This document shows positions 1-45,691 of a stretch of 45,691 nucleotides of DNA, piece after piece (within the stretch, counting starts at the first letter, position 1; every line of letters begins with the position of its first letter). The notes under the pieces are model-generated. The model was not told where the DNA came from and did no database searches. It was given only the letters and a program-made list of their open reading frames with translations. The stretch covers positions 157,501 to 203,191 of the forward strand of contig JAQBRF010000004.1 of NCBI GenBank assembly GCA_028286645.1, written 5' to 3'. Both the position numbers and the translations under genes were made by a program. Source of the stretch: Candidatus Nomurabacteria bacterium (lineage in GTDB: Bacteria > Patescibacteriota > Minisyncoccia > Phycocordibacterales > UBA5272).

Positions 1-1
1 T

Positions 2-502
2 TTCTTTACGCTTGTTACGGTCGCTCTATTTTCTACAAGCGTTATAGATGGAGTAGACGGGTTATCGGGTGGTATATTTTCTGCAATATTTACTGCTTAT
101 GGTTTTATCGCATATTATCAGCAGCAAATCGACATCGCCGCACTTTGTTTTGTAATTGTGGGAGCCATCTTCGCCTTCCTATGGTTTAATGTTCCTCCGG
201 CTACGTACATGATGGCAGAAACTGGCATTATGGCGCTTACTTTATCTTTATCTGTGATTGCATTTTTAACAGACTCAGTTATGTATCTCCCTATTATCGC
301 CCTGCCTCTTGTGATAACGACTGGGTCAGTGATTTTACAGCTCTTATGGAAAAAAATATTTAAACGGAAATTATTTATTGTTGCGCCGCTTCACCATCAC
401 TTTGAGGCAAAGGGATGGGCAAAGGCTCAGGTAACTATGAGATACTGGATCATTTCGTATATGTGCGCCATGTTGGGTGTGGTAGTGGCTCTTATTAGTT
501 AA
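2..502 (+). CDS. mraY: Phospho-N-acetylmuramoyl-pentapeptide transferase, 5' partial
   Basis: Frame open from base 2; DGVDGLSGG, WFNVPPA and APLHHHFE motifs; upstream of ftsW-murG. Confidence 0.95.
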   Translation, partial: FFTLVTVALFSTSVIDGVDGLSGGIFSAIFTAYGFIAYYQQQIDIAALCFVIVGAIFAFLWFNVPPATYMMAETGIMALTLSLSVIAFLTDSVMYLPIIALPLVITTGSVILQLLWKKIFKRKLFIVAPLHHHFEAKGWAKAQVTMRYWIISYMCAMLGVVVALIS

Positions 503-503
503 T

Positions 504-1604
504 ATGTTTGAACGCGTAGATAAAACACTTTTAACTATTACTGTCGTCCTCCTTATTGGAGGGTTAGTAATTTTTTCTTCTGCCGCTCTGGGCGTTTTAT
601 CAGTTAATGAGGCGAAATTTTATTCAGTTATAAAAACTCAGCTTATTTACGCTCTTATCGGCGGGTCTATAATGCTTTATGTTGGAAGTCTGATTCCATA
701 TAATTTCTATAGAAAGTACGCTTATATTTTATTTTTTGGAGCATTAGTATTAACTACATTAGTATTTATTCCGGCGCTATCTCAGTATCACGGAGGCGCA
801 CATAGATGGATCGATATTGGATTTATTTCATTCCAGCCTAGCGAACTGCTAAAGTTCTCATTTGTAGTAGCTGTGGCATTTTGGTGTTCTAGGTATAGAA
901 ATAACTTTCGGGATTGGAAATTTGGGCTTCTGCCTTTTTTAGGAGCTCTAGGCGTAGTATCCATTATTCTTTTAATGCAGCCTGACTTTGGCACTTGGAC
1001 GGTAACTATCATGTCAGCATTCGCGGCTTATTTCGTAGGAGGGGCCCGAATGAAGCATATTTATATTTTAGTTTTATGTGGCTTTGTGGGTATTGCTGTT
1101 TTGATCGCCGTACGTCCATACATGCTTGAGAGAATTAAAACATTCGTAAATAATACTCACGATCCTAGGGGCTCTTCTTGGCAATTAAACCAATCACTCA
1201 TAGCTCTTGGTTCTGGGGGCTTAACGGGCAGGGGATTGGGCCAAAGCGTGCAGAAATTTAATTATCTCCCAGAACCAATCGGAGATTCTGTATTTGCCGT
1301 CTTAGGAGAAGAAATTGGTTTTTTCGGGGTCATAATCCTAATTGTCTTATATGGTATATTAGGATGGCGGGGCTATATTATATCGATGACCTCGAGTGAT
1401 CAATTTGGACGATTACTCGCTATAGGAATTACGGTTATCATTTTAGTCCAAGCTAGTTTAAATATAAGTTCAATGCTTGGGATTATGCCTTTAACTGGCG
1501 TGCCTCTCCCGCTAGTTTCTCACGGAGGAACTGCGCTCATGGTAATCTTGTTTGAGATCGGAGTGCTCTTAAATATTTCAAAAAACTCACAAAACCTAGT
1601 ATGA
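504..1604 (+). CDS. ftsW: SEDS family peptidoglycan glycosyltransferase FtsW
   Basis: GAHRWI, FQPSE, QPDFGT, YLPEPIGD, TGVPLPLVSHGG motifs; between mraY and murG. Confidence 0.93.
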   Translation: MFERVDKTLLTITVVLLIGGLVIFSSAALGVLSVNEAKFYSVIKTQLIYALIGGSIMLYVGSLIPYNFYRKYAYILFFGALVLTTLVFIPALSQYHGGAHRWIDIGFISFQPSELLKFSFVVAVAFWCSRYRNNFRDWKFGLLPFLGALGVVSIILLMQPDFGTWTVTIMSAFAAYFVGGARMKHIYILVLCGFVGIAVLIAVRPYMLERIKTFVNNTHDPRGSSWQLNQSLIALGSGGLTGRGLGQSVQKFNYLPEPIGDSVFAVLGEEIGFFGVIILIVLYGILGWRGYIISMTSSDQFGRLLAIGITVIILVQASLNISSMLGIMPLTGVPLPLVSHGGTALMVILFEIGVLLNISKNSQNLV

Positions 1605-2704
1605 AAATAATTATCACAGGAGCTGGCGGAGGGCATTTTTACCCGTTAATAGCAGTGGCCAATAGAATAAGAAAAGAAGCCTTTGTGCAAAAGATCGTAC
1701 AACCGGAGATATTTTTTATATCAGATAAGCCATATGATGAAAAAGCACTTTACCAGAATCAGATAAAGTTTATTGGTATCGCTGCGGGAAAGTTAACGGT
1801 CTATCCATCTTTTGCGAATATTTCAGGTATATTTAAAACCTTTTGGGGATGTATAAGCGCCGTTTTTAAATTATATTCTCTTTATCCTGACGTGGTATTT
1901 GCTAAAGGTGGGTATGCAAGTTTCCCAGTGCTTTTCGCTGCGAGATTCCTTTCAATACCGGTAGTAGTTCACGAAAGCGATACGGTGCCAGGAAGAACAA
2001 CAAAGTGGGCAGGTAAGTTTGCAATGCGGGTTGCACTTTCTTATGGAGAGGCTTCATCATTTTACCCGAAAGAAGTCATAGCGCTTACCGGGCAGCCTAT
2101 ACGCGACGAACTCCTTCCTCCAGAAAACTATGAAAGAAAGTTTGAGACCAGAGAGCGTCCAACCATCCTTATAACGGGAGCCTCCCAAGGAAGCAAAGCT
2201 ATTAATGAAGCAATTTTAAATGTACTTCCTGAGCTTCTCAATAAATATGATATTGTCCACCAAGTTGGCACATTAAATGTGGATGACATGAAGAAAGTTA
2301 CCGAGTCTATACTAAAAGGCCATCCGTTCCAGGATAGATATTTTATTGATGGCTTTTTAGACTTTTCAGTTTTTTATTCAAAGGTAGATATGGTTATTAC
2401 TCGTGCAGGATCTCAAATGTTTGAAATGGCGCTTTGGCAGCTTCCTATGATAGTCATACCCATACCGGAAACAATAAGCAGAGATCAAAGAAGTAATGCT
2501 TATGCTATGGCAGGACGAGGAATTGCAGAAGTTTTAGAAGAAAATAATATAGGAGCATCTATTTTGCTTACATTAATATCGAAAATAATGGAGAAAGAAA
2601 ATTATGTAAAGATGGCAATAGCCGGCAAGCAGTTTGAGTCATCTCGCCATGCAGCTACGATAATTGCTCGCGAATTAATTAGAATTGGTTTAAGCCACGA
2701 ATAA
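1601..2704 (+). CDS. murG: Lipid I GlcNAc transferase MurG
   Basis: GGGHFYP, KGGYAS, HESD, TGQPIR, GASQG, ITRAG motifs. Confidence 0.95.
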   Translation: MKIIITGAGGGHFYPLIAVANRIRKEAFVQKIVQPEIFFISDKPYDEKALYQNQIKFIGIAAGKLTVYPSFANISGIFKTFWGCISAVFKLYSLYPDVVFAKGGYASFPVLFAARFLSIPVVVHESDTVPGRTTKWAGKFAMRVALSYGEASSFYPKEVIALTGQPIRDELLPPENYERKFETRERPTILITGASQGSKAINEAILNVLPELLNKYDIVHQVGTLNVDDMKKVTESILKGHPFQDRYFIDGFLDFSVFYSKVDMVITRAGSQMFEMALWQLPMIVIPIPETISRDQRSNAYAMAGRGIAEVLEENNIGASILLTLISKIMEKENYVKMAIAGKQFESSRHAATIIARELIRIGLSHE

Positions 2705-2708
2705 AGTT

Positions 2709-4139
2709 ATGTCAGATACTAATAAAAAAGTAGTTACAAGATTTGCGCCAAGTCCCACAGGATTTATGCATGTGGGCGGAGTTCGTACGGCTTTATATGC
2801 GTGGGCCTGGGCTAAGAAAAATGATGGTACCTTTATATTAAGAATAGAAGATACGGACAAGGCCCGAGAGGTTGAAGGCTCAATTGCACATATAATGGAG
2901 TCACTAAAGTGGTTAGGAATTGAATGGGATCAGGGTCCAGATATTGGAGGCTCTCATGCTCCGTATTTGCAATCTGAAAGATTAGAGAGTTATAAAAAAT
3001 ATGCAAATATTTTAATTGAAAAAGGTTTGGCCTATCCTGATCCATATACGAAAGAAGAAATAGAAAGCTTTAGGAAAAACGCAGAAGATGAGAAAAAAGT
3101 TTTTTTATTTAGAGATCATCGACCAGAAAAGTTTGGGGTTTGGAATGGCACTCAGCCTCTTCGATTTAAAGTGCCTGTTGTAAAATCTTATACCTGGATG
3201 GACGAAGTGCGGGGTGAGTTATCTGCGGGGCCTGAGGCGCTGGACGATTTCATTTTAATTAAAAGCGATGGATACCCAACTTATAACTTTGCTCACATAA
3301 TAGATGATCTTGAAATGGGTGTAACTCATATAATGAGGGCCGATGAATTTATCGCCTCGACCCCTAAGTTCTTATCTTTGTATGAAGCGTTAGAAATTAT
3401 TCCTCCTGTATTAGTTACTCTTCCTCCGATACTTGGAAAAGAGGGGACAAAGAAGTTGGGGAAAAGAGATGGGGCTAAAGACATATTAGAATATCGCAAT
3501 GATGGCTTCTTGGCGGATGCCATGGTAAATTTCCTCGCATTTTTAGGCTGGAATCCTGGGGACGAAAGAGATGTAATGACTCCTCTAGAAATAATAGAAA
3601 GTTTTGATATTTCACGCATCCATAAAAGCGGTGCAATGTTAGATGAAGAAAAGCTTCTTTGGTTAAATAAAGAGCATTTAAAAAGACAATCAGATGAAGT
3701 TAAATTAAATGAAGTAAAAAAGCACTTACCTGATTACCCCGAAGACTTACTTAAAAGGCTCCTGCCATCGATTATCGATAGAATTTCTGTATATTCTCAG
3801 ATTGATCATATTGAAAGTACAGAATTTAGATTTTTTATTGATTCTCCAGAAGTAGATATAGAAAAGATTATTTGGAAAGATGAAACCAAAGATCAGGCAG
3901 CCATACATCTTGAGGAAGTAAAAAGGTTAATAGAAAGTGGCGATCTTTCTTCTGTGGAAAATGTAAATAAACTTATTATGCCTTATGCAGAAGTGCAAGG
4001 AAAAGGTTCGGTTCTTTGGCCGCTTAGATATTCATTATCAGGTCAAGAAAAGTCAATCGACCCGTTTACTCTTGTGTATATTTTAGGCAAAGAAGAGTCA
4101 ATAAAAAGAATAGAAAAAGTCTTGGAAAAACTTACATAA
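2709..4139 (+). CDS. gltX: Glutamate--tRNA ligase
   Basis: RFAPSPTG, HVGG (HIGH-like), RIEDTD, KLGKR (KMSKS-like). Confidence 0.96.
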   Translation: MSDTNKKVVTRFAPSPTGFMHVGGVRTALYAWAWAKKNDGTFILRIEDTDKAREVEGSIAHIMESLKWLGIEWDQGPDIGGSHAPYLQSERLESYKKYANILIEKGLAYPDPYTKEEIESFRKNAEDEKKVFLFRDHRPEKFGVWNGTQPLRFKVPVVKSYTWMDEVRGELSAGPEALDDFILIKSDGYPTYNFAHIIDDLEMGVTHIMRADEFIASTPKFLSLYEALEIIPPVLVTLPPILGKEGTKKLGKRDGAKDILEYRNDGFLADAMVNFLAFLGWNPGDERDVMTPLEIIESFDISRIHKSGAMLDEEKLLWLNKEHLKRQSDEVKLNEVKKHLPDYPEDLLKRLLPSIIDRISVYSQIDHIESTEFRFFIDSPEVDIEKIIWKDETKDQAAIHLEEVKRLIESGDLSSVENVNKLIMPYAEVQGKGSVLWPLRYSLSGQEKSIDPFTLVYILGKEESIKRIEKVLEKLT

Positions 4140-4141
4140 TT

Positions 4142-5440
4142 ATGCGCGACACAAAGAATACATCAAAACTATTTTCGGCATTAATGGGAATATTCTTTAT
4201 ATTAACGCCTATATTTTTATCTGCGCAAAGTGCTGCAGAATTACAATCTAATTTAGATTCATTATCGGCAAAGATCAAAGCGCTCGATAAAGAGATTGAA
4301 TCATATAACAATCAGATAAATAAAACTCAAGGTGATGCTAAGACACTGAAAGTTGCCCTTGCAGACCTTGAGCTTAGACGAGGTCTTCTTTCTAAAGAAA
4401 TTGATAAAACTAAATTAAGCATTTCTCAAGCAGAAAGTGCAATTAATGAAACCCAAGGAAAGATAGTCGTGACCGAAACTGTGCTTGATAAAAAGAAATC
4501 AGATCTTGCCTTAACCTTTAGAAATTTAGTTCAAGAAGACCAGTCTGCTCCACCCCTTGTTCTCGCATTAGGGAAAGGCGCAAAATTTTCTGACGCTATT
4601 GAATTAGTGCAGAGACAAAGCGACTTATCACGGGCGATAAATCAAAAAGTTGAAGAATTATCTAATACTAAGAATGTTCTCGCTGACCAGAAGAAAACAT
4701 TTGAAGATAATAAACAGGCTTTAGAAGAATTAAACAGCCAATTAAATGATAAGAAAGCGCTTGTAGACCAAAACGCTAAAGACAAAAGTAACTTATTGGT
4801 TCAAACTAAAAGTAAAGAGTCTGAATATCAAAAGTTGTTAGCTGATAGACAAAAGAAAAAAGGGGAGTTGGAGGCAGAAATGATTGGGGTAGAATCACAA
4901 CTTAAAACAATAGTTGATGCTACTAAAATTCCGAAAATTGGAAAAGGGGTTTTGCAATATCCATTAGATAAAGTAATCATCACTCAATATTTCGGCAATA
5001 CTCCATTTGCAAGTAAAAATCCTCAGGTGTATAACGGTTCTGGACATAACGGTATAGACTTAGGAATACCAGTTGGTACACCAGTTCTAGCTGCTGCATC
5101 TGGAGTAGTAGTTGGAACCGGAAATACTGATGCTGCATGTAGCGGAGTTTCATATGGAAAATGGGTTTTGATTAAGCATAATAACGGCCTATCAACTTTG
5201 TATGCCCACTTATCTGTTATACAAGTTACGGCAGGACAGCAGTTAACTGCAAAACAGAAGATCGGTCTTTCAGGAAATACTGGGTATAGTACTGGTCCCC
5301 ATGTCCATTTTACTGTATATGCATCAGACGCTGTTCATATAACAGGTCCTGGAGAATATAAAAGTAAGGTTTGCGGTACAGACTTAATAATGCCGATCGC
5401 TCCTCCAGCTGCCTACCTTAATCCACTAAGCTTCTTATAA
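4142..5440 (+). CDS. Secreted coiled-coil M23 peptidoglycan endopeptidase
   Basis: Signal peptide, long coiled coil, C-terminal HNGID...YAHLS...STGPHVHF. Confidence 0.9.
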   Translation: MRDTKNTSKLFSALMGIFFILTPIFLSAQSAAELQSNLDSLSAKIKALDKEIESYNNQINKTQGDAKTLKVALADLELRRGLLSKEIDKTKLSISQAESAINETQGKIVVTETVLDKKKSDLALTFRNLVQEDQSAPPLVLALGKGAKFSDAIELVQRQSDLSRAINQKVEELSNTKNVLADQKKTFEDNKQALEELNSQLNDKKALVDQNAKDKSNLLVQTKSKESEYQKLLADRQKKKGELEAEMIGVESQLKTIVDATKIPKIGKGVLQYPLDKVIITQYFGNTPFASKNPQVYNGSGHNGIDLGIPVGTPVLAAASGVVVGTGNTDAACSGVSYGKWVLIKHNNGLSTLYAHLSVIQVTAGQQLTAKQKIGLSGNTGYSTGPHVHFTVYASDAVHITGPGEYKSKVCGTDLIMPIAPPAAYLNPLSFL

Positions 5441-5441
5441 A

Positions 5442-5481
5442 TAGATTACAGACATTAGACATTAGACATTAGATTTTAGAT
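5442..5481. repeat. 7-nt period micro-array (TAGAY core)
   Basis: acagac attagac attagac attagat tttagat. Confidence 0.8.
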
Positions 5482-5511
5482 GATGCATACTTATATTTAT
5501 CTGAGCCATCC

Positions 5512-5631
5512 ATGATTACACTTACTATCGCCACCACAGTTGTAGCATTCCTGGTATCTTTCATACTTGGATTGAGTATTGGTATTTATGTGATTTACCG
5601 GGTAGACGCAGTTGTTAAATCTAGAGAATAA
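5512..5631 (+). CDS. Putative 39-aa single-TM peptide
   Basis: Hand translation MITLTIATTVVAFLVSFILGLSIGIYVIYRVDAVVKSRE; below ORF-track cutoff. Confidence 0.5.
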   Translation: MITLTIATTVVAFLVSFILGLSIGIYVIYRVDAVVKSRE

Positions 5632-5633
5632 TT

Positions 5634-5732
5634 ATGCTTATATTTACCATACCTGCATTTATCATACTGCTGTTCGTGGGATTCCTCGCAGGACTTTTGA
5701 TTGCTGTTTACTACATGCTTAATATGAAGTAG
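5634..5732 (+). CDS. Putative 32-aa single-TM peptide
   Basis: Hand translation MLIFTIPAFIILLFVGFLAGLLIAVYYMLNMK; starts 2 nt after previous stop. Confidence 0.5.
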   Translation: MLIFTIPAFIILLFVGFLAGLLIAVYYMLNMK

Positions 5733-5760
5733 GTTTTGTGATATTAATTATGATATTAAA

Positions 5761-6040
5761 TAGGGGAGAACTCCCCTTCTAAATTTCCCTAAATTAATTA
5801 GTGTGGATCTTCTTAATTAAAATGTTCAATCAATACATATTAACTTTCTGCGAAAGTCGTATAAGGTACTAGGGGTCATCCTAAATTATCAATGTAAGCC
5901 CACTATAAGACTAAGTCTAGACCATGAGTATATAAATGGCGGAGATCTTTAAGACATCGATAACCTAAATTTACTCTGAGGCATAGTCGTAAAAGATATA
6001 TTGTGCGACATTGACCGTATAGTAAAACCGCTCCCCTCTA
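5761..6040. ncRNA. Possible structured non-coding element
   Basis: No ORF >=60 aa; aggggag can pair with ctcccct near 6031; internal hairpins actttc/gaaagt and gtcgta/tgcgac. Confidence 0.3.
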
Positions 6041-6125
6041 TACCTAATTTAGGATTTTAAACATTGAAATAATAAATTCATAAATTTGGTACAATTATGA
6101 TTATTAACTTATCACCCTATCCACC

Positions 6126-6872
6126 ATGCCACTTATAATTATATTAATAGTTATCGCCATTCTGTTATTAGCAAGCATTCGTCAAATTAACCAATATGAG
6201 CGCGGAATAAAATTTACGCTTGGTAGATACACTGGACTTATGGATCCAGGCTGGAGATTGGTCGTACCGGTCTTCCAGACATCTCAAAAGGTAGACATTA
6301 GAACCAAGGCTGTGGATGTTCCAGATCAGAATGCAATTACTCGTGATAATGTTTCTGTAAAAGTTAATGCAGTCATTTATTACAAAGTATCTGATGCATC
6401 AAAAGCAATTCTTGAAGTAGAAGATTATAAATATGCAATTTCTCAGTACGCACAAACAACCATGAGGAACATTGTTGGTGAAGCGACATTAGATGAACTC
6501 CTTGCTCACAGGGATAAAATTGCAGATCGTATTCGCGAGATAGTAGAAGTAGAAACAAGCAATTGGGGTCTTAAGGTACAAAATGTAGAGCTTCGAGACG
6601 TAAGTCTTCCTGCAGATATGGAAAGAACTATCGGAAAGCAAGCTGAAGCTGAAAGAGAAAAGCGTGCAGTAATTATTAATGCTGAAGGAGAACTTGCTGC
6701 TGCAGAGAATTTATCAAAGGCTGCACTGCTTCTATCGTCCACTCCTGGAGCGCTTCACCTTCGAACTCTTCAGTCTATAAATGACATGTCATCTGATCAA
6801 TCAAATACAGTTGTGTACATGGTTCCAGTCGAGGCTCTTAAAGCTCTTGAAGGATTTATAAAAAAGCAATAA
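6126..6872 (+). CDS. SPFH/band 7 (stomatin-like) membrane protein
   Basis: N-terminal TM, QYERG...LG, ITRDNVSVKV, QAEAEREKRA..I.AEGE. Confidence 0.93.
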   Translation: MPLIIILIVIAILLLASIRQINQYERGIKFTLGRYTGLMDPGWRLVVPVFQTSQKVDIRTKAVDVPDQNAITRDNVSVKVNAVIYYKVSDASKAILEVEDYKYAISQYAQTTMRNIVGEATLDELLAHRDKIADRIREIVEVETSNWGLKVQNVELRDVSLPADMERTIGKQAEAEREKRAVIINAEGELAAAENLSKAALLLSSTPGALHLRTLQSINDMSSDQSNTVVYMVPVEALKALEGFIKKQ

Positions 6873-6896
6873 AAAACCGCCACGTAATAAGGCGGC
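6871..6896. terminator. Intrinsic terminator between convergent genes
   Basis: aaaaaa-ccgcc...ggcgg; U-tract on minus strand. Confidence 0.65.
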
Positions 6897-6898
6897 AA

Positions 6899-7294
6899 TC
6901 AGAGACCATTTCTTTTAATCGCCCACTCTCCCGACTGGGTTCCCCTATCTTCACTCTGGCCTTCTGTGAGTTCAAGGACATCATTTACGTGAAGTAAGGT
7001 GGTAAGTGATCCTCCAGATAAAACAAAAATAAGTTTCTTCTGGATTTTCTTTAAATATTTCTTGGGTTTACCTATTCCATCAACAAGACCCAGAAACTCT
7101 ACTCTCATGACGCGGCCATGGAGTCTTCTTGCGGAAGAATACTGCTGAGTGACATTGGTGATGTTTACAGAGAATCCCAGTTGATTCAATATTTCGCGCA
7201 CCTGGTTGTGATTTTTACCTTCCAAGTGGACTGTGACTCTCTTTACTTTCATGCTACGCAATATAACCTTTCTAAACCATGAAAGTTTAATCAT
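6899..7294 (-). CDS. ORFan cassette protein (start re-assigned to MIKLSW)
   Basis: GGGAGA 4 nt before ATG 7294; TTTACA-N16-TAAGAT upstream; annotated 7432 start would span promoter and terminator. Confidence 0.65.
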   Translation of the reverse strand: MIKLSWFRKVILRSMKVKRVTVHLEGKNHNQVREILNQLGFSVNITNVTQQYSSARRLHGRVMRVEFLGLVDGIGKPKKYLKKIQKKLIFVLSGGSLTTLLHVNDVLELTEGQSEDRGTQSGEWAIKRNGL

Positions 7295-7348
7295 GATTTC
7301 TCCCATTGAACAGTCTTTTAATCTTATATTATATTTTTGAATTGTAAA

Positions 7349-7374
7349 TAAAAAAATCCGCGGCGAACCGCGGA
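7349..7374 (-). terminator. Intrinsic terminator
   Basis: tccgcgg...ccgcgga plus U-tract on minus strand. Confidence 0.75.
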
Positions 7375-7379
7375 CGGAG

Positions 7380-7940
7380 TCACTTTGCTTCCTGATTTTT
7401 GTTTGCCCAGTAATCCACCAGCGGATTACCATGGTGATACGGGCATGCTGGGCCTTGACTTGCAGGCTGAGGAAAAAGTGTTTTATGTATTCCCCATACC
7501 ACCAGTTCTTTTGGCTCGTTATATAGTACCACCCGGAAAAGGCTCATTCCCCTTACTACGCTGCTCGTCTCCCCTTCGAAATGCACTTCGAATTGATCTT
7601 CGTTTTCAGGCTCGTTTTTCAGAGCAATCTGATCAATCCTGAGCGCCCGCCTGTTCCGCCGTGTTTTTTTCCAGAGGCTATTAATCAGCCCGTGGTATTT
7701 CTCGGTGAGAGCAATGTTTCCATTCCGGCGAATGTACCGGTCATACGAGACATCGGGGAAAAACAGCAGGTTTTTGATGCCCATTTCCCGTAAAACCCCT
7801 TGGATTTCTTCAATGCTCTGCTCCTTAAGATCGATTCTCCTTTTTGTTAATTTGCTATTTATTGGTGCGGTTATCATAGAAAAACCGCTCTCTTCGTTCT
7901 CTCCTACCTCACCTCGCTCGCGTTCGGTCATTGTTCCCAT
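7380..7940 (-). CDS. ORFan cassette protein, probable distant paralogue of 6899-7294 (start uncertain)
   Basis: TTGCAG-N16-TAAGCT upstream; shared segment IDLKEQSIEEIQGVLREMGI. Confidence 0.6.
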   Translation of the reverse strand: MGTMTERERGEVGENEESGFSMITAPINSKLTKRRIDLKEQSIEEIQGVLREMGIKNLLFFPDVSYDRYIRRNGNIALTEKYHGLINSLWKKTRRNRRALRIDQIALKNEPENEDQFEVHFEGETSSVVRGMSLFRVVLYNEPKELVVWGIHKTLFPQPASQGPACPYHHGNPLVDYWANKNQEAK

Positions 7941-8043
7941 CGTGTTCCCCGTTTCTATTCGGTTAGTCAGTAGCCTCACCTGCACACCCTACTTTAGCTT
8001 ATAACTTTTATAAAATTCTGCAAATATAAGTTTTCCACCGTCA

Positions 8044-8574
8044 TTATGCTATATTTCTCAAGCTTTTTCTGGCTATTAGATATTTTGGGAAAGTTCTTTC
8101 AACTAATGTCCAAAAAGACTTTGAGTGATTAAGTTCATGTAAATGACATAGTTCATGCACTATTACATAGTCCCTAAGTAAAGGATCCAAAAGTCCTATT
8201 TTATAATTAAAATTTAAGTTCCCTTGCTTTGAGCAACTTCCCCAGCGTGATTTCTGATTTCTAATTGTTATATTATTCCACTTGAATCCATATTGTTTAT
8301 TGTAATAAGTAAGCCGGTCTTCGATAAGTATAAGTAATTCTTTTTTATATTCTTTTAGCTTACTTCCAGGAACCTTTGGAAGTTCTATTTTTGGCTTCCT
8401 TTCTTTAATTTTTTCTAAATTAGTATTGATCCAATTTTCATGAGTCTTTATGAATTCAGCAGCAGTATCTTCTTTCATTTTTTGCGGCACGGTAACTATC
8501 ACTTCGCCATTTTGTCGTATTGTAATTCTAGCTCTTTTGGCTCTATTGCTTTTCCTTATCAAATAATCAATCAT
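8044..8574 (-). CDS. SprT/YgjP (DUF45)-family zinc metallohydrolase
   Basis: SRWGSCS, DYVIVHELCH..ELNHS..FW. Confidence 0.9.
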   Translation of the reverse strand: MIDYLIRKSNRAKRARITIRQNGEVIVTVPQKMKEDTAAEFIKTHENWINTNLEKIKERKPKIELPKVPGSKLKEYKKELLILIEDRLTYYNKQYGFKWNNITIRNQKSRWGSCSKQGNLNFNYKIGLLDPLLRDYVIVHELCHLHELNHSKSFWTLVERTFPKYLIARKSLRNIA

Positions 8575-8635
8575 AAAATTGGCGTAAAATAAGATCTCAA
8601 CTTGCTTAAAATTCCAAAAGACTTTTTCGCACTGC

Positions 8636-9109
8636 CTACTCCACTATAATAGTTACTTTAAAGTTAATTATAAATTGAGCGCACATTTCTCCTTGATTAC
8701 ATATCGGTCTTCCTTCCCCTAGTATGTCTGTTGTTCCAAGAGTTTTCCCTTCGTAAATCCCCTGTGCATCTTTCATTACGGCAATATTTTTCACACGCTC
8801 TACTATGTTCGGATTTGATAATGAAATATTCCAATTCATTTCTCCTAATTTAAGCAAAAATCTTTCCCCCTTTTTAATTCTAACGATAGTATTATTGTTT
8901 GATTGTGTAATAAATCTTTCTTCTGAAGAAGTTACCGGTTTTCCAGTTACAGAGTCAGTTGGCGGAAAATTTGGAATATCGGACACCACAGTCGTGGTTG
9001 CTGTAACTTGTTCAACAGTCTTCGATGACACTGAGTAATAATATGCAATTATTCCTATTATTATAAGAATTAGCAGCCCTATAAGGGTATTTCTTTGTAT
9101 TTTGTTCAT
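8636..9109 (-). CDS. Membrane-anchored hypothetical protein
   Basis: N-terminal TM, Thr-rich linker, beta-rich C-terminus with C-x5-C; TATAAT 6 nt before ATG. Confidence 0.75.
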   Translation of the reverse strand: MNKIQRNTLIGLLILIIIGIIAYYYSVSSKTVEQVTATTTVVSDIPNFPPTDSVTGKPVTSSEERFITQSNNNTIVRIKKGERFLLKLGEMNWNISLSNPNIVERVKNIAVMKDAQGIYEGKTLGTTDILGEGRPICNQGEMCAQFIINFKVTIIVE

Positions 9110-9221
9110 ATTCTCATTATAGCAAAAGCCTGTGAATATCTATATGAAAAATATTTATTTTGAGTAATAATTAATATAGAGGGAGATTTATTATAATTCC
9201 CTTATTAAATCAAGAAAATAT

Positions 9222-9602
9222 ATGCCAGCAAGAAACACAACGGGAGGTAGAGGAAATCAATCAAGATCAGCAACTAGTAGATCAGTAGAAAAGTCATCGA
9301 AAAGATCAGCCCAGAAAGTGGCTCCGAAAAAGAAGCAGCCGGGAGCCACCAGAAAAATGCCAAAGAAGTCTCCGAAGGTAAAAGAGATTAAAGGTGTAAA
9401 GTCCGGAGGAAGAAGTGCAGATCGCAACAAATCTACCAAGAGTTCTCCTCAATCGCCTAAAGCTAAAAGAAAAATTGAAAAGGTGATGCAAGAATATAAG
9501 AAAGGAGACTTGAAATCAGGAAATAGCAATAAAAAAGTAAAAAACAGGAAACAGGCCATAGCTATTGCCTTGTCTGAAGCCAGAGAGGAAGAAGGAAAAT
9601 AA
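9222..9602 (+). CDS. Basic low-complexity protein with DUF6496-like C-terminus
   Basis: KIEKVMQEYKKGDLKSG...KVKNRKQAIAIALSEAR. Confidence 0.8.
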   Translation: MPARNTTGGRGNQSRSATSRSVEKSSKRSAQKVAPKKKQPGATRKMPKKSPKVKEIKGVKSGGRSADRNKSTKSSPQSPKAKRKIEKVMQEYKKGDLKSGNSNKKVKNRKQAIAIALSEAREEEGK

Positions 9603-9606
9603 AGTT

Positions 9607-10866
9607 TTAACAATTCGATCCAGCGACGAATCCTGTTGTCCAACATAGTTGGAGGCTATAACCTCCAGAAGGACGATCTACATTTAATACATCGCCTATT
9701 AAATATAATTGTGGAACTACTCTTGATTCCATTGTTTTAAAGTTAACTTCTTTAAGCTCTACGCCTCCAGAAGAAACGACAGCCTTATCTTCGCTTAATA
9801 AGCCTTTCACGCTTAAGAATATTGACTTCATTTGGTCTACGAGTTTTTTCCTGTCCTCTGTTTTTACGCTATGGGCAAATGTTTCTCCATCTATTGAAGC
9901 TAATTCAAGTAATGGGCCCACGACAGATCCTGGTATAAGAATGCTTAAAACATTCTTAAGTTTTTTATTGCTTTGTTCAACAAGCAGTCTTTGTAATTGT
10001 GCTCGCAGCGCCCCATGATCTAAGTGAGGGAATAAATCAATTTCCATTTTTACGCTTCCGTATTTTAATAATTCCCCTATATCTCTGCTCATGTTTAATA
10101 TGGTAGGTCCCGTGAGTCCTACATGAGTAAAAAGAATTTTGCCTTTGTGTACTTCCTGTTTTATATCATCTAAAAAGGTGGTGATTTTTATGTCCGGTAG
10201 AGTTAATCCGCTTAGCTTTTTCGGCCATTTATCTTTTAATGCAATTGGTATAAGCGCTAAGTCTGGAGCAATTACGGTGTGCCCCAACTTTTCAAGCCAT
10301 GTAAATCCTTCCCCAGTCGATCCAGTTTCAGGGCGCGCAACTCCTCCTGTTGCAATGACGCATGCTTTGGCAAACACAGTTTCCCCCTTTTTAACTTTTA
10401 CTACAAAGTACTCCCCTTCTTTTTCTTTTGTAACGCTTACAACTGGAGAGTCAGATTGAATGGTAACGTTTGATTCGCCTAGATATTTATATAAAACATT
10501 AAATATATCTTCCGCTTTATTTGATGCTGGGAATATTCTCCCTTCATTTTCTTCTTTGGTTTTTACTCCGCGCGAATTAAAGAAATTAAGAGTATCCTCT
10601 ACACTAAACTTTGAAAATGCTGAAAAAAGAAATTTATCATTTCCTTTGTATTCACTAAGCAATGTCCGGGTATCTTTTTTATTATTCGTTACATTGCATC
10701 TCCCTCCTCCAGTGATAAGAAGTTTTTTTCCAAGAGTTGAATTCTTTTCAAGCAATAGTACGCTTTTACCTCTTTTAGCCGCAGTTCCTGCCGCCATCAT
10801 ACCAGACGCTCCTCCGCCAATTACAATTACATCCCAAAATTTTCGTTCTTTAAGTGGTGCTTTCAT
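9607..10866 (-). CDS. HI0933/BaiN-family flavoprotein
   Basis: IGGGASGMMAA, GKKLLITGGGRCNVTN, SGGV, GGYSLQ; start MKAPLK lies just after rlmB stop. Confidence 0.92.
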   Translation of the reverse strand: MKAPLKERKFWDVIVIGGGASGMMAAGTAAKRGKSVLLLEKNSTLGKKLLITGGGRCNVTNNKKDTRTLLSEYKGNDKFLFSAFSKFSVEDTLNFFNSRGVKTKEENEGRIFPASNKAEDIFNVLYKYLGESNVTIQSDSPVVSVTKEKEGEYFVVKVKKGETVFAKACVIATGGVARPETGSTGEGFTWLEKLGHTVIAPDLALIPIALKDKWPKKLSGLTLPDIKITTFLDDIKQEVHKGKILFTHVGLTGPTILNMSRDIGELLKYGSVKMEIDLFPHLDHGALRAQLQRLLVEQSNKKLKNVLSILIPGSVVGPLLELASIDGETFAHSVKTEDRKKLVDQMKSIFLSVKGLLSEDKAVVSSGGVELKEVNFKTMESRVVPQLYLIGDVLNVDRPSGGYSLQLCWTTGFVAGSNC

Positions 10867-10867
10867 A

Positions 10868-11623
10868 TTAATTTTTATTTTGCTTTCTCCATTCATATAG
10901 CGTTACAGCGGCCGCATTTGAAGCGTTTAATGATTCGCACTTTGGGTCTATTGAGATAGATAATTTAAAGTCGCAATGCTCAAGCGTTTTCTCTCTTATG
11001 CCTTTACCCTCTCCTCCTATGACAATTACACATGAAGTATCGAACTTTGTTTCAGATAGCTTAGTGTCTCCGCTGCCAGTTAGCCCGTAAGTCCAGAATC
11101 CATTATCTTTTAATTTCTTTAAGGTTGTATTTATATTTCCTATTTTTACTATAGGAATAGAAAAAATCATACCAGAGGATGCTTTTATTACTGTTCCGTT
11201 TAATAAAGTTTGATTATGTTCCGGCATCAGCACCGCATCTGCGCCAAAGGCTACGGCGCTTCTTATGATTGCTCCTACATTGTGCGGATCTTCTAATTCA
11301 TCAAGCAATACAAACAGAGAGCTTTCGCTTTTATCTTTTGCTGCCTTTAACGCTCCATCTAAATCTGCATACAAACTATTTTCATTTATAATCGCGCATA
11401 TTCCTTGATGCAAAGCGTTTCGTCCGACTAAGGCTTCAATTTCACCTGGAGTTATTATTTCATAATCCATTTTCTCTGCCTGAATTAAGCCGATAATTTT
11501 AGGATCGGCTTCTGCCTGACGGGTTAGATATAGTTTTTCGATTAGATCCTCCAATCCTCTTTCTTTAGCTAAAAAAGCCTCTTTAAGAGGGTTTTTACCA
11601 TATAAATATACTTTCTCTCTCAT
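10868..11623 (-). CDS. rlmB: TrmH/SpoU family 23S rRNA 2'-O-methyltransferase
   Basis: LDELEDPHNVGAIIRSA, IGGEGKG, ESLNAS. Confidence 0.88.
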   Translation of the reverse strand: MREKVYLYGKNPLKEAFLAKERGLEDLIEKLYLTRQAEADPKIIGLIQAEKMDYEIITPGEIEALVGRNALHQGICAIINENSLYADLDGALKAAKDKSESSLFVLLDELEDPHNVGAIIRSAVAFGADAVLMPEHNQTLLNGTVIKASSGMIFSIPIVKIGNINTTLKKLKDNGFWTYGLTGSGDTKLSETKFDTSCVIVIGGEGKGIREKTLEHCDFKLSISIDPKCESLNASNAAAVTLYEWRKQNKN

Positions 11624-11668
11624 GCCTTTATTATATCACAACATAACACTTTATCATAATTGGCAAGA

Positions 11669-12061
11669 TTAAGCTTCAATCACAAATTCCTCCCCTGTTT
11701 TCATGTGGTCCCAGTGAGAAATCAACGCTCCATATTCTTTATAAATATCTCTCATGTTTTCTTCTGGTAATTTTATCTTTTCGAAGCCATTAATCTCAAG
11801 CATCATATTTATTCCATTTAAAAGTTCGTCATAGTTTATACCCCCCTCTTCTTTTAACCTCTGCGCTCCGCCTTGGAGCGCTCCAATGATGGATTCTTCC
11901 CGCATGGGATTAGTCTTTGAAGCGAAAAATCCTTCATTATTTTTCATAACTTTTAAATATGCTAAATGCATGAAGTCATGTTTAATGTAGGATTTGCTTT
12001 CGTACTCCTTTCCGTCCATTAGATGAGACACGTGAGACTTTTTTATAAAAACATGTTTCAT
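11669..12061 (-). CDS. Hypothetical protein
   Basis: 130-aa ORF, backbone-like composition, 10 nt after upstream stop. Confidence 0.7.
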   Translation of the reverse strand: MKHVFIKKSHVSHLMDGKEYESKSYIKHDFMHLAYLKVMKNNEGFFASKTNPMREESIIGALQGGAQRLKEEGGINYDELLNGINMMLEINGFEKIKLPEENMRDIYKEYGALISHWDHMKTGEEFVIEA

Positions 12062-12071
12062 TTCAGTGAGA

Positions 12072-12527
12072 TTATGATTGGATAAATCTATATATTGCGC
12101 ACCTCAAAAATAATTCATTTCCTTGGAGGGACTCGGCGTCCGCATATTCTTTAGTAAAATCCTCGCATGATAAATGCACCTTCGTCTGTATGTCTTTCGG
12201 AGATTTTAGCGAGAGGGCCTCTTCCCAATCTGAGAGGCATTGCCTGTATGTTATTCCGTCCGGCTTATAAAATGGGCATTTACTTTCTATAGCAGTGTTT
12301 GAAAACTTTACAAATTCTGGGTCGTTTATGGAGTCATTTAAAGATGACCTCATATTTTTATAAAGACCATCCAGCTGATGTACCGCTGTGTCTATGTTAT
12401 TTTCATTAATTTTATTTTCTCCATAATAGAACAATCCAATCTCGGACCCTAATATAATTCCTAAGACTAATAAGACAATCGGTCTAACATAATCAGAATA
12501 ACTCCGTACGGTAATATTTTCATCCAT
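12072..12527 (-). CDS. Membrane-anchored hypothetical protein (start re-assigned to MDENIT)
   Basis: TM segment and 4 Cys; TATACT 6 nt before ATG; annotated start lies inside the inverted repeat. Confidence 0.7.
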   Translation of the reverse strand: MDENITVRSYSDYVRPIVLLVLGIILGSEIGLFYYGENKINENNIDTAVHQLDGLYKNMRSSLNDSINDPEFVKFSNTAIESKCPFYKPDGITYRQCLSDWEEALSLKSPKDIQTKVHLSCEDFTKEYADAESLQGNELFLRCAIYRFIQS

Positions 12528-12534
12528 AATTTCA

Positions 12535-12583
12535 GTATACCCCCACACCTATTTGGTTTTCAACAATAGGTGTGGGGGTATAC
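12535..12583. mobile_element. MITE-like inverted-repeat element, copy 1
   Basis: Perfect 19-bp IR gtatacccccacacctatt / aataggtgtgggggtatac; related element at 23126. Confidence 0.6.
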
Positions 12584-12637
12584 ATATTTTTATTTTGTCT
12601 AAAATAAAACACGGAGCTTATAGCTCCGCGTGCAATC

Positions 12638-13039
12638 TCATTGCTTCCTCCTTATCGTGAAATACACCTCCCAATTTTCGCATTGATGTGCTCTCGCGTG
12701 GAAGATCAGATGAAATTGTGGATGATTTTCTACCTGCATCCAGTAAATGACGTTATAGATTGTGTTCAGCAATTGAACGCGTGACCGATCTAGATCTTTT
12801 TCTTCCTCCGTTTTATTTCCAGGGAATTCAACTTTGAAATTCAGCCGGATTATTTCCATTGCGATGGCCTGGAGTCTTGGCGTCAAATGAAGAGATGCTA
12901 CAATTCGTCGCCCCATCATTTGCTCCAGTTGAGCCCTCCTCATCCTCAGAAGAATATTGGGCATTGGGTAATCCTTCGTCTGCTCCAACATGGAACTGAG
13001 AGATTTGAAGTTCTTGATCTTGCTTATAATATCAGCCAT
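12638..13039 (-). CDS. ORFan cassette protein (start re-assigned to MADIIS)
   Basis: AAGGAG 6 nt before ATG; TTGGCA-N17-TAGGAT (13099-13071); terminator cggagc/gctccg near 12601-12632. Confidence 0.7.
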   Translation of the reverse strand: MADIISKIKNFKSLSSMLEQTKDYPMPNILLRMRRAQLEQMMGRRIVASLHLTPRLQAIAMEIIRLNFKVEFPGNKTEEEKDLDRSRVQLLNTIYNVIYWMQVENHPQFHLIFHARAHQCENWEVYFTIRRKQ

Positions 13040-13166
13040 CTGGTGCTCCTTGTGCAGTTCTTCATAGTCTATCCTACTTCTAAATACTAAGTTTGCCAAC
13101 TAGCTTGATAATTTAAAAAACTAGACTATAATAATTTGGCAGCTTTGTTAATCATGGGAGGATATC

Positions 13167-13313
13167 ATCGCACGCCACAGCTATATCCCGCCGCCGCGCA
13201 AGCAGAAGCGCCGTGACAGGTTGAACAGGAATCGCAGAAAGGAAGAAAGGCAAAACGGCCTGCCCGGCCGTCGGCGGCACCAGGAATCGGAGGACGAAGT
13301 GGCAAAGAGCTGA
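13167..13313 (+). CDS. Putative 48-aa Arg/Lys-rich protein with ATC start
   Basis: TTGATA-N16-TATAAT (13105-13132), GGAGG 5 nt before ATC, terminator downstream. Confidence 0.45.
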   Translation: MARHSYIPPPRKQKRRDRLNRNRRKEERQNGLPGRRRHQESEDEVAKS

Positions 13314-13375
13314 TGTCCATGTGATTCCCGCGCTGGTCTTTCATGAAGTTCCTGTGTTTAAAATTCTTTAGGAGA

Positions 13376-13408
13376 AACAAAAGGAGCCCCGCAAGGCTCC
13401 CGTTTTTT
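13376..13408. terminator. Bidirectional intrinsic terminator
   Basis: A-rich flank, ggagcc-ccgcaa-ggctcc, T-tract. Confidence 0.75.
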
Positions 13409-13425
13409 ATCCCTCCGTATTATTC

Positions 13426-13899
13426 TTACTGGCTGGTTTCGGTGAGGTGGGGCTTTTCTTTGCAGTCGGTCTGGTCGTGCAGTTCTTCGAGGGTGGTGTA
13501 AGCCCACTCGCGCTCTTCATCTTCGACGACGAAAATCATGTTGTCTCTCCAGCTGCACGTGGGGCAGTAGCCGAAGAGGCGCGCCTCCCCTTCTTCGAGA
13601 GGGCGCTGGTACCCAAACGCCAACAGGTGGCCGACGAATGTCGCCGCTGCGATTACTTCAGAACCGTGTTGGGGAAGTCGCAGCTTTATGCCTTCGATCT
13701 CGTAATGACCCCACTCTGGACTGAAGGTGAGTCTGAGATCGTCCATGGTGTACCGGGACGGCAGGAACTTCCCGTTATCTTGCTTTACCCATTCCATGAC
13801 TTCAGCGACACTGCACAGAATGCGTACGGTCTCCTTTCCTTCCGGAGAGACGTGTTCATTCCTTTTCCAATCGATTTCATCGAAAGATTTTATGGCCAC
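13426..13899 (-). CDS. ORFan cassette protein with CPTC...H...C putative metal site
   Basis: AAGGAGG 5 nt before GTG; TTGACA-N17-TAGTAT (13958-13930). Confidence 0.75.
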   Translation of the reverse strand: MAIKSFDEIDWKRNEHVSPEGKETVRILCSVAEVMEWVKQDNGKFLPSRYTMDDLRLTFSPEWGHYEIEGIKLRLPQHGSEVIAAATFVGHLLAFGYQRPLEEGEARLFGYCPTCSWRDNMIFVVEDEEREWAYTTLEELHDQTDCKEKPHLTETSQ

Positions 13900-13954
13900 G
13901 ATGGCCTCCTTGGGAACGTATCGTCTTCTATACTACAATACTATATAGAGCGTG

Positions 13955-15364
13955 TCAATTACACCAAGCCATTCCTAAGTAAGGCACTGCCACTCGCCTC
14001 TTGGCACTTTCGCCGAAGAGTATGACCCCTCTTCTTTCGGGGACCTTCTCTTTTCCTCCTACATGGCGCGGATCTGTAACTGCATTAAATGATGAACCAA
14101 GGAAGACCGTGTTCTTCCCGAACTTCTGTGTTACTAGGTCTAGATTTTTATAAAGATTCTGTAATCCTATCTTTCTGCAAATATTTCCAAATAAATCGAG
14201 CTGTTCTACTTTTTTTGTCTCAAGTTTGGTTAGCCACACTCCAGTCGCTCTATAATCTGTATGGGGCTTATATATCTTTGTGAAATTTGTCGCAGCTTCT
14301 CTGATTATGTCTATTGGATTATTGGTCGAATCTCGTAGCTTTACTTCGACTGTGTGATATCCGAAGTCTTGAGTTTTAAGAAATATAGCAATTGAGTTTA
14401 TGAGAAGATCTTCTTTTCTGGCTCGCGATACTGCTTCTTCTATATTTTTAGAAAGCTGAGAGAAAAGGAAAGCTTTATCTTGGCTAGGAGGAGTAAATGT
14501 CTTTGTCGTAGAAATGCTTTTATGCTTTTCCTTTGTGACATTTACTTCCCATACGGATTCGCCATTTAATTCCATCCACATTTCCTGCATTGGCTTGTAA
14601 AAGACTTTCTCAACTGTTGTCTTTTGCATGCGAGCGATTTCTATTGCATTTTGAATATGCATTTTATTAAGTCTCTCAGTGGTCTTTTTCCCTATATTCC
14701 ATATCTTTCGTACTGGAGTTAATTTTAAATACTTTTCTATATCTGCTTTTGATATGACGGTCATTCCATGAGGCTTCTTCCACCCGCTTCCTAGCTTGGC
14801 TATTACCTTTGTGGGACCGAGTCCGACACTGAAGCTCACGCCAAGCTCTTTGTATAAATCATTGCTTATTCTTTCCGCGATCCCTTTATAAGTTAATCTA
14901 TGAAATCTCTGCAGTCCGGTGATGTCTGCGAAGCATTCATCAATTGAGTATTCTTCTACTACTGAGGTGTAGCGTCGCACTATAGAATACATTCTCTTTG
15001 AATATATCGTATATGTTTCATAGTCTCCCGGCACTACTATCACTTCCGGAAATTTCTTTTTTATTTCCCATACTGGCATAGCGCGCGTTATGCCCAAGCG
15101 TTTTGCTTCTATACTGATGGACGTCGCTATTCCTCTTTCCGCTCCGGTTACTATTGGTTTGCCGCGAAGGTTTTTATTTTGCGCTTGCTCGACAGACGCG
15201 AAGAATGAATCGCCGTCTATATGAAGAATAGCTTTTGGGAAAAGACTCGCAGAGTTAGATATGGATTCTATTAAGGATGGAGTTTGAATGATTGCGACTC
15301 TCTTAGGGTCTGTAGTTGATAGCAGATTCTTTTTGTCTAGCTGAGTGAATGTGATTGTGTTCAT
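13955..15364 (-). CDS. dinB: Y-family DNA polymerase (DinB/UmuC-like)
   Basis: HIDGDSFFASVE, YSIDE, AKLGS..KKPHG, QLDLF clamp-binding-like motif. Confidence 0.9.
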   Translation of the reverse strand: MNTITFTQLDKKNLLSTTDPKRVAIIQTPSLIESISNSASLFPKAILHIDGDSFFASVEQAQNKNLRGKPIVTGAERGIATSISIEAKRLGITRAMPVWEIKKKFPEVIVVPGDYETYTIYSKRMYSIVRRYTSVVEEYSIDECFADITGLQRFHRLTYKGIAERISNDLYKELGVSFSVGLGPTKVIAKLGSGWKKPHGMTVISKADIEKYLKLTPVRKIWNIGKKTTERLNKMHIQNAIEIARMQKTTVEKVFYKPMQEMWMELNGESVWEVNVTKEKHKSISTTKTFTPPSQDKAFLFSQLSKNIEEAVSRARKEDLLINSIAIFLKTQDFGYHTVEVKLRDSTNNPIDIIREAATNFTKIYKPHTDYRATGVWLTKLETKKVEQLDLFGNICRKIGLQNLYKNLDLVTQKFGKNTVFLGSSFNAVTDPRHVGGKEKVPERRGVILFGESAKRRVAVPYLGMAWCN

Positions 15365-15382
15365 GGTGATTGTTTTATTAGT

Positions 15383-15943
15383 TTATTTATATTTCCTAAT
15401 GACTGCTTTTAATACTGCTTCTATCTTTAGGGTTTCGGGTTTGGGATATATTTTCCGGAATTTTCTGTTTGCGGGCACAAGAACTGGGTTTCCATTTTCT
15501 AGTTCTAGGTATTTAAGCGTATATTCGTTTTCGACGAGTGCGAGTACGATGTCCCCTCTTACGGCTCTCTTTCCCCTCTCTACCAGCACCAGATCTCCTT
15601 CCATTATTCCCGCGTCCTTCATGCTTTCGCCCCTTACTTCAAGCATGTATGTCGATTCTTTTCTTTCTATTAAAAACTCATCTAGGGACATCAGGTCAGA
15701 TACGTCTTCATCAGATGGTGATGGGAATCCTGCTTGTACGGTTCCTAATCTCATTACTGTTCCGGTCTGAGTGAGTGATAATTTGTTCCCAGTTTTTTCT
15801 AGGATTCCTTCTTCTATCATCTTCCGGACTCTGTAAGCCACTGTGTTCTTCGAGGAGACATTAAAGAGGCTGCACATCTCTTCGTATGTCGGCATCCTCT
15901 TAAATTTATTAAAAAAGTTATTTAGTATTTCGCTGTCTTTCAT
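15383..15943 (-). CDS. lexA: LexA-type repressor with UmuD-like S24 domain
   Basis: N-terminal HTH (MPTYEEMC...SSKNTV), VQAGFPSP cleavage site, GESM Ser and TLK Lys. Confidence 0.85.
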   Translation of the reverse strand: MKDSEILNNFFNKFKRMPTYEEMCSLFNVSSKNTVAYRVRKMIEEGILEKTGNKLSLTQTGTVMRLGTVQAGFPSPSDEDVSDLMSLDEFLIERKESTYMLEVRGESMKDAGIMEGDLVLVERGKRAVRGDIVLALVENEYTLKYLELENGNPVLVPANRKFRKIYPKPETLKIEAVLKAVIRKYK

Positions 15944-15952
15944 GTATTTTAG

Positions 15953-15978
15953 TGTATTAGAACAAACGTTCTAATACA
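15953..15978. promoter_or_regulatory. SOS-box-like operator overlapping lexA promoter
   Basis: Perfect IR TGTATTAGAAC-N4-GTTCTAATACA with GAAC-N4-GTTC core, inside minus-strand TTGTAT-N17-TACACT. Confidence 0.85.
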
Positions 15979-16003
15979 AGGAAAAAGAGTGGATAAACAT
16001 ACG

Positions 16004-16038
16004 GTTATTAGAAATTGGTTATTAGTAATTAGAAAATG
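16004..16038. repeat. 7-nt period micro-array
   Basis: gttatta gaaattg gttatta gtaatta gaaaatg. Confidence 0.7.
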
Positions 16039-16196
16039 GTGGATTCTCAATACTATTTCCAGAATGGGAGTTGACGGAGTTTAAACTTCTTCTTGTGGTT
16101 TGGGTCGTTGACAAATCGTAGTGATTATTATAATGTAAATATAATTGCTGTTTTGATTATTAACTTTTGCGCAGTGCGCAAAGAAAGGTAAAGAAG

Positions 16197-16640
16197 ATGT
16201 CAGATCATCAGTTGGCACTTACCGCACTCGCGTTCGGACTCCTGATCATCGTGTCTCATTACGTGTACGCCGCGAGCTTACTCGTGAAGCTTTCTCAAGA
16301 GCCTGAGAACATTCTCGGGAACTGCTGGAACAGCACATTCTCCTACATGCTCGTATGGTTCGGCGGTCCGACGATGATGGCTGCCAGCTTGCCCTTCTGG
16401 TATCTTGAGGTGTTGAACCATACGGCGCGTACCGTCGAGCAGTTGTTTGTAATCGCGCTCGCCAGTCTCTGGGCTGGGTACCTACTAACGCTTCCCATCA
16501 TTCGCGTGATAGTTCTGGTCGCATTCCCGGGGACGCGGTTCCGCAGGTGGTATTCTCTGAAGATTCTGTATCTCGGAGAATCTCTCCTCGACCAAATGCA
16601 CAGAGAGATTCAAGTCCTCCGTAGACGTGCGCGCCTTTAA
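16197..16640 (+). CDS. Array cassette A, 3-TM membrane ORFan
   Basis: TTGACA at 16108, AAAGG before ATG 16197, terminator 16672-16705. Confidence 0.75.
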   Translation: MSDHQLALTALAFGLLIIVSHYVYAASLLVKLSQEPENILGNCWNSTFSYMLVWFGGPTMMAASLPFWYLEVLNHTARTVEQLFVIALASLWAGYLLTLPIIRVIVLVAFPGTRFRRWYSLKILYLGESLLDQMHREIQVLRRRARL

Positions 16641-16752
16641 TCCGTTCCCCAATTCTTTCCACCTCAACCAAGTCCCCGCACTCGCTGCGGGGGCATTTTT
16701 TATTTAGATTATAATTACACCCAACTTTAAGTTTTTTCAGTATTTAGTATCA

Positions 16753-16781
16753 TTGACAGCACCATCTATTTATGGTATACT
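16753..16781 (+). promoter_or_regulatory. Sigma70-type promoter
   Basis: TTGACA-N17-TATACT with TG extension. Confidence 0.85.
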
Positions 16782-16815
16782 ATAATAGTCTCGTTCTATA
16801 CATAAAGGTTACATT

Positions 16816-17175
16816 ATGGAATATAAGCTTTGGGAGCCCATGCCTCCAGCATTCGGAGAGGCCTCACCCGAGGTCGCAATCCTCGGTGGCACTGTATTCC
16901 TCGTCATAATCGTTCTTTCGTTCATGGCGGCTGCCTGGGTTACCGTGCGGCCGTCGGACCTGGAAGATGACCAGGACGACGAAACTACGCTCGATCGAAT
17001 GCATGGCGAGCTGAAGACGTTCGTGCGGCAGTACAAAAAGTGCCGTGCAGCGTTCGGGATATTCGCCAGCCAGTTCGACGATCTGGACGGATTCGCATGG
17101 TTCATCGCGAACCTGTTCATCTGGACGTATGTCCTCGACCCTCATCATCGCACCGTCTTCGAGTATCTGTTCTGA
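16816..17175 (+). CDS. Array cassette B, membrane ORFan
   Basis: Own promoter, AAAGG, terminator cgtcccgca/tgcggggcg plus T-tract at 17196-17230. Confidence 0.75.
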   Translation: MEYKLWEPMPPAFGEASPEVAILGGTVFLVIIVLSFMAAAWVTVRPSDLEDDQDDETTLDRMHGELKTFVRQYKKCRAAFGIFASQFDDLDGFAWFIANLFIWTYVLDPHHRTVFEYLF

Positions 17176-17301
17176 AGTGTCCTTCAACCTCAACTCGTCC
17201 CGCACTCACACTGCGGGGCGGTTTTTTATTTGACACAAACATTAAATTAGAGGAGGATTAAACTGAATTCCTATTAACGCAACATTAGTGAGGAAACCTG
17301 T

Positions 17302-18249
17302 ATGGCTATGAACAAGCTCGAGTCCAGCCCCTTGGTTCATTTCGAATCTAGGGACCGCCGCTTGCCTGAATGGTTCCGCTTAGGCTTCAGCTTCGGGACT
17401 GACGGCCCCGATCCTCTTCCCCCGCAAATCATTCTTGCGGTCGAGAAGTCCGCGCTAGTTCACTTTATGGAGGATATCGAAAGGAACACTCTCGTTAAAT
17501 ACGCAGGTGAGCACTTGACTCATCGGAACGCCAGTGCTGAATTTCTCACCGATATTCGCGAGCCGTGGGGCTTCGGTGGGATTCTCAAGCCTTATGCCCC
17601 TGCCGAGCCGAATGACTTTCTCCACTTCGCGATCAATATTCCGCGGGTAGAGAAAGAAGCCGGGTTTTGCCGAGATTGCGAGGGTACGGGAAAGGATCAG
17701 ATCACCGGTCAAGGAACCTGTCATCGTTGCAACGGAAGTAAGAAGGAAACGAAGCAGGATCAAAGCGAACTCAACATGATTTCGGCGACGCTTTGTGCGA
17801 TCCATCCGCTTCTAGAACGGCCATACGAAGTATGGCTGCGCGATGTGAAGGATGTGGGGCGCCCACAGCTCCTTTCACTCATCACGAGCTTCGGACCTCA
17901 ATGCCCGTTTATTGCGGTGGTTTTCTCCCCTGAGGTTGTCGGCTTTCTAGCCCGAAATGCAGGGCGCACTCTGCCGCAAATAGAGAGCGCCATGTGGAAG
18001 ACATACATTCAAATGGTGCCGGGTTATGAAAGGTACGGGCCCTATGGCTTTGAAGCGTCGGTCGATCGTGAAGGATGTCCGAGTTTCAGTGTTTCGCGCG
18101 ACGCCCTAATGTCCGTGAGCGGGTTTCGGCAGCCTTCGAGCAGGGATAGGATGAAATTTGATTCGACCGAAGTGATGAGCTACCATCAGCAAGTTTCACT
18201 TCTCGCCGGCATTGCCATGCTTTGCGATATGGTGAAAACCACTCGATAA
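17302..18249 (+). CDS. Array cassette C, ORFan with DnaJ-type zinc-finger motifs
   Basis: CRDCEGTG...CHRCNGS; TTGACA at 17230; terminator 18287-18310. Confidence 0.8.
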   Translation: MAMNKLESSPLVHFESRDRRLPEWFRLGFSFGTDGPDPLPPQIILAVEKSALVHFMEDIERNTLVKYAGEHLTHRNASAEFLTDIREPWGFGGILKPYAPAEPNDFLHFAINIPRVEKEAGFCRDCEGTGKDQITGQGTCHRCNGSKKETKQDQSELNMISATLCAIHPLLERPYEVWLRDVKDVGRPQLLSLITSFGPQCPFIAVVFSPEVVGFLARNAGRTLPQIESAMWKTYIQMVPGYERYGPYGFEASVDREGCPSFSVSRDALMSVSGFRQPSSRDRMKFDSTEVMSYHQQVSLLAGIAMLCDMVKTTR

Positions 18250-18346
18250 CTCGGAGCGAACGCTCTTCTTAACTTCAACCTTTTACACCCCGCCTCGGTG
18301 GGGTTTTTATTTTATTTAAATCTTTTTCATTTCATTTTTTTGAAAT

Positions 18347-18532
18347 AAAAAAGCAAACCTGATTGGTCTGCGATAATGGCAGCGGATAGATAAGGAGCGG
18401 TATCTCACTGGTGGCTCCCCGAGGACTGGCGTCCCTGAAACACGATTAACTGTGTCCCCATGATATGCGTATATTCTGCATCTCATCGTTTCAATGCCTC
18501 CCGCCTATTCTGCACAAATCTATCCGCCGCCG
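18347..18532 (-). ncRNA. Rod-like structured RNA of about 185 nt (6S-like candidate)
   Basis: 14-bp closing stem 18378-18391/18518-18531 (G-U only on minus strand), TG-n-TATTAT -10, terminator gcagacc/ggtttgc-U6. Confidence 0.65.
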
Positions 18533-18653
18533 ATTTAAATAATAACACATTCTTACAATTGCATATTTTTATTTAATAGTTGACTAAACACTATAATTAT
18601 TGTAGTTTAGAAGTAAAGTGATTTCGGTCATACTAAAACCATAGGGAGTTCTC

Positions 18654-19145
18654 ATGTTGAATCGAAAGGCTGTTCGCCGAATGATTGTTCTTGGCGCGAT
18701 AGTAGGGTTTTCCGCTTTTTTCTATCCTGAGACGAAAGATATGGTAGAGAGAAAGCAGGACGGATACCTCGTCCCTTTCGCTCAAGCCGCTGTAAGGAAC
18801 GTGATTACCACAGTATCTTTCGCGCGAGATGGTGACGAGATGGGTGATGCCATGCGCATGTGCAGTAATACTCCACATGAATATCACGTAAACGCACAAA
18901 GCTTCTGGATCACGTGCAGCGTGTCCGCGGATTTCTACCGCACGCTTTCATCTTCGGACGTCGAAGGCGGGCCGGCTCTAGAGGTTATCCAGACCACTCG
19001 TCTGCAGTTAAAAGACGGAGCAGTTCTCATCGCTCTTGGTTACAAAGTGAAGAACATCTTCGTCATCGCTCAAGCGTGGAGGCAGAAGCTCGACGAAGAT
19101 GTGATGCGAGGAGAAATCTCACGCGTTGAGAAATTCGTCCCATAG
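18654..19145 (+). CDS. Array cassette D, membrane-anchored or secreted ORFan
   Basis: TTGACT-N17-TAGTTT (18580-18608), AGGGAG, terminator gccccg/cggggc-T. Confidence 0.78.
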   Translation: MLNRKAVRRMIVLGAIVGFSAFFYPETKDMVERKQDGYLVPFAQAAVRNVITTVSFARDGDEMGDAMRMCSNTPHEYHVNAQSFWITCSVSADFYRTLSSSDVEGGPALEVIQTTRLQLKDGAVLIALGYKVKNIFVIAQAWRQKLDEDVMRGEISRVEKFVP

Positions 19146-19285
19146 GAGCCTTTTCACACCCCTTTCGCCCCGCGCGATCGGGGCTTTTTTATATTTATCA
19201 AAACCTTTCCTAAATGAAAATAGATTTGACATATAATCTTTTATATAAGAGTATAGAAAACGTACTCTCACCTACGGAGAAGAAC

Positions 19286-19459
19286 GTGGAAACTGCGACT
19301 GTGAAATACCATGTAGTGGTCCAACAAACGGGCGCCGGCTCATGGGCGCATCTGAAAGACAATAAGGAAGTGGGAGCCCACGGACGCAACCAAAACGAAG
19401 CCGTCGGGGCAATGGTGACAGCGTACCCGAATATCTTCTCCGTTATTGTGGAGAAATAA
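19286..19459 (+). CDS. Array cassette E, 57-aa HicB/UPF0150-like protein
   Basis: GGAG 6 nt before GTG 19286; TTGACA at 19226 lies in the longer annotated ORF; YHVVV..GSWAH..AHGRNQNEAV pattern. Confidence 0.6.
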   Translation: METATVKYHVVVQQTGAGSWAHLKDNKEVGAHGRNQNEAVGAMVTAYPNIFSVIVEK

Positions 19460-19605
19460 TGGCGGAAGTGAATCGCTTCTTCACCGTTATCCGCTTAAGG
19501 CTGCCCTAACCCGGCGGTTTTTATTTGCTTGACTTAGTTTTATATTAATTACAAAATGTAAGAGATTCAAGTTCTAAACCTTTTAAACATTGTGAAGGAA
19601 AGATT

Positions 19606-20070
19606 ATGGCGAAGAATCCTCTTGCTAAGGCCACGGAAGATCTGATCAATGCCGCGGAAGAAAAAGGCGCAGATAGGAAAAAGTTCAAAAGAGCCCTGCT
19701 GCTGTTTCTGATGGAGAATTTCTCGAAGGAAGTCATCGTCGACGTTATGCTAGCCTTCAGTCCCCAGATGCTGGATTCTGTTTCCAAAACATCCCCGCCG
19801 TCTCGGCTGCTTGATACGGATATAGCTCTCCATCCGGTCTTAAATGAAGTCCTGTATGGCCAAGGGTTGGACACTCGAATTGAGAATCAGTGCCGCGCTG
19901 AAGGTATGGAGCGGACAGGAGATCTGGTCGTAAGGTCTTCAAAAATTCCCAACTTAGGAAGACGGTCATATCAGAAAATTGACGACTTGCTGGCTGTTCG
20001 AGGTCTCAAGCGTGGTATGGATGTCCTGGGCTGGCAGTCAAAACCCCTTCAGTCGGGAAGCCCCACCTGA
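19606..20070 (+). CDS. Array cassette F, stand-alone RNA polymerase alpha-CTD-like protein
   Basis: LDTRIENQCRAEGMERTGDLV...IPNLGRRSYQKIDDLLAVRGLKRGM aligns by eye with RpoA C-terminus; TTGACT-N17-CAAAAT. Confidence 0.8.
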   Translation: MAKNPLAKATEDLINAAEEKGADRKKFKRALLLFLMENFSKEVIVDVMLAFSPQMLDSVSKTSPPSRLLDTDIALHPVLNEVLYGQGLDTRIENQCRAEGMERTGDLVVRSSKIPNLGRRSYQKIDDLLAVRGLKRGMDVLGWQSKPLQSGSPT

Positions 20071-20182
20071 TTCGCCCCCGATAGAAATAGCTTCACCTCG
20101 CTTCTCGGCGGGGATTTTTTTGACAAGCATAAGAAAAAAATGCAAGATGTAAGTCAAGCTCATAATTGAAAGGCGTAGTGCT

Positions 20183-20524
20183 ATGTCCAGCTCTTTGTAT
20201 GAACCGAATTTTGGAGAGGCATTCTATCCGTTTTACCAGGAGAGGATCCTCGAAGCTCTTAGGAAGCTTCCAGATGATAGCCCGGCACACGAGCGTGAGA
20301 CGCAGCTCCGGCTGATCGCTCAAGTTCAGCTGCATTTGGAGACCGACCGCAAGGTGTATGTCAACAGCGCGATGGGATCTAGAATTTCCCGTCAAGTGGG
20401 TCAGGATCTGGAGAATATCTGGAGTCAAATCAAAGTTGAGCAACTTGCGGGTTTCTCGGATGAGCAGATGAAGCTCTATCAGACCTTGGACTCAATGGTT
20501 CGTACTCTGTTGGTTTACAAATAA
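20183..20524 (+). CDS. Array cassette G, helical ORFan
   Basis: TTGACA-N17-CAAGAT (20120-20148), terminator ccgtcgc-gaaa-gcggcgg. Confidence 0.75.
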   Translation: MSSSLYEPNFGEAFYPFYQERILEALRKLPDDSPAHERETQLRLIAQVQLHLETDRKVYVNSAMGSRISRQVGQDLENIWSQIKVEQLAGFSDEQMKLYQTLDSMVRTLLVYK

Positions 20525-20627
20525 GTCCTCCTCACTTAACCCGTCGCGAAAGCGGCGGATTTTTATTTGACACTTATATTATAAAAAAGTAGGCTAAACT
20601 AAATTCCCACCACTGGAGGTCGTCATC

Positions 20628-20918
20628 ATGACTTCGCTTGAGCAAGTTGTTGCGGAAGAAAGAAAACGGCTGGAAGCCGAGTTCCCGAAATTCTTGGCGG
20701 ACATCAATGGGTCCCAAGATTATTACTCTATGTATGTATTGGCTCAGGCTCTTGTAAAGGCCAAAAAAGGAGAAGCACAAGCTGCAATTGTCGGAGAAGT
20801 CAAAGACTTCGATGGCACAAGCCGCACCATCACAGTGGAAGAAGAACGGCGACTGTGGCGGTTAGCTAACACCTTGTCCGGTGAGTCGATGGTTCAGTCT
20901 CATATCGACTTTTTATGA
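20628..20918 (+). CDS. Array cassette H, ORFan
   Basis: TTGACA-N17-TAGGCT (20567-20595), GGAGG, terminator acccgc/gcgggt. Confidence 0.75.
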   Translation: MTSLEQVVAEERKRLEAEFPKFLADINGSQDYYSMYVLAQALVKAKKGEAQAAIVGEVKDFDGTSRTITVEEERRLWRLANTLSGESMVQSHIDFL

Positions 20919-21029
20919 ATCCCGTTCGCTCGATTACCCGCTTCACGGCGGGTTTGTTTTTGCCCTGTAACCTAAGCAAAAGTTGGTAACAGAACTTATC
21001 CTATATAATGCTCTGCTTTGATATAGGCT

Positions 21030-21635
21030 TTATTCATTTACCAACTTCGCATATACAACCAATCTCTTGCTGTAGGTTTTTTTTAATTGGTTCCATACTC
21101 CAGCACATGTAATAAGATTTAGCCGAGACCCGTTATTTCCATTAAATATTTCCTCAGTCGGCGCATTATCATATGGATATGTTTCTGTTTTTTCTACTTT
21201 AAAATGGAGTTTAGTTCCATCATTTCTTGTTATGTATACATCATCCCCTTCCTTTAATAACTTTAAATTTTTAAACACCCCGCTAATAGCCAATGCATTA
21301 TCAAGATGTCCCGCGATCACGGCGCTCCCATTAAATCCCGGAGCGGTGCCATATTTGTACCATCCTACATCTTTAAAGTTTCCAGGTGTTGCCATATTTC
21401 CATCTTTTGTAACCCCTACATACTTAACTGTCGTGTCTATATTTAAAGATGGTATTTGAATTGACTTTGGAAGTTCAGTTTCTGCGTATTCATATTTAAT
21501 TACTTGTGGCGGGGTATTTATTTCTAAGTCGCTTGTTACGCGGTCATAAGTTTTATAGGAGTATAGAAAAAAAACACCGAGGGCTATGATAATGATAATT
21601 ACTATTAATTTGTCAGTTTTTCTTCTTAATTTCAT
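21030..21635 (-). CDS. Class F sortase
   Basis: N-terminal TM, VGWY, PG..GSAVIAGHLD, LNLITCAG, RLVVYA. Confidence 0.9.
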   Translation of the reverse strand: MKLRRKTDKLIVIIIIIALGVFFLYSYKTYDRVTSDLEINTPPQVIKYEYAETELPKSIQIPSLNIDTTVKYVGVTKDGNMATPGNFKDVGWYKYGTAPGFNGSAVIAGHLDNALAISGVFKNLKLLKEGDDVYITRNDGTKLHFKVEKTETYPYDNAPTEEIFNGNNGSRLNLITCAGVWNQLKKTYSKRLVVYAKLVNE

Positions 21636-21649
21636 AAATGTATTTATTC

Positions 21650-21680
21650 TAGAAAGCGTACCTCTAAGGTACGCTTTCTA
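21650..21680. terminator. 13-bp hairpin between substrate and sortase genes
   Basis: tagaaagcgtacc-tctaa-ggtacgctttcta. Confidence 0.6.
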
Positions 21681-21696
21681 TTAAAACACATTTAGC

Positions 21697-22443
21697 TTAT
21701 TTAGTTGAGTAGTTTCTCTTTAGAAGATAAACTCCGCTACCGATAACTGCAAGTGAGGCTAGTAGGAATGCTGTATTTAGCAATCCATCTCCCGATCCTG
21801 TATTTGGAAGTCCTGGAGTTGTTCCTGGATCAGTTGTTCCAGTTCCTGTTGTAGCTCCTGTTCCACCTGTGAAAGCAACCGTTCCTGAGGTCATGGCTGC
21901 TGATCCCGTTGAAGTCGTTCCTGTTGTAGGAGAAATAGCTCCTCCTGCACTAGTTGTTACGGAATTAGGAACGAAGCTTGATGGAAGTACAGAGACAGTT
22001 ATAGTTCCTGTAGGAGAAACATCTGCTGTAACGTTACATACTAGAGAAACATTTGTACTGGTTCCATTACCAACCACTAGTGGAGTATCTAGAACGAAAA
22101 TATTTGTTCCGTTTAGAAGTCCTACTAGTACGTTATTTCCTGTCGTCAGCGAAGCGCCAGTTCCGGTATTTACTATTCTACAATTTTCAAGCGAGCTTGC
22201 ATTGGCTCCTCCTCCGAAGCTGACTGCTACTGGAATGGAAGCTATACGAGCTGTGTCGCCTGCTGTACCTGTTGCGCTTAGATTAATATTTGCAATTGCA
22301 ACATTAGTAGAACCTGCTGCAACTGATGCGGGAGTGGTCATACCAACTCCTAGTCCGCTTGCAACTTGAGCAAATGATAAACCTGGGATAGCTACTATGG
22401 CTGCTATCGCGAGGCTTAGAGAAACTTTATTTCTTAATTTCAT
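21697..22443 (-). CDS. Secreted Gly/Thr-rich surface protein with LPXTG sorting signal
   Basis: Signal peptide; C-terminal LPNTG + TM + KR tail; adjacent to sortase. Confidence 0.88.
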   Translation of the reverse strand: MKLRNKVSLSLAIAAIVAIPGLSFAQVASGLGVGMTTPASVAAGSTNVAIANINLSATGTAGDTARIASIPVAVSFGGGANASSLENCRIVNTGTGASLTTGNNVLVGLLNGTNIFVLDTPLVVGNGTSTNVSLVCNVTADVSPTGTITVSVLPSSFVPNSVTTSAGGAISPTTGTTSTGSAAMTSGTVAFTGGTGATTGTGTTDPGTTPGLPNTGSGDGLLNTAFLLASLAVIGSGVYLLKRNYSTK

Positions 22444-22610
22444 ATCTGTGGTTATTTAATCTTTATAAATTGACAATTATAATTAGCAATTATTCACTGC
22501 CACATATGTTTTATTCTAATCTGAAAACAAAGTGGCTCTACACTATAAGACGAAGTAAGAAAGATCTATATTACAAAAATATTCTTGACACCCAGTCATT
22601 CTATTGCTTT

Positions 22611-23114
22611 TTATCTAATACCCGTATCAATATCGAAATCAATTGTAGTGGTTGAAGACTGTTCTACAGTTATTTTCTTTTTCTCTCCTCCCCCAATTCC
22701 TGCAGGATTTACTTGTATATAATACGTTCCTGGTTCAATTTCTATAGCGTATGTACCGTCCGGATGAATCTTCCATCTTTCTTTGATTGTAATTTTATCT
22801 GACTCATAAACTAAAACTCTGCGTGATGTATATTCACCCTGTGTTGTAGGACATGGATTCTCAGGTTGCTCCACAGGACAATTAGGACCTATTGTAATTT
22901 TCCCCGTAACATATCCCAAGCTTTTCGCTGTGCTCGAGGATGTATCTAATGAAGTAGTGGCTGTGTTTTCTATAACAGGAGTGCTTGTGCTAGCTATTTC
23001 TACTACAGCAATAGGAGCTCTGGACGGAGTAGTGTTTCTGTCTAGGTATAAGTAAACTCCTCCGATAATAATGAGAAATAATCCACCAAAGACGATCTTG
23101 CCTAATGGGGTCAT
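22611..23114 (-). CDS. Membrane-anchored protein with carboxypeptidase-regulatory-like beta sandwich (start re-assigned to MTPLGK)
   Basis: TM, GPNCPVE..C, DGTYAIEIEPGTYYI; annotated start lies in the IR element. Confidence 0.75.
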   Translation of the reverse strand: MTPLGKIVFGGLFLIIIGGVYLYLDRNTTPSRAPIAVVEIASTSTPVIENTATTSLDTSSSTAKSLGYVTGKITIGPNCPVEQPENPCPTTQGEYTSRRVLVYESDKITIKERWKIHPDGTYAIEIEPGTYYIQVNPAGIGGGEKKKITVEQSSTTTIDFDIDTGIR

Positions 23115-23125
23115 GATTATAATAG

Positions 23126-23234
23126 TATACCCCCATACCAACTTCACACAAGTCTAATGAAGGTAAACAAGAAAATAAATATTTAGATTATTCTATAAAT
23201 ACTTTTCTACTTTTTAAGTTGGTGTGGGGGTATA
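23126..23234. mobile_element. MITE-like inverted-repeat element, copy 2
   Basis: 19-bp IR with one mismatch tatacccccataccaactt / aagttggtgtgggggtata, 71-bp AT-rich interior. Confidence 0.6.
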
Positions 23235-23235
23235 T

Positions 23236-23312
23236 AGTTATTAGTAATTAGTTACTAGGGAAGATTAATAACATAAGGAATTTCTGAGAACTGGAAGCTG
23301 CCAACTGAAAAC
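23236..23312. repeat. Two 7-nt period micro-arrays
   Basis: agttatt agtaatt agttact; ctgagaa ctggaag ctgccaa ctgaaaa. Confidence 0.65.
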
Positions 23313-24196
23313 TATTTTTTTACCATGTACATATCCTGTCCGAAGCCTCCTACGCCAACGAATTCTACGCAGTCATCATTATTCAATATCCATTCATAAG
23401 GGCGGCATCCTTGGCAACCGCCTTCTCGAGTCTTCGGATCGTATGGTCCATTCGGGCAAACAAATACTTTTTCTGGGCCCATTCTGCCGGCTTCCTTCCT
23501 TGCCTCTTTTACTTTATACGCTACATCAAACACATCTTTATGAGCTTTTTCTAAATCTAATAATGGAACTTCTACTAATTTGTCGCTTTCTAAATACCAA
23601 TAGCTAGCACGCGTCACTTTTCTTTTTTGAAGCGCATTACAAAGCAAAAGATAAATGGGCAATTGCAGCGACCCATCTTTCTCTTCATTCTTTCCAGTTT
23701 TGAAATCAATTATATGAAGGGAGTCCGTTTCGGGTAAGTATTCTATCCAGTCCACTAATCCATTTAAAATAATGTTGTGATCCTCGCTTATGTAATAGTT
23801 GCACGGCATTGTGTCGCGCTTTAACTTAATGCATTTTTTCACTAAGAACTTAGGATCTTTTATTACATTTTCGATCATTTTCTTTCCGCGTGCCTTAAAT
23901 TCATTCTCTTCCTCTAAAGAATTAAATCCTCCCATTTTCCCCGAAACCTTTTTCCAGGCTTCTTCATACTTTTTCAGCAAGTCATAACTCATGCGTGTAT
24001 CGGCTGGATAATCACCCAAGCCTTCTAAAACCTCATGCACAGCTACTCCTAAAGCCATGTGAGGATTTACTATAGACATCTTGTGTCCAGTCGCAGGATT
24101 TTTATACATGTTATGTAAATAATACAGTCGCGGGCATTTCAAAAAATCTCCCATGGAGGAGTGTGATACCCATACTGCACTATATTTATCCGCCAT
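23312..24196 (-). CDS. PD-(D/E)XK nuclease, RecB/AddB-like, with putative Fe-S cysteines (start re-assigned to MADKYS)
   Basis: SHS....FLKCPR, G.AVH..LE, GLVD, IIDFKTG, QLPIY, CP...CQGC; TATACT 6 nt before ATG. Confidence 0.88.
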   Translation of the reverse strand: MADKYSAVWVSHSSMGDFLKCPRLYYLHNMYKNPATGHKMSIVNPHMALGVAVHEVLEGLGDYPADTRMSYDLLKKYEEAWKKVSGKMGGFNSLEEENEFKARGKKMIENVIKDPKFLVKKCIKLKRDTMPCNYYISEDHNIILNGLVDWIEYLPETDSLHIIDFKTGKNEEKDGSLQLPIYLLLCNALQKRKVTRASYWYLESDKLVEVPLLDLEKAHKDVFDVAYKVKEARKEAGRMGPEKVFVCPNGPYDPKTREGGCQGCRPYEWILNNDDCVEFVGVGGFGQDMYMVKK

Positions 24197-24289
24197 AGGA
24201 ATAGTATAGTGCAGAATCTCCAATTAACAATTTCTGGTTTACAAAAAAATCTGCTTGACAATCTATTTTGTTAGATGTAGATTATATTT

Positions 24290-24527
24290 GTGATACTGCT
24301 TCGTGGTGGTCTTACGGGACCAGCTTCCGGCTAGGGGTGACGAGCCTCCACAGACACAGCCCCGAGCGATTAGCGGTACCTACTATGTGCTGTTATTTCC
24401 AGGACAGTATCACACTGAATAAATGAATTACTCTCCGCCTAGGCGAGTAACAAATGGACGGACTAATAATCCGTGCCGACCCTCAGGATGTTGCTTCAAG
24501 CTTCATATCGTCCTGAGGGGTTTTTTA
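24290..24527 (+). ncRNA. Structured ncRNA unit 1
   Basis: TTGACA-N17-TAGATT (24255-24283); closing stem gtgatactg/cagtatcac; terminator ccctcagga/tcctgaggg-T6; no ORF. Confidence 0.7.
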
Positions 24528-24569
24528 TTGTATTTGCAATATTTTTAGTGAGTGATATATTATTTATAA

Positions 24570-24669
24570 CCACCCGCACGCAGAAGTTGTCTTCCATCCT
24601 CTGAGACGATAGATGCGAGAATCTCCCCGATTCGCGGGTGGCCTCCTGACATTTCTGTCAGGGTTTTTT
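24570..24669 (+). ncRNA. Structured ncRNA unit 2
   Basis: TTGCAA-N16-TATATT; closing stem ccacccgc/gcgggtgg; terminator cctgaca/tgtcagg-T6. Confidence 0.65.
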
Positions 24670-24693
24670 ATTTTTATCCCAATTCCATCCTAT

Positions 24694-24849
24694 CTAATCC
24701 CCGGGTATAGAGTTAATTGTGTCCTCATGTATTACGTTTTCAGGCAGGCTTAAATCAATATTCAATCTTTCGGCTTCCTCTACAGTTAAGGTGTCTAAAT
24801 CGTTTATTATTCCTCTTCTTACCGCCTCTTCTTTTGATATCTTTTCCAT
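24694..24849 (-). CDS. Putative 51-aa acidic protein
   Basis: MEKISKEEAVRRGIINDLDTLTVEEAERLNIDLSLPENVIHEDTINSIPGD; TAAAGT 6 nt before ATG. Confidence 0.55.
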   Translation of the reverse strand: MEKISKEEAVRRGIINDLDTLTVEEAERLNIDLSLPENVIHEDTINSIPGD

Positions 24850-24970
24850 ATATTTACTTTAACTTACACTTACGCTTTCAACAATGGGAATTTTCACATT
24901 CTTTAAAAAAGCTATATTTAACAAGGCCTTCTTACCCCTTGACAAATCCTGCAGGTTTGCTATACTGTAT

Positions 24971-25320
24971 TTGTGAAGGGGTAGAGAAGTTTTTCTCCTC
25001 TCCACATCGCTGTTCGTTTCAAACCTTCGTGAAGTTCGGGCCTAATTAAGCCCTTGAAATAGTAAATGTTTCACCCTCGTGTGACATGCGAGCCTAGCGC
25101 TCGCCGACTCTGTGTAGGTAGTAGCAAGACCCCCTTGCCTGCCGATGGGCGCCCTTCGGTAGGTTTATCCTTCGAGAGTAGGTGCGGTTGCAAGTTGATT
25201 CTATTGCGAAGTTGGCCAATCCAGAAAGCAAGGCCGCAGTACCCGGGTAGCAGCAGACGGTTCATCGTCTCCTGCTCCCGGGGTTTGTTTTTTCCCGCTC
25301 TGCATTCGCAGGGTTTTTTA
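24971..25320 (+). ncRNA. Structured ncRNA unit 3, about 350 nt
   Basis: TTGACA-N16-TATACT (24939-24966); consecutive hairpins; two tandem terminator-like hairpins. Confidence 0.65.
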
Positions 25321-25360
25321 TTTGAAAATAAAAGTCTAAAATCTATTAGAAATTAGTGAA

Positions 25361-28300
25361 TTAGATATTTCCTTGTATTAAGTCTTCCTCAAATTCTTTT
25401 ATACCCACCAGCGACTTTTCATATTTGGATGTATCTGGAAAATCTAGCGCACATATCTTTTTATACACTGCCATTATTAATTGCTCCAATCTTTTCACTT
25501 CTTCTAAAATATTTTTATCTTCGAATGAAAGTGAGAGTTCTTGTATTTTATTACCTGTTGATTGCTCTACAAATTCCAAGCACCCCTTCTTCACCTCATG
25601 AGTATTGTGATCACGAGAATTTTCTACTAAAATTTTATAAAACATTAACTGGTATCTATAATGATGCAATTTTATTTTGTCATATACGGTAGTCTTGCCT
25701 TCATCCCAGTCATCATATCCCCGTCCAGTTTTTAAATCTATCACTGTCCATGAATCGTTATCTCCTTTTACTATTTTATCTATCTTTCCGTTTATATATG
25801 AGCCGTCTAATTGAACGCATTGCTTGGCGAAGTTTAATTCTACTATATCTTCTGCCTTAATTTCATCTTTTTTTATTTCAATATATTTTTCAAGCGCTCT
25901 TTCACCTCTCTTTCTTTGCTTCTCTTCTTCATAATCCGGGAGTCTGCCCTTTTTAAGTTCCTTTCTGAATGATTCAAATACTTTTTCTATATCCGGAAAG
26001 GCTCCATCTTTGCGTATGAGAATATGAGCATCTTCTATTGCTTTGTGAATTGCCGTTCCGTATACATTGCTGACTGATTTAGCCTGCGGGAAGCGAAGTA
26101 AGTTTTGCTCGAGAAATAACAATGGTCCTCCTTCCATAACATTTAAGAAATTATTTAAGTGTGTCGGCGGAAGCATATAGCCTTCTATTACTTTTTTGAG
26201 CAACGCTTTCTCATCTTTCGCAAAAGGAGGAATGTGATAAACCTGTAACCCTTCAGCAAGCAGCTCGCTTTGCTCTACTTCTGTGACGCCTTTATCAGTG
26301 TCTGGTAGATCCGGATGCGACAAAAATCTAAGAGGACTTTTATGATGAGTTATATAAAGAGTGTGCCTTGCTCTTGTAATGGCTACATAAAATAGCCGAA
26401 TAAAGTCATCTTCCTCGTCGCCTGTCTGTTTGAGTCCTAGAAGGTTTATCGGGAATGATAATTTATTTCCCTTTGGTCTTCCTGCCCAGATGTCATCGTT
26501 TACTGAAATTATAAATACATAATCAAATTCAAGCCCCTTCGCGCTATGAGAAGTAAGCAGTGAGACAGAATTTTCATTATGAGCAAATGGGGTTTCATTT
26601 ATAAGAGGAATATTATAATCCACATGCATGTCGACAAACTCCCCCACGTCACGAGCTAAAAGTAATGTCCCCTCTTTATAATTTCGAAGTGCCTGCATGA
26701 AGACTCGAAGAGATGAAAGGAAATGTATGTATGATGCTGGATTTTCTTTAAATACGCTTTTACCAAAGTAATATTCTTTATAAGGAGAAGTAAAGGGAGA
26801 TTCGAGGTTTAGAGCAATGAGTGTAGGTTCCTCATCTTCGTTTTCTGATTCCGGAGTCCGCGGAATGTCCTTGCTTCCTATGAGGGCGTCTAAGATAATT
26901 TCAAGCGGAATTGTTTGTGATAATGTTCCAAGCTCTATTAAGAATTGGGCGAGCAAATGCATTTTTTCATCAGTGCTCTTTTCCATTGCTTCAAGCCAGG
27001 AAATGTTTTCTCTTTTGGCATTTTCTGCAACCTTCCAAATAGAAATTCTGCCAAGACCCCAAAATGGGAATGATAAAATCTCTGGCAGATACTCATCCTT
27101 TTCCCACTGCTCTCCGCCCACTGTTGATAAAAATCTACACAGAGTAATTAATTCCTTTACATGCACCTCATCAAACACATTTTCTTTTCTGGTGTATGTA
27201 TATGGAACATTTAATTTATCCATATATGGCAAGATAGAAATAAGCTGTCTATGCTCGCGTGCAATAACTGCGATTTCTTTCGCAGGAACTCCATTTTGTA
27301 AAAGTTCTTGTATCTTTTTGCTTGTGTACGCGTACTCTTCTATGTCGGTTCCAAAGGCGCAGGTATGAATTTCTCCAACTGGGAGGTCTTTATTTTTCGC
27401 TTTTAAATCTTTCCTTACATCTTTATAAATAGTTTCCAATCTATTTACTCCTTGAGTTACAATTGCGCGCGCGAAGTCTAATATCTTCTGGGTGGATCTA
27501 TAGTTTTCTATAAGAACAATTCTTTCTACATCTTTATAAAGCTCGCTAAAGGAATGGATGTTTGAAATTTCTGCCCCCTGGAATCGATAGATCGCCTGGT
27601 CATCATCCCCGACCACGCACACATTCGGTCGTCCTTCATGAACTGGATTGCTCGATAATGCTTTTACGAGTTCTAGCTGAGCGTTATTCGTATCTTGGAA
27701 TTCGTCAACCATTATGTAGTGATAAAGCTCTTCAATCTCAGTGCGAAGTGTTTCATTCTTTGAAAGAGCGTCCACCACTTGTAAAATCATGTCTTCATAA
27801 TCGAAATATCCTTCTTTGTATAATGCCTTTTGATACATTTTATAAATATCTACTAAGGCATACAGCTTAGACAATGATAGAAAATCTTTAAACACCCTGT
27901 TTCCATCTTCATCCTTACCTGTATATTCTGTCTTCCATCCAGATAGCGGCGTATTTTTCTCTGTGGCTTCTGCTAATGTAAGAGCGTTTTCTATGCTCTT
28001 CGCATACATTGATCCGATATTTGTGCCGCTTTTCTCAAACTCCATTCGCATTACTTCAAAAGCGGAAATAGAATCTTTCCCGATGCGTTCTGGCAGGTGT
28101 TCGGAAAGTATTTTATTTAATTCTACAAGAGCTTTTTCATTTTCTTCTAATATTTCTTTAAATCTGTCTGGAGATAATCCGCCCTTTTTTATATCCTTAA
28201 TTCTTCCCTGCGCTTCTTTTAGATAGGCATATCCTCGTTCCGGATGATATCCCCCTAAAACATGCTTATGCTCTAATCTTTCAAATATGTTTTTTAAAAT

Positions 28301-28702
28301 TTCACTTTGAATTAAATCGCTCGCTGGGCGAAAGTGCGTGGCTTCGAAGAAATATTCCGGATATCGGCCGATGATATCGGTGCAAAATCCATGGAATGTG
28401 TAAATTGCCACTCTATATGCATCTGCTCCTATCAAATTTTCCAATCTCTCCCGCATATTTAATGCCGCGGTTTCAGTAAAGGTAAGGCAAAGAATGTTAT
28501 ATGCCCTTGCGCGCCCTTCTTTCAGTATTTTCCCCACACGGAGAGATAATAACTCAGTCTTCCCTGATCCAGGTCCAGCAATCACCATAACTGGGCCGTC
28601 GGTAGTGTCTACAGCTTTCTTCTGTCCTTCATTTAAGGATTTGTATCGTGCGTCAAACTTTCTATCCAAATCACTTTTTTGTTCGTTTCTAGAAATTGCC
28701 AT
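25361..28702 (-). CDS. UvrD/PcrA-like helicase fused to C-terminal PD-(D/E)XK nuclease
   Basis: AGPGSGKT, VDEFQDTN, VGDDDQAIYRFQGA, ENYRS, HSAKGLEF, YVAITRAR; then GKIDK, IDLKTG, QLMFY. Confidence 0.93.
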   Translation of the reverse strand: MAISRNEQKSDLDRKFDARYKSLNEGQKKAVDTTDGPVMVIAGPGSGKTELLSLRVGKILKEGRARAYNILCLTFTETAALNMRERLENLIGADAYRVAIYTFHGFCTDIIGRYPEYFFEATHFRPASDLIQSEILKNIFERLEHKHVLGGYHPERGYAYLKEAQGRIKDIKKGGLSPDRFKEILEENEKALVELNKILSEHLPERIGKDSISAFEVMRMEFEKSGTNIGSMYAKSIENALTLAEATEKNTPLSGWKTEYTGKDEDGNRVFKDFLSLSKLYALVDIYKMYQKALYKEGYFDYEDMILQVVDALSKNETLRTEIEELYHYIMVDEFQDTNNAQLELVKALSSNPVHEGRPNVCVVGDDDQAIYRFQGAEISNIHSFSELYKDVERIVLIENYRSTQKILDFARAIVTQGVNRLETIYKDVRKDLKAKNKDLPVGEIHTCAFGTDIEEYAYTSKKIQELLQNGVPAKEIAVIAREHRQLISILPYMDKLNVPYTYTRKENVFDEVHVKELITLCRFLSTVGGEQWEKDEYLPEILSFPFWGLGRISIWKVAENAKRENISWLEAMEKSTDEKMHLLAQFLIELGTLSQTIPLEIILDALIGSKDIPRTPESENEDEEPTLIALNLESPFTSPYKEYYFGKSVFKENPASYIHFLSSLRVFMQALRNYKEGTLLLARDVGEFVDMHVDYNIPLINETPFAHNENSVSLLTSHSAKGLEFDYVFIISVNDDIWAGRPKGNKLSFPINLLGLKQTGDEEDDFIRLFYVAITRARHTLYITHHKSPLRFLSHPDLPDTDKGVTEVEQSELLAEGLQVYHIPPFAKDEKALLKKVIEGYMLPPTHLNNFLNVMEGGPLLFLEQNLLRFPQAKSVSNVYGTAIHKAIEDAHILIRKDGAFPDIEKVFESFRKELKKGRLPDYEEEKQRKRGERALEKYIEIKKDEIKAEDIVELNFAKQCVQLDGSYINGKIDKIVKGDNDSWTVIDLKTGRGYDDWDEGKTTVYDKIKLHHYRYQLMFYKILVENSRDHNTHEVKKGCLEFVEQSTGNKIQELSLSFEDKNILEEVKRLEQLIMAVYKKICALDFPDTSKYEKSLVGIKEFEEDLIQGNI

Positions 28703-28784
28703 TATTTATTAAGTATACTTTATGTTGACTTATCACGCATACGCCAGTAAAGTAGCATTACCCGAAACTAATTAGGCGAGAACA

Positions 28785-29252
28785 ATGTCTCCCGAACGTG
28801 CTTTTCTCCGGTATTTTCAAAGCTTCATCGACTTCCTGGATAAAAAGAAAAATATTTCTAGAGAGTTGTTGATTGAGGTGGTGCTCAATGTCCTTGATTA
28901 CTCGATACCGCTTCTTGCAGTTGTGGTAGGTGCCGTGATGTGGAGAGCCGAGAGTGGCGAATTTTCTTTGCTCTTTATGTTCCTCGGACTTTTCTGCACG
29001 GGGAAATATATGATTTTGCGAAACATTATGCAGAATCATCCTGCGCGGAACGATCCAAGGTACGAGGTCGCGGAGGTTCTGATGCGACGGCACCTCAGGT
29101 GGAGTTTCCTTGTTCTTTTGTTGATCGATTTCCTCTTTTATCACATAACCGCTGGTTACTTTTTGGGCCAGTTATGCATGGTGATCTTAGGTATTCAAGA
29201 TGTTTTGTTTGCATTTAACGAATACCTTATTTGCTCCAAATCAAGGAGATGA
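28785..29252 (+). CDS. Membrane ORFan cassette
   Basis: TTGACT-N17-TAAAGT (28725-28753); about 4 TM; terminator cccgga/tccggg-T. Confidence 0.72.
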   Translation: MSPERAFLRYFQSFIDFLDKKKNISRELLIEVVLNVLDYSIPLLAVVVGAVMWRAESGEFSLLFMFLGLFCTGKYMILRNIMQNHPARNDPRYEVAEVLMRRHLRWSFLVLLLIDFLFYHITAGYFLGQLCMVILGIQDVLFAFNEYLICSKSRR

Positions 29253-29280
29253 CTACCCCCGGATTAACTCCCGGGATTTT

Positions 29281-29877
29281 TTATTTATCCGTCTCTCCCA
29301 CAAGATCTTTAAATTCTTTGGCAATTTTTTTAAATTCATTTACCAGAACGTGGTCACTCCCCAGTTTTTCCTCAATCACTTTTATGCGCTCCTCATTAAA
29401 CCAGATTCTATTTTTATCTGATGAATTTTCAAATTTTTTTAAGAATTCTTGGCCATTTTCTTTTGTCTGTAAAATATAATTGGATAAATTGTGTATTCCG
29501 TCCGCTGCTGACACCAATGCGCTCTCCTTTCCTCCCTCTTTCAGTTTTTTTAAATACCCTTCTTTTCTTGTCATCCATGACATTGGTGTGCCTGTATTAA
29601 GTGAATTAGATTCGGTTACGAAGCTTACAATGTAAGCCACTTTTTTTCCGCAGTCTGCTACTAATTTCTCATATGTATAACCCTCCACATCTTCTAATGA
29701 ATCATGCATTAAACCGGAAATAATAATATCTTCATCTTCAGTTACTTCAGAAAGAATCATGGCGACTGATGCCAAGTGGCTGATGTAAGGAGATCTGCCC
29801 GCGTCCACTCTGGTTTGATCTCTGTGTAAGCGGGATGCGAGTCGTATCGCAGAGTCAATTCTTGAACTAAATTTCAT
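29281..29877 (-). CDS. HD-domain (p)ppGpp hydrolase-like protein (small alarmone hydrolase/Mesh1-like)
   Basis: H..QTR...PYISH...V, LMHDSLED, AD.IHNL. Confidence 0.82.
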   Translation of the reverse strand: MKFSSRIDSAIRLASRLHRDQTRVDAGRSPYISHLASVAMILSEVTEDEDIIISGLMHDSLEDVEGYTYEKLVADCGKKVAYIVSFVTESNSLNTGTPMSWMTRKEGYLKKLKEGGKESALVSAADGIHNLSNYILQTKENGQEFLKKFENSSDKNRIWFNEERIKVIEEKLGSDHVLVNEFKKIAKEFKDLVGETDK

Positions 29878-29985
29878 CAGTTAAATATATCAGAATAAGG
29901 ATAAAAGTGTCTATTGACAAATAGTAGGAAATATAGTATACTAAAGTAGTAGCACCTAATCGCAGGTCAACAGAGGGAGATATAC

Positions 29986-30405
29986 ATGGATTTCGGACGC
30001 GTTCTTTTCATCAAAATGCTCTTCATCGTGGCGGCCCTTATGATGGGCTTCGGATACATCATGTGCACGATTGTGGTCGCCAGCGAAGCCCCCGCGTTGC
30101 TATACGCATCGGCGCAGTTTCTCGCAACCGGAATTACGGTGGTCGAGCTGACCGCCGCAGTCTTACTTCTGGGATGCGCGAGACACGTCACACTAGGGGG
30201 TGGAGTGGTGATGTTCATCGTCGCCGCACTCGGCGGGCTGATGTTCTTCCCCATCTGGCGCCAAGTTCTCGCTGCGGATGTTCCGGCGGATCACATTCCG
30301 ACGGTCGTCTACTTCGTGCTTCCATTCGTGCTCGTGGTAATGTGGTACGTCATCGCCGCCGCGCAACATGCGAGACGCGGAGATGGCGCCATCCTTAAGT
30401 CGTAG
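29986..30405 (+). CDS. GC-rich 4-TM ORFan cassette
   Basis: TTGACA-N17-TATACT (29914-29942), GAGGGAG, terminator ccgccg/cggcgg-T7. Confidence 0.75.
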   Translation: MDFGRVLFIKMLFIVAALMMGFGYIMCTIVVASEAPALLYASAQFLATGITVVELTAAVLLLGCARHVTLGGGVVMFIVAALGGLMFFPIWRQVLAADVPADHIPTVVYFVLPFVLVVMWYVIAAAQHARRGDGAILKS

Positions 30406-30481
30406 GAAGCGACACGCCATCGCCACAACCCGCCGCGTCCATCAAGGACCGGCGGTTTTTTTATTTTTTAATTTCTTAGTA

Positions 30482-30510
30482 TTGACAAGAACGTATTTGT
30501 ATAGTATAAT
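30482..30510 (+). promoter_or_regulatory. Perfect consensus sigma70 promoter
   Basis: TTGACA-N17-TATAAT. Confidence 0.9.
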
Positions 30511-30568
30511 GCCCTAGAACCCTGCTGTTTGATTTACTCACCTGATTCAATTCTAAAGGAATTCTGAC

Positions 30569-31021
30569 ATGGCCAACGCTATCCACTTTATCGACCTCTC
30601 TCCGGAGGGAGTTCGGAATTTCGTCATCTGCCTCGGACCTTACTTGCCGAACTCGATCGCGGGGTATTTATTCCCCGTTTTCATGCTCATCGGCTTCGTC
30701 GCGTTCGTCATCGCGATGTTCTCCATACTCGGCAAGAACAGCCGGCGGCCGAAGAATGACCAGGAAGCCAAGGAGATGGTGGAGGATGCTGGGCTGGCTT
30801 TCGTCATCGGATGGATTACATCTGTATTGACGGTGATTGCGATGATCTCATGGCATTCGCTCGCCGTGAGCCGTCCAGGTGATATGGCCGACTACAAGCT
30901 GTACGCCGCGGCCAGTATCTGGGAGGTTTTCTTTCTGGTGACCTTCATCGCATTTACATTCGCCATCAAGACGCGATCAGTGGCCACTATGTGCGTCGTG
31001 GAAAAACATGGACACGCGTAA
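30569..31021 (+). CDS. GC-rich 3-TM ORFan cassette
   Basis: Consensus promoter, AAAGGA, hydrophobic segments. Confidence 0.75.
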   Translation: MANAIHFIDLSPEGVRNFVICLGPYLPNSIAGYLFPVFMLIGFVAFVIAMFSILGKNSRRPKNDQEAKEMVEDAGLAFVIGWITSVLTVIAMISWHSLAVSRPGDMADYKLYAAASIWEVFFLVTFIAFTFAIKTRSVATMCVVEKHGHA

Positions 31022-31205
31022 CAAGCGGCGCCTTGCGGCGGTGATGCTCGTCGCGATTATCGGATCGCTCATCGAAGTCGCGGTGATAGTCGTGGAAGGC
31101 GCCAAAGCCGAAGAACCGGCAAATGTCACGGCACCCGCGCCCACCTGGTGGCATCTGCCGCTTTTGAACGGCGACGGGAACGTCATCCATGTCTACAACC
31201 TCTGA
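31008..31205 (+). CDS. Small membrane or secreted ORFan, second gene of cassette
   Basis: Basic N-terminus plus hydrophobic helix; overlaps previous stop; terminator aaaagccacac/gtgtggctttt. Confidence 0.6.
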   Translation: MDTRNKRRLAAVMLVAIIGSLIEVAVIVVEGAKAEEPANVTAPAPTWWHLPLLNGDGNVIHVYNL

Positions 31206-31268
31206 TCGGAGCTCGGAAACTCCGAAAAAGCCACACCAAGTGTGGCTTTTATTATTTGGTAAACTAAA

Positions 31269-31334
31269 TTATTTCGTTACAACCTTCTTTGGTTTCTTTT
31301 TTTCCCTTCTTTCACTGTGATTTCCTTTTGCCAT
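31269..31334 (-). CDS. Putative 21-aa basic micropeptide
   Basis: MAKGNHSERREKKKPKKVVTK; TAAACT 8 nt before ATG; converges on a symmetric terminator. Confidence 0.5.
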   Translation of the reverse strand: MAKGNHSERREKKKPKKVVTK

Positions 31335-31342
31335 ATTTAAAT

Positions 31343-31373
31343 AGTTTACAGTTTACAGTTTCAAGTTTCCAGT
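31343..31373. repeat. 7-nt period micro-array (AGTTT core)
   Basis: agtttac agtttac agtttca agtttcc agt. Confidence 0.75.
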
Positions 31374-31430
31374 AAATTAAGTGGACAAGAAATTTTGTTG
31401 TTTTTATTAAAATTGTGTTAATCTGTAGTT

Positions 31431-31543
31431 GGTTCCGGCGCTCTACCCTAGGGCGTTCCTCGGGACCGGATGGAGCTCTTCGGAGCAACATCACACGGTT
31501 TGGCCCGCGAAGGTCCTTGGAAAGGATCCTCGCGGGCCCTTTT
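31431..31543 (+). ncRNA. Compact GC-rich structured RNA
   Basis: TG-n-TAATCT upstream; tccgg/ccgga enclosing cgctcta/tagggcg; gctc-TTCG-gagc; terminal ggcccgcga/tcgcgggcc-T. Confidence 0.6.
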
Positions 31544-31551
31544 CATTTCAG

Positions 31552-31908
31552 CTACTTATTGCAAAGCTTTGATATTCTTCTTCCAGAGTTAACGGCAGAT
31601 TCTTCAGAATTAAAGTATATTTTATTTTTCGCTGATATATTTCCTGACCCGCTGCACCATGAAAATGTGTACGTCTTTCCCTTCTTGCTTGCAAATGGGC
31701 GCGGGTCGGAGTTGGGAAATGAAGATATAGCCTCTGCTGTGGAGGTGGCCACTATATATGAAACTGGAATTATTGAGGATGATCTTTTATATTGCAAATA
31801 AAAGCAAAATCCAATAAGAAGAATAAATGTTATTCCAATACTTAAGCAATCATAAAAGCCGAGGCGGCTATTGATTTTTTTAAAGAATTCTTGTATACTA
31901 AAGCCCAT
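31552..31908 (-). CDS. Membrane protein with Ada-metal-binding-like C-terminal motif
   Basis: TM; ASKKGKTY...WC....I...NKIYF.SEE.A...G. Confidence 0.72.
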   Translation of the reverse strand: MGFSIQEFFKKINSRLGFYDCLSIGITFILLIGFCFYLQYKRSSSIIPVSYIVATSTAEAISSFPNSDPRPFASKKGKTYTFSWCSGSGNISAKNKIYFNSEESAVNSGRRISKLCNK

Positions 31909-31932
31909 AAATCAATTATTTAAGTATAAGCT

Positions 31933-32211
31933 ATGGCAACAAGAAAAGCCGCAGGTTCGGCAAAAAACCTAACAGACAGCAAGCCAAAGTATCTCGGTAC
32001 TAAGCTTTATGCTGGAGAAATGGCTGGAGCCGGAGCTATTATCGTGCGTCAAAGAGGAACAAAAATCCTTCCCGGAAAGAATGTAGGACTAGGACGAGAT
32101 CACACATTGTTTGCTCTTAAGCCAGGAATCGTATCATTTTCAGATAAGAGAATGAAGCATTTAGACGGATCGATCAAACGAAAGAAGGTGGCAAACATCG
32201 AAGTTAAGTAA
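31933..32211 (+). CDS. rpmA: 50S ribosomal protein L27
   Basis: [39 protein letters not shown]. Confidence 0.97.
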
Positions 32212-32232
32212 AATAAAACGCCGCAAGGCGTT

Positions 32233-32820
32233 TTATTTTGGAAATAGCTTATCTTGTTCCTTTATTAAGATTTCTTTCAATTCGTTCCATATTGGAAGAA
32301 GATCTAAAGAAAGTTTAAGCTTCTCTTCCTTCTTATCGAAAACCATTTCAAGAGTTATATTCTTTTCTTTCCAAGTTCTTCCGCTATCTAAATAAATTTG
32401 AATAACTGGATACAGTTTATCTAATACGTAAATAAATTTACTTTCTTCGTCTTCTCTTTTTTCATAATTAACTATAATAGAATTTAAATCCCTAAAATTA
32501 GATAACTCCTCGCTAATTTTTATCCGAGCCGCTTCTTCTCTGTCATGCTTTGAATCATGGGCTGATTGATCTTTAGAGTATATAAATGTATCTCCTGCAT
32601 ATACTTCTACAAGATCATGGACAAGGGCATATTTAATAAGCAGACCTTTATTTAAATTAAGTGATTGGGTATCAGCTAAAAACCACGCAAGCATGGCTAG
32701 TTGATAACTATGTTCTACATCATTTTCGTACCTATCTTCTCTAACAACTTTGTAGCCTCTTTTAATTTCCTGGAAAAGATTTAAAAATTTAGTAAATTCT
32801 AAAACATCTGTTAAATTCAT
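32233..32820 (-). CDS. HD-domain hydrolase (YfbR/HDDC2-like)
   Basis: ENDVEHSY, ALVHDLVEVYAGD, LDKL. Confidence 0.88.
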   Translation of the reverse strand: MNLTDVLEFTKFLNLFQEIKRGYKVVREDRYENDVEHSYQLAMLAWFLADTQSLNLNKGLLIKYALVHDLVEVYAGDTFIYSKDQSAHDSKHDREEAARIKISEELSNFRDLNSIIVNYEKREDEESKFIYVLDKLYPVIQIYLDSGRTWKEKNITLEMVFDKKEEKLKLSLDLLPIWNELKEILIKEQDKLFPK

Positions 32821-32832
32821 GACTTAAGTATA

Positions 32833-33273
32833 CTACTTTACCTCTATAATGATTTTCTCTCTTTGAATCCCCTGCTTGAGTTCGACCTCATGGGGCCCTA
32901 CGGATTTAATGTTTCCTTGTAAAATAATTTGCTTTGGATCAATAGAGAGGCTTGAGACTTTGTAAATCGCATCAGCAATATCTGATTCTTTTATAGAAGC
33001 AAACAGCTGGCCTTTTGCATCAGCTTTCTTCCCTGTGATAATAACTTTTTCATTTCGTAATTTCTGAATAAGCTCAGCAAATGTATGGGTGGCATTTTCT
33101 TTCTTTTGCTTTTGAGAATCTTCCTTTTGTTTCCATTTAGCGAGTTCGGCAGAAGTCGCTTCTGTCGCCTCTCCTTTTTTTATAAGGACATTTATAGCGT
33201 AAACATTGGCGACTTCCTTCACCTCTCCCCTTTTGCCAAGTTTGGCGATATCCCGCAGTAGTATGACTTTCAT
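32833..33273 (-). CDS. rplI: 50S ribosomal protein L9
   Basis: MKVILLRDIAKLGKRGEVKEV, GQLFASI, IKSVG.H. Confidence 0.95.
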   Translation of the reverse strand: MKVILLRDIAKLGKRGEVKEVANVYAINVLIKKGEATEATSAELAKWKQKEDSQKQKKENATHTFAELIQKLRNEKVIITGKKADAKGQLFASIKESDIADAIYKVSSLSIDPKQIILQGNIKSVGPHEVELKQGIQREKIIIEVK

Positions 33274-33332
33274 GTGAGTAGTCTACTATTTATATTAGTA
33301 ACTTTCCATATATGTGGAATATACTTCCCAAT

Positions 33333-33920
33333 ATGGCAATAACAGCACAAACTGTAATACAGACAGAATTTGGCCCCTTCAATGTTAGTTATCATAAGAT
33401 ACAAAATAAGGAACTAATTTCATTTGCTCAAGGAGACATTACGTTCGGGAGCCCTATTGTTAGAATACAGTCCGCTTGTTTATTCGGGGAAGCTTTTCAT
33501 TCGGAGCATTGTGATTGCGCTTTTCAATTAACAGAAACTATGAAGGCCATTCATGAAAATCAAAATGGCGTCATTATGTACGTTCCCTTTGAAGAAGGAA
33601 GAGGGGTTGGGTTAGAGAATAAAATTAAGTCTATGGAATTAGAAAGAACAAAAGGGATAGACATTATTGCCTCATTTAAAGAATTAGGATTTGAACCAGA
33701 TCCTAGAAACTTTAACATTTCTGTTAAAGCGCTTAATGATTTAAACCTTTCCAAAGAAATAAAATCGTTTTCTTCTAATCCTAGAAAGAGAAAAGCTCTT
33801 GAAGAAGAGGGTTATATAATTAGACAAGAACTAGAAATTAATCCCTCACAGTTAAGTGATCTGGCTAAAAAAGAGAAACAATTTAAAATAGACAATTTGG
33901 GGTATTTCGATACAAATTAA
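33333..33920 (+). CDS. ribA: GTP cyclohydrolase II
   Basis: VRIQSACLFGEAFHSEHCDC..QL, EGRGVGL.NK, SNP.K; TATACT 7 nt before ATG 33333. Confidence 0.85.
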   Translation: MAITAQTVIQTEFGPFNVSYHKIQNKELISFAQGDITFGSPIVRIQSACLFGEAFHSEHCDCAFQLTETMKAIHENQNGVIMYVPFEEGRGVGLENKIKSMELERTKGIDIIASFKELGFEPDPRNFNISVKALNDLNLSKEIKSFSSNPRKRKALEEEGYIIRQELEINPSQLSDLAKKEKQFKIDNLGYFDTN

Positions 33921-33935
33921 TTCAATAAGAGCTTC

Positions 33936-35159
33936 CTATTTCTTTACCACCTCTACTGCTTTATTCAGCTGAATATCTACATATGTACCATCTTTGTTCT
34001 TTGGGGTGGAAGTTGAGCTAAATAGTACTTCATAATCTGGTTTTATTCCGTGCTCAGAAATCGATGTACCATTTGGCGTATACCATTTAGCTACTGTCAC
34101 CTTAAGCGATGATCCGTCGTCAAAGTTTATAAGTTCTTGTACTGATCCCTTTCCGAATGACGTAGCTCCGACAACTTTCGCTACTCCTTGGTCTTTTAAC
34201 GCTCCAGCTAATATTTCTGAAGCTGAGGCTGAACCCCCGTCTATCATTACTACTATTTTAGTGGTTTTCGGCACCCCGACTATACCAGTGCTTCGGTGAT
34301 TTACAACTGTTTCGTCCTTCCCTTGCTTCTCGCTCACCACGACTTGCCCATCTTTTAAGAAATAACTTGCCATATTAACCGCTGCTTCTAGATATCCTCC
34401 AGGATTCCCGCGAAGGTCTAATACTAAATATGGAGAGCCTGACGCTACGAACTTATTCATAGCATTTTGGAAAAGTTGTGGAGATTCTGCGGAGAAGTTG
34501 TATAGATGGATAACGAATACACCATTTTTTGTCTCAGTGTCCAATGTCGGGATTTTAATTTCCTTTCTGGTTACTATTACGTCTGTCGTAGATTTCGCGC
34601 CTGCATGAAGCACGGTAATCTTTACTTTTGTATCAATTGGTCCGCGAATCAAAGACACCGCTTCATCCGAAGAAAGACCGAGGACGCTTTTGCCATCTAC
34701 TGCGGCGATTATGTCTCCTGCTTTTATTCCCGCTTGCATCGAAGGAGAGTCTTTAAGCGGAGCTATCACAACAATGTTCCCATCTTTCATCCCGACGTTC
34801 ATCCCTACCCCGCCGAATGATCCCTGTACGTTTTCTGCGAAGTTTTTCGCCTCGTCTGGCGGGAAAAATATCGTATATGGATCTTTATAGGTGCTTACAT
34901 ATCCAGAGATCATACCGTATTCAAAGTCTTTGCTTGTGGGCATAGTAGAAGAAGCCTTCCAAAAAACAAATTTCTCATTAAGCGTGCTTTGAACTTTCTT
35001 TAGTAGGCTCGAATTAGAAAGATTATCAGTATCTGCATAAGATTTTGACGAGACCGCACTTCCAGTGATGAATCCCACAGCGAAAAGCGCAAAAATAAAT
35101 ATCCCAATCCCTAAACTTTTAATCATTATTTTCTTTTGTAAAGACGAATCACCAGTCAT
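33936..35159 (-). CDS. ctpA: C-terminal processing protease (S41 with PDZ)
   Basis: DPYT, FGGVG, LDLRGNPGG, SASASEI.AGAL, SFGKGSVQ. Confidence 0.92.
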   Translation of the reverse strand: MTGDSSLQKKIMIKSLGIGIFIFALFAVGFITGSAVSSKSYADTDNLSNSSLLKKVQSTLNEKFVFWKASSTMPTSKDFEYGMISGYVSTYKDPYTIFFPPDEAKNFAENVQGSFGGVGMNVGMKDGNIVVIAPLKDSPSMQAGIKAGDIIAAVDGKSVLGLSSDEAVSLIRGPIDTKVKITVLHAGAKSTTDVIVTRKEIKIPTLDTETKNGVFVIHLYNFSAESPQLFQNAMNKFVASGSPYLVLDLRGNPGGYLEAAVNMASYFLKDGQVVVSEKQGKDETVVNHRSTGIVGVPKTTKIVVMIDGGSASASEILAGALKDQGVAKVVGATSFGKGSVQELINFDDGSSLKVTVAKWYTPNGTSISEHGIKPDYEVLFSSTSTPKNKDGTYVDIQLNKAVEVVKK

Positions 35160-35212
35160 ATATTTCTCAATTATACCCTGTAATTATGGTAGAATAAAGG
35201 GACAACTTAAAC

Positions 35213-36625
35213 ATGGCTCAAGATATACAAATCTATAATACGAAGACAAAAGCAATAGAAAAATTTGTCCCAATTACTGAAGGAGAAGTCTCTATTTACT
35301 CTTGCGGACCGACGGTGTATTACTACCCACATTTAGGAAATATGCGGCCATATGTTTTCGCAGACACATTAAGGAGAATGTTTATTTCGGCAGGATATAA
35401 GGTAAATCATGTAATTAATATAACTGATGTAGGACATTTAACTGGAGATAATGATGGAGACGCAGATACCGGAGAAGATAAAATGGAAAAAGGATCAGCG
35501 AGAGAGGGTAAAAGCGCCTGGGATGTGGCGAAGTTTTATATGGAGGACTTTTTTGAATGTTTAGATCTTTTAAACATCCCCCGTGCTGAATACCAATTCC
35601 CACGCGCGACAGATTATATAGAGGAGCAGATAAATCTAATTAAACTTTTAGAAGATAAAGGATTCACATATGTAATTTCTGACGGAGTTTATTTCGATAC
35701 ATCTAAATTTCCAAAATACGCGGAATTTGCTCACTTAGATATTGAAGGATTAAGAAGCGGCGCCAGAGTCGAGGCAAATGAAGAAAAAAGAAATATAACG
35801 GATTTTGCCTTATGGAAGTTTTCACCAAAAGACCAGCAAAGACAAATGGAATGGGATTCTCCATGGGGAAAAGGTTTCCCTGGATGGCATATCGAGTGTT
35901 CCGCTATGTCAAAGAAGCTTCTCGGTCCACATTTTGACATTCATACCGGAGGAATCGATCATATCCCGGTGCATCATACGAACGAAATTGCTCAGAGCGA
36001 ATGTGCAAATGGTGTCAAATACGTAAATTACTGGATGCATGTCAACTTTTTAAATGATAAGGATGGGAAGATGTCTAAATCTAAAGGTGATTTTTTAAGG
36101 CTGCAGTCTCTTCAAGAAATCGGAATCTCCCCTCTTGAATATAAATATTATCTTTTAACCTCGCATTATAGAGCACAGATGGACTTGGATATTACAGCTA
36201 TTCATTCAGCTGGAACAGCATATAAAAAGCTTTGGAACTTTTGTGTAGAAAATATTACTTCAGACGGCGAAGTTAATACTAAGTACAAAAGAGAATTTAC
36301 TGACGCGCTTTATGACGATGTCGGAACTCCGGCGGCTATCGCCATTATGTGGAACTTAACAAAGGATACTGATATAAAAAATGAAGATAAGTACAGGACT
36401 ATTATAGAAATGAGTCATATTCTCGGACTTAAGCTCCATATGGCAGTGAAAGAAGAAGTCGTACTGACAGATGAAGTAAAAAAGCTTTTAGACGAAAGAC
36501 ATGCGGTACGGGAGGCGAAAAATTGGCCAGAAGCAGATAGATTGCGAGATAAAATTACTGAACTTGGATTTGAAGTGAAAGATACTGACGAAGGTCAGGA
36601 AGTGAAGGAAATAAAGAGAATATAA
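35213..36625 (+). CDS. cysS: Cysteine--tRNA ligase
   Basis: CGPTVY, HLGN, PGWHIECSAM, DIHTGGID, KMSKS. Confidence 0.97.
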   Translation: MAQDIQIYNTKTKAIEKFVPITEGEVSIYSCGPTVYYYPHLGNMRPYVFADTLRRMFISAGYKVNHVINITDVGHLTGDNDGDADTGEDKMEKGSAREGKSAWDVAKFYMEDFFECLDLLNIPRAEYQFPRATDYIEEQINLIKLLEDKGFTYVISDGVYFDTSKFPKYAEFAHLDIEGLRSGARVEANEEKRNITDFALWKFSPKDQQRQMEWDSPWGKGFPGWHIECSAMSKKLLGPHFDIHTGGIDHIPVHHTNEIAQSECANGVKYVNYWMHVNFLNDKDGKMSKSKGDFLRLQSLQEIGISPLEYKYYLLTSHYRAQMDLDITAIHSAGTAYKKLWNFCVENITSDGEVNTKYKREFTDALYDDVGTPAAIAIMWNLTKDTDIKNEDKYRTIIEMSHILGLKLHMAVKEEVVLTDEVKKLLDERHAVREAKNWPEADRLRDKITELGFEVKDTDEGQEVKEIKRI

Positions 36626-36628
36626 AAT

Positions 36629-36754
36629 AAAAAGGAGGCATTGCCAGGATCGCTGGATACCTCCCCCTACAGTTTTCTCTTTATAATTCATCGGGCCTTA
36701 TGCCTACGCTCAGGAAGCGGTGTCATAAGGTTAGAACAAAGAAGAGCGAATTAC
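36629..36754 (-). ncRNA. Small structured RNA of about 125 nt
   Basis: Minus-strand TTGAAA-N17-TATGAT (36789-36761); stems taattc/gaatta, ccttatg/cataagg, cgct/agcg; terminator ggaggta/tgcctcc-U5. Confidence 0.55.
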
Positions 36755-36802
36755 ATATAAATCATATACCCTTTTTTTATATTTTTCAATACATCTGAAA
36801 AC

Positions 36803-36811
36803 TTATCCACA
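36803..36811 (+). promoter_or_regulatory. DnaA box
   Basis: TTATCCACA upstream of dnaB. Confidence 0.55.
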
Positions 36812-36877
36812 TAAGTCACAAAAACGGGAGAAAGTCTGGTGTATCTAATTATCAGGTATCCATGTAAAATAGATCGT

Positions 36878-38332
36878 ATGTCTCCGCTAGAAAGATCTCC
36901 ATATACAGCTCGTAAAGGCCGCTCGCGCGACGGCCATTCAACTATTTTGGTGGAAGATCCGCTTCGCGGTCCTCGTATTCCTCCGCAAGATTTGGAAGCA
37001 GAGAAAGCACTTCTTGGATCTTTACTTCTTTCATCAGACGCGATGTTTGAAATCGCAGACCTTTGTACTACTAAAAGCTTTTATGCGGCAAAGCACCAGA
37101 TTATATTTGAAGTCGTTTGCGATTTGGTAAACAAAAAAGAGCCAGTTGATATCCTTACGGTGTCTTCATCATTAAGAAATAGAAAAGAATTTGATCAAAT
37201 CGGAGGTGCTCAGTATCTCTCAGAGCTTTTAGGGTTAGTGGGATCTGCGGCGAACGTTAAGTATTATGCTCAAATAATCAGAAGGAAGGAGTTATTGCGA
37301 AGGCTTATTGAAGCAAGCACCCATATAGCTGAAATTTCATATGATGAATCAGAAGATATAGAAAATGTATTAGAAGAAGCAGAAAAAAGGATTTATGAAG
37401 TAACCACTAGCGGTGGAACATCTAACAGGCTAATCGCCTTCCAAGAGCTTATCGAAGAAACCTGGAGTCGAATCGAAAAATTATCCGAAAATGGAGGAAC
37501 TCTTCGCGGTGTACCATCAGGATTTAAAGATTTAGATAATAAACTTTCCGGATTTCAAAAGTCTGATCTAATTATATTAGCTGCCCGGCCATCTGTCGGT
37601 AAGACTTCCCTGGCTCTAGACTTTGCTCGCCATGCTGCAGTTAAACATAACATCCCTACAGCGATATTTTCTTTGGAAATGAGTAAGGAACAGCTGGTAG
37701 ACCGTATGCTTTCTGCTCAGTCACAGGTGGATGGTTTCAAACTAAGAAATGGAAAGCTTACTCTTGATGAAGAATTTTCTCGTTTGCAACAAGGAATGCA
37801 TGAGCTCATGAAAGCTCCTCTTTATATAGACGATAAGGCGGCGAATACCATAATGAACATGAGAAGTGTTTTAAGAAGATTAAATACAGAGAGGCCGATT
37901 GGTTTAATTATCGTAGATTACTTGCAGCTTATGGGGACTGCGAAAAGTTATGACAACATGGTAAACCAAGTTACTGAAATCTCCCGGTCTCTTAAAGCTC
38001 TTGCAAAGGAATTTAATGCGCCAGTTATAGCGCTCTCACAGCTTTCTCGTGCAGTGGAATCTCGTGGAGGACGTCCTCGATTATCTGACCTTCGAGATTC
38101 CGGTTCTATTGAGCAAGATGCGGATGCTGTGCTCTTCATTCACCGTGAAGATAAATATGGAGAAAATAATGAAAAGAAAAATGTGGTGGAAATTTTAATT
38201 GAAAAACACAGAAATGGTCCAACTGGAATAGTTGAATTGTACTTCGATGATAAAAAGACAAGTTTCCTTCCGGTGGAGAAGAGCGAGTTTGGAGACTTTG
38301 TCTTGCCAAATATGAATACTCCGGAGTTTTAA
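36878..38332 (+). CDS. dnaB: Replicative DNA helicase
   Basis: PPQDLEAE, AARPSVGKT, FSLEM, VDYLQLM, LSQLSR, LRDSGSIEQDAD, KHRNG; TAAAAT 7 nt before ATG 36878. Confidence 0.97.
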   Translation: MSPLERSPYTARKGRSRDGHSTILVEDPLRGPRIPPQDLEAEKALLGSLLLSSDAMFEIADLCTTKSFYAAKHQIIFEVVCDLVNKKEPVDILTVSSSLRNRKEFDQIGGAQYLSELLGLVGSAANVKYYAQIIRRKELLRRLIEASTHIAEISYDESEDIENVLEEAEKRIYEVTTSGGTSNRLIAFQELIEETWSRIEKLSENGGTLRGVPSGFKDLDNKLSGFQKSDLIILAARPSVGKTSLALDFARHAAVKHNIPTAIFSLEMSKEQLVDRMLSAQSQVDGFKLRNGKLTLDEEFSRLQQGMHELMKAPLYIDDKAANTIMNMRSVLRRLNTERPIGLIIVDYLQLMGTAKSYDNMVNQVTEISRSLKALAKEFNAPVIALSQLSRAVESRGGRPRLSDLRDSGSIEQDADAVLFIHREDKYGENNEKKNVVEILIEKHRNGPTGIVELYFDDKKTSFLPVEKSEFGDFVLPNMNTPEF

Positions 38333-38336
38333 AGAC

Positions 38337-38371
38337 TAGATGGTAGATTTTAGATAATAGATGTTAGAAAT
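38337..38371. repeat. 7-nt period micro-array (TAGAT core)
   Basis: tagatgg tagattt tagataa tagatgt tagaaat. Confidence 0.75.
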
Positions 38372-38409
38372 TCAAGCAAGTTTAAACATTAACTGAGGCC
38401 TATCCGACA

Positions 38410-38961
38410 CTACTTATTATAAGTTTCTAAAAATGTTGTCATCTTTTCTAACGCAATCTTTCTCATTGAAGTTTCATGCTTTTCATCGTCTGTCATTTCT
38501 GCCCAAGTCTTTGAATATCCTTTAGGTATGAATACAGGATCCCAGCCGAAGCCCATTTCGCCCTTAGGAGTATTAGAAATCGTTCCTTCCATTGATCCGC
38601 TAAATGTATACACCTGCTCTCCATCACAGATTGCAAACATTACTTCCGCGTAAGCATCTCTGCTTTCAAATGAATCTAAGAGTTTGCACAAGCCGCCATT
38701 TCCTAAAGTTTCTAAAAACCATTTTATTAATGGGCCAGGCAGTGACTTCATTGAAGTAAAAATTAAAGAGACATCTTCAACTAAAACAGGTTCTTTAACT
38801 ATTTCAAATGCTCGTCTCGCCTTATCTTCAACCACTTCTTTTAAGTCTAAAGATTGTATCTCGTGTAAATCTAATTTTCTATGCTCCACAGGTATATGGA
38901 AATAATCACTAAGGTATTTAGCTTTTCCAGCATTCCCTGTTATAAATGTTAGTTTTTTCAT
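38410..38961 (-). CDS. rdgB: Non-canonical purine NTP pyrophosphatase (Ham1/ITPase)
   Basis: FITGN.GK, EIQ, VEDVSL, LPGP.IKWF, FGWDPVF.P, SMR. Confidence 0.9.
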   Translation of the reverse strand: MKKLTFITGNAGKAKYLSDYFHIPVEHRKLDLHEIQSLDLKEVVEDKARRAFEIVKEPVLVEDVSLIFTSMKSLPGPLIKWFLETLGNGGLCKLLDSFESRDAYAEVMFAICDGEQVYTFSGSMEGTISNTPKGEMGFGWDPVFIPKGYSKTWAEMTDDEKHETSMRKIALEKMTTFLETYNK

Positions 38962-38994
38962 GTAGCCTTATTGTATCATTTTGAATTAATTCTA

Positions 38995-39026
38995 TCTAAA
39001 ATCTAATATCTAACGTCTAAAATCTA
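38995..39026. repeat. 7-nt period micro-array (TCTA core)
   Basis: tctaaaa tctaata tctaacg tctaaaa tcta. Confidence 0.75.
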
Positions 39027-39049
39027 TTTTTGCTATACTGCAAAAACAT

Positions 39050-39676
39050 ATGAATGCTACCGACCGCCTTACAGAACTTTTTATGCGCTTTCCTGGCATT
39101 GGGCCCAAGCAAGCCAGGCGTTTTGTGTATTATCTGCTTCGCGAACATTCTCATTATAAGGAACAATTAATTAAGGCCCTGGAAGAATTAAAGTCCACAG
39201 GAAAGCAATGCGAGAAATGCTATAGGTATTTTGGCGACAAAAGTTTTAATAGCGACATGAAAATGTGCGATATCTGCGCTGATGAAAATCGTGACTTAGG
39301 AACTTTTATGATAGTGGAAAAAGAATTAGACTTAGATGCGGTTGAAAAAACCGGATCGTATAATGGACTATATTTTATTTTAGGAGGAGTTATCCCGCCG
39401 CTTACGGAGAAACCCTCTGAGTTAATTCGTATCAGAGAGCTCACTTCTCGCATTCATAAAGAAATTGAATTGAATACTTTAAAAGAAATAATATTTGCTC
39501 TTCCTGTAACGGATTATGGAGATACGACAAAAGAGTATGTGGAAAAAACTATTAATCAAATTGTTGGTATTAAAGATATAAAGATTTCTCATTTAGCGCG
39601 CGGGTTGTCCTCTGGCCTAGAATTAGAATATGTAGATCGCGATACATTTAAAAGCGCGCTTGAAAGAAGGGATTGA
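39050..39676 (+). CDS. recR: Recombination mediator RecR
   Basis: FPGIGPKQARR, C4 zinc finger, YNGLYFILGG, LARGL..G.ELEYVD. Confidence 0.95.
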   Translation: MNATDRLTELFMRFPGIGPKQARRFVYYLLREHSHYKEQLIKALEELKSTGKQCEKCYRYFGDKSFNSDMKMCDICADENRDLGTFMIVEKELDLDAVEKTGSYNGLYFILGGVIPPLTEKPSELIRIRELTSRIHKEIELNTLKEIIFALPVTDYGDTTKEYVEKTINQIVGIKDIKISHLARGLSSGLELEYVDRDTFKSALERRD

Positions 39677-39803
39677 CCAATGTGTATTTTAATGCCAGTA
39701 TTTAAATAAACAAATCAGGAGAACTGATAGCTTAACAGCCCGAGTGCCATTTAGGAATGGCGACCTGATTTTGATTAAGAATGACTTATTCCTGGAGGAA
39801 TTC

Positions 39804-40070
39804 ATGTTAACCAAGATCCTTTTTGTCATATTGGCTGGTATTTGCATCTTCGGGTGCGCTGAGGGAATTGCGCACTACAACGAGACTTCTATAACAAACT
39901 TCGAACTGTACGAAATCGTAACTGCTTTTGCGTTCGGAGTCTTGATTACCCTCGGGATCGTGAGCTTTATTGCTTTATATTTCCCACGTCTTTCCTGGGG
40001 GGAAGTTAGTGATGATTTTTCCCAAACGAAGACGGATGATCCAGACCATCCAAACTTTCTTAACCCATAA
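39804..40070 (+). CDS. 2-TM ORFan cassette (start re-assigned to MLTKIL)
   Basis: GGAGG 5 nt before ATG; TTGACC-N17-CAGTAT overlapping recR stop; terminator ccggga/tcccgg. Confidence 0.7.
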   Translation: MLTKILFVILAGICIFGCAEGIAHYNETSITNFELYEIVTAFAFGVLITLGIVSFIALYFPRLSWGEVSDDFSQTKTDDPDHPNFLNP

Positions 40071-40138
40071 CATATGGGCAGAAATAAAAACACCGGGAGC
40101 GATCCCGGGGTTTTCTTTTTATATTTTAAAATCCTTAA

Positions 40139-40173
40139 TCTAAAATCTAACGTCTAAAATCTGCCATCTAGTC
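40139..40173. repeat. 7-nt period micro-array (TCTA core)
   Basis: tctaaaa tctaacg tctaaaa tctgcca tctagtc. Confidence 0.75.
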
Positions 40174-40491
40174 TTACGCTATTGAATCAATCTTTAGATC
40201 CATAAAAGGCTGTCTGTGGCCATTTCTTTTATGATATCGGCTCTTAGCTTTGTATTTAACAACCATTACCTTATCTCTTTTGCCAAGTTTTGTGATAGTA
40301 CCAATCACCTTTCCTCCCTCGATAAACGGAGCGCCAAGCTTGGTGGCGTTTCCGTCATCAGTTAGGATAACAGAATCAATAGTTATCTTATCTCCTACTT
40401 TATGGTCTCCTTTTAGGATTTCTGTAGAAATAGTGTCCCCCGTGGTGACTTTATATTGCTTCCCCCCTGTTTGAATAACTGCGAATGTCAT
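40174..40491 (-). CDS. rplU: 50S ribosomal protein L21
   Basis: FAVIQTGGKQYKV, G.P, KYK.KSRY....GHRQPF. Confidence 0.96.
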   Translation of the reverse strand: MTFAVIQTGGKQYKVTTGDTISTEILKGDHKVGDKITIDSVILTDDGNATKLGAPFIEGGKVIGTITKLGKRDKVMVVKYKAKSRYHKRNGHRQPFMDLKIDSIA

Positions 40492-40616
40492 AGTTTTAAG
40501 ATTATACAATAAACCCGCCTATAATTCAAGTTTTAATAATAAAGCAATAGCTCGGTTGACTCAGGGTAATGTCTCATGTTATTTTATAGGCAATCCAACT
40601 CAAAGAGGTGGTTTTG

Positions 40617-40874
40617 ATGACTGCTAAACAAAAAATGGTTGTGGGAGTAAACCTCGACTTCTTCCTCAATAACAGAAACAGCCAGCTGGTCGTGTTAAAG
40701 CCAGCGGCTGTCTCACCTGGTCAGAAAGAGCGGTGGGAAGAGGTTGCGAGGTTTTCTAGCCGAAAGAAGTGGCAAAAGAGTGATTACCATGAACCCATGG
40801 CTATCGGCTTTCCACTCGAAATCATCAATCAGTTCTGGACTAATATCGAGGAGGCGCGCTCCGCTTCGCGTTAG
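40617..40874 (+). CDS. ORFan cassette
   Basis: TTGACT at 40556, GAGGTG before ATG, terminator cccacgac/gtcgtggg-T. Confidence 0.65.
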   Translation: MTAKQKMVVGVNLDFFLNNRNSQLVVLKPAAVSPGQKERWEEVARFSSRKKWQKSDYHEPMAIGFPLEIINQFWTNIEEARSASR

Positions 40875-40956
40875 AAATTCAATCTCCAAACACCCCACGA
40901 CCTGACCTCAGCTAAAAGCATAGGCAGTCGTGGGTTTTTTTACATAATGCTCGAGA

Positions 40957-42000
40957 CTAATCTTCTTCAAATGACGGTTTATCAAGCAATACAGTTTCCA
41001 CCCCTATTTCAGTCGCTGTGATTCTAAACACATCTTTATCTACTTTCTTGAGTTCCTTATATGCGGCATTGTAGTGGTTCACCGTGGTTCCAAGTGTCAT
41101 CCCAAGTTTTTTCATGAATTCCTCGTACGCCCCCAGATGCCTTCCAAGCTCTTCGACCCTCTTTTGTATATGTTTAGCACTTTCTTCTATTTGGAACGCC
41201 TTAAAGCCAAATAACACTGATTGGAGGTATGCGTAGAAAGTGGTTGGAGATACAATGATAACTTTTCTTTTATTGTATGCATATTCTATTAGATTTTGAG
41301 TGTTAACTGCTCCGCGGGCAACTTGGTTTATAAGTAAATCATAATAAATTCCTTCAGCAGGGATAAACATGAAAGCAAAAGGAAGAGTTCCTTCCTCTGG
41401 TTTTATATATTTTGAAGTTTCATCAATGCGAGCTTGGATGTCTTTCTTAAACTCATTTTGGTAATAAGCTATATCTTCTTCATCATCTGCATTCATCAGT
41501 CTTTGATAATTATCTAACGAATATTTTGCATCAATCGGAATTATTCCATCTTTTGTAGTTATGATAGCGTCAACTATCAGTCCGTCCTTAAAATAATGTT
41601 GCATTTTGTACTGGCCCGGTGAAAGCATGTTCGACAAAATGAGCTCGAGCGACGCTTCTCCTAAATTTCCTCTTTGCTTTTGATGGGTCAAAACTTTTTC
41701 TAGGTTCTGGAGTTGTTCGGTCATTGAAAATACTTGCTTATTCCCCTCTTTTACTTCGGTAAGCTCTTTCGTAATATCCGCTATGATTCTATTAGCTTCT
41801 GAATTATGGCGATGAAGAACTTGATGGAGTTCTGATTGCCCTCGTTCTAGCTTATTTTCCATCGCGTTTCTTAATTTGTCTAATTGATCTTGAAGAATGA
41901 GGAATGAATTATCTTCCTCCTTTTTTGGTTTACGAAAGACAACTACAAGAAGAAGCAGGATAATGATTACTCCGATGATAACAATAGCGATTTGATCCAT
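40957..42000 (-). CDS. rmuC: DNA recombination protein RmuC
   Basis: N-terminal TM, RGNLGE..LE, IDAKY, FAFMFIPAEGIY, VSPTT. Confidence 0.93.
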   Translation of the reverse strand: MDQIAIVIIGVIIILLLLVVVFRKPKKEEDNSFLILQDQLDKLRNAMENKLERGQSELHQVLHRHNSEANRIIADITKELTEVKEGNKQVFSMTEQLQNLEKVLTHQKQRGNLGEASLELILSNMLSPGQYKMQHYFKDGLIVDAIITTKDGIIPIDAKYSLDNYQRLMNADDEEDIAYYQNEFKKDIQARIDETSKYIKPEEGTLPFAFMFIPAEGIYYDLLINQVARGAVNTQNLIEYAYNKRKVIIVSPTTFYAYLQSVLFGFKAFQIEESAKHIQKRVEELGRHLGAYEEFMKKLGMTLGTTVNHYNAAYKELKKVDKDVFRITATEIGVETVLLDKPSFEED

Positions 42001-42027
42001 GAGGACTATTTTATCACAAATAAAGAT

Positions 42028-42107
42028 GATTTAAGATTAATGATTAAAGATTTAAGAATAGAATTCTAGCATCATTCGTAAATCGTAATTCGTGGATCGT
42101 GAATCGG
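42028..42107. repeat. Two 7-nt period micro-arrays in a divergent promoter region
   Basis: gatttaa gattaat gattaaa gatttaa; tcgtaaa tcgtaat tcgtgga tcgtgaa. Confidence 0.72.
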
Positions 42108-42134
42108 ACTATAATATGATAATATATAGGCACT

Positions 42135-42581
42135 ATGCAAGAAAAAATAAAAGATGAAATCAAGAAAGCTATGATAGCAAAAGACCCAGTACGCGTCGGC
42201 GCACTTCGTATGCTCTCTGCTGCATTTACTAATGAATTGGTTTCTCAAGGTCGCCCTCCGCAAGAACCGCTTTCTGATGAGGACTGCTTAAAAGTTATAA
42301 AAAGACTTACTAAGCAAAGAAAAGATTCAATGGATCAATTTACTGCCGCGGGCCGTCCAGAACTTGCAGAAGATGAAAAAAATGAGCTTATAATTTTAGA
42401 AGAATTTTTACCTACTCAGATGTCTGAAGCAGAAATCGAAAGTGCAGTAAAAGCTAAGTTAGCGGCCTCACCTATAGATCCATCAAAGAAAGGAATATTT
42501 GTAGGGACTATGATGAAAGAGCTTGGAGGAAATGCCGATGGAGCAGTCGTCAAAGCAGTAATAGATAGATTGGTCGTATAA
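42135..42581 (+). CDS. GatB/YqeY domain protein
   Basis: KKAMIAKD, KQRKDSMDQF..AGR.ELAE.E..EL, FLP.QMSE, ADG. Confidence 0.92.
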   Translation: MQEKIKDEIKKAMIAKDPVRVGALRMLSAAFTNELVSQGRPPQEPLSDEDCLKVIKRLTKQRKDSMDQFTAAGRPELAEDEKNELIILEEFLPTQMSEAEIESAVKAKLAASPIDPSKKGIFVGTMMKELGGNADGAVVKAVIDRLVV

Positions 42582-42663
42582 TACTGTTGACAAAATGGGA
42601 AATATGTTTAACAATATAAATGGACCAGAACATCGGACACATCAACCATTGGAGGATGTTGTC

Positions 42664-43227
42664 ATGAAGCCATTTGGCGAAATGACTACGGAAGAATTCA
42701 GCCTCCACTTGGAAGGCCTTTCTCCTGGAATTGAACGAGGTAAAGCAAGAGCAGAAAGATTTAAACAGCTTGAAGCTAAACAACGTGCGACACTAACCGA
42801 AAATGAAAGGAAGGTCAAAGACGAAGTAAAAGCTCTTGAAGATGAGCGCGGAAGACGAGGGTCCCTTGGAACAACGGGGAATTACATTACCCCCGCCGCA
42901 CCAATGAAAGGGGTTAAGCCTTCCTCGGCAAACGCCGAGCGCTCCCTATCTATCAAAGATGTGATCGCTGGAGAGGAAGTTGAGGCACGTAATGAGGGAC
43001 GCGTCATGGTACCCTCTCCCGAAAAGGAGGATCTGCCTTTAACTCCTGCTGAAAAAAAAGCGCTCTTAGAAAAGATGGGACGGGAGTGGGCTCGCGAGTA
43101 CCACGGAAATGATGATTTCAGGAGGGCTATGGATCATCCGGATCCAGATGAACCGCATTTCTTGCATGTCGATTCACCAGAGGGAGCAGAAGAATATCTT
43201 GGACCGCAACAGGAAGGTGAAAGATGA
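42664..43227 (+). CDS. Charged ORFan cassette protein (start re-assigned to MKPFGE)
   Basis: GGAGG 8 nt before ATG; annotated ATG lies inside TTGACA-N17-AACAAT; terminator agccgc/gcggct near 43270-43298. Confidence 0.7.
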   Translation: MKPFGEMTTEEFSLHLEGLSPGIERGKARAERFKQLEAKQRATLTENERKVKDEVKALEDERGRRGSLGTTGNYITPAAPMKGVKPSSANAERSLSIKDVIAGEEVEARNEGRVMVPSPEKEDLPLTPAEKKALLEKMGREWAREYHGNDDFRRAMDHPDPDEPHFLHVDSPEGAEEYLGPQQEGER

Positions 43228-43298
43228 GAACCGCGCTTGATCGTGGTTCCAATAAACCAGCCCAAGAAAAAGCCGCGAAGTAATGCGGCTTTATTTTT

Positions 43299-44078
43299 TT
43301 AATTACAAACTACCGGAATAGAAACTTTTATATATTGAGGAGTAGTAGTTCCCGCAACTGTTGAAGTATTTGCAGACTGGAAAACTAAGAGACATGGAGT
43401 CTTGCTTGGAAGGATATCTTTTATTTTTACTTCAAATTTATCCCACCCAGGAACAGACCAGTTTGGTGATGCATCGCTTGGATTTACAGAAACGATCTTA
43501 TTTTGATTGCTTACCACGATGGTGGGGAATCTTCCATCTTTAAACATTGTAGTTCGTGCTTCGCCAGTTATAGTTAAGCCTTTAAATATTGAACTTCCAG
43601 TTGATACAGAAATATTTCTTACATAGGTGGATGGAGGTGTAGAAGGCGTAGATATAGTCGTGGTTGTAGTAGACGATGTTGGTGGTTTATTTTGTGAATT
43701 GCCATTTAACACAACTTCTTTACCGGAAGAATCATATGTAATAAATTGTACGGCAGCGCTTCCGCTATTATATTCCATCCCGTATCTATATTGATTACCT
43801 GAACCATTGTAGACATTTCCTCCCTGGTATTCATTCCCTCCTTGATAAACATTTGTATTCGCGTCAGGTGTCTTAGCTGTTCCAAATATTCCACGGAAAC
43901 TTCCAGGAGGCGGAAGCCAATCCCCTGCAGACCTGGTAGAAGTACTATTTAATCCTAAAAGATTTCTGTATTTTAAATCCGGGTATAGAGAACTCACCAG
44001 CCACCAGACAGCAATAATTAAAACTAATACAATGGCTAGCTTTATTAAAAATCCGATAATTAGTTTTATTGTATCCAT
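43299..44078 (-). CDS. Membrane-anchored protein, possible Gmad2-type Ig-like C-terminal domain
   Basis: TM, Gly/Asn and Ser/Thr linkers, ITGEAR...F..GRFP. Confidence 0.7.
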   Translation of the reverse strand: MDTIKLIIGFLIKLAIVLVLIIAVWWLVSSLYPDLKYRNLLGLNSTSTRSAGDWLPPPGSFRGIFGTAKTPDANTNVYQGGNEYQGGNVYNGSGNQYRYGMEYNSGSAAVQFITYDSSGKEVVLNGNSQNKPPTSSTTTTTISTPSTPPSTYVRNISVSTGSSIFKGLTITGEARTTMFKDGRFPTIVVSNQNKIVSVNPSDASPNWSVPGWDKFEVKIKDILPSKTPCLLVFQSANTSTVAGTTTPQYIKVSIPVVCN

Positions 44079-44081
44079 ATA

Positions 44082-44654
44082 TTATTTCTGGCCATTGCAG
44101 GCATCTTCTGCCCAAAGCCCTCTTTTTGAAGTCTTCGCGATATTTTGAAGCGACCTAAACTCTGTTTGATATTTATAAGGAGTCATATAGGTGTATTCAT
44201 ATGCATATCCTTCCGCTATCATCTTTCTATTTATCATCTCTCCATCATCAATATAAACATAAGCAAGCAATCTTCCATATACATCTCTCGAACTCTGAGA
44301 CTCGTCATATTCAAGCCTTACTATTTTCCCGCTTAAAAGTTCCTTCATGCGAGTGGAAGCTTCTTTTCCGAAGCATTCGACTGTTTTACGCGGGTCTACT
44401 GTTTCCGGCGTGTTTATTCCTATTAATCTTATCGTCTCATCCGTTCCATCCATATCAATATGGATTGTATCTCCATCAGTTACTTTAGTAACCTTATAAT
44501 ATGTGTCTATCTGATTTGTAGATGTCGCATTTAAGTTTAAGTCTACAATTCCGGACTTATCTATTTGGAATACTCCGGCAATTATCAAGATCAAAAGTCC
44601 GAGCCATCCCCAACGGCTAGCTATTATTTTTTCTGCGGGTATTTTATCTGCCAT
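44082..44654 (-). CDS. Thermonuclease (SNase) family protein
   Basis: VTDGDT, IRLIGINTPE, DVYGRLLAYV, AK..KRGLW. Confidence 0.93.
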   Translation of the reverse strand: MADKIPAEKIIASRWGWLGLLILIIAGVFQIDKSGIVDLNLNATSTNQIDTYYKVTKVTDGDTIHIDMDGTDETIRLIGINTPETVDPRKTVECFGKEASTRMKELLSGKIVRLEYDESQSSRDVYGRLLAYVYIDDGEMINRKMIAEGYAYEYTYMTPYKYQTEFRSLQNIAKTSKRGLWAEDACNGQK

Positions 44655-44661
44655 AGGGAGT

Positions 44662-44790
44662 AGTTTATAGTTTTAAGTTTCAAGTTTCCAGTGACAACTA
44701 ATTATGGCCTCCAAACTCATTGAAGTCTCGAACTGAAAATTGAAGATCCGAGCTTACTATTATCTATAATCTAATGTCTAAAATCTAGTT
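44662..44790. repeat. Two 7-nt period micro-arrays
   Basis: agtttat agtttta agtttca agtttcc agt (44662-44692); tctataa tctaatg tctaaaa tctagtt (44764-44791). Confidence 0.7.
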
Positions 44791-45330
44791 TCAACATACC
44801 CCTGGAGCGGCTACTTTTTGTGCTAATGAGTAAGTTGCTATAAACAAGAAAATAATACCGATATAGCCGATCTCTAAGCCTTGGTAAGGCAATAAATTAA
44901 GCATCGCTGAGAAGCCGAAAAAGCCAAGCACCACGCTAAGGAGAGCTGTTCCACACGCTACACATCCAATCCCTAGAATTGCCAGTATTAACCCCATCCC
45001 ACTATAAAGTCCGCTTCTGATTATGATATCTCCGCGAGATTTCATATAAGTGTATGCCATTGAAATATTTATACCTGCCAGAAGTGATCCTAAAATAGCT
45101 AAGATAAGCGTGCTAGTAGTGAATGTGTCTGAAATATTAAAAAAAGTTGTAAAAGCAAGTGATAATCTTTCAAAAAGTGGAAGCAAATCAAAAGAAAGCA
45201 CCTGGCTGGTTTCACTCCCATTCTCCACTATGAGGAGAAGTAAAAATAATACAATCGTGGAGATAATGATTACTCGCCTGCTATCTTTTCTTGAGCTTAT
45301 AATAGACAAGCTAGCAATTAACTGCTTCAT
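44791..45330 (-). CDS. Multi-TM protein with CxxC motif
   Basis: GIGCVACG within hydrophobic segments; C-terminal Cys. Confidence 0.78.
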   Translation of the reverse strand: MKQLIASLSIISSRKDSRRVIIISTIVLFLLLLIVENGSETSQVLSFDLLPLFERLSLAFTTFFNISDTFTTSTLILAILGSLLAGINISMAYTYMKSRGDIIIRSGLYSGMGLILAILGIGCVACGTALLSVVLGFFGFSAMLNLLPYQGLEIGYIGIIFLFIATYSLAQKVAAPGVC

Positions 45331-45402
45331 GTCTTAATTTTACCACAAGGACGACCCTTTCATTGTTTATAACAAAATAAAATTCTGGAATATTCCAGAA
45401 TT

Positions 45403-45690
45403 TTATTTTATCTCATCCCCCACCTTTCTTCTTGCCAAGAAGTCTTCGAGTTGGACTATTTCTGTTTCAACTGCTTCTATCCATTCCTGTTTAGTCCCAT
45501 GGACAGCGCGCAGCTTTGCTTTATAATTTATGTAAAGCGGATAGATAAGTTCGGGCTCTTGCTCTAGCAGGTTATAAAATGTCTTTTGCTCATCATCGGT
45601 TAGCATCATTAGGCCTGTTTCAAATGCCCTGGCCTCTTCAGAAGTGAGCTCAGAGTCTTCTAATATTTTTCGTAAGCGTTCGTAAAGTGC
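45403..45690 (-). CDS. Hypothetical protein, 5' partial
   Basis: Frame stays open from 45609 to the window end (ALYERLRKILEDSELT...). Confidence 0.7.
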   Translation of the reverse strand, partial: ALYERLRKILEDSELTSEEARAFETGLMMLTDDEQKTFYNLLEQEPELIYPLYINYKAKLRAVHGTKQEWIEAVETEIVQLEDFLARRKVGDEIK

Positions 45691-45691
45691 C

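Follow-up and report, generated by a model that had tools for sequence, protein, structure and literature searches.

Morons are described in PMC3594210 as genes with their own promoter and terminator and a deviant GC content, and PMC5635113 reports hotspots without mobile elements in transformable bacteria. For Patescibacteria, PMC12455944 attributes up to 13% of the genome to horizontal gene transfer, mostly between Patescibacteria, and PMC10187176 describes Saccharibacteria as naturally competent. According to PMC11293555, acquired and orphan genes usually have a G+C content at or below that of the host. The window analyzed here is a stretch of 45,691 nucleotides from a tiny soil bacterium with a genome of the Patescibacteria type (862,894 bp, ~0.86 Mb; 1025 ORFs). 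At 16108-20962 it holds eight co-oriented ORFs on the + strand, adjoining lexA. These units share with morons their own promoter, a terminator and a deviant G+C; however, the genes lie about 10-17 points above the host, whereas acquired and orphan genes usually do not exceed it. With modest confidence, the array is interpreted as an islet free of mobility genes, made of eight horizontally acquired transcription units that resemble morons and occupy a hotspot flanked by lexA and a nuclease gene.

Array structure, signals and products

The eight co-oriented monocistronic units described in a sequence-only reading of this DNA were all recovered by ORF, promoter and terminator scans (8/8), and its description of the genes as unrelated is borne out by a paralogue search of the genome, which found none for the array ORFs. 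Every unit has a predicted promoter, an SD-like motif, one ORF and a G+C-rich hairpin with a T-tract. Cassette 1 (16108-16704, +) has the promoter TTGACA-17-TAATGT at 16108-16136, an ORF at 16197-16640 (147 aa, two hydrophobic segments, 53.6% G+C) and a hairpin at 16672-16694 plus T-tract. In cassette 2 (16753-17229, +), the promoter TTGACA-17-TATACT (16753-16781), with a TG before the -10, precedes an ORF at 16816-17175 (119 aa, one hydrophobic segment, 55.6% G+C), and the hairpin is at 17195-17221 plus T-tract. Cassette 3 (17230-18314, +) combines TTGACA-17-GAGGAT at 17230-17258 with a 315-aa ORF at 17302-18249 that contains a central CxxCxGxG-type zinc finger; its hairpin is at 18287-18304 plus T-tract. 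Cassette 4 (18580-19194, +) encodes 163 aa with an N-terminal hydrophobic stretch (18654-19145), downstream of TTGACT-17-TAGTTT at 18580-18608 and ahead of a hairpin at 19167-19184 plus T-tract. The promoter of cassette 5 (19226-19528, +) is TTGACA-17-GAGTAT at 19226-19254 and its hairpin lies at 19497-19521 plus T-tract. Its ORF ends at 19459 and starts at 19214 or 19286; because the promoter sits inside the longest ORF, the likely start is the GTG at 19286, which gives 57 aa with GGAGA 7 nt upstream. Cassette 6 (19529-20119, +) has TTGACT-17-CAAAAT at 19529-19557, an ORF at 19606-20070 (154 aa, alpha-CTD-like at residues about 77-148) and a hairpin at 20096-20113 plus T-tract. Cassette 7 (20120-20566, +) has TTGACA-17-CAAGAT at 20120-20148, a 113-aa ORF at 20183-20524 and a hairpin at 20541-20558 plus T-tract. 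A 116-aa ORF (20093-20443) runs antisense to it, and the promoter and terminator signals favor the + strand. Cassette 8 (20567-20962, +) comprises TTGACA-17-TAGGCT at 20567-20595, a 96-aa ORF at 20628-20918 (47.4% G+C) and a hairpin at 20936-20953 with a T-rich tail.

The 404-nt junction between cassettes 3 and 4 also holds a promoter-like site (18617-18590) and a terminator (hairpin 18371-18353 plus T-tract) on the minus strand. The stretch 18345-18585 (-) between them folds at -73.9 kcal/mol (z -3.1; matched by 1 of 200 shuffles) and has no match in Rfam. It may be a structured RNA or a small gene, a low-confidence assignment.

All eight starts (taking GTG 19286 for cassette 5) are preceded, at a distance of 61-77 nt, by the pattern TTGAC[AT]-17 nt-nAnnnT. 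This pattern occurs 8 times on the + strand of the array and 0 times on the - strand; the genome holds 125 on both strands, so about 0.35 sites are expected per array strand. A stricter promoter scan of 14000-23000 showed no enrichment (12 found vs 15.6 expected) and flagged just 16753 and 19529 inside the array. Two separate terminator scans placed a hairpin plus T-tract after 8/8 array ORFs, with folding energies of -12.4 to -20.2 kcal/mol. One scan gave 18 such sites on both strands of 14000-23000, compared to 8.2 +/- 3.1 in shuffles; the array ORF ends on the + strand account for 8 of these 18. The other scan counted 351 sites across both strands of the 862,894-bp genome. Judging from these sequence signals, the promoters and terminators probably work in the cell. 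RNA polymerase would start at the sigma-70-type promoter of each unit, produce a transcript with a 24-53-nt leader carrying the SD-like motif followed by one small ORF, and stop at the G+C-rich hairpin with its U-tract. Since each unit has its own promoter and terminator, the units would be expressed independently and insulated from each other and from lexA.

The array ORFs have 47-56% G+C compared to 39% for the genome, and a GC3 of 0.49-0.69 compared to a genome median of 0.33. GC1 (0.54 vs 0.46) and GC2 (0.42 vs 0.35) are also raised, thus all three codon positions are shifted. Their proteins contain 1.2% Cys and 6.4% Arg, where random sequence would give 3.1% and 10.8%; in amino-acid usage they are like genuine proteins and unlike random sequence. 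Composition flips at the start codon and the hairpin end of each unit, giving 16 switches across the array: the promoter parts have 24-37% G+C, and the 3' UTR plus hairpin 55-69%.

Two of the products appear to be membrane proteins, one a zinc-finger protein and one a DNA-binding protein of alpha-CTD-like type; the other four are unassigned. Only the cassette 3 protein has relatives, at 24-37% identity. It belongs to a family of roughly 300 aa with a DnaJ-type zinc finger whose members often adjoin grpE-dnaK-dnaJ. The best relative (34% identity) lies between dnaK and dnaJ in a Saccharibacteria MAG of 55% G+C, which also shows terminator-TTGAC junctions. The C-terminal domain of the cassette 6 protein resembles that of the RNA polymerase alpha subunit (NF003513, E 1.9e-6; PDB 1lb2_B, E 9.5e-7). 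The cassette 1 protein had no match in Pfam, PHROGs, PADLOC or NCBIfam, and the Atlas search gave no usable match for cassette 4.

The lexA-nuclease interval and the genome-wide class

The array is divergent from its left anchor, a lexA-like gene for a 186-aa S24 peptidase (15383-15943, -), downstream of which lies a umuC/dinB-like gene (13955-15364). To the right, three minus-strand genes of ambient G+C encode a sortase (21030-21635), a 248-aa surface-type protein (21697-22443) and a 178-aa protein (22611-23147); they are followed by the right conserved anchor, a PD-(D/E)XK (AddB-like) nuclease gene (23312-24223, -). The lexA anchor is kept in 10/10 congener loci at 53-79% identity. Both anchors are present in five of the ten, with intervals of 96, 1549, 3491, 3856 and 5400 bp that contain other genes. 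The interval between lexA and the nuclease gene is a hotspot of gene turnover. A DNA-level search of 40 relatives with a 9.3-kb stretch matched just lexA, and even the closest of the sampled relatives are distant, sharing about 66-73% DNA identity in this gene. Cassettes 1, 2, 7 and 8 each match 0/52 other genomes of the genus, and cassette 4 matches 0/250 other genomes of the order. The array genes are absent from relatives.

The array is the largest cluster among about a hundred such add-on genes; units of its type occur in 116 places across the genome, which has two further arrays of similar kind. With GC-rich defined as GC3 >= 0.48, 165 of the 1025 ORFs fall in this class. A terminator is present at 53% of them compared to 8.7% of the other 860, the promoter pattern at 50/165 (30%) compared to 29/860 (3.4%), and both together at 36 compared to 9. 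A 316-kb congener contig has homologues of 8/165 GC-rich ORFs and of 253/860 others.

For the islet of acquired units, the coding parts and 3' UTRs would have kept the composition of a donor of ~50% G+C. Other Patescibacteria are the most likely donors, and a search found no donor for the array genes. Entry was probably through DNA uptake, with the conserved neighbors as anchors for recombination. Two features speak against transfer. The G+C excess is opposite to that of usual acquired genes, and the near-consensus promoters of host type, present on 30% of the GC-rich ORFs, are not expected on foreign genes.

Junctions and possible stepwise accretion

The sequence-only reading described a terminator T-tract running into the next -35 box, and T-tracts running into TTGAC[AT] were found at 17230, 19529, 20120 and 20567. 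Genome-wide, this arrangement occurs at 16/351 terminators, 4 of the 16 being in the array. A similar joint claimed on the minus strand near 7356 does not hold, as the hairpin at 7373-7358 is followed by TTTACA, not TTGACA. The C/A-rich spacer claimed for every cassette, searched with a pattern chosen post hoc (CT[CT]A[AC]C / TTCA[AC]C / TTCACACC, <=30 nt from the hairpin), occurs near 6/8 array terminators and 7/343 others. The last 25 nt contain 2.4 G in the array, 4.9 in all terminators and 5.6 in those of GC-rich genes. The T-tract abutting the next -35 box may serve as an UP-like A/T tract.

The further proposal that the junction motif is a recombination point is not upheld. Hairpin, U-tract and -35 box account for every conserved piece. 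The claim is also weakened by the shared junction 20-mer GGCGGNTTTTTATTTGACAC, which occurs as a single copy in each of 20 unrelated contigs from metagenomes (31-66% G+C) as well as in one viral contig; none of these 21 contigs encodes an array protein. A search for excised or rejoined cassettes found no alternative joints in the sole run that holds the locus, in which contigs were searched. The motif is best read as transcription punctuation, not as a recombination site.

Of the earlier proposal of a modular accretion array, the modular row of autonomous units stands; accretion itself is weakly supported by the G+C gradient and the variable interval. Stepwise accretion without an integrase would have added or exchanged cassettes singly, using either the junction modules or lexA together with a junction as short stretches of homology, and would have left the newest units next to lexA. 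The fall of G+C (Spearman -0.90) and GC3 (-0.81, exact one-sided p 0.011; both n=8 and post hoc) from cassette 1 to cassette 8 is what amelioration of older units would produce, and suggests more than one acquisition step. GC3 is highest in cassettes 1 and 2, and no two terminators of the array resemble each other more than theirs (71% over 52 nt, ungapped), which form imperfect 52-nt direct repeats of the terminator module at 16654-16705 and 17180-17231, flanking cassette 2 (score 19.5 vs a 99th percentile of 12.5). The array junctions are also more alike than expected; in 0/2000 random sets of eight other GC-rich-gene terminators did the mean score reach that of the array. This likeness exceeds what function alone seems to need, and like the ordered fall in G+C it fits ordered building better than a single block. 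Elsewhere in the genome, an array at C5:437.5-439.6 kb has an exact 68-nt module of terminator, promoter and SD motif on both sides of unrelated genes, several other direct repeats of 30-70 nt surround single ORFs, and 25/414 pairs of spacers around one ORF are more alike than 99% of random pairs (9 exceed the 99.9th percentile). The natural competence described for Saccharibacteria would also fit. However, the sole run holding the locus (contigs only) yielded no variant, joint or circle, and the second array has a gradient of just rho -0.57 (p 0.14). Alike flanking spacers are equally common at AT-rich (19/298) and GC-rich ORFs (6/116), the 20-mer is a generic terminator/-35 junction, and no junction pair of the focal array is identical beyond about 20 nt. 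Accretion of this kind is considered rather unlikely. Some alike spacer pairs sit in tandem paralogue regions.

Less likely origins: element remnant, native genes or assembly artefact

A remnant of a prophage, plasmid or integrative element, in which a moron-rich early or accessory region outlived the mobility and structural genes, is improbable. Small unrelated ORFans with promoter, terminator and deviant G+C are the classical moron picture as given in PMC3594210, and small membrane proteins and an alpha-CTD-like protein are products that would fit such an accessory region. However, profile and collection searches agree with the earlier statement that no integrase, attC or phage genes were recognized. 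Pfam found no recombinase, transposase, integrase, terminase, capsid or replication gene among 30 neighboring ORFs. Tyrosine recombinases (PF00589) occur at just two genome positions, C3:138485 and C5:121402; the closer of them is 52 kb from the array, and no att-like repeats flank the array borders. None of the eight proteins matches PHROGs at E < 0.01, PADLOC gave nothing meaningful, the cassette 3 protein has no match in 50,697 phage records, and the array has no DNA match among 72,556 plasmids. Units of the same kind are also scattered over the 116 genome sites. Matches of the cassette 6 protein in phage records were bacterial rpoA in misfiled records, not phage homologues.

The genes could also be native, fast-evolving and lineage-specific. 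Their high G+C would then have a local cause instead of transfer, for example biased gene conversion in recombination hotspots or selection acting on small, strongly expressed genes; this is quite improbable. The promoters match the host's own type and exceed the average in strength, the genes are mostly orphans with an empty donor search, and 9 other genomes of the genus have members of the cassette 3 family with ambient G+C (C-terminal half matched). However, the G+C shift extends to all three codon positions and to amino-acid usage, and the focal cassette 3 protein has its closer relatives outside the genus: full-length matches there reach E 1e-40 to 1e-30, and the copies within the genus give E 1e-22 or weaker over the C-terminal half only. 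The 316-kb congener contig and 188 kb from ten others contain 0 high-GC3 units with both signals. The GC-rich class also includes recognizable enzymes; among its 20 largest ORFs, 8 have Pfam families, including ThyA, a dCTP deaminase-like protein and a GGDEF response regulator.

An assembly or binning artefact, in which fragments from an organism of higher G+C were joined into a contig of low G+C, can practically be dismissed. The genome was assembled from a metagenome, into 5 contigs with end overlaps of 102-127 nt, but a 29,442-bp Logan contig from a second assembler, which is not independent data because it probably derives from the source sample, covers 13000-24500 and thereby every border with 0 differences at an even depth of 35, the 16 composition switches fall exactly at start codons and hairpin ends, and the pattern recurs at 116 sites.

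Eight gene units beside lexA

The window corresponds to G000:C5:157501-203191, where G000 is the source genome (862,894 bp, 5 contigs, 39% G+C, 98% complete) and C5 is one of its contigs. The array at 16108-20962 is best read as an islet that lies in a gene-turnover hotspot free of mobile elements and consists of eight self-contained, moron-like transcription units gained by horizontal transfer. The array has eight ORFs on the + strand, 57 to 315 codons in size, which are referred to as c1 (lexA side) to c8 (sortase side).

A G+C-rich hairpin with a T-tract lies no more than 80 nt behind each array ORF (8/8), both in a tool scan and in a separate scan of our own. The hairpins have G+C-rich stems of 6-10 bp and loops of 4-7 nt, and the hairpin regions have fold energies of -12.4 to -20.2 kcal/mol. 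The tool scan found 18 terminator sites in 14000-23000, compared with 8.2 +/- 3.1 in shuffles. All eight predicted terminators have the form expected of intrinsic (Rho-independent) terminators.

A strict promoter scan of 14000-23000 returned 12 sites with 15.6 expected, which is no enrichment, and flagged only two sites in the array. The pattern TTGAC[AT], a spacer of exactly 17 nt and nAnnnT is located 61-77 nt before the start codon of all eight ORFs. It occurs eight times on the + strand of the array, zero times on the - strand of the array and 125 times in the genome (both strands). A purine run containing AGG or GGA precedes every array start by 5-15 nt. The promoter of c5 lies inside the longest ORF; therefore, the likely start of this gene is the GTG at 19286, which has GGAGA 7 nt upstream. 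The sequence-only reading had pointed to terminator T-tracts that run into the next -35 box. The four T-tract/TTGAC fusions in the array are real, and the same feature occurs genome-wide at 16 of 351 terminator-like sites, including these four.

The array also differs from its surroundings in composition. Its ORFs have 47-56% G+C, compared with 39% for the genome and 37-40% for the flanking genes, and their GC3 is 0.49-0.69 against a median of 0.33 over all ORFs. The G+C content switches sharply within a unit, with 24-37% in the promoter and leader parts and 55-69% from the stop codon to the end of the hairpin. Signals and codon-position G+C are the sole basis for calling c5, c7 and c8 coding.

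A variable interval and a genome-wide class of GC-rich units

The array is bordered on the left by two genes of the opposite strand, one lexA-like (15383-15943) and one umuC/dinB-like (13955-15364). On the right, a sortase gene and two genes for surface-type proteins, with ambient G+C, are followed by a PD-(D/E)XK nuclease gene (23312-24223) and a gene for a UvrD/PD-(D/E)XK helicase-nuclease of 1113 aa (AddAB-like neighbours). A scan of 30 neighbouring ORFs found no integrase, transposase or phage protein. Tyrosine recombinase (PF00589) matches in the source genome are limited to C3:138485 and C5:121402, the nearer of which is 52 kb from the array. No tRNA genes were found in the window, so a tRNA integration site was dismissed.

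When 13900-23200 (9.3 kb) was compared with 40 relatives at the DNA level, essentially lexA alone matched, with 66-73% identity in 19 of them. Five of the ten loci fetched from congeners, the other genomes of the genus, have both lexA and the nuclease gene. The interval between these anchors measures 96, 1549, 3491, 3856 and 5400 bp in the five loci and holds different ORFs; the array is present in 0/5. Since the gene content differs in all five two-anchor loci, the interval varies while its borders are conserved. One pair of core genes thus encloses different content, as in a hotspot of horizontal gene transfer. Homologues of c1, c2, c7 and c8 were each found in 0/52 other genomes of the genus, and c4 in 0/250 genomes of the order (species representatives in both cases).

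Oliveira, Touchon, Cury and Rocha 2017 (PMC5635113) found that transformable bacteria have more than their share of hotspots that lack mobile elements. The array resembles such hotspots in having variable content between two core genes, in showing no recognisable mobile element and in belonging to a naturally transformable host group; Saccharibacteria are described as naturally competent in two papers (PMC10187176, PMC10633639). The build of one gene, one promoter and one terminator and the common junction style are array features outside that concept.

The source genome also has a genome-wide class of similar units. The GC3 values of 1025 ORFs (our own greedy call of the longest ORFs of at least 60 aa) are bimodal, and 165 ORFs have a GC3 of at least 0.48, a set in which some members are antisense or spurious or possibly lie in RNA genes and in which the antisense ORF of c7 was picked over c7. 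These GC-rich ORFs have a median length of 139 aa, compared with 205 aa for the rest, and span 75,924 bp, or 8.8% of the genome. A terminator is present within 80 nt of 53% of them and 8.7% of the rest. The promoter pattern precedes 50 of the 165 and 29 of the 860 others, and both signals together are found for 36 GC-rich ORFs and 9 other ORFs. The GC-rich ORFs form 116 clusters (85 singles, 21 pairs, 7 triples and one each of 4, 5 and 8), and the cluster of 8 is the lexA array. The bimodal class is visible within the window itself, for example at 6899-7985, 12638-13899 and 29986-31021.

A homologue on a 316-kb congener contig was found for 8 of the 165 GC-rich ORFs and for 253 of the 860 others. 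ORFs that combine high GC3 with the two signals were absent from that contig and from 188 kb of ten other congeners. Pfam families were assigned to 8 of the 20 largest GC-rich ORFs (12/20 had none) and include thymidylate synthase, a dCTP deaminase-like family, GGDEF response regulator, methyltransferase, inositol monophosphatase, bactofilin and HD domain.

Two further arrays have a build like that of the lexA array. The second (C5:28944-34606) has about eight small GC-rich ORFs, each with a terminator. TTGAC follows three of its terminators, and direct repeats of 50-51 nt (~92% identical) link the sites 25782, 29438 and 30348 at this locus (L052). The third (G000:C5:437563-439600, positions 1064-3100 of locus L051) has four small GC-rich cassettes. 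It contains an exact 68-nt module, made up of terminator hairpin, T-tract, TTGCTT promoter and SD, in copies 1154 bp apart that flank unrelated genes on both sides. One further junction in the third array is a hybrid of two module types, and its first cassette encodes a CxxC...CxxC zinc-finger peptide.

The genomes of Patescibacteria are tiny, and their route to new functions is poorly known. About 9% of the source genome (75.9 kb) consists of GC-richer genes, most of which are absent from a congener. These are typically single insulated transcription units placed between core operons, without mobile-element genes, and the lexA array is their clearest example. It is unusual that acquired genes are GC-richer than the host and that they have better promoters than the resident genes. 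In a study of gut prokaryotes, orphan genes are at host G+C and virus-like ones lower (PMC11293555). In Patescibacteria, islands and genes transferred one at a time are numerous and come mostly from within the group (PMC12455944). About 36 units, whose promoters are near consensus and whose terminators are strong, are candidate expression parts for the new Saccharibacteria genetic systems.

Origin of the units

The moron concept reportedly comes from Juhala and Hendrix. The array units resemble phage morons in having their own promoter and terminator signals, a G+C content unlike the surroundings, mostly small proteins without known function, and an insertion between resident genes. Cumby, Davidson and Maxwell 2012 (PMC3594210) likewise attribute to morons, which hold one or a few genes, a promoter and terminator of their own and a deviant G+C. 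In the array the predicted signals accompany 8/8 units and the composition is unlike that of the neighbours. The array differs from phage morons in that it lies outside any phage or prophage, with eight units in tandem in the chromosome, in that some 36 further units, or more, occur elsewhere in the genome, and in that the G+C is above that of the host. What the array adds to the known kinds is moron-like units outside phage, in tandem, in a chromosomal hotspot and as part of a genome-wide class. No description of such arrays in Patescibacteria came up when the full text of open-access papers and preprints was searched by terms.

The alternative that survives best is a stepwise accretion of cassettes mediated by junctions or by an anchor gene, which we consider unlikely. 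The sequence-only reading had suggested that the junction, the terminator of one cassette joined to the promoter of the next, may be a recombination or assembly point. The analysis did not support this suggestion, which is possible but unlikely. Each conserved piece of the junctions appears to be a hairpin, a U-tract, a -35 box, a 17-nt spacer, a -10-like hexamer or an SD, so all of them read as transcription signals. The likeness of the junctions, the repeats and the G+C gradient go beyond that reading. The junctions have a mean local score of 13.5 against 10.5 for random sets of eight terminators from other GC-rich genes, and 0/2000 of those sets were as alike. An imperfect direct repeat of 52 nt flanks c2. 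Genome-wide, when the spacers flanking one ORF were compared, 25/414 pairs reached the 99th percentile of random pairs in likeness and 9 reached the 99.9th; such cases are equally found around AT-rich ORFs, and some are tandem paralogues. The G+C content declines from c1 to c8 (rho -0.90), as does GC3 (rho -0.81, exact one-sided p 0.011), a post hoc test; the second array gave -0.57 (p 0.14).

Two candidate marks of a mobile module were considered. The 20-mer GGCGGNTTTTTATTTGACAC is common to two junctions and occurs as single copies in 20 metagenome contigs (31-66% G+C) and 1 viral contig. These contigs carry no relatives of the array proteins or of the window ORFs m1-m4. Since the 20-mer is single in contigs of very different G+C without array relatives, it is read as a convergent terminator/promoter joint, and it was dismissed as a module mark on the same evidence. 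A G-poor YTYAMC spacer is present at 6/8 array terminators and 7/343 others, with a pattern that was defined post hoc. It was rejected as an attC-like core; it is array-specific, but post hoc and without a complementary partner downstream.

A broader version of accretion is a rather doubtful proposal. It holds that the lineage assembles its accessory genome from promoter-ORF-terminator units by recombinase-free capture, using an anchor gene and junction modules, into polar, age-ordered, integron-like arrays. A unit would join a single ORF to a consensus promoter and a strong terminator. DNA uptake would be followed by recombination, with homology supplied by a conserved anchor and by terminator-promoter modules that are short and alike. 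Preferred sites, the lexA border among them, would receive the units, and the newest and most GC-rich unit would lie beside the anchor. De Vries and Wackernagel reportedly described homology-facilitated illegitimate recombination during natural transformation in 2002. Such recombination would add foreign DNA beside an anchor such as lexA without a site-specific recombinase; for the array it is only a candidate mechanism, and no junction microhomology, donor or intermediate was observed. If recombinase-free capture were true, the array would be a functional analogue of the integron without integrase or attC. Unit-by-unit entry at junctions or anchors would be an unrecognised gene-capture route, and cassette-wise gain and loss at the junctions among strains, if true, would make the array far more interesting.

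Integron cassettes are mostly promoterless and are expressed from a common Pc promoter, and their attC sites are imperfect palindromes of 57-141 nt with R''/L''-L'/R' boxes. A cluster of attC sites lacking an integrase is termed a CALIN, so an integrase is not required next to an array. LexA controls integron integrases. The array is like integron arrays and CALINs in its tandem, co-oriented, short, unrelated orphan genes, its hairpin junctions and its SOS-gene neighbour. It differs in lacking IntI and in its hairpins, which are short, perfect, G+C-rich and followed by T-tracts, and so look like terminators more than like attC sites. The array junctions showed neither long imperfect palindromes nor common core sites. 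The cassettes are also not promoterless, since 8/8 have their own promoter site and terminator.

A decayed phage or plasmid region would account for foreign genes in another way, and is very unlikely. Searches of the array against PHROGs, PADLOC and, by blastn, plasmids gave nothing meaningful, and no phage genes, PHROGs or phage-record matches place it in a phage or prophage. A tblastn search of c3 and c6 against a phage collection was also without meaningful result, and the three matches of c6 are bacterial rpoA.

Native genes that evolve fast are a quite improbable source of the array. Its proteins have 1.2% Cys and 6.4% Arg, compared with the 3.1% and 10.8% expected from random sequence of equal composition, and this make-up is what real proteins would have in a genome of about 50% G+C. 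The reading as de novo or spurious ORFs was rejected on the amino-acid make-up and on the existence of a c3 family.

An assembly artefact has next to no probability, since an independently assembled 29,442-bp contig covers 13000-24500 with zero differences. This contig comes from the one public DNA run, probably the source sample, listed as containing the array stretch (no RNA run was listed). There were no alternative joints at the array among the contigs of that run, a form of data in which rare excised or circular forms are invisible. From two RNA runs belonging to that study came a single 60-nt contig with 33 nt on 18399-18431 (3 differences) and nothing more; no inference on expression was drawn.

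Proteins of the array and minor features

The proteins of note are c3 and c6. A word-based protein search with c3 and c6 matched each to itself alone. An exhaustive HMMER search with c3 found 173 proteins at E <= 0.001, nearly all of 280-320 aa and matching end to end; therefore, blanks of the word-based search carry little weight. An alignment of 39 sequences of the c3 family has four invariant Cys, plus other residues. The protein has two CxxCxGxG-like motifs that resemble the DnaJ zinc finger. It scores 18.1 bits against PF00684, below the gathering threshold of 32.7. Weak matches to this family are present in 17/39 family members (best E 1e-4), and a search with the family profile found DnaJ zinc-finger structures (E 1.8e-4 to 4e-3). 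Membership of c3 in the DnaJ central zinc-finger family was rejected, because the score is below the Pfam cut-off and the motifs are a resemblance only. Unlike DnaJ, c3 lacks a J domain; its own family, of ~300 aa, is separate and has no Pfam model.

The c3 zinc-finger family is repeatedly found beside grpE-dnaK-dnaJ. The best relative of c3 lies between dnaK and dnaJ in a MAG of 55% G+C labelled Candidatus Saccharibacteria in its record. Weaker copies in 9 other genomes of the genus match the C-terminal half only and have ambient G+C, and two of the nine are just upstream of grpE-dnaK. No close relatives were found in metagenome contigs. Family genes adjoin grpE-dnaK-dnaJ in three other genomes (loci L041, L043 and L049). 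In the source genome (G000:C5:143008-146819) the slots before grpE and between dnaK and dnaJ are occupied by other GC-rich ORFs (167 and 178 aa).

The protein c6 (154 aa, 19606-20070) has a significant sequence match to the helix-hairpin-helix domain of the RNA polymerase alpha-CTD. Its residues ~77-148 match PDB 1lb2_B (E 9.5e-7), and 23 alpha-subunit sequences were found at E < 0.01. The match to NCBIfam NF003513 (E 1.9e-6) is far under the whole-RpoA cut-off, and that to Pfam PF03118 (E 0.021) is below the cut-off. The aligned residues R265, N268, N294, G296 and S299 (E. coli numbering), which bind DNA in E. coli, are kept. The protein differs from the alpha-CTD of RNA polymerase in being free-standing with an unrelated N-terminal half. 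The protein could bind A/T-rich UP-type DNA, for example the T-tracts ahead of the array -35 boxes.

The remaining proteins have fewer leads. There are two hydrophobic segments in c1 and one in c2, and for c4, c5, c7 and c8 Pfam, PHROGs, PADLOC and NCBIfam gave no lead. The Atlas had no usable feature match for c4, and its structure rows were disregarded because the model is poor (pLDDT 0.38).

The c3/c4 junction (404 nt) contains a minus-strand promoter-like site and a terminator, bracketing about 240 nt (18345-18585). The bracketed minus-strand segment folds at -73.9 kcal/mol (z -3.1) and is a candidate small RNA or a candidate ninth, inverted unit; it has no Rfam match. The window as a whole has no Rfam family at gathering scores, and a single array match at E <= 1 is at chance level (E 0.22).

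The umuC/dinB-like gene after lexA is full-length (469 aa) in the source genome. In 8 of the 10 congener loci (L011, L012 and L015-L020) only a match of 61-95 aa is left next to lexA, to be read as a remnant or else as a small domain gene. The 14-nt motif GGTTATTAG[A/T]AATT is present in tandem copies just upstream of lexA (16003-16040), about 70 nt ahead of the cassette 1 promoter. It is found at about ten intergenic places, including 23236 in the window, C5:98533, 313640, 481578, 482587, 498516 and 499265, and C3:190441, and it is kept upstream of lexA in relatives. The motif is a candidate operator and possibly the LexA box of the lineage. The contig ends C2/C3, C3/C5 and C4/C5 have exact overlaps of 102, 116 and 127 nt, so the source assembly can probably be joined further at these ends.

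What the first reader, a model, noticed from the sequence alone, without database searches (positions are those of the whole stretch)
19606..20070. Stand-alone RNA polymerase alpha-CTD mimic
Seen: the C-terminal 65 aa follow RpoA CTD (L-x-x-R-x-x-N, AE, GDLV, PNLG-RR-S, I-x-D-x-L-A-x-RGL-x-x-GM...W) with no alpha N-terminal domain and no ribosomal operon context. Established: these Arg, Asn, Gly and Ser positions contact UP-element DNA, and alpha-CTD binds activators and NusA. The GL..GM...W tail recalls proteobacterial RpoA. Inference: a transcription modulator or decoy, perhaps acting on the AT-rich tracts ahead of the cassette -35 boxes or on host transcription.
Basis: partly seen in the sequence, partly recalled or inferred. 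Interest (0 to 1): 0.75.

Follow-up and report, generated by a model that had tools for sequence, protein, structure and literature searches.

The report
Free-standing RNA polymerase alpha-CTD-like protein
A tiny-genome soil bacterium carries an imported orphan gene whose product copies only the DNA-touching tail domain of RNA polymerase's alpha subunit; it is a real but already catalogued and functionally untested kind of protein.

Summary
ORF 19606-20070 (154 aa) ends in a true homologue of the RNA polymerase alpha C-terminal domain (aCTD). E. coli aCTD scores E 9.5e-7. A profile built without the query scores it 57.7 bits, against 11.3 for the best of 1000 shuffles. The predicted fold superposes on solved aCTDs at 1.3-1.6 A. 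It misses Pfam's cut-off (15 vs 23.8 bits).

The DNA-contacting "265 determinant" is kept: 5 of 7 residues identical and 1 conservative. The domain resembles proteobacterial RpoA, not the genome's own RpoA.

The gene is a singleton orphan in a GC-rich array of eight self-contained promoter-gene-terminator cassettes, inside a slot that differs in the sister genome.

The most likely role is an RNA-polymerase-independent binder of A/T-rich DNA that modulates transcription. A decoy role is disfavoured. Function and expression are untested.

Free aCTD proteins are already named in databases for CPR bacteria and phages, and this scan has noted them on other DNA in at least 54 genomes. I found no functional study. 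I file it as a new member of a known, unstudied kind.

The parts
19497..19526 (+). Terminator-like hairpin plus T-run that closes the preceding cassette (ORF 19214-19459) and forms the A/T tract just upstream of this gene's -35 box
   Evidence: Pattern scan, stem 19497-19521 with a T-rich tail; direct-repeat family D3
19529..19557 (+). Promoter-like site, TTGACT, 17-nt spacer, CAAAAT
   Evidence: Consensus scan, 9 of 12 matches. This is a pattern match only; the number of promoter-like sites in the region equals the shuffle expectation (7 found, mean 7.0).
19594..19602 (+). Shine-Dalgarno-like GAAGGAAAG, with its AGGA six bases before the ATG
   Evidence: Read directly from the sequence
19606..20070 (+). 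ORF of 154 aa: the free-standing aCTD-like protein
19606..19788 (+). N-terminal helical module, residues 1-61 (helices 5-19, 24-38, 41-61). It has no detectable relatives.
   Evidence: AlphaFold models. No Pfam or PHROG family. Best structural match Z 4.8, which is generic for helical proteins.
19789..19827 (+). Predicted flexible linker, residues 62-74
   Evidence: pLDDT below 50 for residues 62-67; block means 50-59
19828..20040 (+). aCTD-like helix-hairpin-helix domain, residues 75-145. It corresponds to E. coli alpha 249-323.
   Evidence: 28 of 68 aligned positions are identical to enterobacterial RpoA 251-322.
19939..19944 (+). Codons S112 and K113, the junction where the four residues equivalent to E. 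coli V287-L290 (helix 3, core of the 287 determinant) are missing
   Evidence: HMMER alignment gap; multiple alignments; no helix between 109 and 119 in the model
20096..20121 (+). Terminator-like hairpin plus T-run that closes this cassette and runs directly into the next cassette's TTGACA
   Evidence: stem 20096-20113, tail ATTTTTTTGA; repeat family D1; motif scan
16167..20953 (+). GC-rich array of eight same-strand single-gene cassettes (ORFs 16167-16640, 16816-17175, 17302-18249, 18654-19145, 19214-19459, 19606-20070, 20183-20524, 20628-20918). The gene is the sixth cassette.
   Evidence: Eight + strand hairpin-plus-T-run sites, one after each ORF. GC3 is 0.48-0.69 against 0.20-0.42 in eight other genes of the window. 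No Pfam or PHROG family for the other seven.

Best explanation
The gene is a horizontally acquired, self-contained cassette: its own promoter-like site, ribosome-binding site and terminator. It encodes a small cytoplasmic DNA-binding protein.

The protein has three parts: a novel three-helix N-terminal module, a flexible linker, and an aCTD-like helix-hairpin-helix domain. That domain keeps the surface with which RNA polymerase alpha touches the minor groove and backbone of A/T-rich UP-element DNA. It has lost the surfaces that alpha uses to touch activators (287 determinant) and sigma region 4 (261 determinant).

The most likely mode of action is binding A/T-rich DNA on its own, apart from RNA polymerase. 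It would then modulate transcription, most simply by occupying UP-like tracts that the polymerase's own aCTD would otherwise use.

Shown: domain homology, the residue pattern, absence of the alpha N-terminal domain, foreign composition, and sporadic distribution. Inferred: DNA binding, A/T preference, any effect on transcription, and that the protein is made at all.
For: Homology:
- E. coli aCTD scores E 9.5e-7.
- NF003513 scores E 1.9e-6.
- A query-free profile scores 57.7 bits against 11.3 for the best of 1000 shuffles.
- The model has pLDDT 84-96 over residues 75-145 and superposes on aCTD-DNA complexes (3n4m TMt 0.83-0.84; Caulobacter aCTD on AT-rich DNA, 9zum_A, TMt 0.80, rmsd 1.3).

DNA-contact surface: a paper passage lists the 265 determinant as residues 265, 268, 294, 296, 298, 299, 302 (PMC10853779, passages seen). 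The query has R91, N94, N116, G118 and S121 identical, R120 for K298, and K124 for E302.

Protein-contact surfaces lost:
- 287 determinant (285-289, 315, 317, 318): three residues deleted, T285->S, E286->S, R317->D, L318->V, G315 kept.
- 261-determinant positions: R255->E, P256->V, D258->Y, E261->G.

Not a duplicate of the genome's own rpoA:
- BLASTP finds no CTD alignment.
- The 11 RpoA CTDs of the order form a clade that excludes the query (SH-aLRT 98).
- The own-order profile does not detect the query.

Foreign, self-contained gene:
- GC3 is 0.54 against 0.20-0.42 in eight other genes of the window.
- Promoter-like and terminator-like sites flank it.
- The island DNA was found in 1 of 201 genomes of the order, namely itself.

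Related free aCTD proteins exist:
- 31 of the 34 hits scanned carry PF03118. Most have non-RpoA architectures; P0017 and P0048 also carry pieces of alpha N-terminal domains. I scanned 34 of the 47 non-self hits.
- Helix-3 shortening recurs in one of them (P0022, a 3-residue gap).
Against: - Pfam's curated cut-off is not reached.
- The deletion removes the first helix of the second helix-hairpin-helix in the model. This could weaken folding or DNA binding.
- C269->Q95 and E302->K124 differ from E. coli.
- The protein is a singleton: only itself among 5.8 billion clusters by word search. No close relative turned up in viral or metagenome contigs. So no conservation or selection can be measured.
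- The fold model was built from an alignment of aCTD sequences, so it is not independent of the sequence match.
- There are no binding or expression data of any kind.
Confidence: 0.5

Rival explanations
1. Neutral passenger or decaying relic. The cassette was imported with its neighbours, the aCTD-like domain is degenerating (helix 3 lost), and the protein has no role in this cell.
For: - It is a singleton orphan (no hit covers the whole length).
- All seven neighbouring cassette genes lack any family, and the largest also has only itself in the database.
- The slot is fast-changing: the same-genus genome G128 holds different cargo between the same core genes.
- The Pfam score is sub-threshold.
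Against: - The frame is intact, with start, SD-like site and terminator.
- The residues that matter for DNA contact are the ones kept, while the neighbouring surfaces have drifted. That looks like selective retention.
- The domain is modelled with high confidence, pLDDT 84-96.
Confidence: 0.2
2. Adaptor or activator. The N-terminal module docks on RNA polymerase or another factor, and the aCTD-like domain supplies an extra DNA anchor in trans, raising transcription at promoters preceded by A/T tracts such as the cassette junctions.
For: - The architecture (module, flexible linker, aCTD) copies that of alpha itself.
- aCTD is found fused to sigma-70 region 4 in 7 of the 34 hits scanned (P0007, P0015, P0016, P0026, P0032, P0037) and in a phylum genome (L038). 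So the domain is reused in transcription proteins.
- T-runs abut the -35 boxes of three cassettes in the island.
Against: - The N-terminal module has no recognisable relative or fold, best Z 4.8.
- No partner is known.
- The A/T tracts are explained already as terminator tails.
Confidence: 0.15
3. Decoy. The free domain soaks up proteins that normally dock on RNA polymerase aCTD (activators, sigma region 4, NusA).
For: True aCTD homology and fold. That aCTD is a docking site for activators and sigma is in the passages seen (PMC1874639). NusA docking is recalled, not checked here.
Against: - The two mapped protein-contact surfaces are not conserved. The 287 determinant is largely deleted or changed, and the 261 determinant is changed at 4 of 4 acidic or neighbouring positions examined.
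- The domain does not resemble the genome's own RpoA CTD, so it would be a poor mimic for this cell's own factors.
Confidence: 0.08
4. A generic helix-hairpin-helix nucleic-acid binder working outside transcription (repair, recombination, uptake or mobile-element biology), with the aCTD resemblance reflecting only shared ancestry.
For: - Several relatives also give weaker hits to other HhH families such as HHH_5 and HHH_2.
- The slot also holds an S24 peptidase / Y-family polymerase pair.
Against: - The best matches are specifically aCTD, not other HhH families.
- aCTD-specific contact residues are kept.
- No functional link to the repair genes was seen: they are on the opposite strand, have native composition, and lie outside the cassette array.
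Confidence: 0.07

Closest known systems
C-terminal domain of the bacterial RNA polymerase alpha subunit (RpoA aCTD, Pfam PF03118; E. coli structures 1LB2, 3K4G, 3N4M)
   Same: Homologous sequence: 28 of 68 positions identical to enterobacterial RpoA 251-322. Same predicted fold, rmsd 1.3-1.7 A. Same DNA-contact residues: R265, N268, N294, G296 and S299 identical, K298->R. Same GL..GM...W tail.
   Different: It is not attached to the alpha N-terminal domain and is not in the rpsD-rpoA-rplQ context. Four residues (V287-L290, helix 3) are missing. The 261 and 287 protein-contact determinants are not conserved. It scores below the Pfam and NCBIfam cut-offs.
Database-named 'RNA polymerase alpha subunit C-terminal domain-containing proteins' of CPR bacteria, e.g. 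P0044 (133 aa, Candidatus Yonathbacteria by its sources), and the 174-aa protein of genome G034
   Same: Short free-standing proteins built as an N-terminal helical part, a linker and a proteobacterial-type aCTD with the W tail. They occur sporadically in the same order: 3 of 201 genomes at E<=1e-18 with profile A2, which contains the query and P0044. In G034 the gene is again a GC-rich insert, 0.52 in a 0.40 background.
   Different: Their N-terminal parts are coiled-coil-like and unrelated to this one. Their aCTDs are complete and pass Pfam (58-82 bits). Identity to the query is only 35-42% over the domain. No function is known for any of them.
Phage-encoded small aCTD proteins, e.g. 'RNA polymerase, alpha subunit, C-terminal' of uncultured Caudovirales, Mycobacterium phage Mithril and Rhodococcus phage Finch (names from the BFVD listing)
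   Same: Free aCTD-like domain in proteins of 111-149 aa. They are the top structural matches in the viral library. A protein-atlas cluster of 53 viral members carries PF03118 (feature score 0.87, a lead only).
   Different: The matches are weak: best Foldseek E 6.7e-3, none at E<=0.001. tblastn against 50,697 phage records found no phage gene, only chromosomal rpoA in mislabelled records. No phage genes were seen around this gene.
Multi-domain aCTD proteins: tandem aCTD repeats, and aCTD fused to sigma-70 region 4, Sel1, HTH_3, T5orf172 or FGE-sulfatase domains
   Same: They show that aCTD is a portable module used outside RNA polymerase. They are the strongest library hits to the query because they hold many copies.
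   Different: They are large proteins (183-1917 aa) with recognisable partner domains. This protein has one copy and an unknown partner module.
Phage morons and PeSL (promoter-early / stem-loop) cassettes of T4-type phages (PMC2839356, PMC4122927; search listing and abstract starts only)
   Same: Context only. Single genes each carry their own promoter and terminator, deviate in composition, are joined by similar terminator-promoter junctions, and sit in a hypervariable slot.
   Different: The array lies in a bacterial chromosome with no phage genes nearby. No exchange mechanism was shown here.

Membership tests
Pfam PF03118 RNA_pol_A_CTD (domain family) | Reaches the family's curated gathering score | tested here: not met
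   15.0 bits, E 0.021, against a cut-off of 23.8. The match covers residues 90-129 only.
Pfam PF03118 RNA_pol_A_CTD (domain family) | Significant sequence similarity to bona fide aCTDs by other measures | tested here: met
   phmmer against solved aCTDs gives E 9.5e-7, and the 20 best distinct sequences are all RNAP alpha. A query-free profile of 61 domains scores 57.7 bits against 11.3 for the best of 1000 shuffles. Those 61 domains were found with the query, so the set is not unbiased.
Pfam PF03118 RNA_pol_A_CTD (domain family) | Overall aCTD fold | tested here: met
   The predicted model superposes on 3k4g, 3n4m, 1lb2 and 9zum with TMt 0.74-0.85 and rmsd 1.3-1.7 A over 66-72 columns. The model came from an aCTD-containing alignment, so this is not independent of the sequence match.
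Pfam PF03118 RNA_pol_A_CTD (domain family) | Complete second helix-hairpin-helix, i.e. helix 3 (E. coli about 286-292; the numbering of the helix is recalled) | tested here: not met
   There is a four-residue gap at V287-L290, and no helix lies between residues 109 and 119 in the model.
Pfam PF03118 RNA_pol_A_CTD (domain family) | DNA-binding 265 determinant (residues 265, 268, 294, 296, 298, 299, 302; PMC10853779 passage) | tested here: met
   Five of 7 are identical (R91, N94, N116, G118, S121), one is conservative (K298->R120) and one is changed (E302->K124). Binding itself was not tested.
RpoA, the RNA polymerase alpha subunit (TIGR02027, NF003513 and related equivalogs) | N-terminal dimerisation and assembly domains (PF01193, PF01000) | tested here: not met
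   No such hit at E<=1. Residues 1-61 form a three-helix module with no relatives.
RpoA, the RNA polymerase alpha subunit (TIGR02027, NF003513 and related equivalogs) | Reaches the equivalog cut-off | tested here: not met
   NF003513 scores 27 bits against 302; TIGR02027 scores 12.1 against 227.8.
RpoA, the RNA polymerase alpha subunit (TIGR02027, NF003513 and related equivalogs) | Ribosomal-protein operon context | tested here: not met
   The neighbours are orphan ORFs. The genome's 321-aa rpoA lies elsewhere, next to an S4-like gene.
Free-standing (non-RpoA) aCTD-domain proteins as named in UniRef/UniProt | aCTD-like domain in a protein without the alpha N-terminal domains | tested here: met
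   Relatives of this kind: P0013 E 8.5e-7, P0020 E 2.7e-6, P0044 E 7e-4.
Free-standing (non-RpoA) aCTD-domain proteins as named in UniRef/UniProt | Shared N-terminal module with a described subfamily | tested here: inconclusive
   Alignment A1 shows no conserved N-terminal columns. The best stretches of P0013 and P0015 reach back only to query residues 42 and 34.
Moron / PeSL-type self-contained gene cassette (context) | Own promoter and terminator, with deviant base composition | tested here: met
   Promoter-like site 19529-19557, with hairpin-plus-T-run sites at 19497-19521 and 20096-20113 (patterns only). GC3 is 0.54 against 0.20-0.42 in eight other genes of the window.
Moron / PeSL-type self-contained gene cassette (context) | Resides in a phage genome | tested here: not met
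   No PHROG family in 13 ORFs of the region. Core bacterial genes lie on both sides.

The most novel reading that the evidence does not exclude
The domain is of the proteobacterial RpoA type rather than the bacterium's own type, and CPR bacteria live attached to other microbes. The protein, and its sporadic relatives in other CPR genomes, could therefore be aimed at another organism's transcription machinery or UP elements, for instance those of a proteobacterial host. Alternatively it could be a cassette-specific regulator that recognises the shared T-run/-35 junctions of the imported cassettes, giving the foreign gene set its own control layer.
Probability: 0.07. Interest if true: 0.7.

Novelty: new member of a known kind. 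Interest (0 to 1): 0.3.

Why it matters
aCTD is one of the best-mapped protein surfaces in bacterial transcription, yet free copies of it outside the polymerase have, as far as my searches show, never been studied.

This copy is a natural separation-of-function variant: the DNA-contact surface is kept and the activator and sigma surfaces are gone. A simple binding and reporter test would show whether a free aCTD can compete for UP-like DNA.

It also gives one of the orphan cassettes that pepper this tiny genome a recognisable biochemical activity, a handle on what such imported cassettes bring.

By itself it is a modest finding. The kind is already catalogued, and this member is a singleton without expression data.

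Tried and rejected
- Self-association of the N-terminal module (residues 1-72, two copies): complex prediction gave no verdict, score 0.15 against a mark of 0.32. This is not evidence either way.
- Fold of the N-terminal module alone: mean pLDDT 73.7. The best of 48,161 chains scored Z 4.8, all generic helical matches, so no family can be named.
- Word-index homologue search found only the protein itself. The same held for the 315-aa neighbour.
- Pattern searches of viral contigs and metagenome contigs with the protein found no relative.
- The search for related loci with alignments A1 and A2 returned an error, 'no conserved stretch'. I then used a single protein, which found only the record already known as G034.
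- tblastn of phage and plasmid collections found only chromosomal gamma- and betaproteobacterial rpoA in mislabelled records, 42-43% identity over residues 88-143. No phage or plasmid gene was found.
- PHROGs gave no family for this ORF or for 12 other ORFs of the region.
- Expression: no RNA holder was listed. On laying four runs, only the probable source run covers the ORF. Two other soil runs hold small pieces of neighbouring DNA (19212-19448 and around 15000-15600) but nothing over 19606-20070. The one RNA run matched only about 37 nt at 18395-18437, with 5-7 differences. No conclusion on expression or on strain variation can be drawn.
- Rfam: nothing at gathering score in the whole window, and only chance-level hits in 18200-18700.
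- Literature: five searches found no paper on free-standing aCTD proteins. Only the held library was searched, and no supplements were consulted.
- Recent duplication of the genome's own rpoA CTD was considered and rejected.
- A prophage origin of the island was considered. Nothing supports it, but it is not excluded.

Full report
**What is there.** The ORF at 19606-20070 (+) encodes 154 aa. The window is part of an 862,894-bp, 5-contig genome (98.4% complete) with about 39% GC. Earlier notes of this scan call it a Candidatus Nomurabacteria (CPR/Patescibacteria); I did not check that name. The genome's real rpoA (321 aa, beside an S4-like gene) lies about 16 kb before the window.

**Is the aCTD resemblance real?** Yes.
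- phmmer against all solved structures returns 28 distinct sequences at E<=1. The 20 with E<0.001 are all RNA polymerase alpha, led by E. coli aCTD (1lb2_B, E 9.5e-7, query 81-145). The only non-alpha rows are two chance-level ones (E 0.38, 0.93).
- NCBIfam's rpoA model NF003513 gives E 1.9e-6.
- A full HMMER scan of 1.84 billion representatives gives 47 non-self hits at E<=0.001. Of the 34 I scanned with Pfam, 31 carry PF03118. The three that do not (P0002, P0006, P0009) are long repetitive proteins. The 13 I did not scan all matched my aCTD profile.
- A profile of 61 aCTD domains built without the query scores it 57.7 bits; the best of 1000 shuffles scores 11.3.
- The AlphaFold model (mean pLDDT 83.9; 84-96 over residues 75-145) matches solved aCTDs with TM(target) 0.74-0.85 and rmsd 1.3-1.7 A. 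The model was built from an aCTD-rich alignment, so it is not independent evidence.
- The one failure is Pfam's own cut-off: 15.0 bits against 23.8.

**Anatomy.** Residues 5-61 form three helices with no relatives and no informative fold match, best Z 4.8. Residues 62-74 are a low-confidence linker. Residues 75-145 are the aCTD-like domain.

The mapping to E. coli numbering is query n = n+174 up to S112 and n+178 from K113. I checked it on an enterobacterial RpoA whose CTD equals the E. coli chain.

| Surface (source) | E. coli residues | State in this protein |
|---|---|---|
| 265 determinant, DNA contact (PMC10853779 passage) | 265, 268, 294, 296, 298, 299, 302 | R91, N94, N116, G118, S121 identical; K298->R120; E302->K124 |
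| 287 determinant, activator contact | 285-289, 315, 317, 318 | V287-L290 deleted; T285->S, E286->S, R317->D, L318->V; G315 kept. The model shows no helix where helix 3 should be |
| 261-determinant positions, sigma contact (PMC1874639 passages) | R255, P256, D258, E261 | E, V, Y, G |

So the DNA-touching surface is selectively kept and the protein-touching surfaces are not. One other free aCTD protein (P0022) also has a 3-residue gap in helix 3.

**Origin.** The domain is not a copy of the genome's own RpoA CTD.
- BLASTP finds no CTD alignment between them.
- In a 62-row tree of the domain core, the 11 RpoA CTDs of the order form a clade (SH-aLRT 98) that excludes the query. The query sits, unresolved (81), with P0020, P0048 and the G055 protein. 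The tree has only 66 columns and most forks are open.
- A profile of those 11 own-order CTDs does not lift the query above shuffles, whereas a profile of three proteobacterial RpoA CTDs scores it 34.5 bits.
- The order's RpoAs share NIRTVGGL...DGLG.KG and lack the GM...W tail. The query has GDLV, PNLGRRS and RGL..GM...W, like proteobacterial alpha.
- Among solved structures the score falls from gammaproteobacteria (32 bits) through Caulobacter (25) to Thermus (14.6).

Donors from other phyla with a similar tail are not excluded.

**Context.** The gene is the sixth of eight same-strand single-gene units between 16167 and 20953. Each unit is followed by a GC-rich hairpin plus T-run, and three of these run straight into a TTGACA.

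The eight ORFs have GC3 of 0.48-0.69, against 0.20-0.42 in eight other genes of the window. None of the other seven has a Pfam or PHROG family.

The island is the longest of 90 high-GC segments in the genome. A second array with the same layout lies at G000:C5:31000-35000.

The island DNA was found in 1 of 201 genomes of the order, itself. The same-genus genome G128 and the same-family genome G011 lack the flanking Y-family polymerase and the sortase. G128 holds different cargo between the conserved SpoU-methylase and AddB-like genes. So window positions of about 11.7-23.3 kb are a variable slot.

**Relatives of the kind.**
- PF03118 matched 195 of 201 genomes of the order. 25 genomes gave two or three matches at E<=1e-4; matches are not copy numbers.
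- Short frames among these include G137 (148 aa, = P0044), G157 (158 aa, own-lineage-type CTD) and G034 (179 aa).
- The proteobacterial-type form, searched with profile A2 at E<=1e-18, is rare: 3 of 201 genomes in the order and 4 of 401 in the phylum sample, each count including the window's own genome. The profile contains the query and P0044.
- P0044 is named by its sources 'RNA polymerase alpha subunit C-terminal domain-containing protein'.
- Small phage proteins with the same name head the viral structure matches, though weakly (best E 6.7e-3).
- An atlas search points to clusters of roughly 124-131-aa PF03118 proteins in bacteria and viruses. These are leads only, with a feature score of 0.87.
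- aCTD also occurs in tandem arrays and fused to sigma-70 region 4, Sel1, HTH_3 and other domains.

Five literature searches found no functional study of free aCTD proteins. Earlier notes of this scan report free aCTD proteins on other DNA, 56 findings in at least 54 genomes, and GC-rich orphan cassettes elsewhere in this genome. My own calls agree with both.

**Mechanism.** The best reading (confidence 0.5) is an RNA-polymerase-independent binder of A/T-rich DNA that modulates transcription. The simplest mechanism is competition for UP-like tracts.

The rivals are:
- a neutral or decaying passenger (0.2);
- an adaptor or activator that uses the N-terminal module to dock on a partner (0.15);
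- a decoy for aCTD-binding proteins (0.08), disfavoured by the loss of the 261 and 287 surfaces and by the lack of likeness to the cell's own aCTD;
- a generic HhH protein acting outside transcription (0.07).

Nothing here shows that the protein is made. Only the probable source run covers the ORF, and no RNA holder is listed.

**Verdict.** This is a divergent singleton member of an already catalogued but unstudied kind, with a neat separation-of-function residue pattern. Interest is modest at 0.3.

Noticed in passing
window 11670-23300: Variable slot. Between the conserved SpoU-methylase (10868-11623) and AddB-like nuclease (23312-24223) genes, the same-genus genome G128 carries quite different cargo, including a 1278-aa surface protein. 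This genome instead has orphan ORFs, an S24 peptidase/Y-family polymerase pair, the cassette array, and a sortase with an LPXTG-type substrate.
   Followed up: partly
window 13955-15943 (- strand): An S24 (LexA/UmuD-like) peptidase gene directly upstream of a Y-family DNA polymerase gene. Neither was found in the same-genus or same-family genome with the polymerase as query.
   Followed up: partly
window 21030-22443 (- strand): A sortase gene and an adjacent 248-aa protein ending in LPNTG plus a hydrophobic tail. The sortase was not found in the two closest genomes.
   Followed up: partly
window 18316-18650: A gap of about 335 nt without an ORF inside the cassette array, with an A/T-rich inverted repeat (18304-18321 / 18334-18351). 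A 37-nt stretch (18399-18435) matches very abundant short contigs of a soil RNA run with 5-7 differences. Rfam gives nothing. It is probably a chance likeness to an abundant RNA, but this is unexplained.
   Followed up: partly
G000:C5:31000-35000 (locus L041): A second array of six same-strand small GC-rich ORFs, each followed by a GC-rich hairpin plus T-run and a TTGAC-type promoter-like site. None has a Pfam family. The hairpin-TTTT(T)ATTTGACA junction occurs only beside high-GC segments of the genome.
   Followed up: partly
window 13426-14025 and 29986-31021: Two further short high-GC patches (0.50-0.56) with orphan ORFs, one with a weak CD225-like hit. They are probably single cassettes of the same class.
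   Followed up: no
G000:C5 about 285270-285410 (locus L002, ORF 1477-1764, - strand): A 95-aa protein with an N-terminal CxxC...CxxC zinc-ribbon-like motif and a C-terminal helix-hairpin-helix that gives a weak PF03118 hit (E 6.3e-4). It is a different kind of small HhH protein in the same genome.
   Followed up: no
proteins P0004 and P0008: Proteins of 343 and 301 aa that begin with a hydrophobic, signal-peptide-like stretch followed by three or four tandem aCTD domains. Exported aCTD repeats would be odd for a DNA-binding module.
   Followed up: no
proteins P0007, P0015, P0016, P0026, P0032, P0037 and locus L038 520-1791: Recurrent fusion of aCTD copies with a sigma-70 region 4 domain, some with Sel1 repeats. 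This joins in one chain the two RNA polymerase modules that touch each other at UP/-35 promoters.
   Followed up: no
locus L017 (G128:C1) 1388-1903 and 9534-9887: The sister genome also has isolated high-GC small ORFs (GC 0.54-0.59) wedged between core genes, at places where this genome has other inserts.
   Followed up: no

Follow-up and report, generated by a model that had tools for sequence, protein, structure and literature searches.

A candidate ORF-less, moron-like transcription cassette between two core genes of a Candidatus Nomurabacteria bacterium

Species-specific trans-acting sRNAs of bacteria are encoded in intergenic regions, possess their own promoter, end at Rho-independent terminators and have a narrow phylogenetic range. 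What defines the large structured RNAs known so far is that they are conserved and show covariation. In T4-type phages, promoter-early stem-loop (PeSL) cassettes have been described in the so-called hyperplastic regions (Arbiol et al. 2010, PMC2839356). Phage morons, as portrayed by Cumby and co-workers (Cumby et al. 2012, PMC3594210), are independent promoter-gene-terminator units that are located between conserved genes. Recently, Faure et al. (2025, PMC12045711) reported that the TIGR arrays of TIGR-Tas, including a stem-loop type of array, occur in CPR bacteria.

Here, we compare these systems with a locus in the genome of a Candidatus Nomurabacteria bacterium (CPR/Patescibacteria), which comprises 0.86 Mb in five contigs, has a GC content of 39% and is 98% complete. 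The stretch of DNA that was analysed as a whole, in the following called the window, is 45,691 nt long and corresponds to C5:157501-203191, in which C5 is the contig label; positions without this label refer to the window. A gap of 1137 nt separates two core genes on the minus strand, which encode a PD-(D/E)XK nuclease and an AddA-like helicase (Table 1). The nuclease was found in 51 of the 52 other genomes of the genus, and its closest relative anywhere is 76% identical, even when a metagenome search for closer strains is included. The slot between both genes contains three ORF-less units on the plus strand and, on the minus strand, the orphan ORF51, which is coding-like (codon score 0.421, exceeded by 0.4% of shadow ORFs) and whose only match among 5.8 billion proteins is the ORF itself. 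The present work deals with the third of these units, unit 3, which is convergent with the helicase gene. A Logan contig of 29,442 nt spans positions 23800-25800 with 0 differences; this contig may share reads with the window. A second strain is visible at 4.8x at positions 24054-24249.

Our preferred reading, to which we assign a probability of about 0.6, is that unit 3 is a species-specific, ORF-less, moron/PeSL-like cassette giving a predicted non-coding RNA of ~320 nt. Judged by its signals, unit 3 appears to be a non-coding unit of the plus strand that is transcribed on its own. This strand is favoured because T-runs are located 3' of hairpins only there and because its fold is the more stable one by 10 kcal/mol (MFE of -127.8 kcal/mol for the plus strand vs -117.8 kcal/mol for the minus strand).

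Table 1. Coordinates (window positions) of unit 3, its parts and its surroundings
Feature	Position	Strand	Remarks
PD-(D/E)XK nuclease, Cas4-like, AddB-like	23312-24223	-	Flanking core gene
Unit 1, ORF-less promoter-to-terminator unit	24255-24530	+	Promoter/terminator scan; fold z -3.8
Unit 2, ORF-less promoter-to-terminator unit	24533-24675	+	Promoter/terminator scan; fold z -6.4
51-codon ORF (ORF51)	24694-24849	-	Divergent from unit 3; coding-like codon usage, orphan
Inverted repeat around the promoter	24933-24983		Arms 24933-24947 and 24969-24983, 15 nt, 93% complementary
Putative sigma-70-type promoter	24939-24966	+	TTGACA (24939-24944), 16-nt spacer, TG-n-TATACT ending at 24966
5'-proximal hairpin	24973-25005	+	13 pairs; 5' arm purine-rich, 3' arm C/U-rich
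Body	25006-25241	+	~51% GC; fold not distinguishable from shuffles
Small hairpins in the body	~25018-25060, 25089-25105, 25125-25139, 25140-25164	+	Present as listed in the preliminary description
96-codon ORF (ORF96)	25066-25356	+	ATG start; judged spurious
First intrinsic terminator	25242-25293	+	16-bp hairpin 25242-25282, T-run 25284-25293
Second intrinsic terminator	25297-25324	+	7-pair stem (25297-25314) including G-U pairs, then T-run
UvrD-type helicase with C-terminal PD-(D/E)XK domain, AddA-like, 1113 aa	25361-28702	-	Flanking core gene

A preliminary description of the locus, made from the sequence alone, had listed a near-consensus promoter, a series of hairpins and a second terminator, and all of these features are present where it had placed them. 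The putative promoter agrees with the consensus at 11 of 12 positions and has an extended -10 region, although a match to the sigma-70 consensus alone is not proof of activity in this organism. We infer that transcription starts near 24973, ~7 nt past the -10 hexamer. Two intrinsic terminators follow 310-350 nt downstream. The first of them is far more stable than shuffled sequences (z -5.6), and the same applies to the terminator block 25243-25322 (z -5.7); in both cases, 0 of 200 shuffles were equally stable. The tail of the second terminator is 100% identical over 15 nt to that of the terminator of unit 2 (25309-25323 and 24659-24673, respectively). When positions 24000-25600 were scanned as a whole, eight promoter-like and six terminator-like sites were found vs 3.7 and 1.8 expected. 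The promoter is bracketed by an inverted repeat, whose left arm includes the -35 hexamer, and from this arrangement we infer that the repeat could be the binding site of a regulator. Moreover, the promoter spacer contains a near-palindrome (24945-24958), which may be an operator. Unit 3 occurs in a single sequencing run, which is of DNA and may be the source of the sequence; the two RNA runs of the same study lack words of unit 3 and RNA contigs do not cover it, which has no bearing on expression.

Unit 3 belongs to a larger set of similar arrangements in this genome. A genome-wide scan for promoters with at least 10 of 12 consensus positions that are followed by a terminator within 50-450 nt, with less than 25% typical coding sequence, yielded 26 promoter-to-terminator units. 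Twenty-five of these were examined. Thirteen of them have a sense ORF that is 65-123 aa long and ends ahead of the terminator, and most of these ORFs are preceded by a Shine-Dalgarno motif. About 10 of the 25 units, including units 1+2 (taken as one) and unit 3, have no such ORF. The 28-nt promoter of unit 3 is present two more times in the genome, at C5:28201-28228 (0 mismatches) and at C5:322517-322544 (1 mismatch). Thus, unit 3 combines a strong predicted sigma-70-type promoter with a stem-loop terminator, and its promoter motif occurs three times in one genome. Both additional copies head an ORF-less, GC-rich stretch of ~105-120 nt with a strong terminator. An alignment of the three units extends from around -40 to around +20; it takes in an A/T-rich stretch upstream of the promoter and a GARGTTT motif near +12 to +20. 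The reversed 28-nt pattern, which served as a control, had 0 matches in 53 genomes. The RNAs that would be made from the two sister loci on C5 are missing from all 52 other genus genomes. Three genomes of the genus possess one copy of the promoter each, with at most 3 mismatches and with unrelated DNA downstream. A relaxed pattern of 22 bases identified eight loci among 185,579 species genomes, and five of the respective records are titled as Patescibacteria lineages. The promoters at these loci head small genes as well as ORF-less stretches.

The slot itself is variable. Across 29 relatives, the length of the gap between the helicase and nuclease genes ranges from 0 to >1400 nt. In 12 of the relatives' loci, a conserved minus-strand gene for a protein of 102-104 aa follows directly after the helicase gene; this gene is missing from the genome studied here. 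Furthermore, the gaps of the relatives contain four mutually unrelated families of plus-strand proteins of 135-185 aa. No frame of the gap of this genome is related to the four families or to the 102-104-aa protein, as judged by tblastn and profile searches. The gaps contain 20 promoter-like sites on the plus strand vs four on the minus strand, and in 10 of 28 gaps a promoter-like site is located 14-117 nt from the start of the nuclease gene. Thus, the slot is a variable region between conserved genes, the contents of which differ among relatives. Direct repeats that might mark an insertion do not flank the 1.1-kb block. Because of this context and of the shared promoter, unit 3 can be placed among promoter-to-terminator cassettes with a fast turnover.

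How far does unit 3 agree with the described cassettes? Like the PeSL cassettes, as they are characterised for T4-type phages, it pairs a strong sigma-70-like promoter with a stem-loop terminator in an arrangement that recurs in one genome, and it is located in a variable region between conserved genes, whose contents are swapped among relatives (PMC2839356). However, unit 3 resides in the chromosome of a CPR bacterium and not in a phage, and its signals enclose ~320 nt of ORF-less DNA, whereas the signals of PeSL cassettes flank ORFan genes (PMC2839356). Moreover, recurrence is restricted to the promoter module, of which this genome has three copies, while the terminators share a tail of at most 15 nt. 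Unit 3 also resembles the morons, according to their published outline, because it is an autonomous unit that differs in base composition from its surroundings, lies between conserved genes and is missing from relatives (PMC3594210). In contrast to unit 3, morons contain a protein gene (PMC3594210), and no prophage context was found around unit 3. By analogy, unit 3 would be a cassette that works like a PeSL cassette or a moron and is not a member of either class in the strict sense, since it has neither a credible ORF nor a match to a phage or prophage.

The description as species-specific relies on a series of homologue searches. At E<=0.001, the predicted transcript of 323 nt was found in 0 of the 52 genomes of the genus, and the best that lay beyond this limit was a single match of 23 nt (E 0.003); the same search detected the 333-nt RNase P RNA in 48 of the 52 genomes. 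BLAST searches of 36 genomes of the genus and 24 genomes of the order did not reveal a homologue of unit 3 either. When 1101 nt of the gap were compared to 400 order genomes, only matches of 22-52 nt were obtained, in 34 genomes, and these are AT-rich pieces of promoters and terminators. No homologues of units 1 and 2 were detected in these 400 genomes, and none of the three units had a counterpart in the 29 syntenic loci and in 80 metagenome loci (404 kb; blastn with a word size of 7, and nhmmer). Likewise, there was no match to unit 3 among 50,697 phage and 72,556 plasmid records, and pattern and protein scans of IMG/VR did not yield a phage match. Without a homologue in any of the collections searched, no alignment can be built that would reveal covariation, conservation or selection on the RNA.

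The alternative that survives best, although we regard it as unlikely, is that unit 3 is a decayed mini-gene, that is, a former GC-rich small-protein cassette whose frame has been destroyed, leaving a promoter and terminators that would give a functionless RNA. With its 384 nt, its GC content and its layout of promoter and terminators, unit 3 matches the small-protein cassettes, and the slot of the relatives carries small-protein genes on the plus strand. However, no remnant of such a gene can be recognised. The first codon model had been trained on AT-rich genes and misses GC-rich ones, and it was therefore retrained on 81 GC-rich ORFs. With the GC-rich model, the best 30-codon window of any plus-strand frame in unit 3 scores 0.04, compared to 0.21-0.42 for six small-protein cassettes and to -0.04 to 0.18 for the plus-strand frames of RNase P RNA and tmRNA. 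Near the 5' end, a Shine-Dalgarno site followed by a start codon is missing as well, and the profiles of the four protein families of the relatives gave a best E of 0.44 in six frames (search space ~1.1 kb). The absence of a protein homologue of ORF96, which is described below, likewise speaks against a decayed gene. Finally, both sister units that share the promoter lack an ORF, too, and are much shorter, and a non-coding design fits this observation better than three independent decays.

The preliminary description had noted about 350 nt of nearly continuous hairpins in unit 3 and had interpreted them as a large structured RNA that is uncharacterised so far. This interpretation, spelled out as an RNA whose function would depend on a defined multi-helix fold and which would represent a new class like OLE, ROOL or GOLLD, appears quite unlikely to us, even though some observations agree with it. 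Unit 3 is non-coding, possesses its own predicted promoter and terminators, is long for a bacterial sRNA and has a GC content of 51-52% vs 39% for the genome. Moreover, the fold of the whole unit is more stable than that of shuffled sequences, with z values of -3.7 and -3.4 in two shuffle tests. However, the dissection by parts revealed that the whole-unit z is due to the terminator hairpins. The body without the terminators reached z values of only -0.87 (60 shuffles) and -1.50 (14 of 200 shuffles equally stable) for positions 24973-25242, -0.52 (60 of 200) for 25011-25242 and -0.17 (81 of 200) for 25106-25242. By comparison, the RNase P RNA and the tmRNA of the same genome, which served as controls, reached z values of -4.2 and -6.7, respectively. 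Two local signals are stronger. The 5'-proximal hairpin (MFE -13.7) has a z value of -2.65, with 4 of 200 shuffles equally stable, and the body reaches a z value of -2.3, with 3 of 150 shuffles equally stable, if pairs are limited to a span of 45 nt. Taken as a whole, the body folds about as well as its base composition predicts. Thus, the complementary strings noted in the preliminary description exist as written, but they do not make the body more stable than expected from its composition, and with a z value of -0.5 to -1.5 the body lacks the stability beyond composition by which a structured non-coding RNA would be recognised. The GC content is a weak discriminator, too, since 6.3% of the 200-nt windows of this genome have at least 50% GC and many of these windows are GC-rich genes.

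Comparison with known families and with relatives leads to the same result. A search of the whole window with the 4227 models of Rfam 15 gave 0 matches at the gathering thresholds. At E<=10, only chance-level matches to eukaryotic snoRNA, miRNA and sRNA models were obtained for positions 24100-25500, with 13-22 bits vs cut-offs of 49-115, none of which is credible. Rfam models also detected nothing in the gap loci of 20 relatives and in five loci with the shared promoter, and ARAGORN found nothing in the window. Unit 3 has no match to a known family, including RNase P, tmRNA, SRP, 6S, OLE, ROOL, GOLLD and HEARO. With OLE, ROOL, GOLLD, HEARO and raiA, unit 3 shares a length of a few hundred nucleotides, the lack of coding signals and a GC content above that of the genome; unlike these RNAs, it has no Rfam match, no conservation, no covariation and a body that folds at chance level. 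While RNase P RNA is conserved in the genus, unit 3 is not. The proposal of a large structured RNA is thus not upheld: the body (230-270 nt) folds as shuffled sequences do, homologues are missing from the collections searched and the context is that of a cassette. A TIGR array was considered as well and rejected. Such arrays, as they have been outlined, consist of successive hairpins in non-coding CPR transcripts and escape conventional repeat finders (PMC12045711), and unit 3 would resemble them in this respect. However, unit 3 has no tandem period, box C (RTGATGA) is missing from 24224-25360, and the genome has 0 matches to the Nop domain (PF01798) of the Tas protein.

It is very unlikely that unit 3 encodes a small orphan protein, either by ORF96, by a 22-codon ORF (25182-25250) or by a 64-codon ORF on the minus strand (25071-25265). 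The frame of ORF96 is open over 96 codons from an ATG. However, its codon log-odds of -0.347 is below those of all 506 pieces of true genes and of 96.5% of 260 shadow ORFs, and its GC contents at the three codon positions (.46/.55/.51) show the reverse of the pattern of GC-rich real genes of this genome (~.58/.41/.60). ORF96 also extends through both terminators and lacks a Shine-Dalgarno site, as do both of the only two sense ORFs of at least 12 aa in unit 3. The suspicion voiced earlier that the ORFs are spurious was therefore well founded. Furthermore, coding-type conservation of ORF96, which would have argued against an RNA, was not observed: the ORF has no homologue among 5.8 billion proteins and belongs to no Pfam family. 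The minus-strand ORF shows the order GC1>GC2<GC3 (.64/.48/.56) and is weakly coding-like, but its best window of 0.17 is no stronger than those of spurious frames of the tmRNA, and it has no promoter-like site.

The SRP RNA models, both small and large, and the 6S RNA model (RF00169, RF01854 and RF00013) find nothing in this 98%-complete genome, and it could be asked whether unit 3 is a housekeeping RNA (SRP, 6S, RNase P RNA or tmRNA) too divergent to be recognised by Rfam. This is highly improbable, since RNase P RNA and tmRNA are located elsewhere (C5:467772-468104 with 126.5 bits and C3:7964-8358 with 94.7 bits, respectively), by which unit 3 is rejected as the source of either, since cmscan gave no SRP or 6S match at E<=10, and since genus-wide conservation would be expected of such an RNA, whereas unit 3 occurs in none of the 52 genomes. 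A search of 30 other genomes of the genus did not detect the small SRP RNA in any of them either, so the failure to find it is a property of the genus, which unit 3 cannot answer because it is not shared across the genus. A motif of SRP domain IV was not seen in unit 3 and has no convincing site genome-wide.

In the cassette reading, RNA polymerase would start near 24973 and stop at 25293 or 25324, which would give an RNA of ~320-350 nt. The 5' stem-loop and the 3' terminator hairpins would stabilise this RNA. Unit 3 has much in common with trans-acting sRNAs, as it is intergenic and non-coding, has its own predicted promoter and a terminator hairpin with a U-tail and is narrow in range; it differs from them in that its ~320 nt are at the long end. 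A BLAST-type search for seed complementarity gave nothing above the level of chance: outside unit 3, exact identity or complementarity in the genome extends over at most 14 nt (E 0.84), so that no target is indicated. A function through structure is unsupported because the fold of the body is no better than chance. If the RNA acts at all, it would most likely do so as a species-specific trans-acting regulatory RNA or as a decoy and not by means of a conserved tertiary fold. About half of our belief in the cassette reading also allows for the RNA being neutral and made simply because the cassette was acquired recently.

The palindrome in the promoter spacer, which is common to the three units with the shared promoter, suggests that one regulator may control all three. 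Going further, unit 3 could form a small regulon together with C5:28076-28228 and C5:322406-322544. Its members would share one operator-bearing promoter and 5' stem-loops with GARGUUU at ~+12 to +20, and ultra-small symbiotic bacteria would gain and lose entire non-coding RNA genes in the form of such cassettes, as phages do with morons, perhaps with a role in host interaction or phage defence. We put this proposal forward as a speculation with rather little chance of being correct in full. Among the members of such a regulon, unit 3 would be the largest.

By itself, a candidate sRNA without relatives in an uncultured bacterium, such as unit 3, changes little. For screens that are based on sequence only, it can serve as a caution, because hairpins are visible in GC-rich DNA of an AT-rich genome and the good z value of the whole unit has its source entirely in the terminators. 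Among the papers listed by a narrow literature search, none deals with ORF-less cassettes in CPR bacteria, which is not a claim that they are absent from print. The value of unit 3 lies in the additional case that it provides of the many self-contained cassettes of this 0.86-Mb genome, some of them gene-less, which are located between core genes and are not shared within the genus. If the ORF-less cassettes are transcribed and functional, CPR bacteria would replace their RNA regulators at the same pace as their accessory genes, and the 28-nt promoter that the three units share could then be used to find their common regulator.

The 28-nt promoter of unit 3, the ORF-less cassette between the genes of the Cas4-like nuclease and the AddA-like helicase, also heads two short ORF-less RNAs on the same contig (see the table). 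In both, a 5' stem-loop is combined with a strong terminator. No Rfam family matches them, and a search of 52 genomes of the genus detected neither RNA. The two ORF-less units beside unit 3 show better fold statistics than it does and share strings of 15-16 nt with it, unit 1 in its start region and unit 2 in its terminator tail. Both of these units are orphans; searches in the relatives, in genomes of the order and in metagenome loci gave no homologue.

Coordinates of the features. C5 is a contig of G000, the Candidatus Nomurabacteria genome; L013, L018, L037 and L041 are helicase-nuclease loci of relatives; fold z gives stability against shuffled sequence.
Feature	Location	Strand	Remark
Unit 1, ORF-less promoter-to-terminator unit	window 24255-24530	+	fold z -3.8
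Unit 2, ORF-less promoter-to-terminator unit	window 24533-24675	+	fold z -6.4
51-codon ORF	window 24694-24849	-	codon score 0.421
Partial heptamer-phased motif	window 25332-25345		after terminators of unit 3
GC-rich stretch	window 29878-31932 (G000:C5:187378-189432)		2 kb, 48% GC
Variant contig, 211 nt	window 24054-24249		4.8x depth, 15 differences from the window
ORF-less RNA with unit 3 promoter	G000:C5:28076-28228	-	~105-120 nt
ORF-less RNA with unit 3 promoter	G000:C5:322406-322544	-	~105-120 nt
Gene of 102-104 aa (example)	L013:2418-2729	-	directly after helicase gene
Gap protein (example)	L037:404-877	-	strand opposite core genes
Gap protein (example)	L041:3011-3478	+	strand opposite core genes
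Gap protein (example)	L018:901-1455	-	strand opposite core genes

The gap that houses these units also contains a 51-codon ORF with a strongly gene-like codon usage, for which no relative was found in 5.8 billion proteins, in viral contigs or in the loci of the relatives. In the relatives, the helicase-nuclease gaps hold four protein families of 135-185 aa, which are unrelated to one another and have no match in Pfam or PADLOC. Moreover, a conserved gene directly follows that of the AddA-like helicase in 12 of the 29 relatives; it shows a weak, below-cut-off match to DUF2103 (E 9e-4) and is lacking in G000. The DNA run also yielded a variant contig, which stops just before the promoter of unit 1 and represents a second, rarer strain. 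Elsewhere in the window, a GC-rich stretch, in which a gene caller based on codon usage found no typical gene (longest open frame, 154 aa), probably consists of further GC-rich mini-gene cassettes.

The 98% complete genome gave no match to the Rfam models of the small SRP RNA (RF00169), the large SRP RNA (RF01854) and the 6S RNA (RF00013). For RF00169, this was the case in all 31 genomes of the genus (G000 and 30 others); control genomes did match. The SRP RNA of the genus may be very divergent or may have been lost by the first-look filter of the search.

G000 also carries 43 occurrences of a heptamer-phased motif with the core TCTAAAATCTA and the frequent form TCTAAAATCTAATGTCTAAAATCTA, a partial copy of which lies downstream of unit 3. 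Most of the 43 copies are located directly upstream of start codons, and the motif may serve the AT-rich core genes as their promoter or leader signal.
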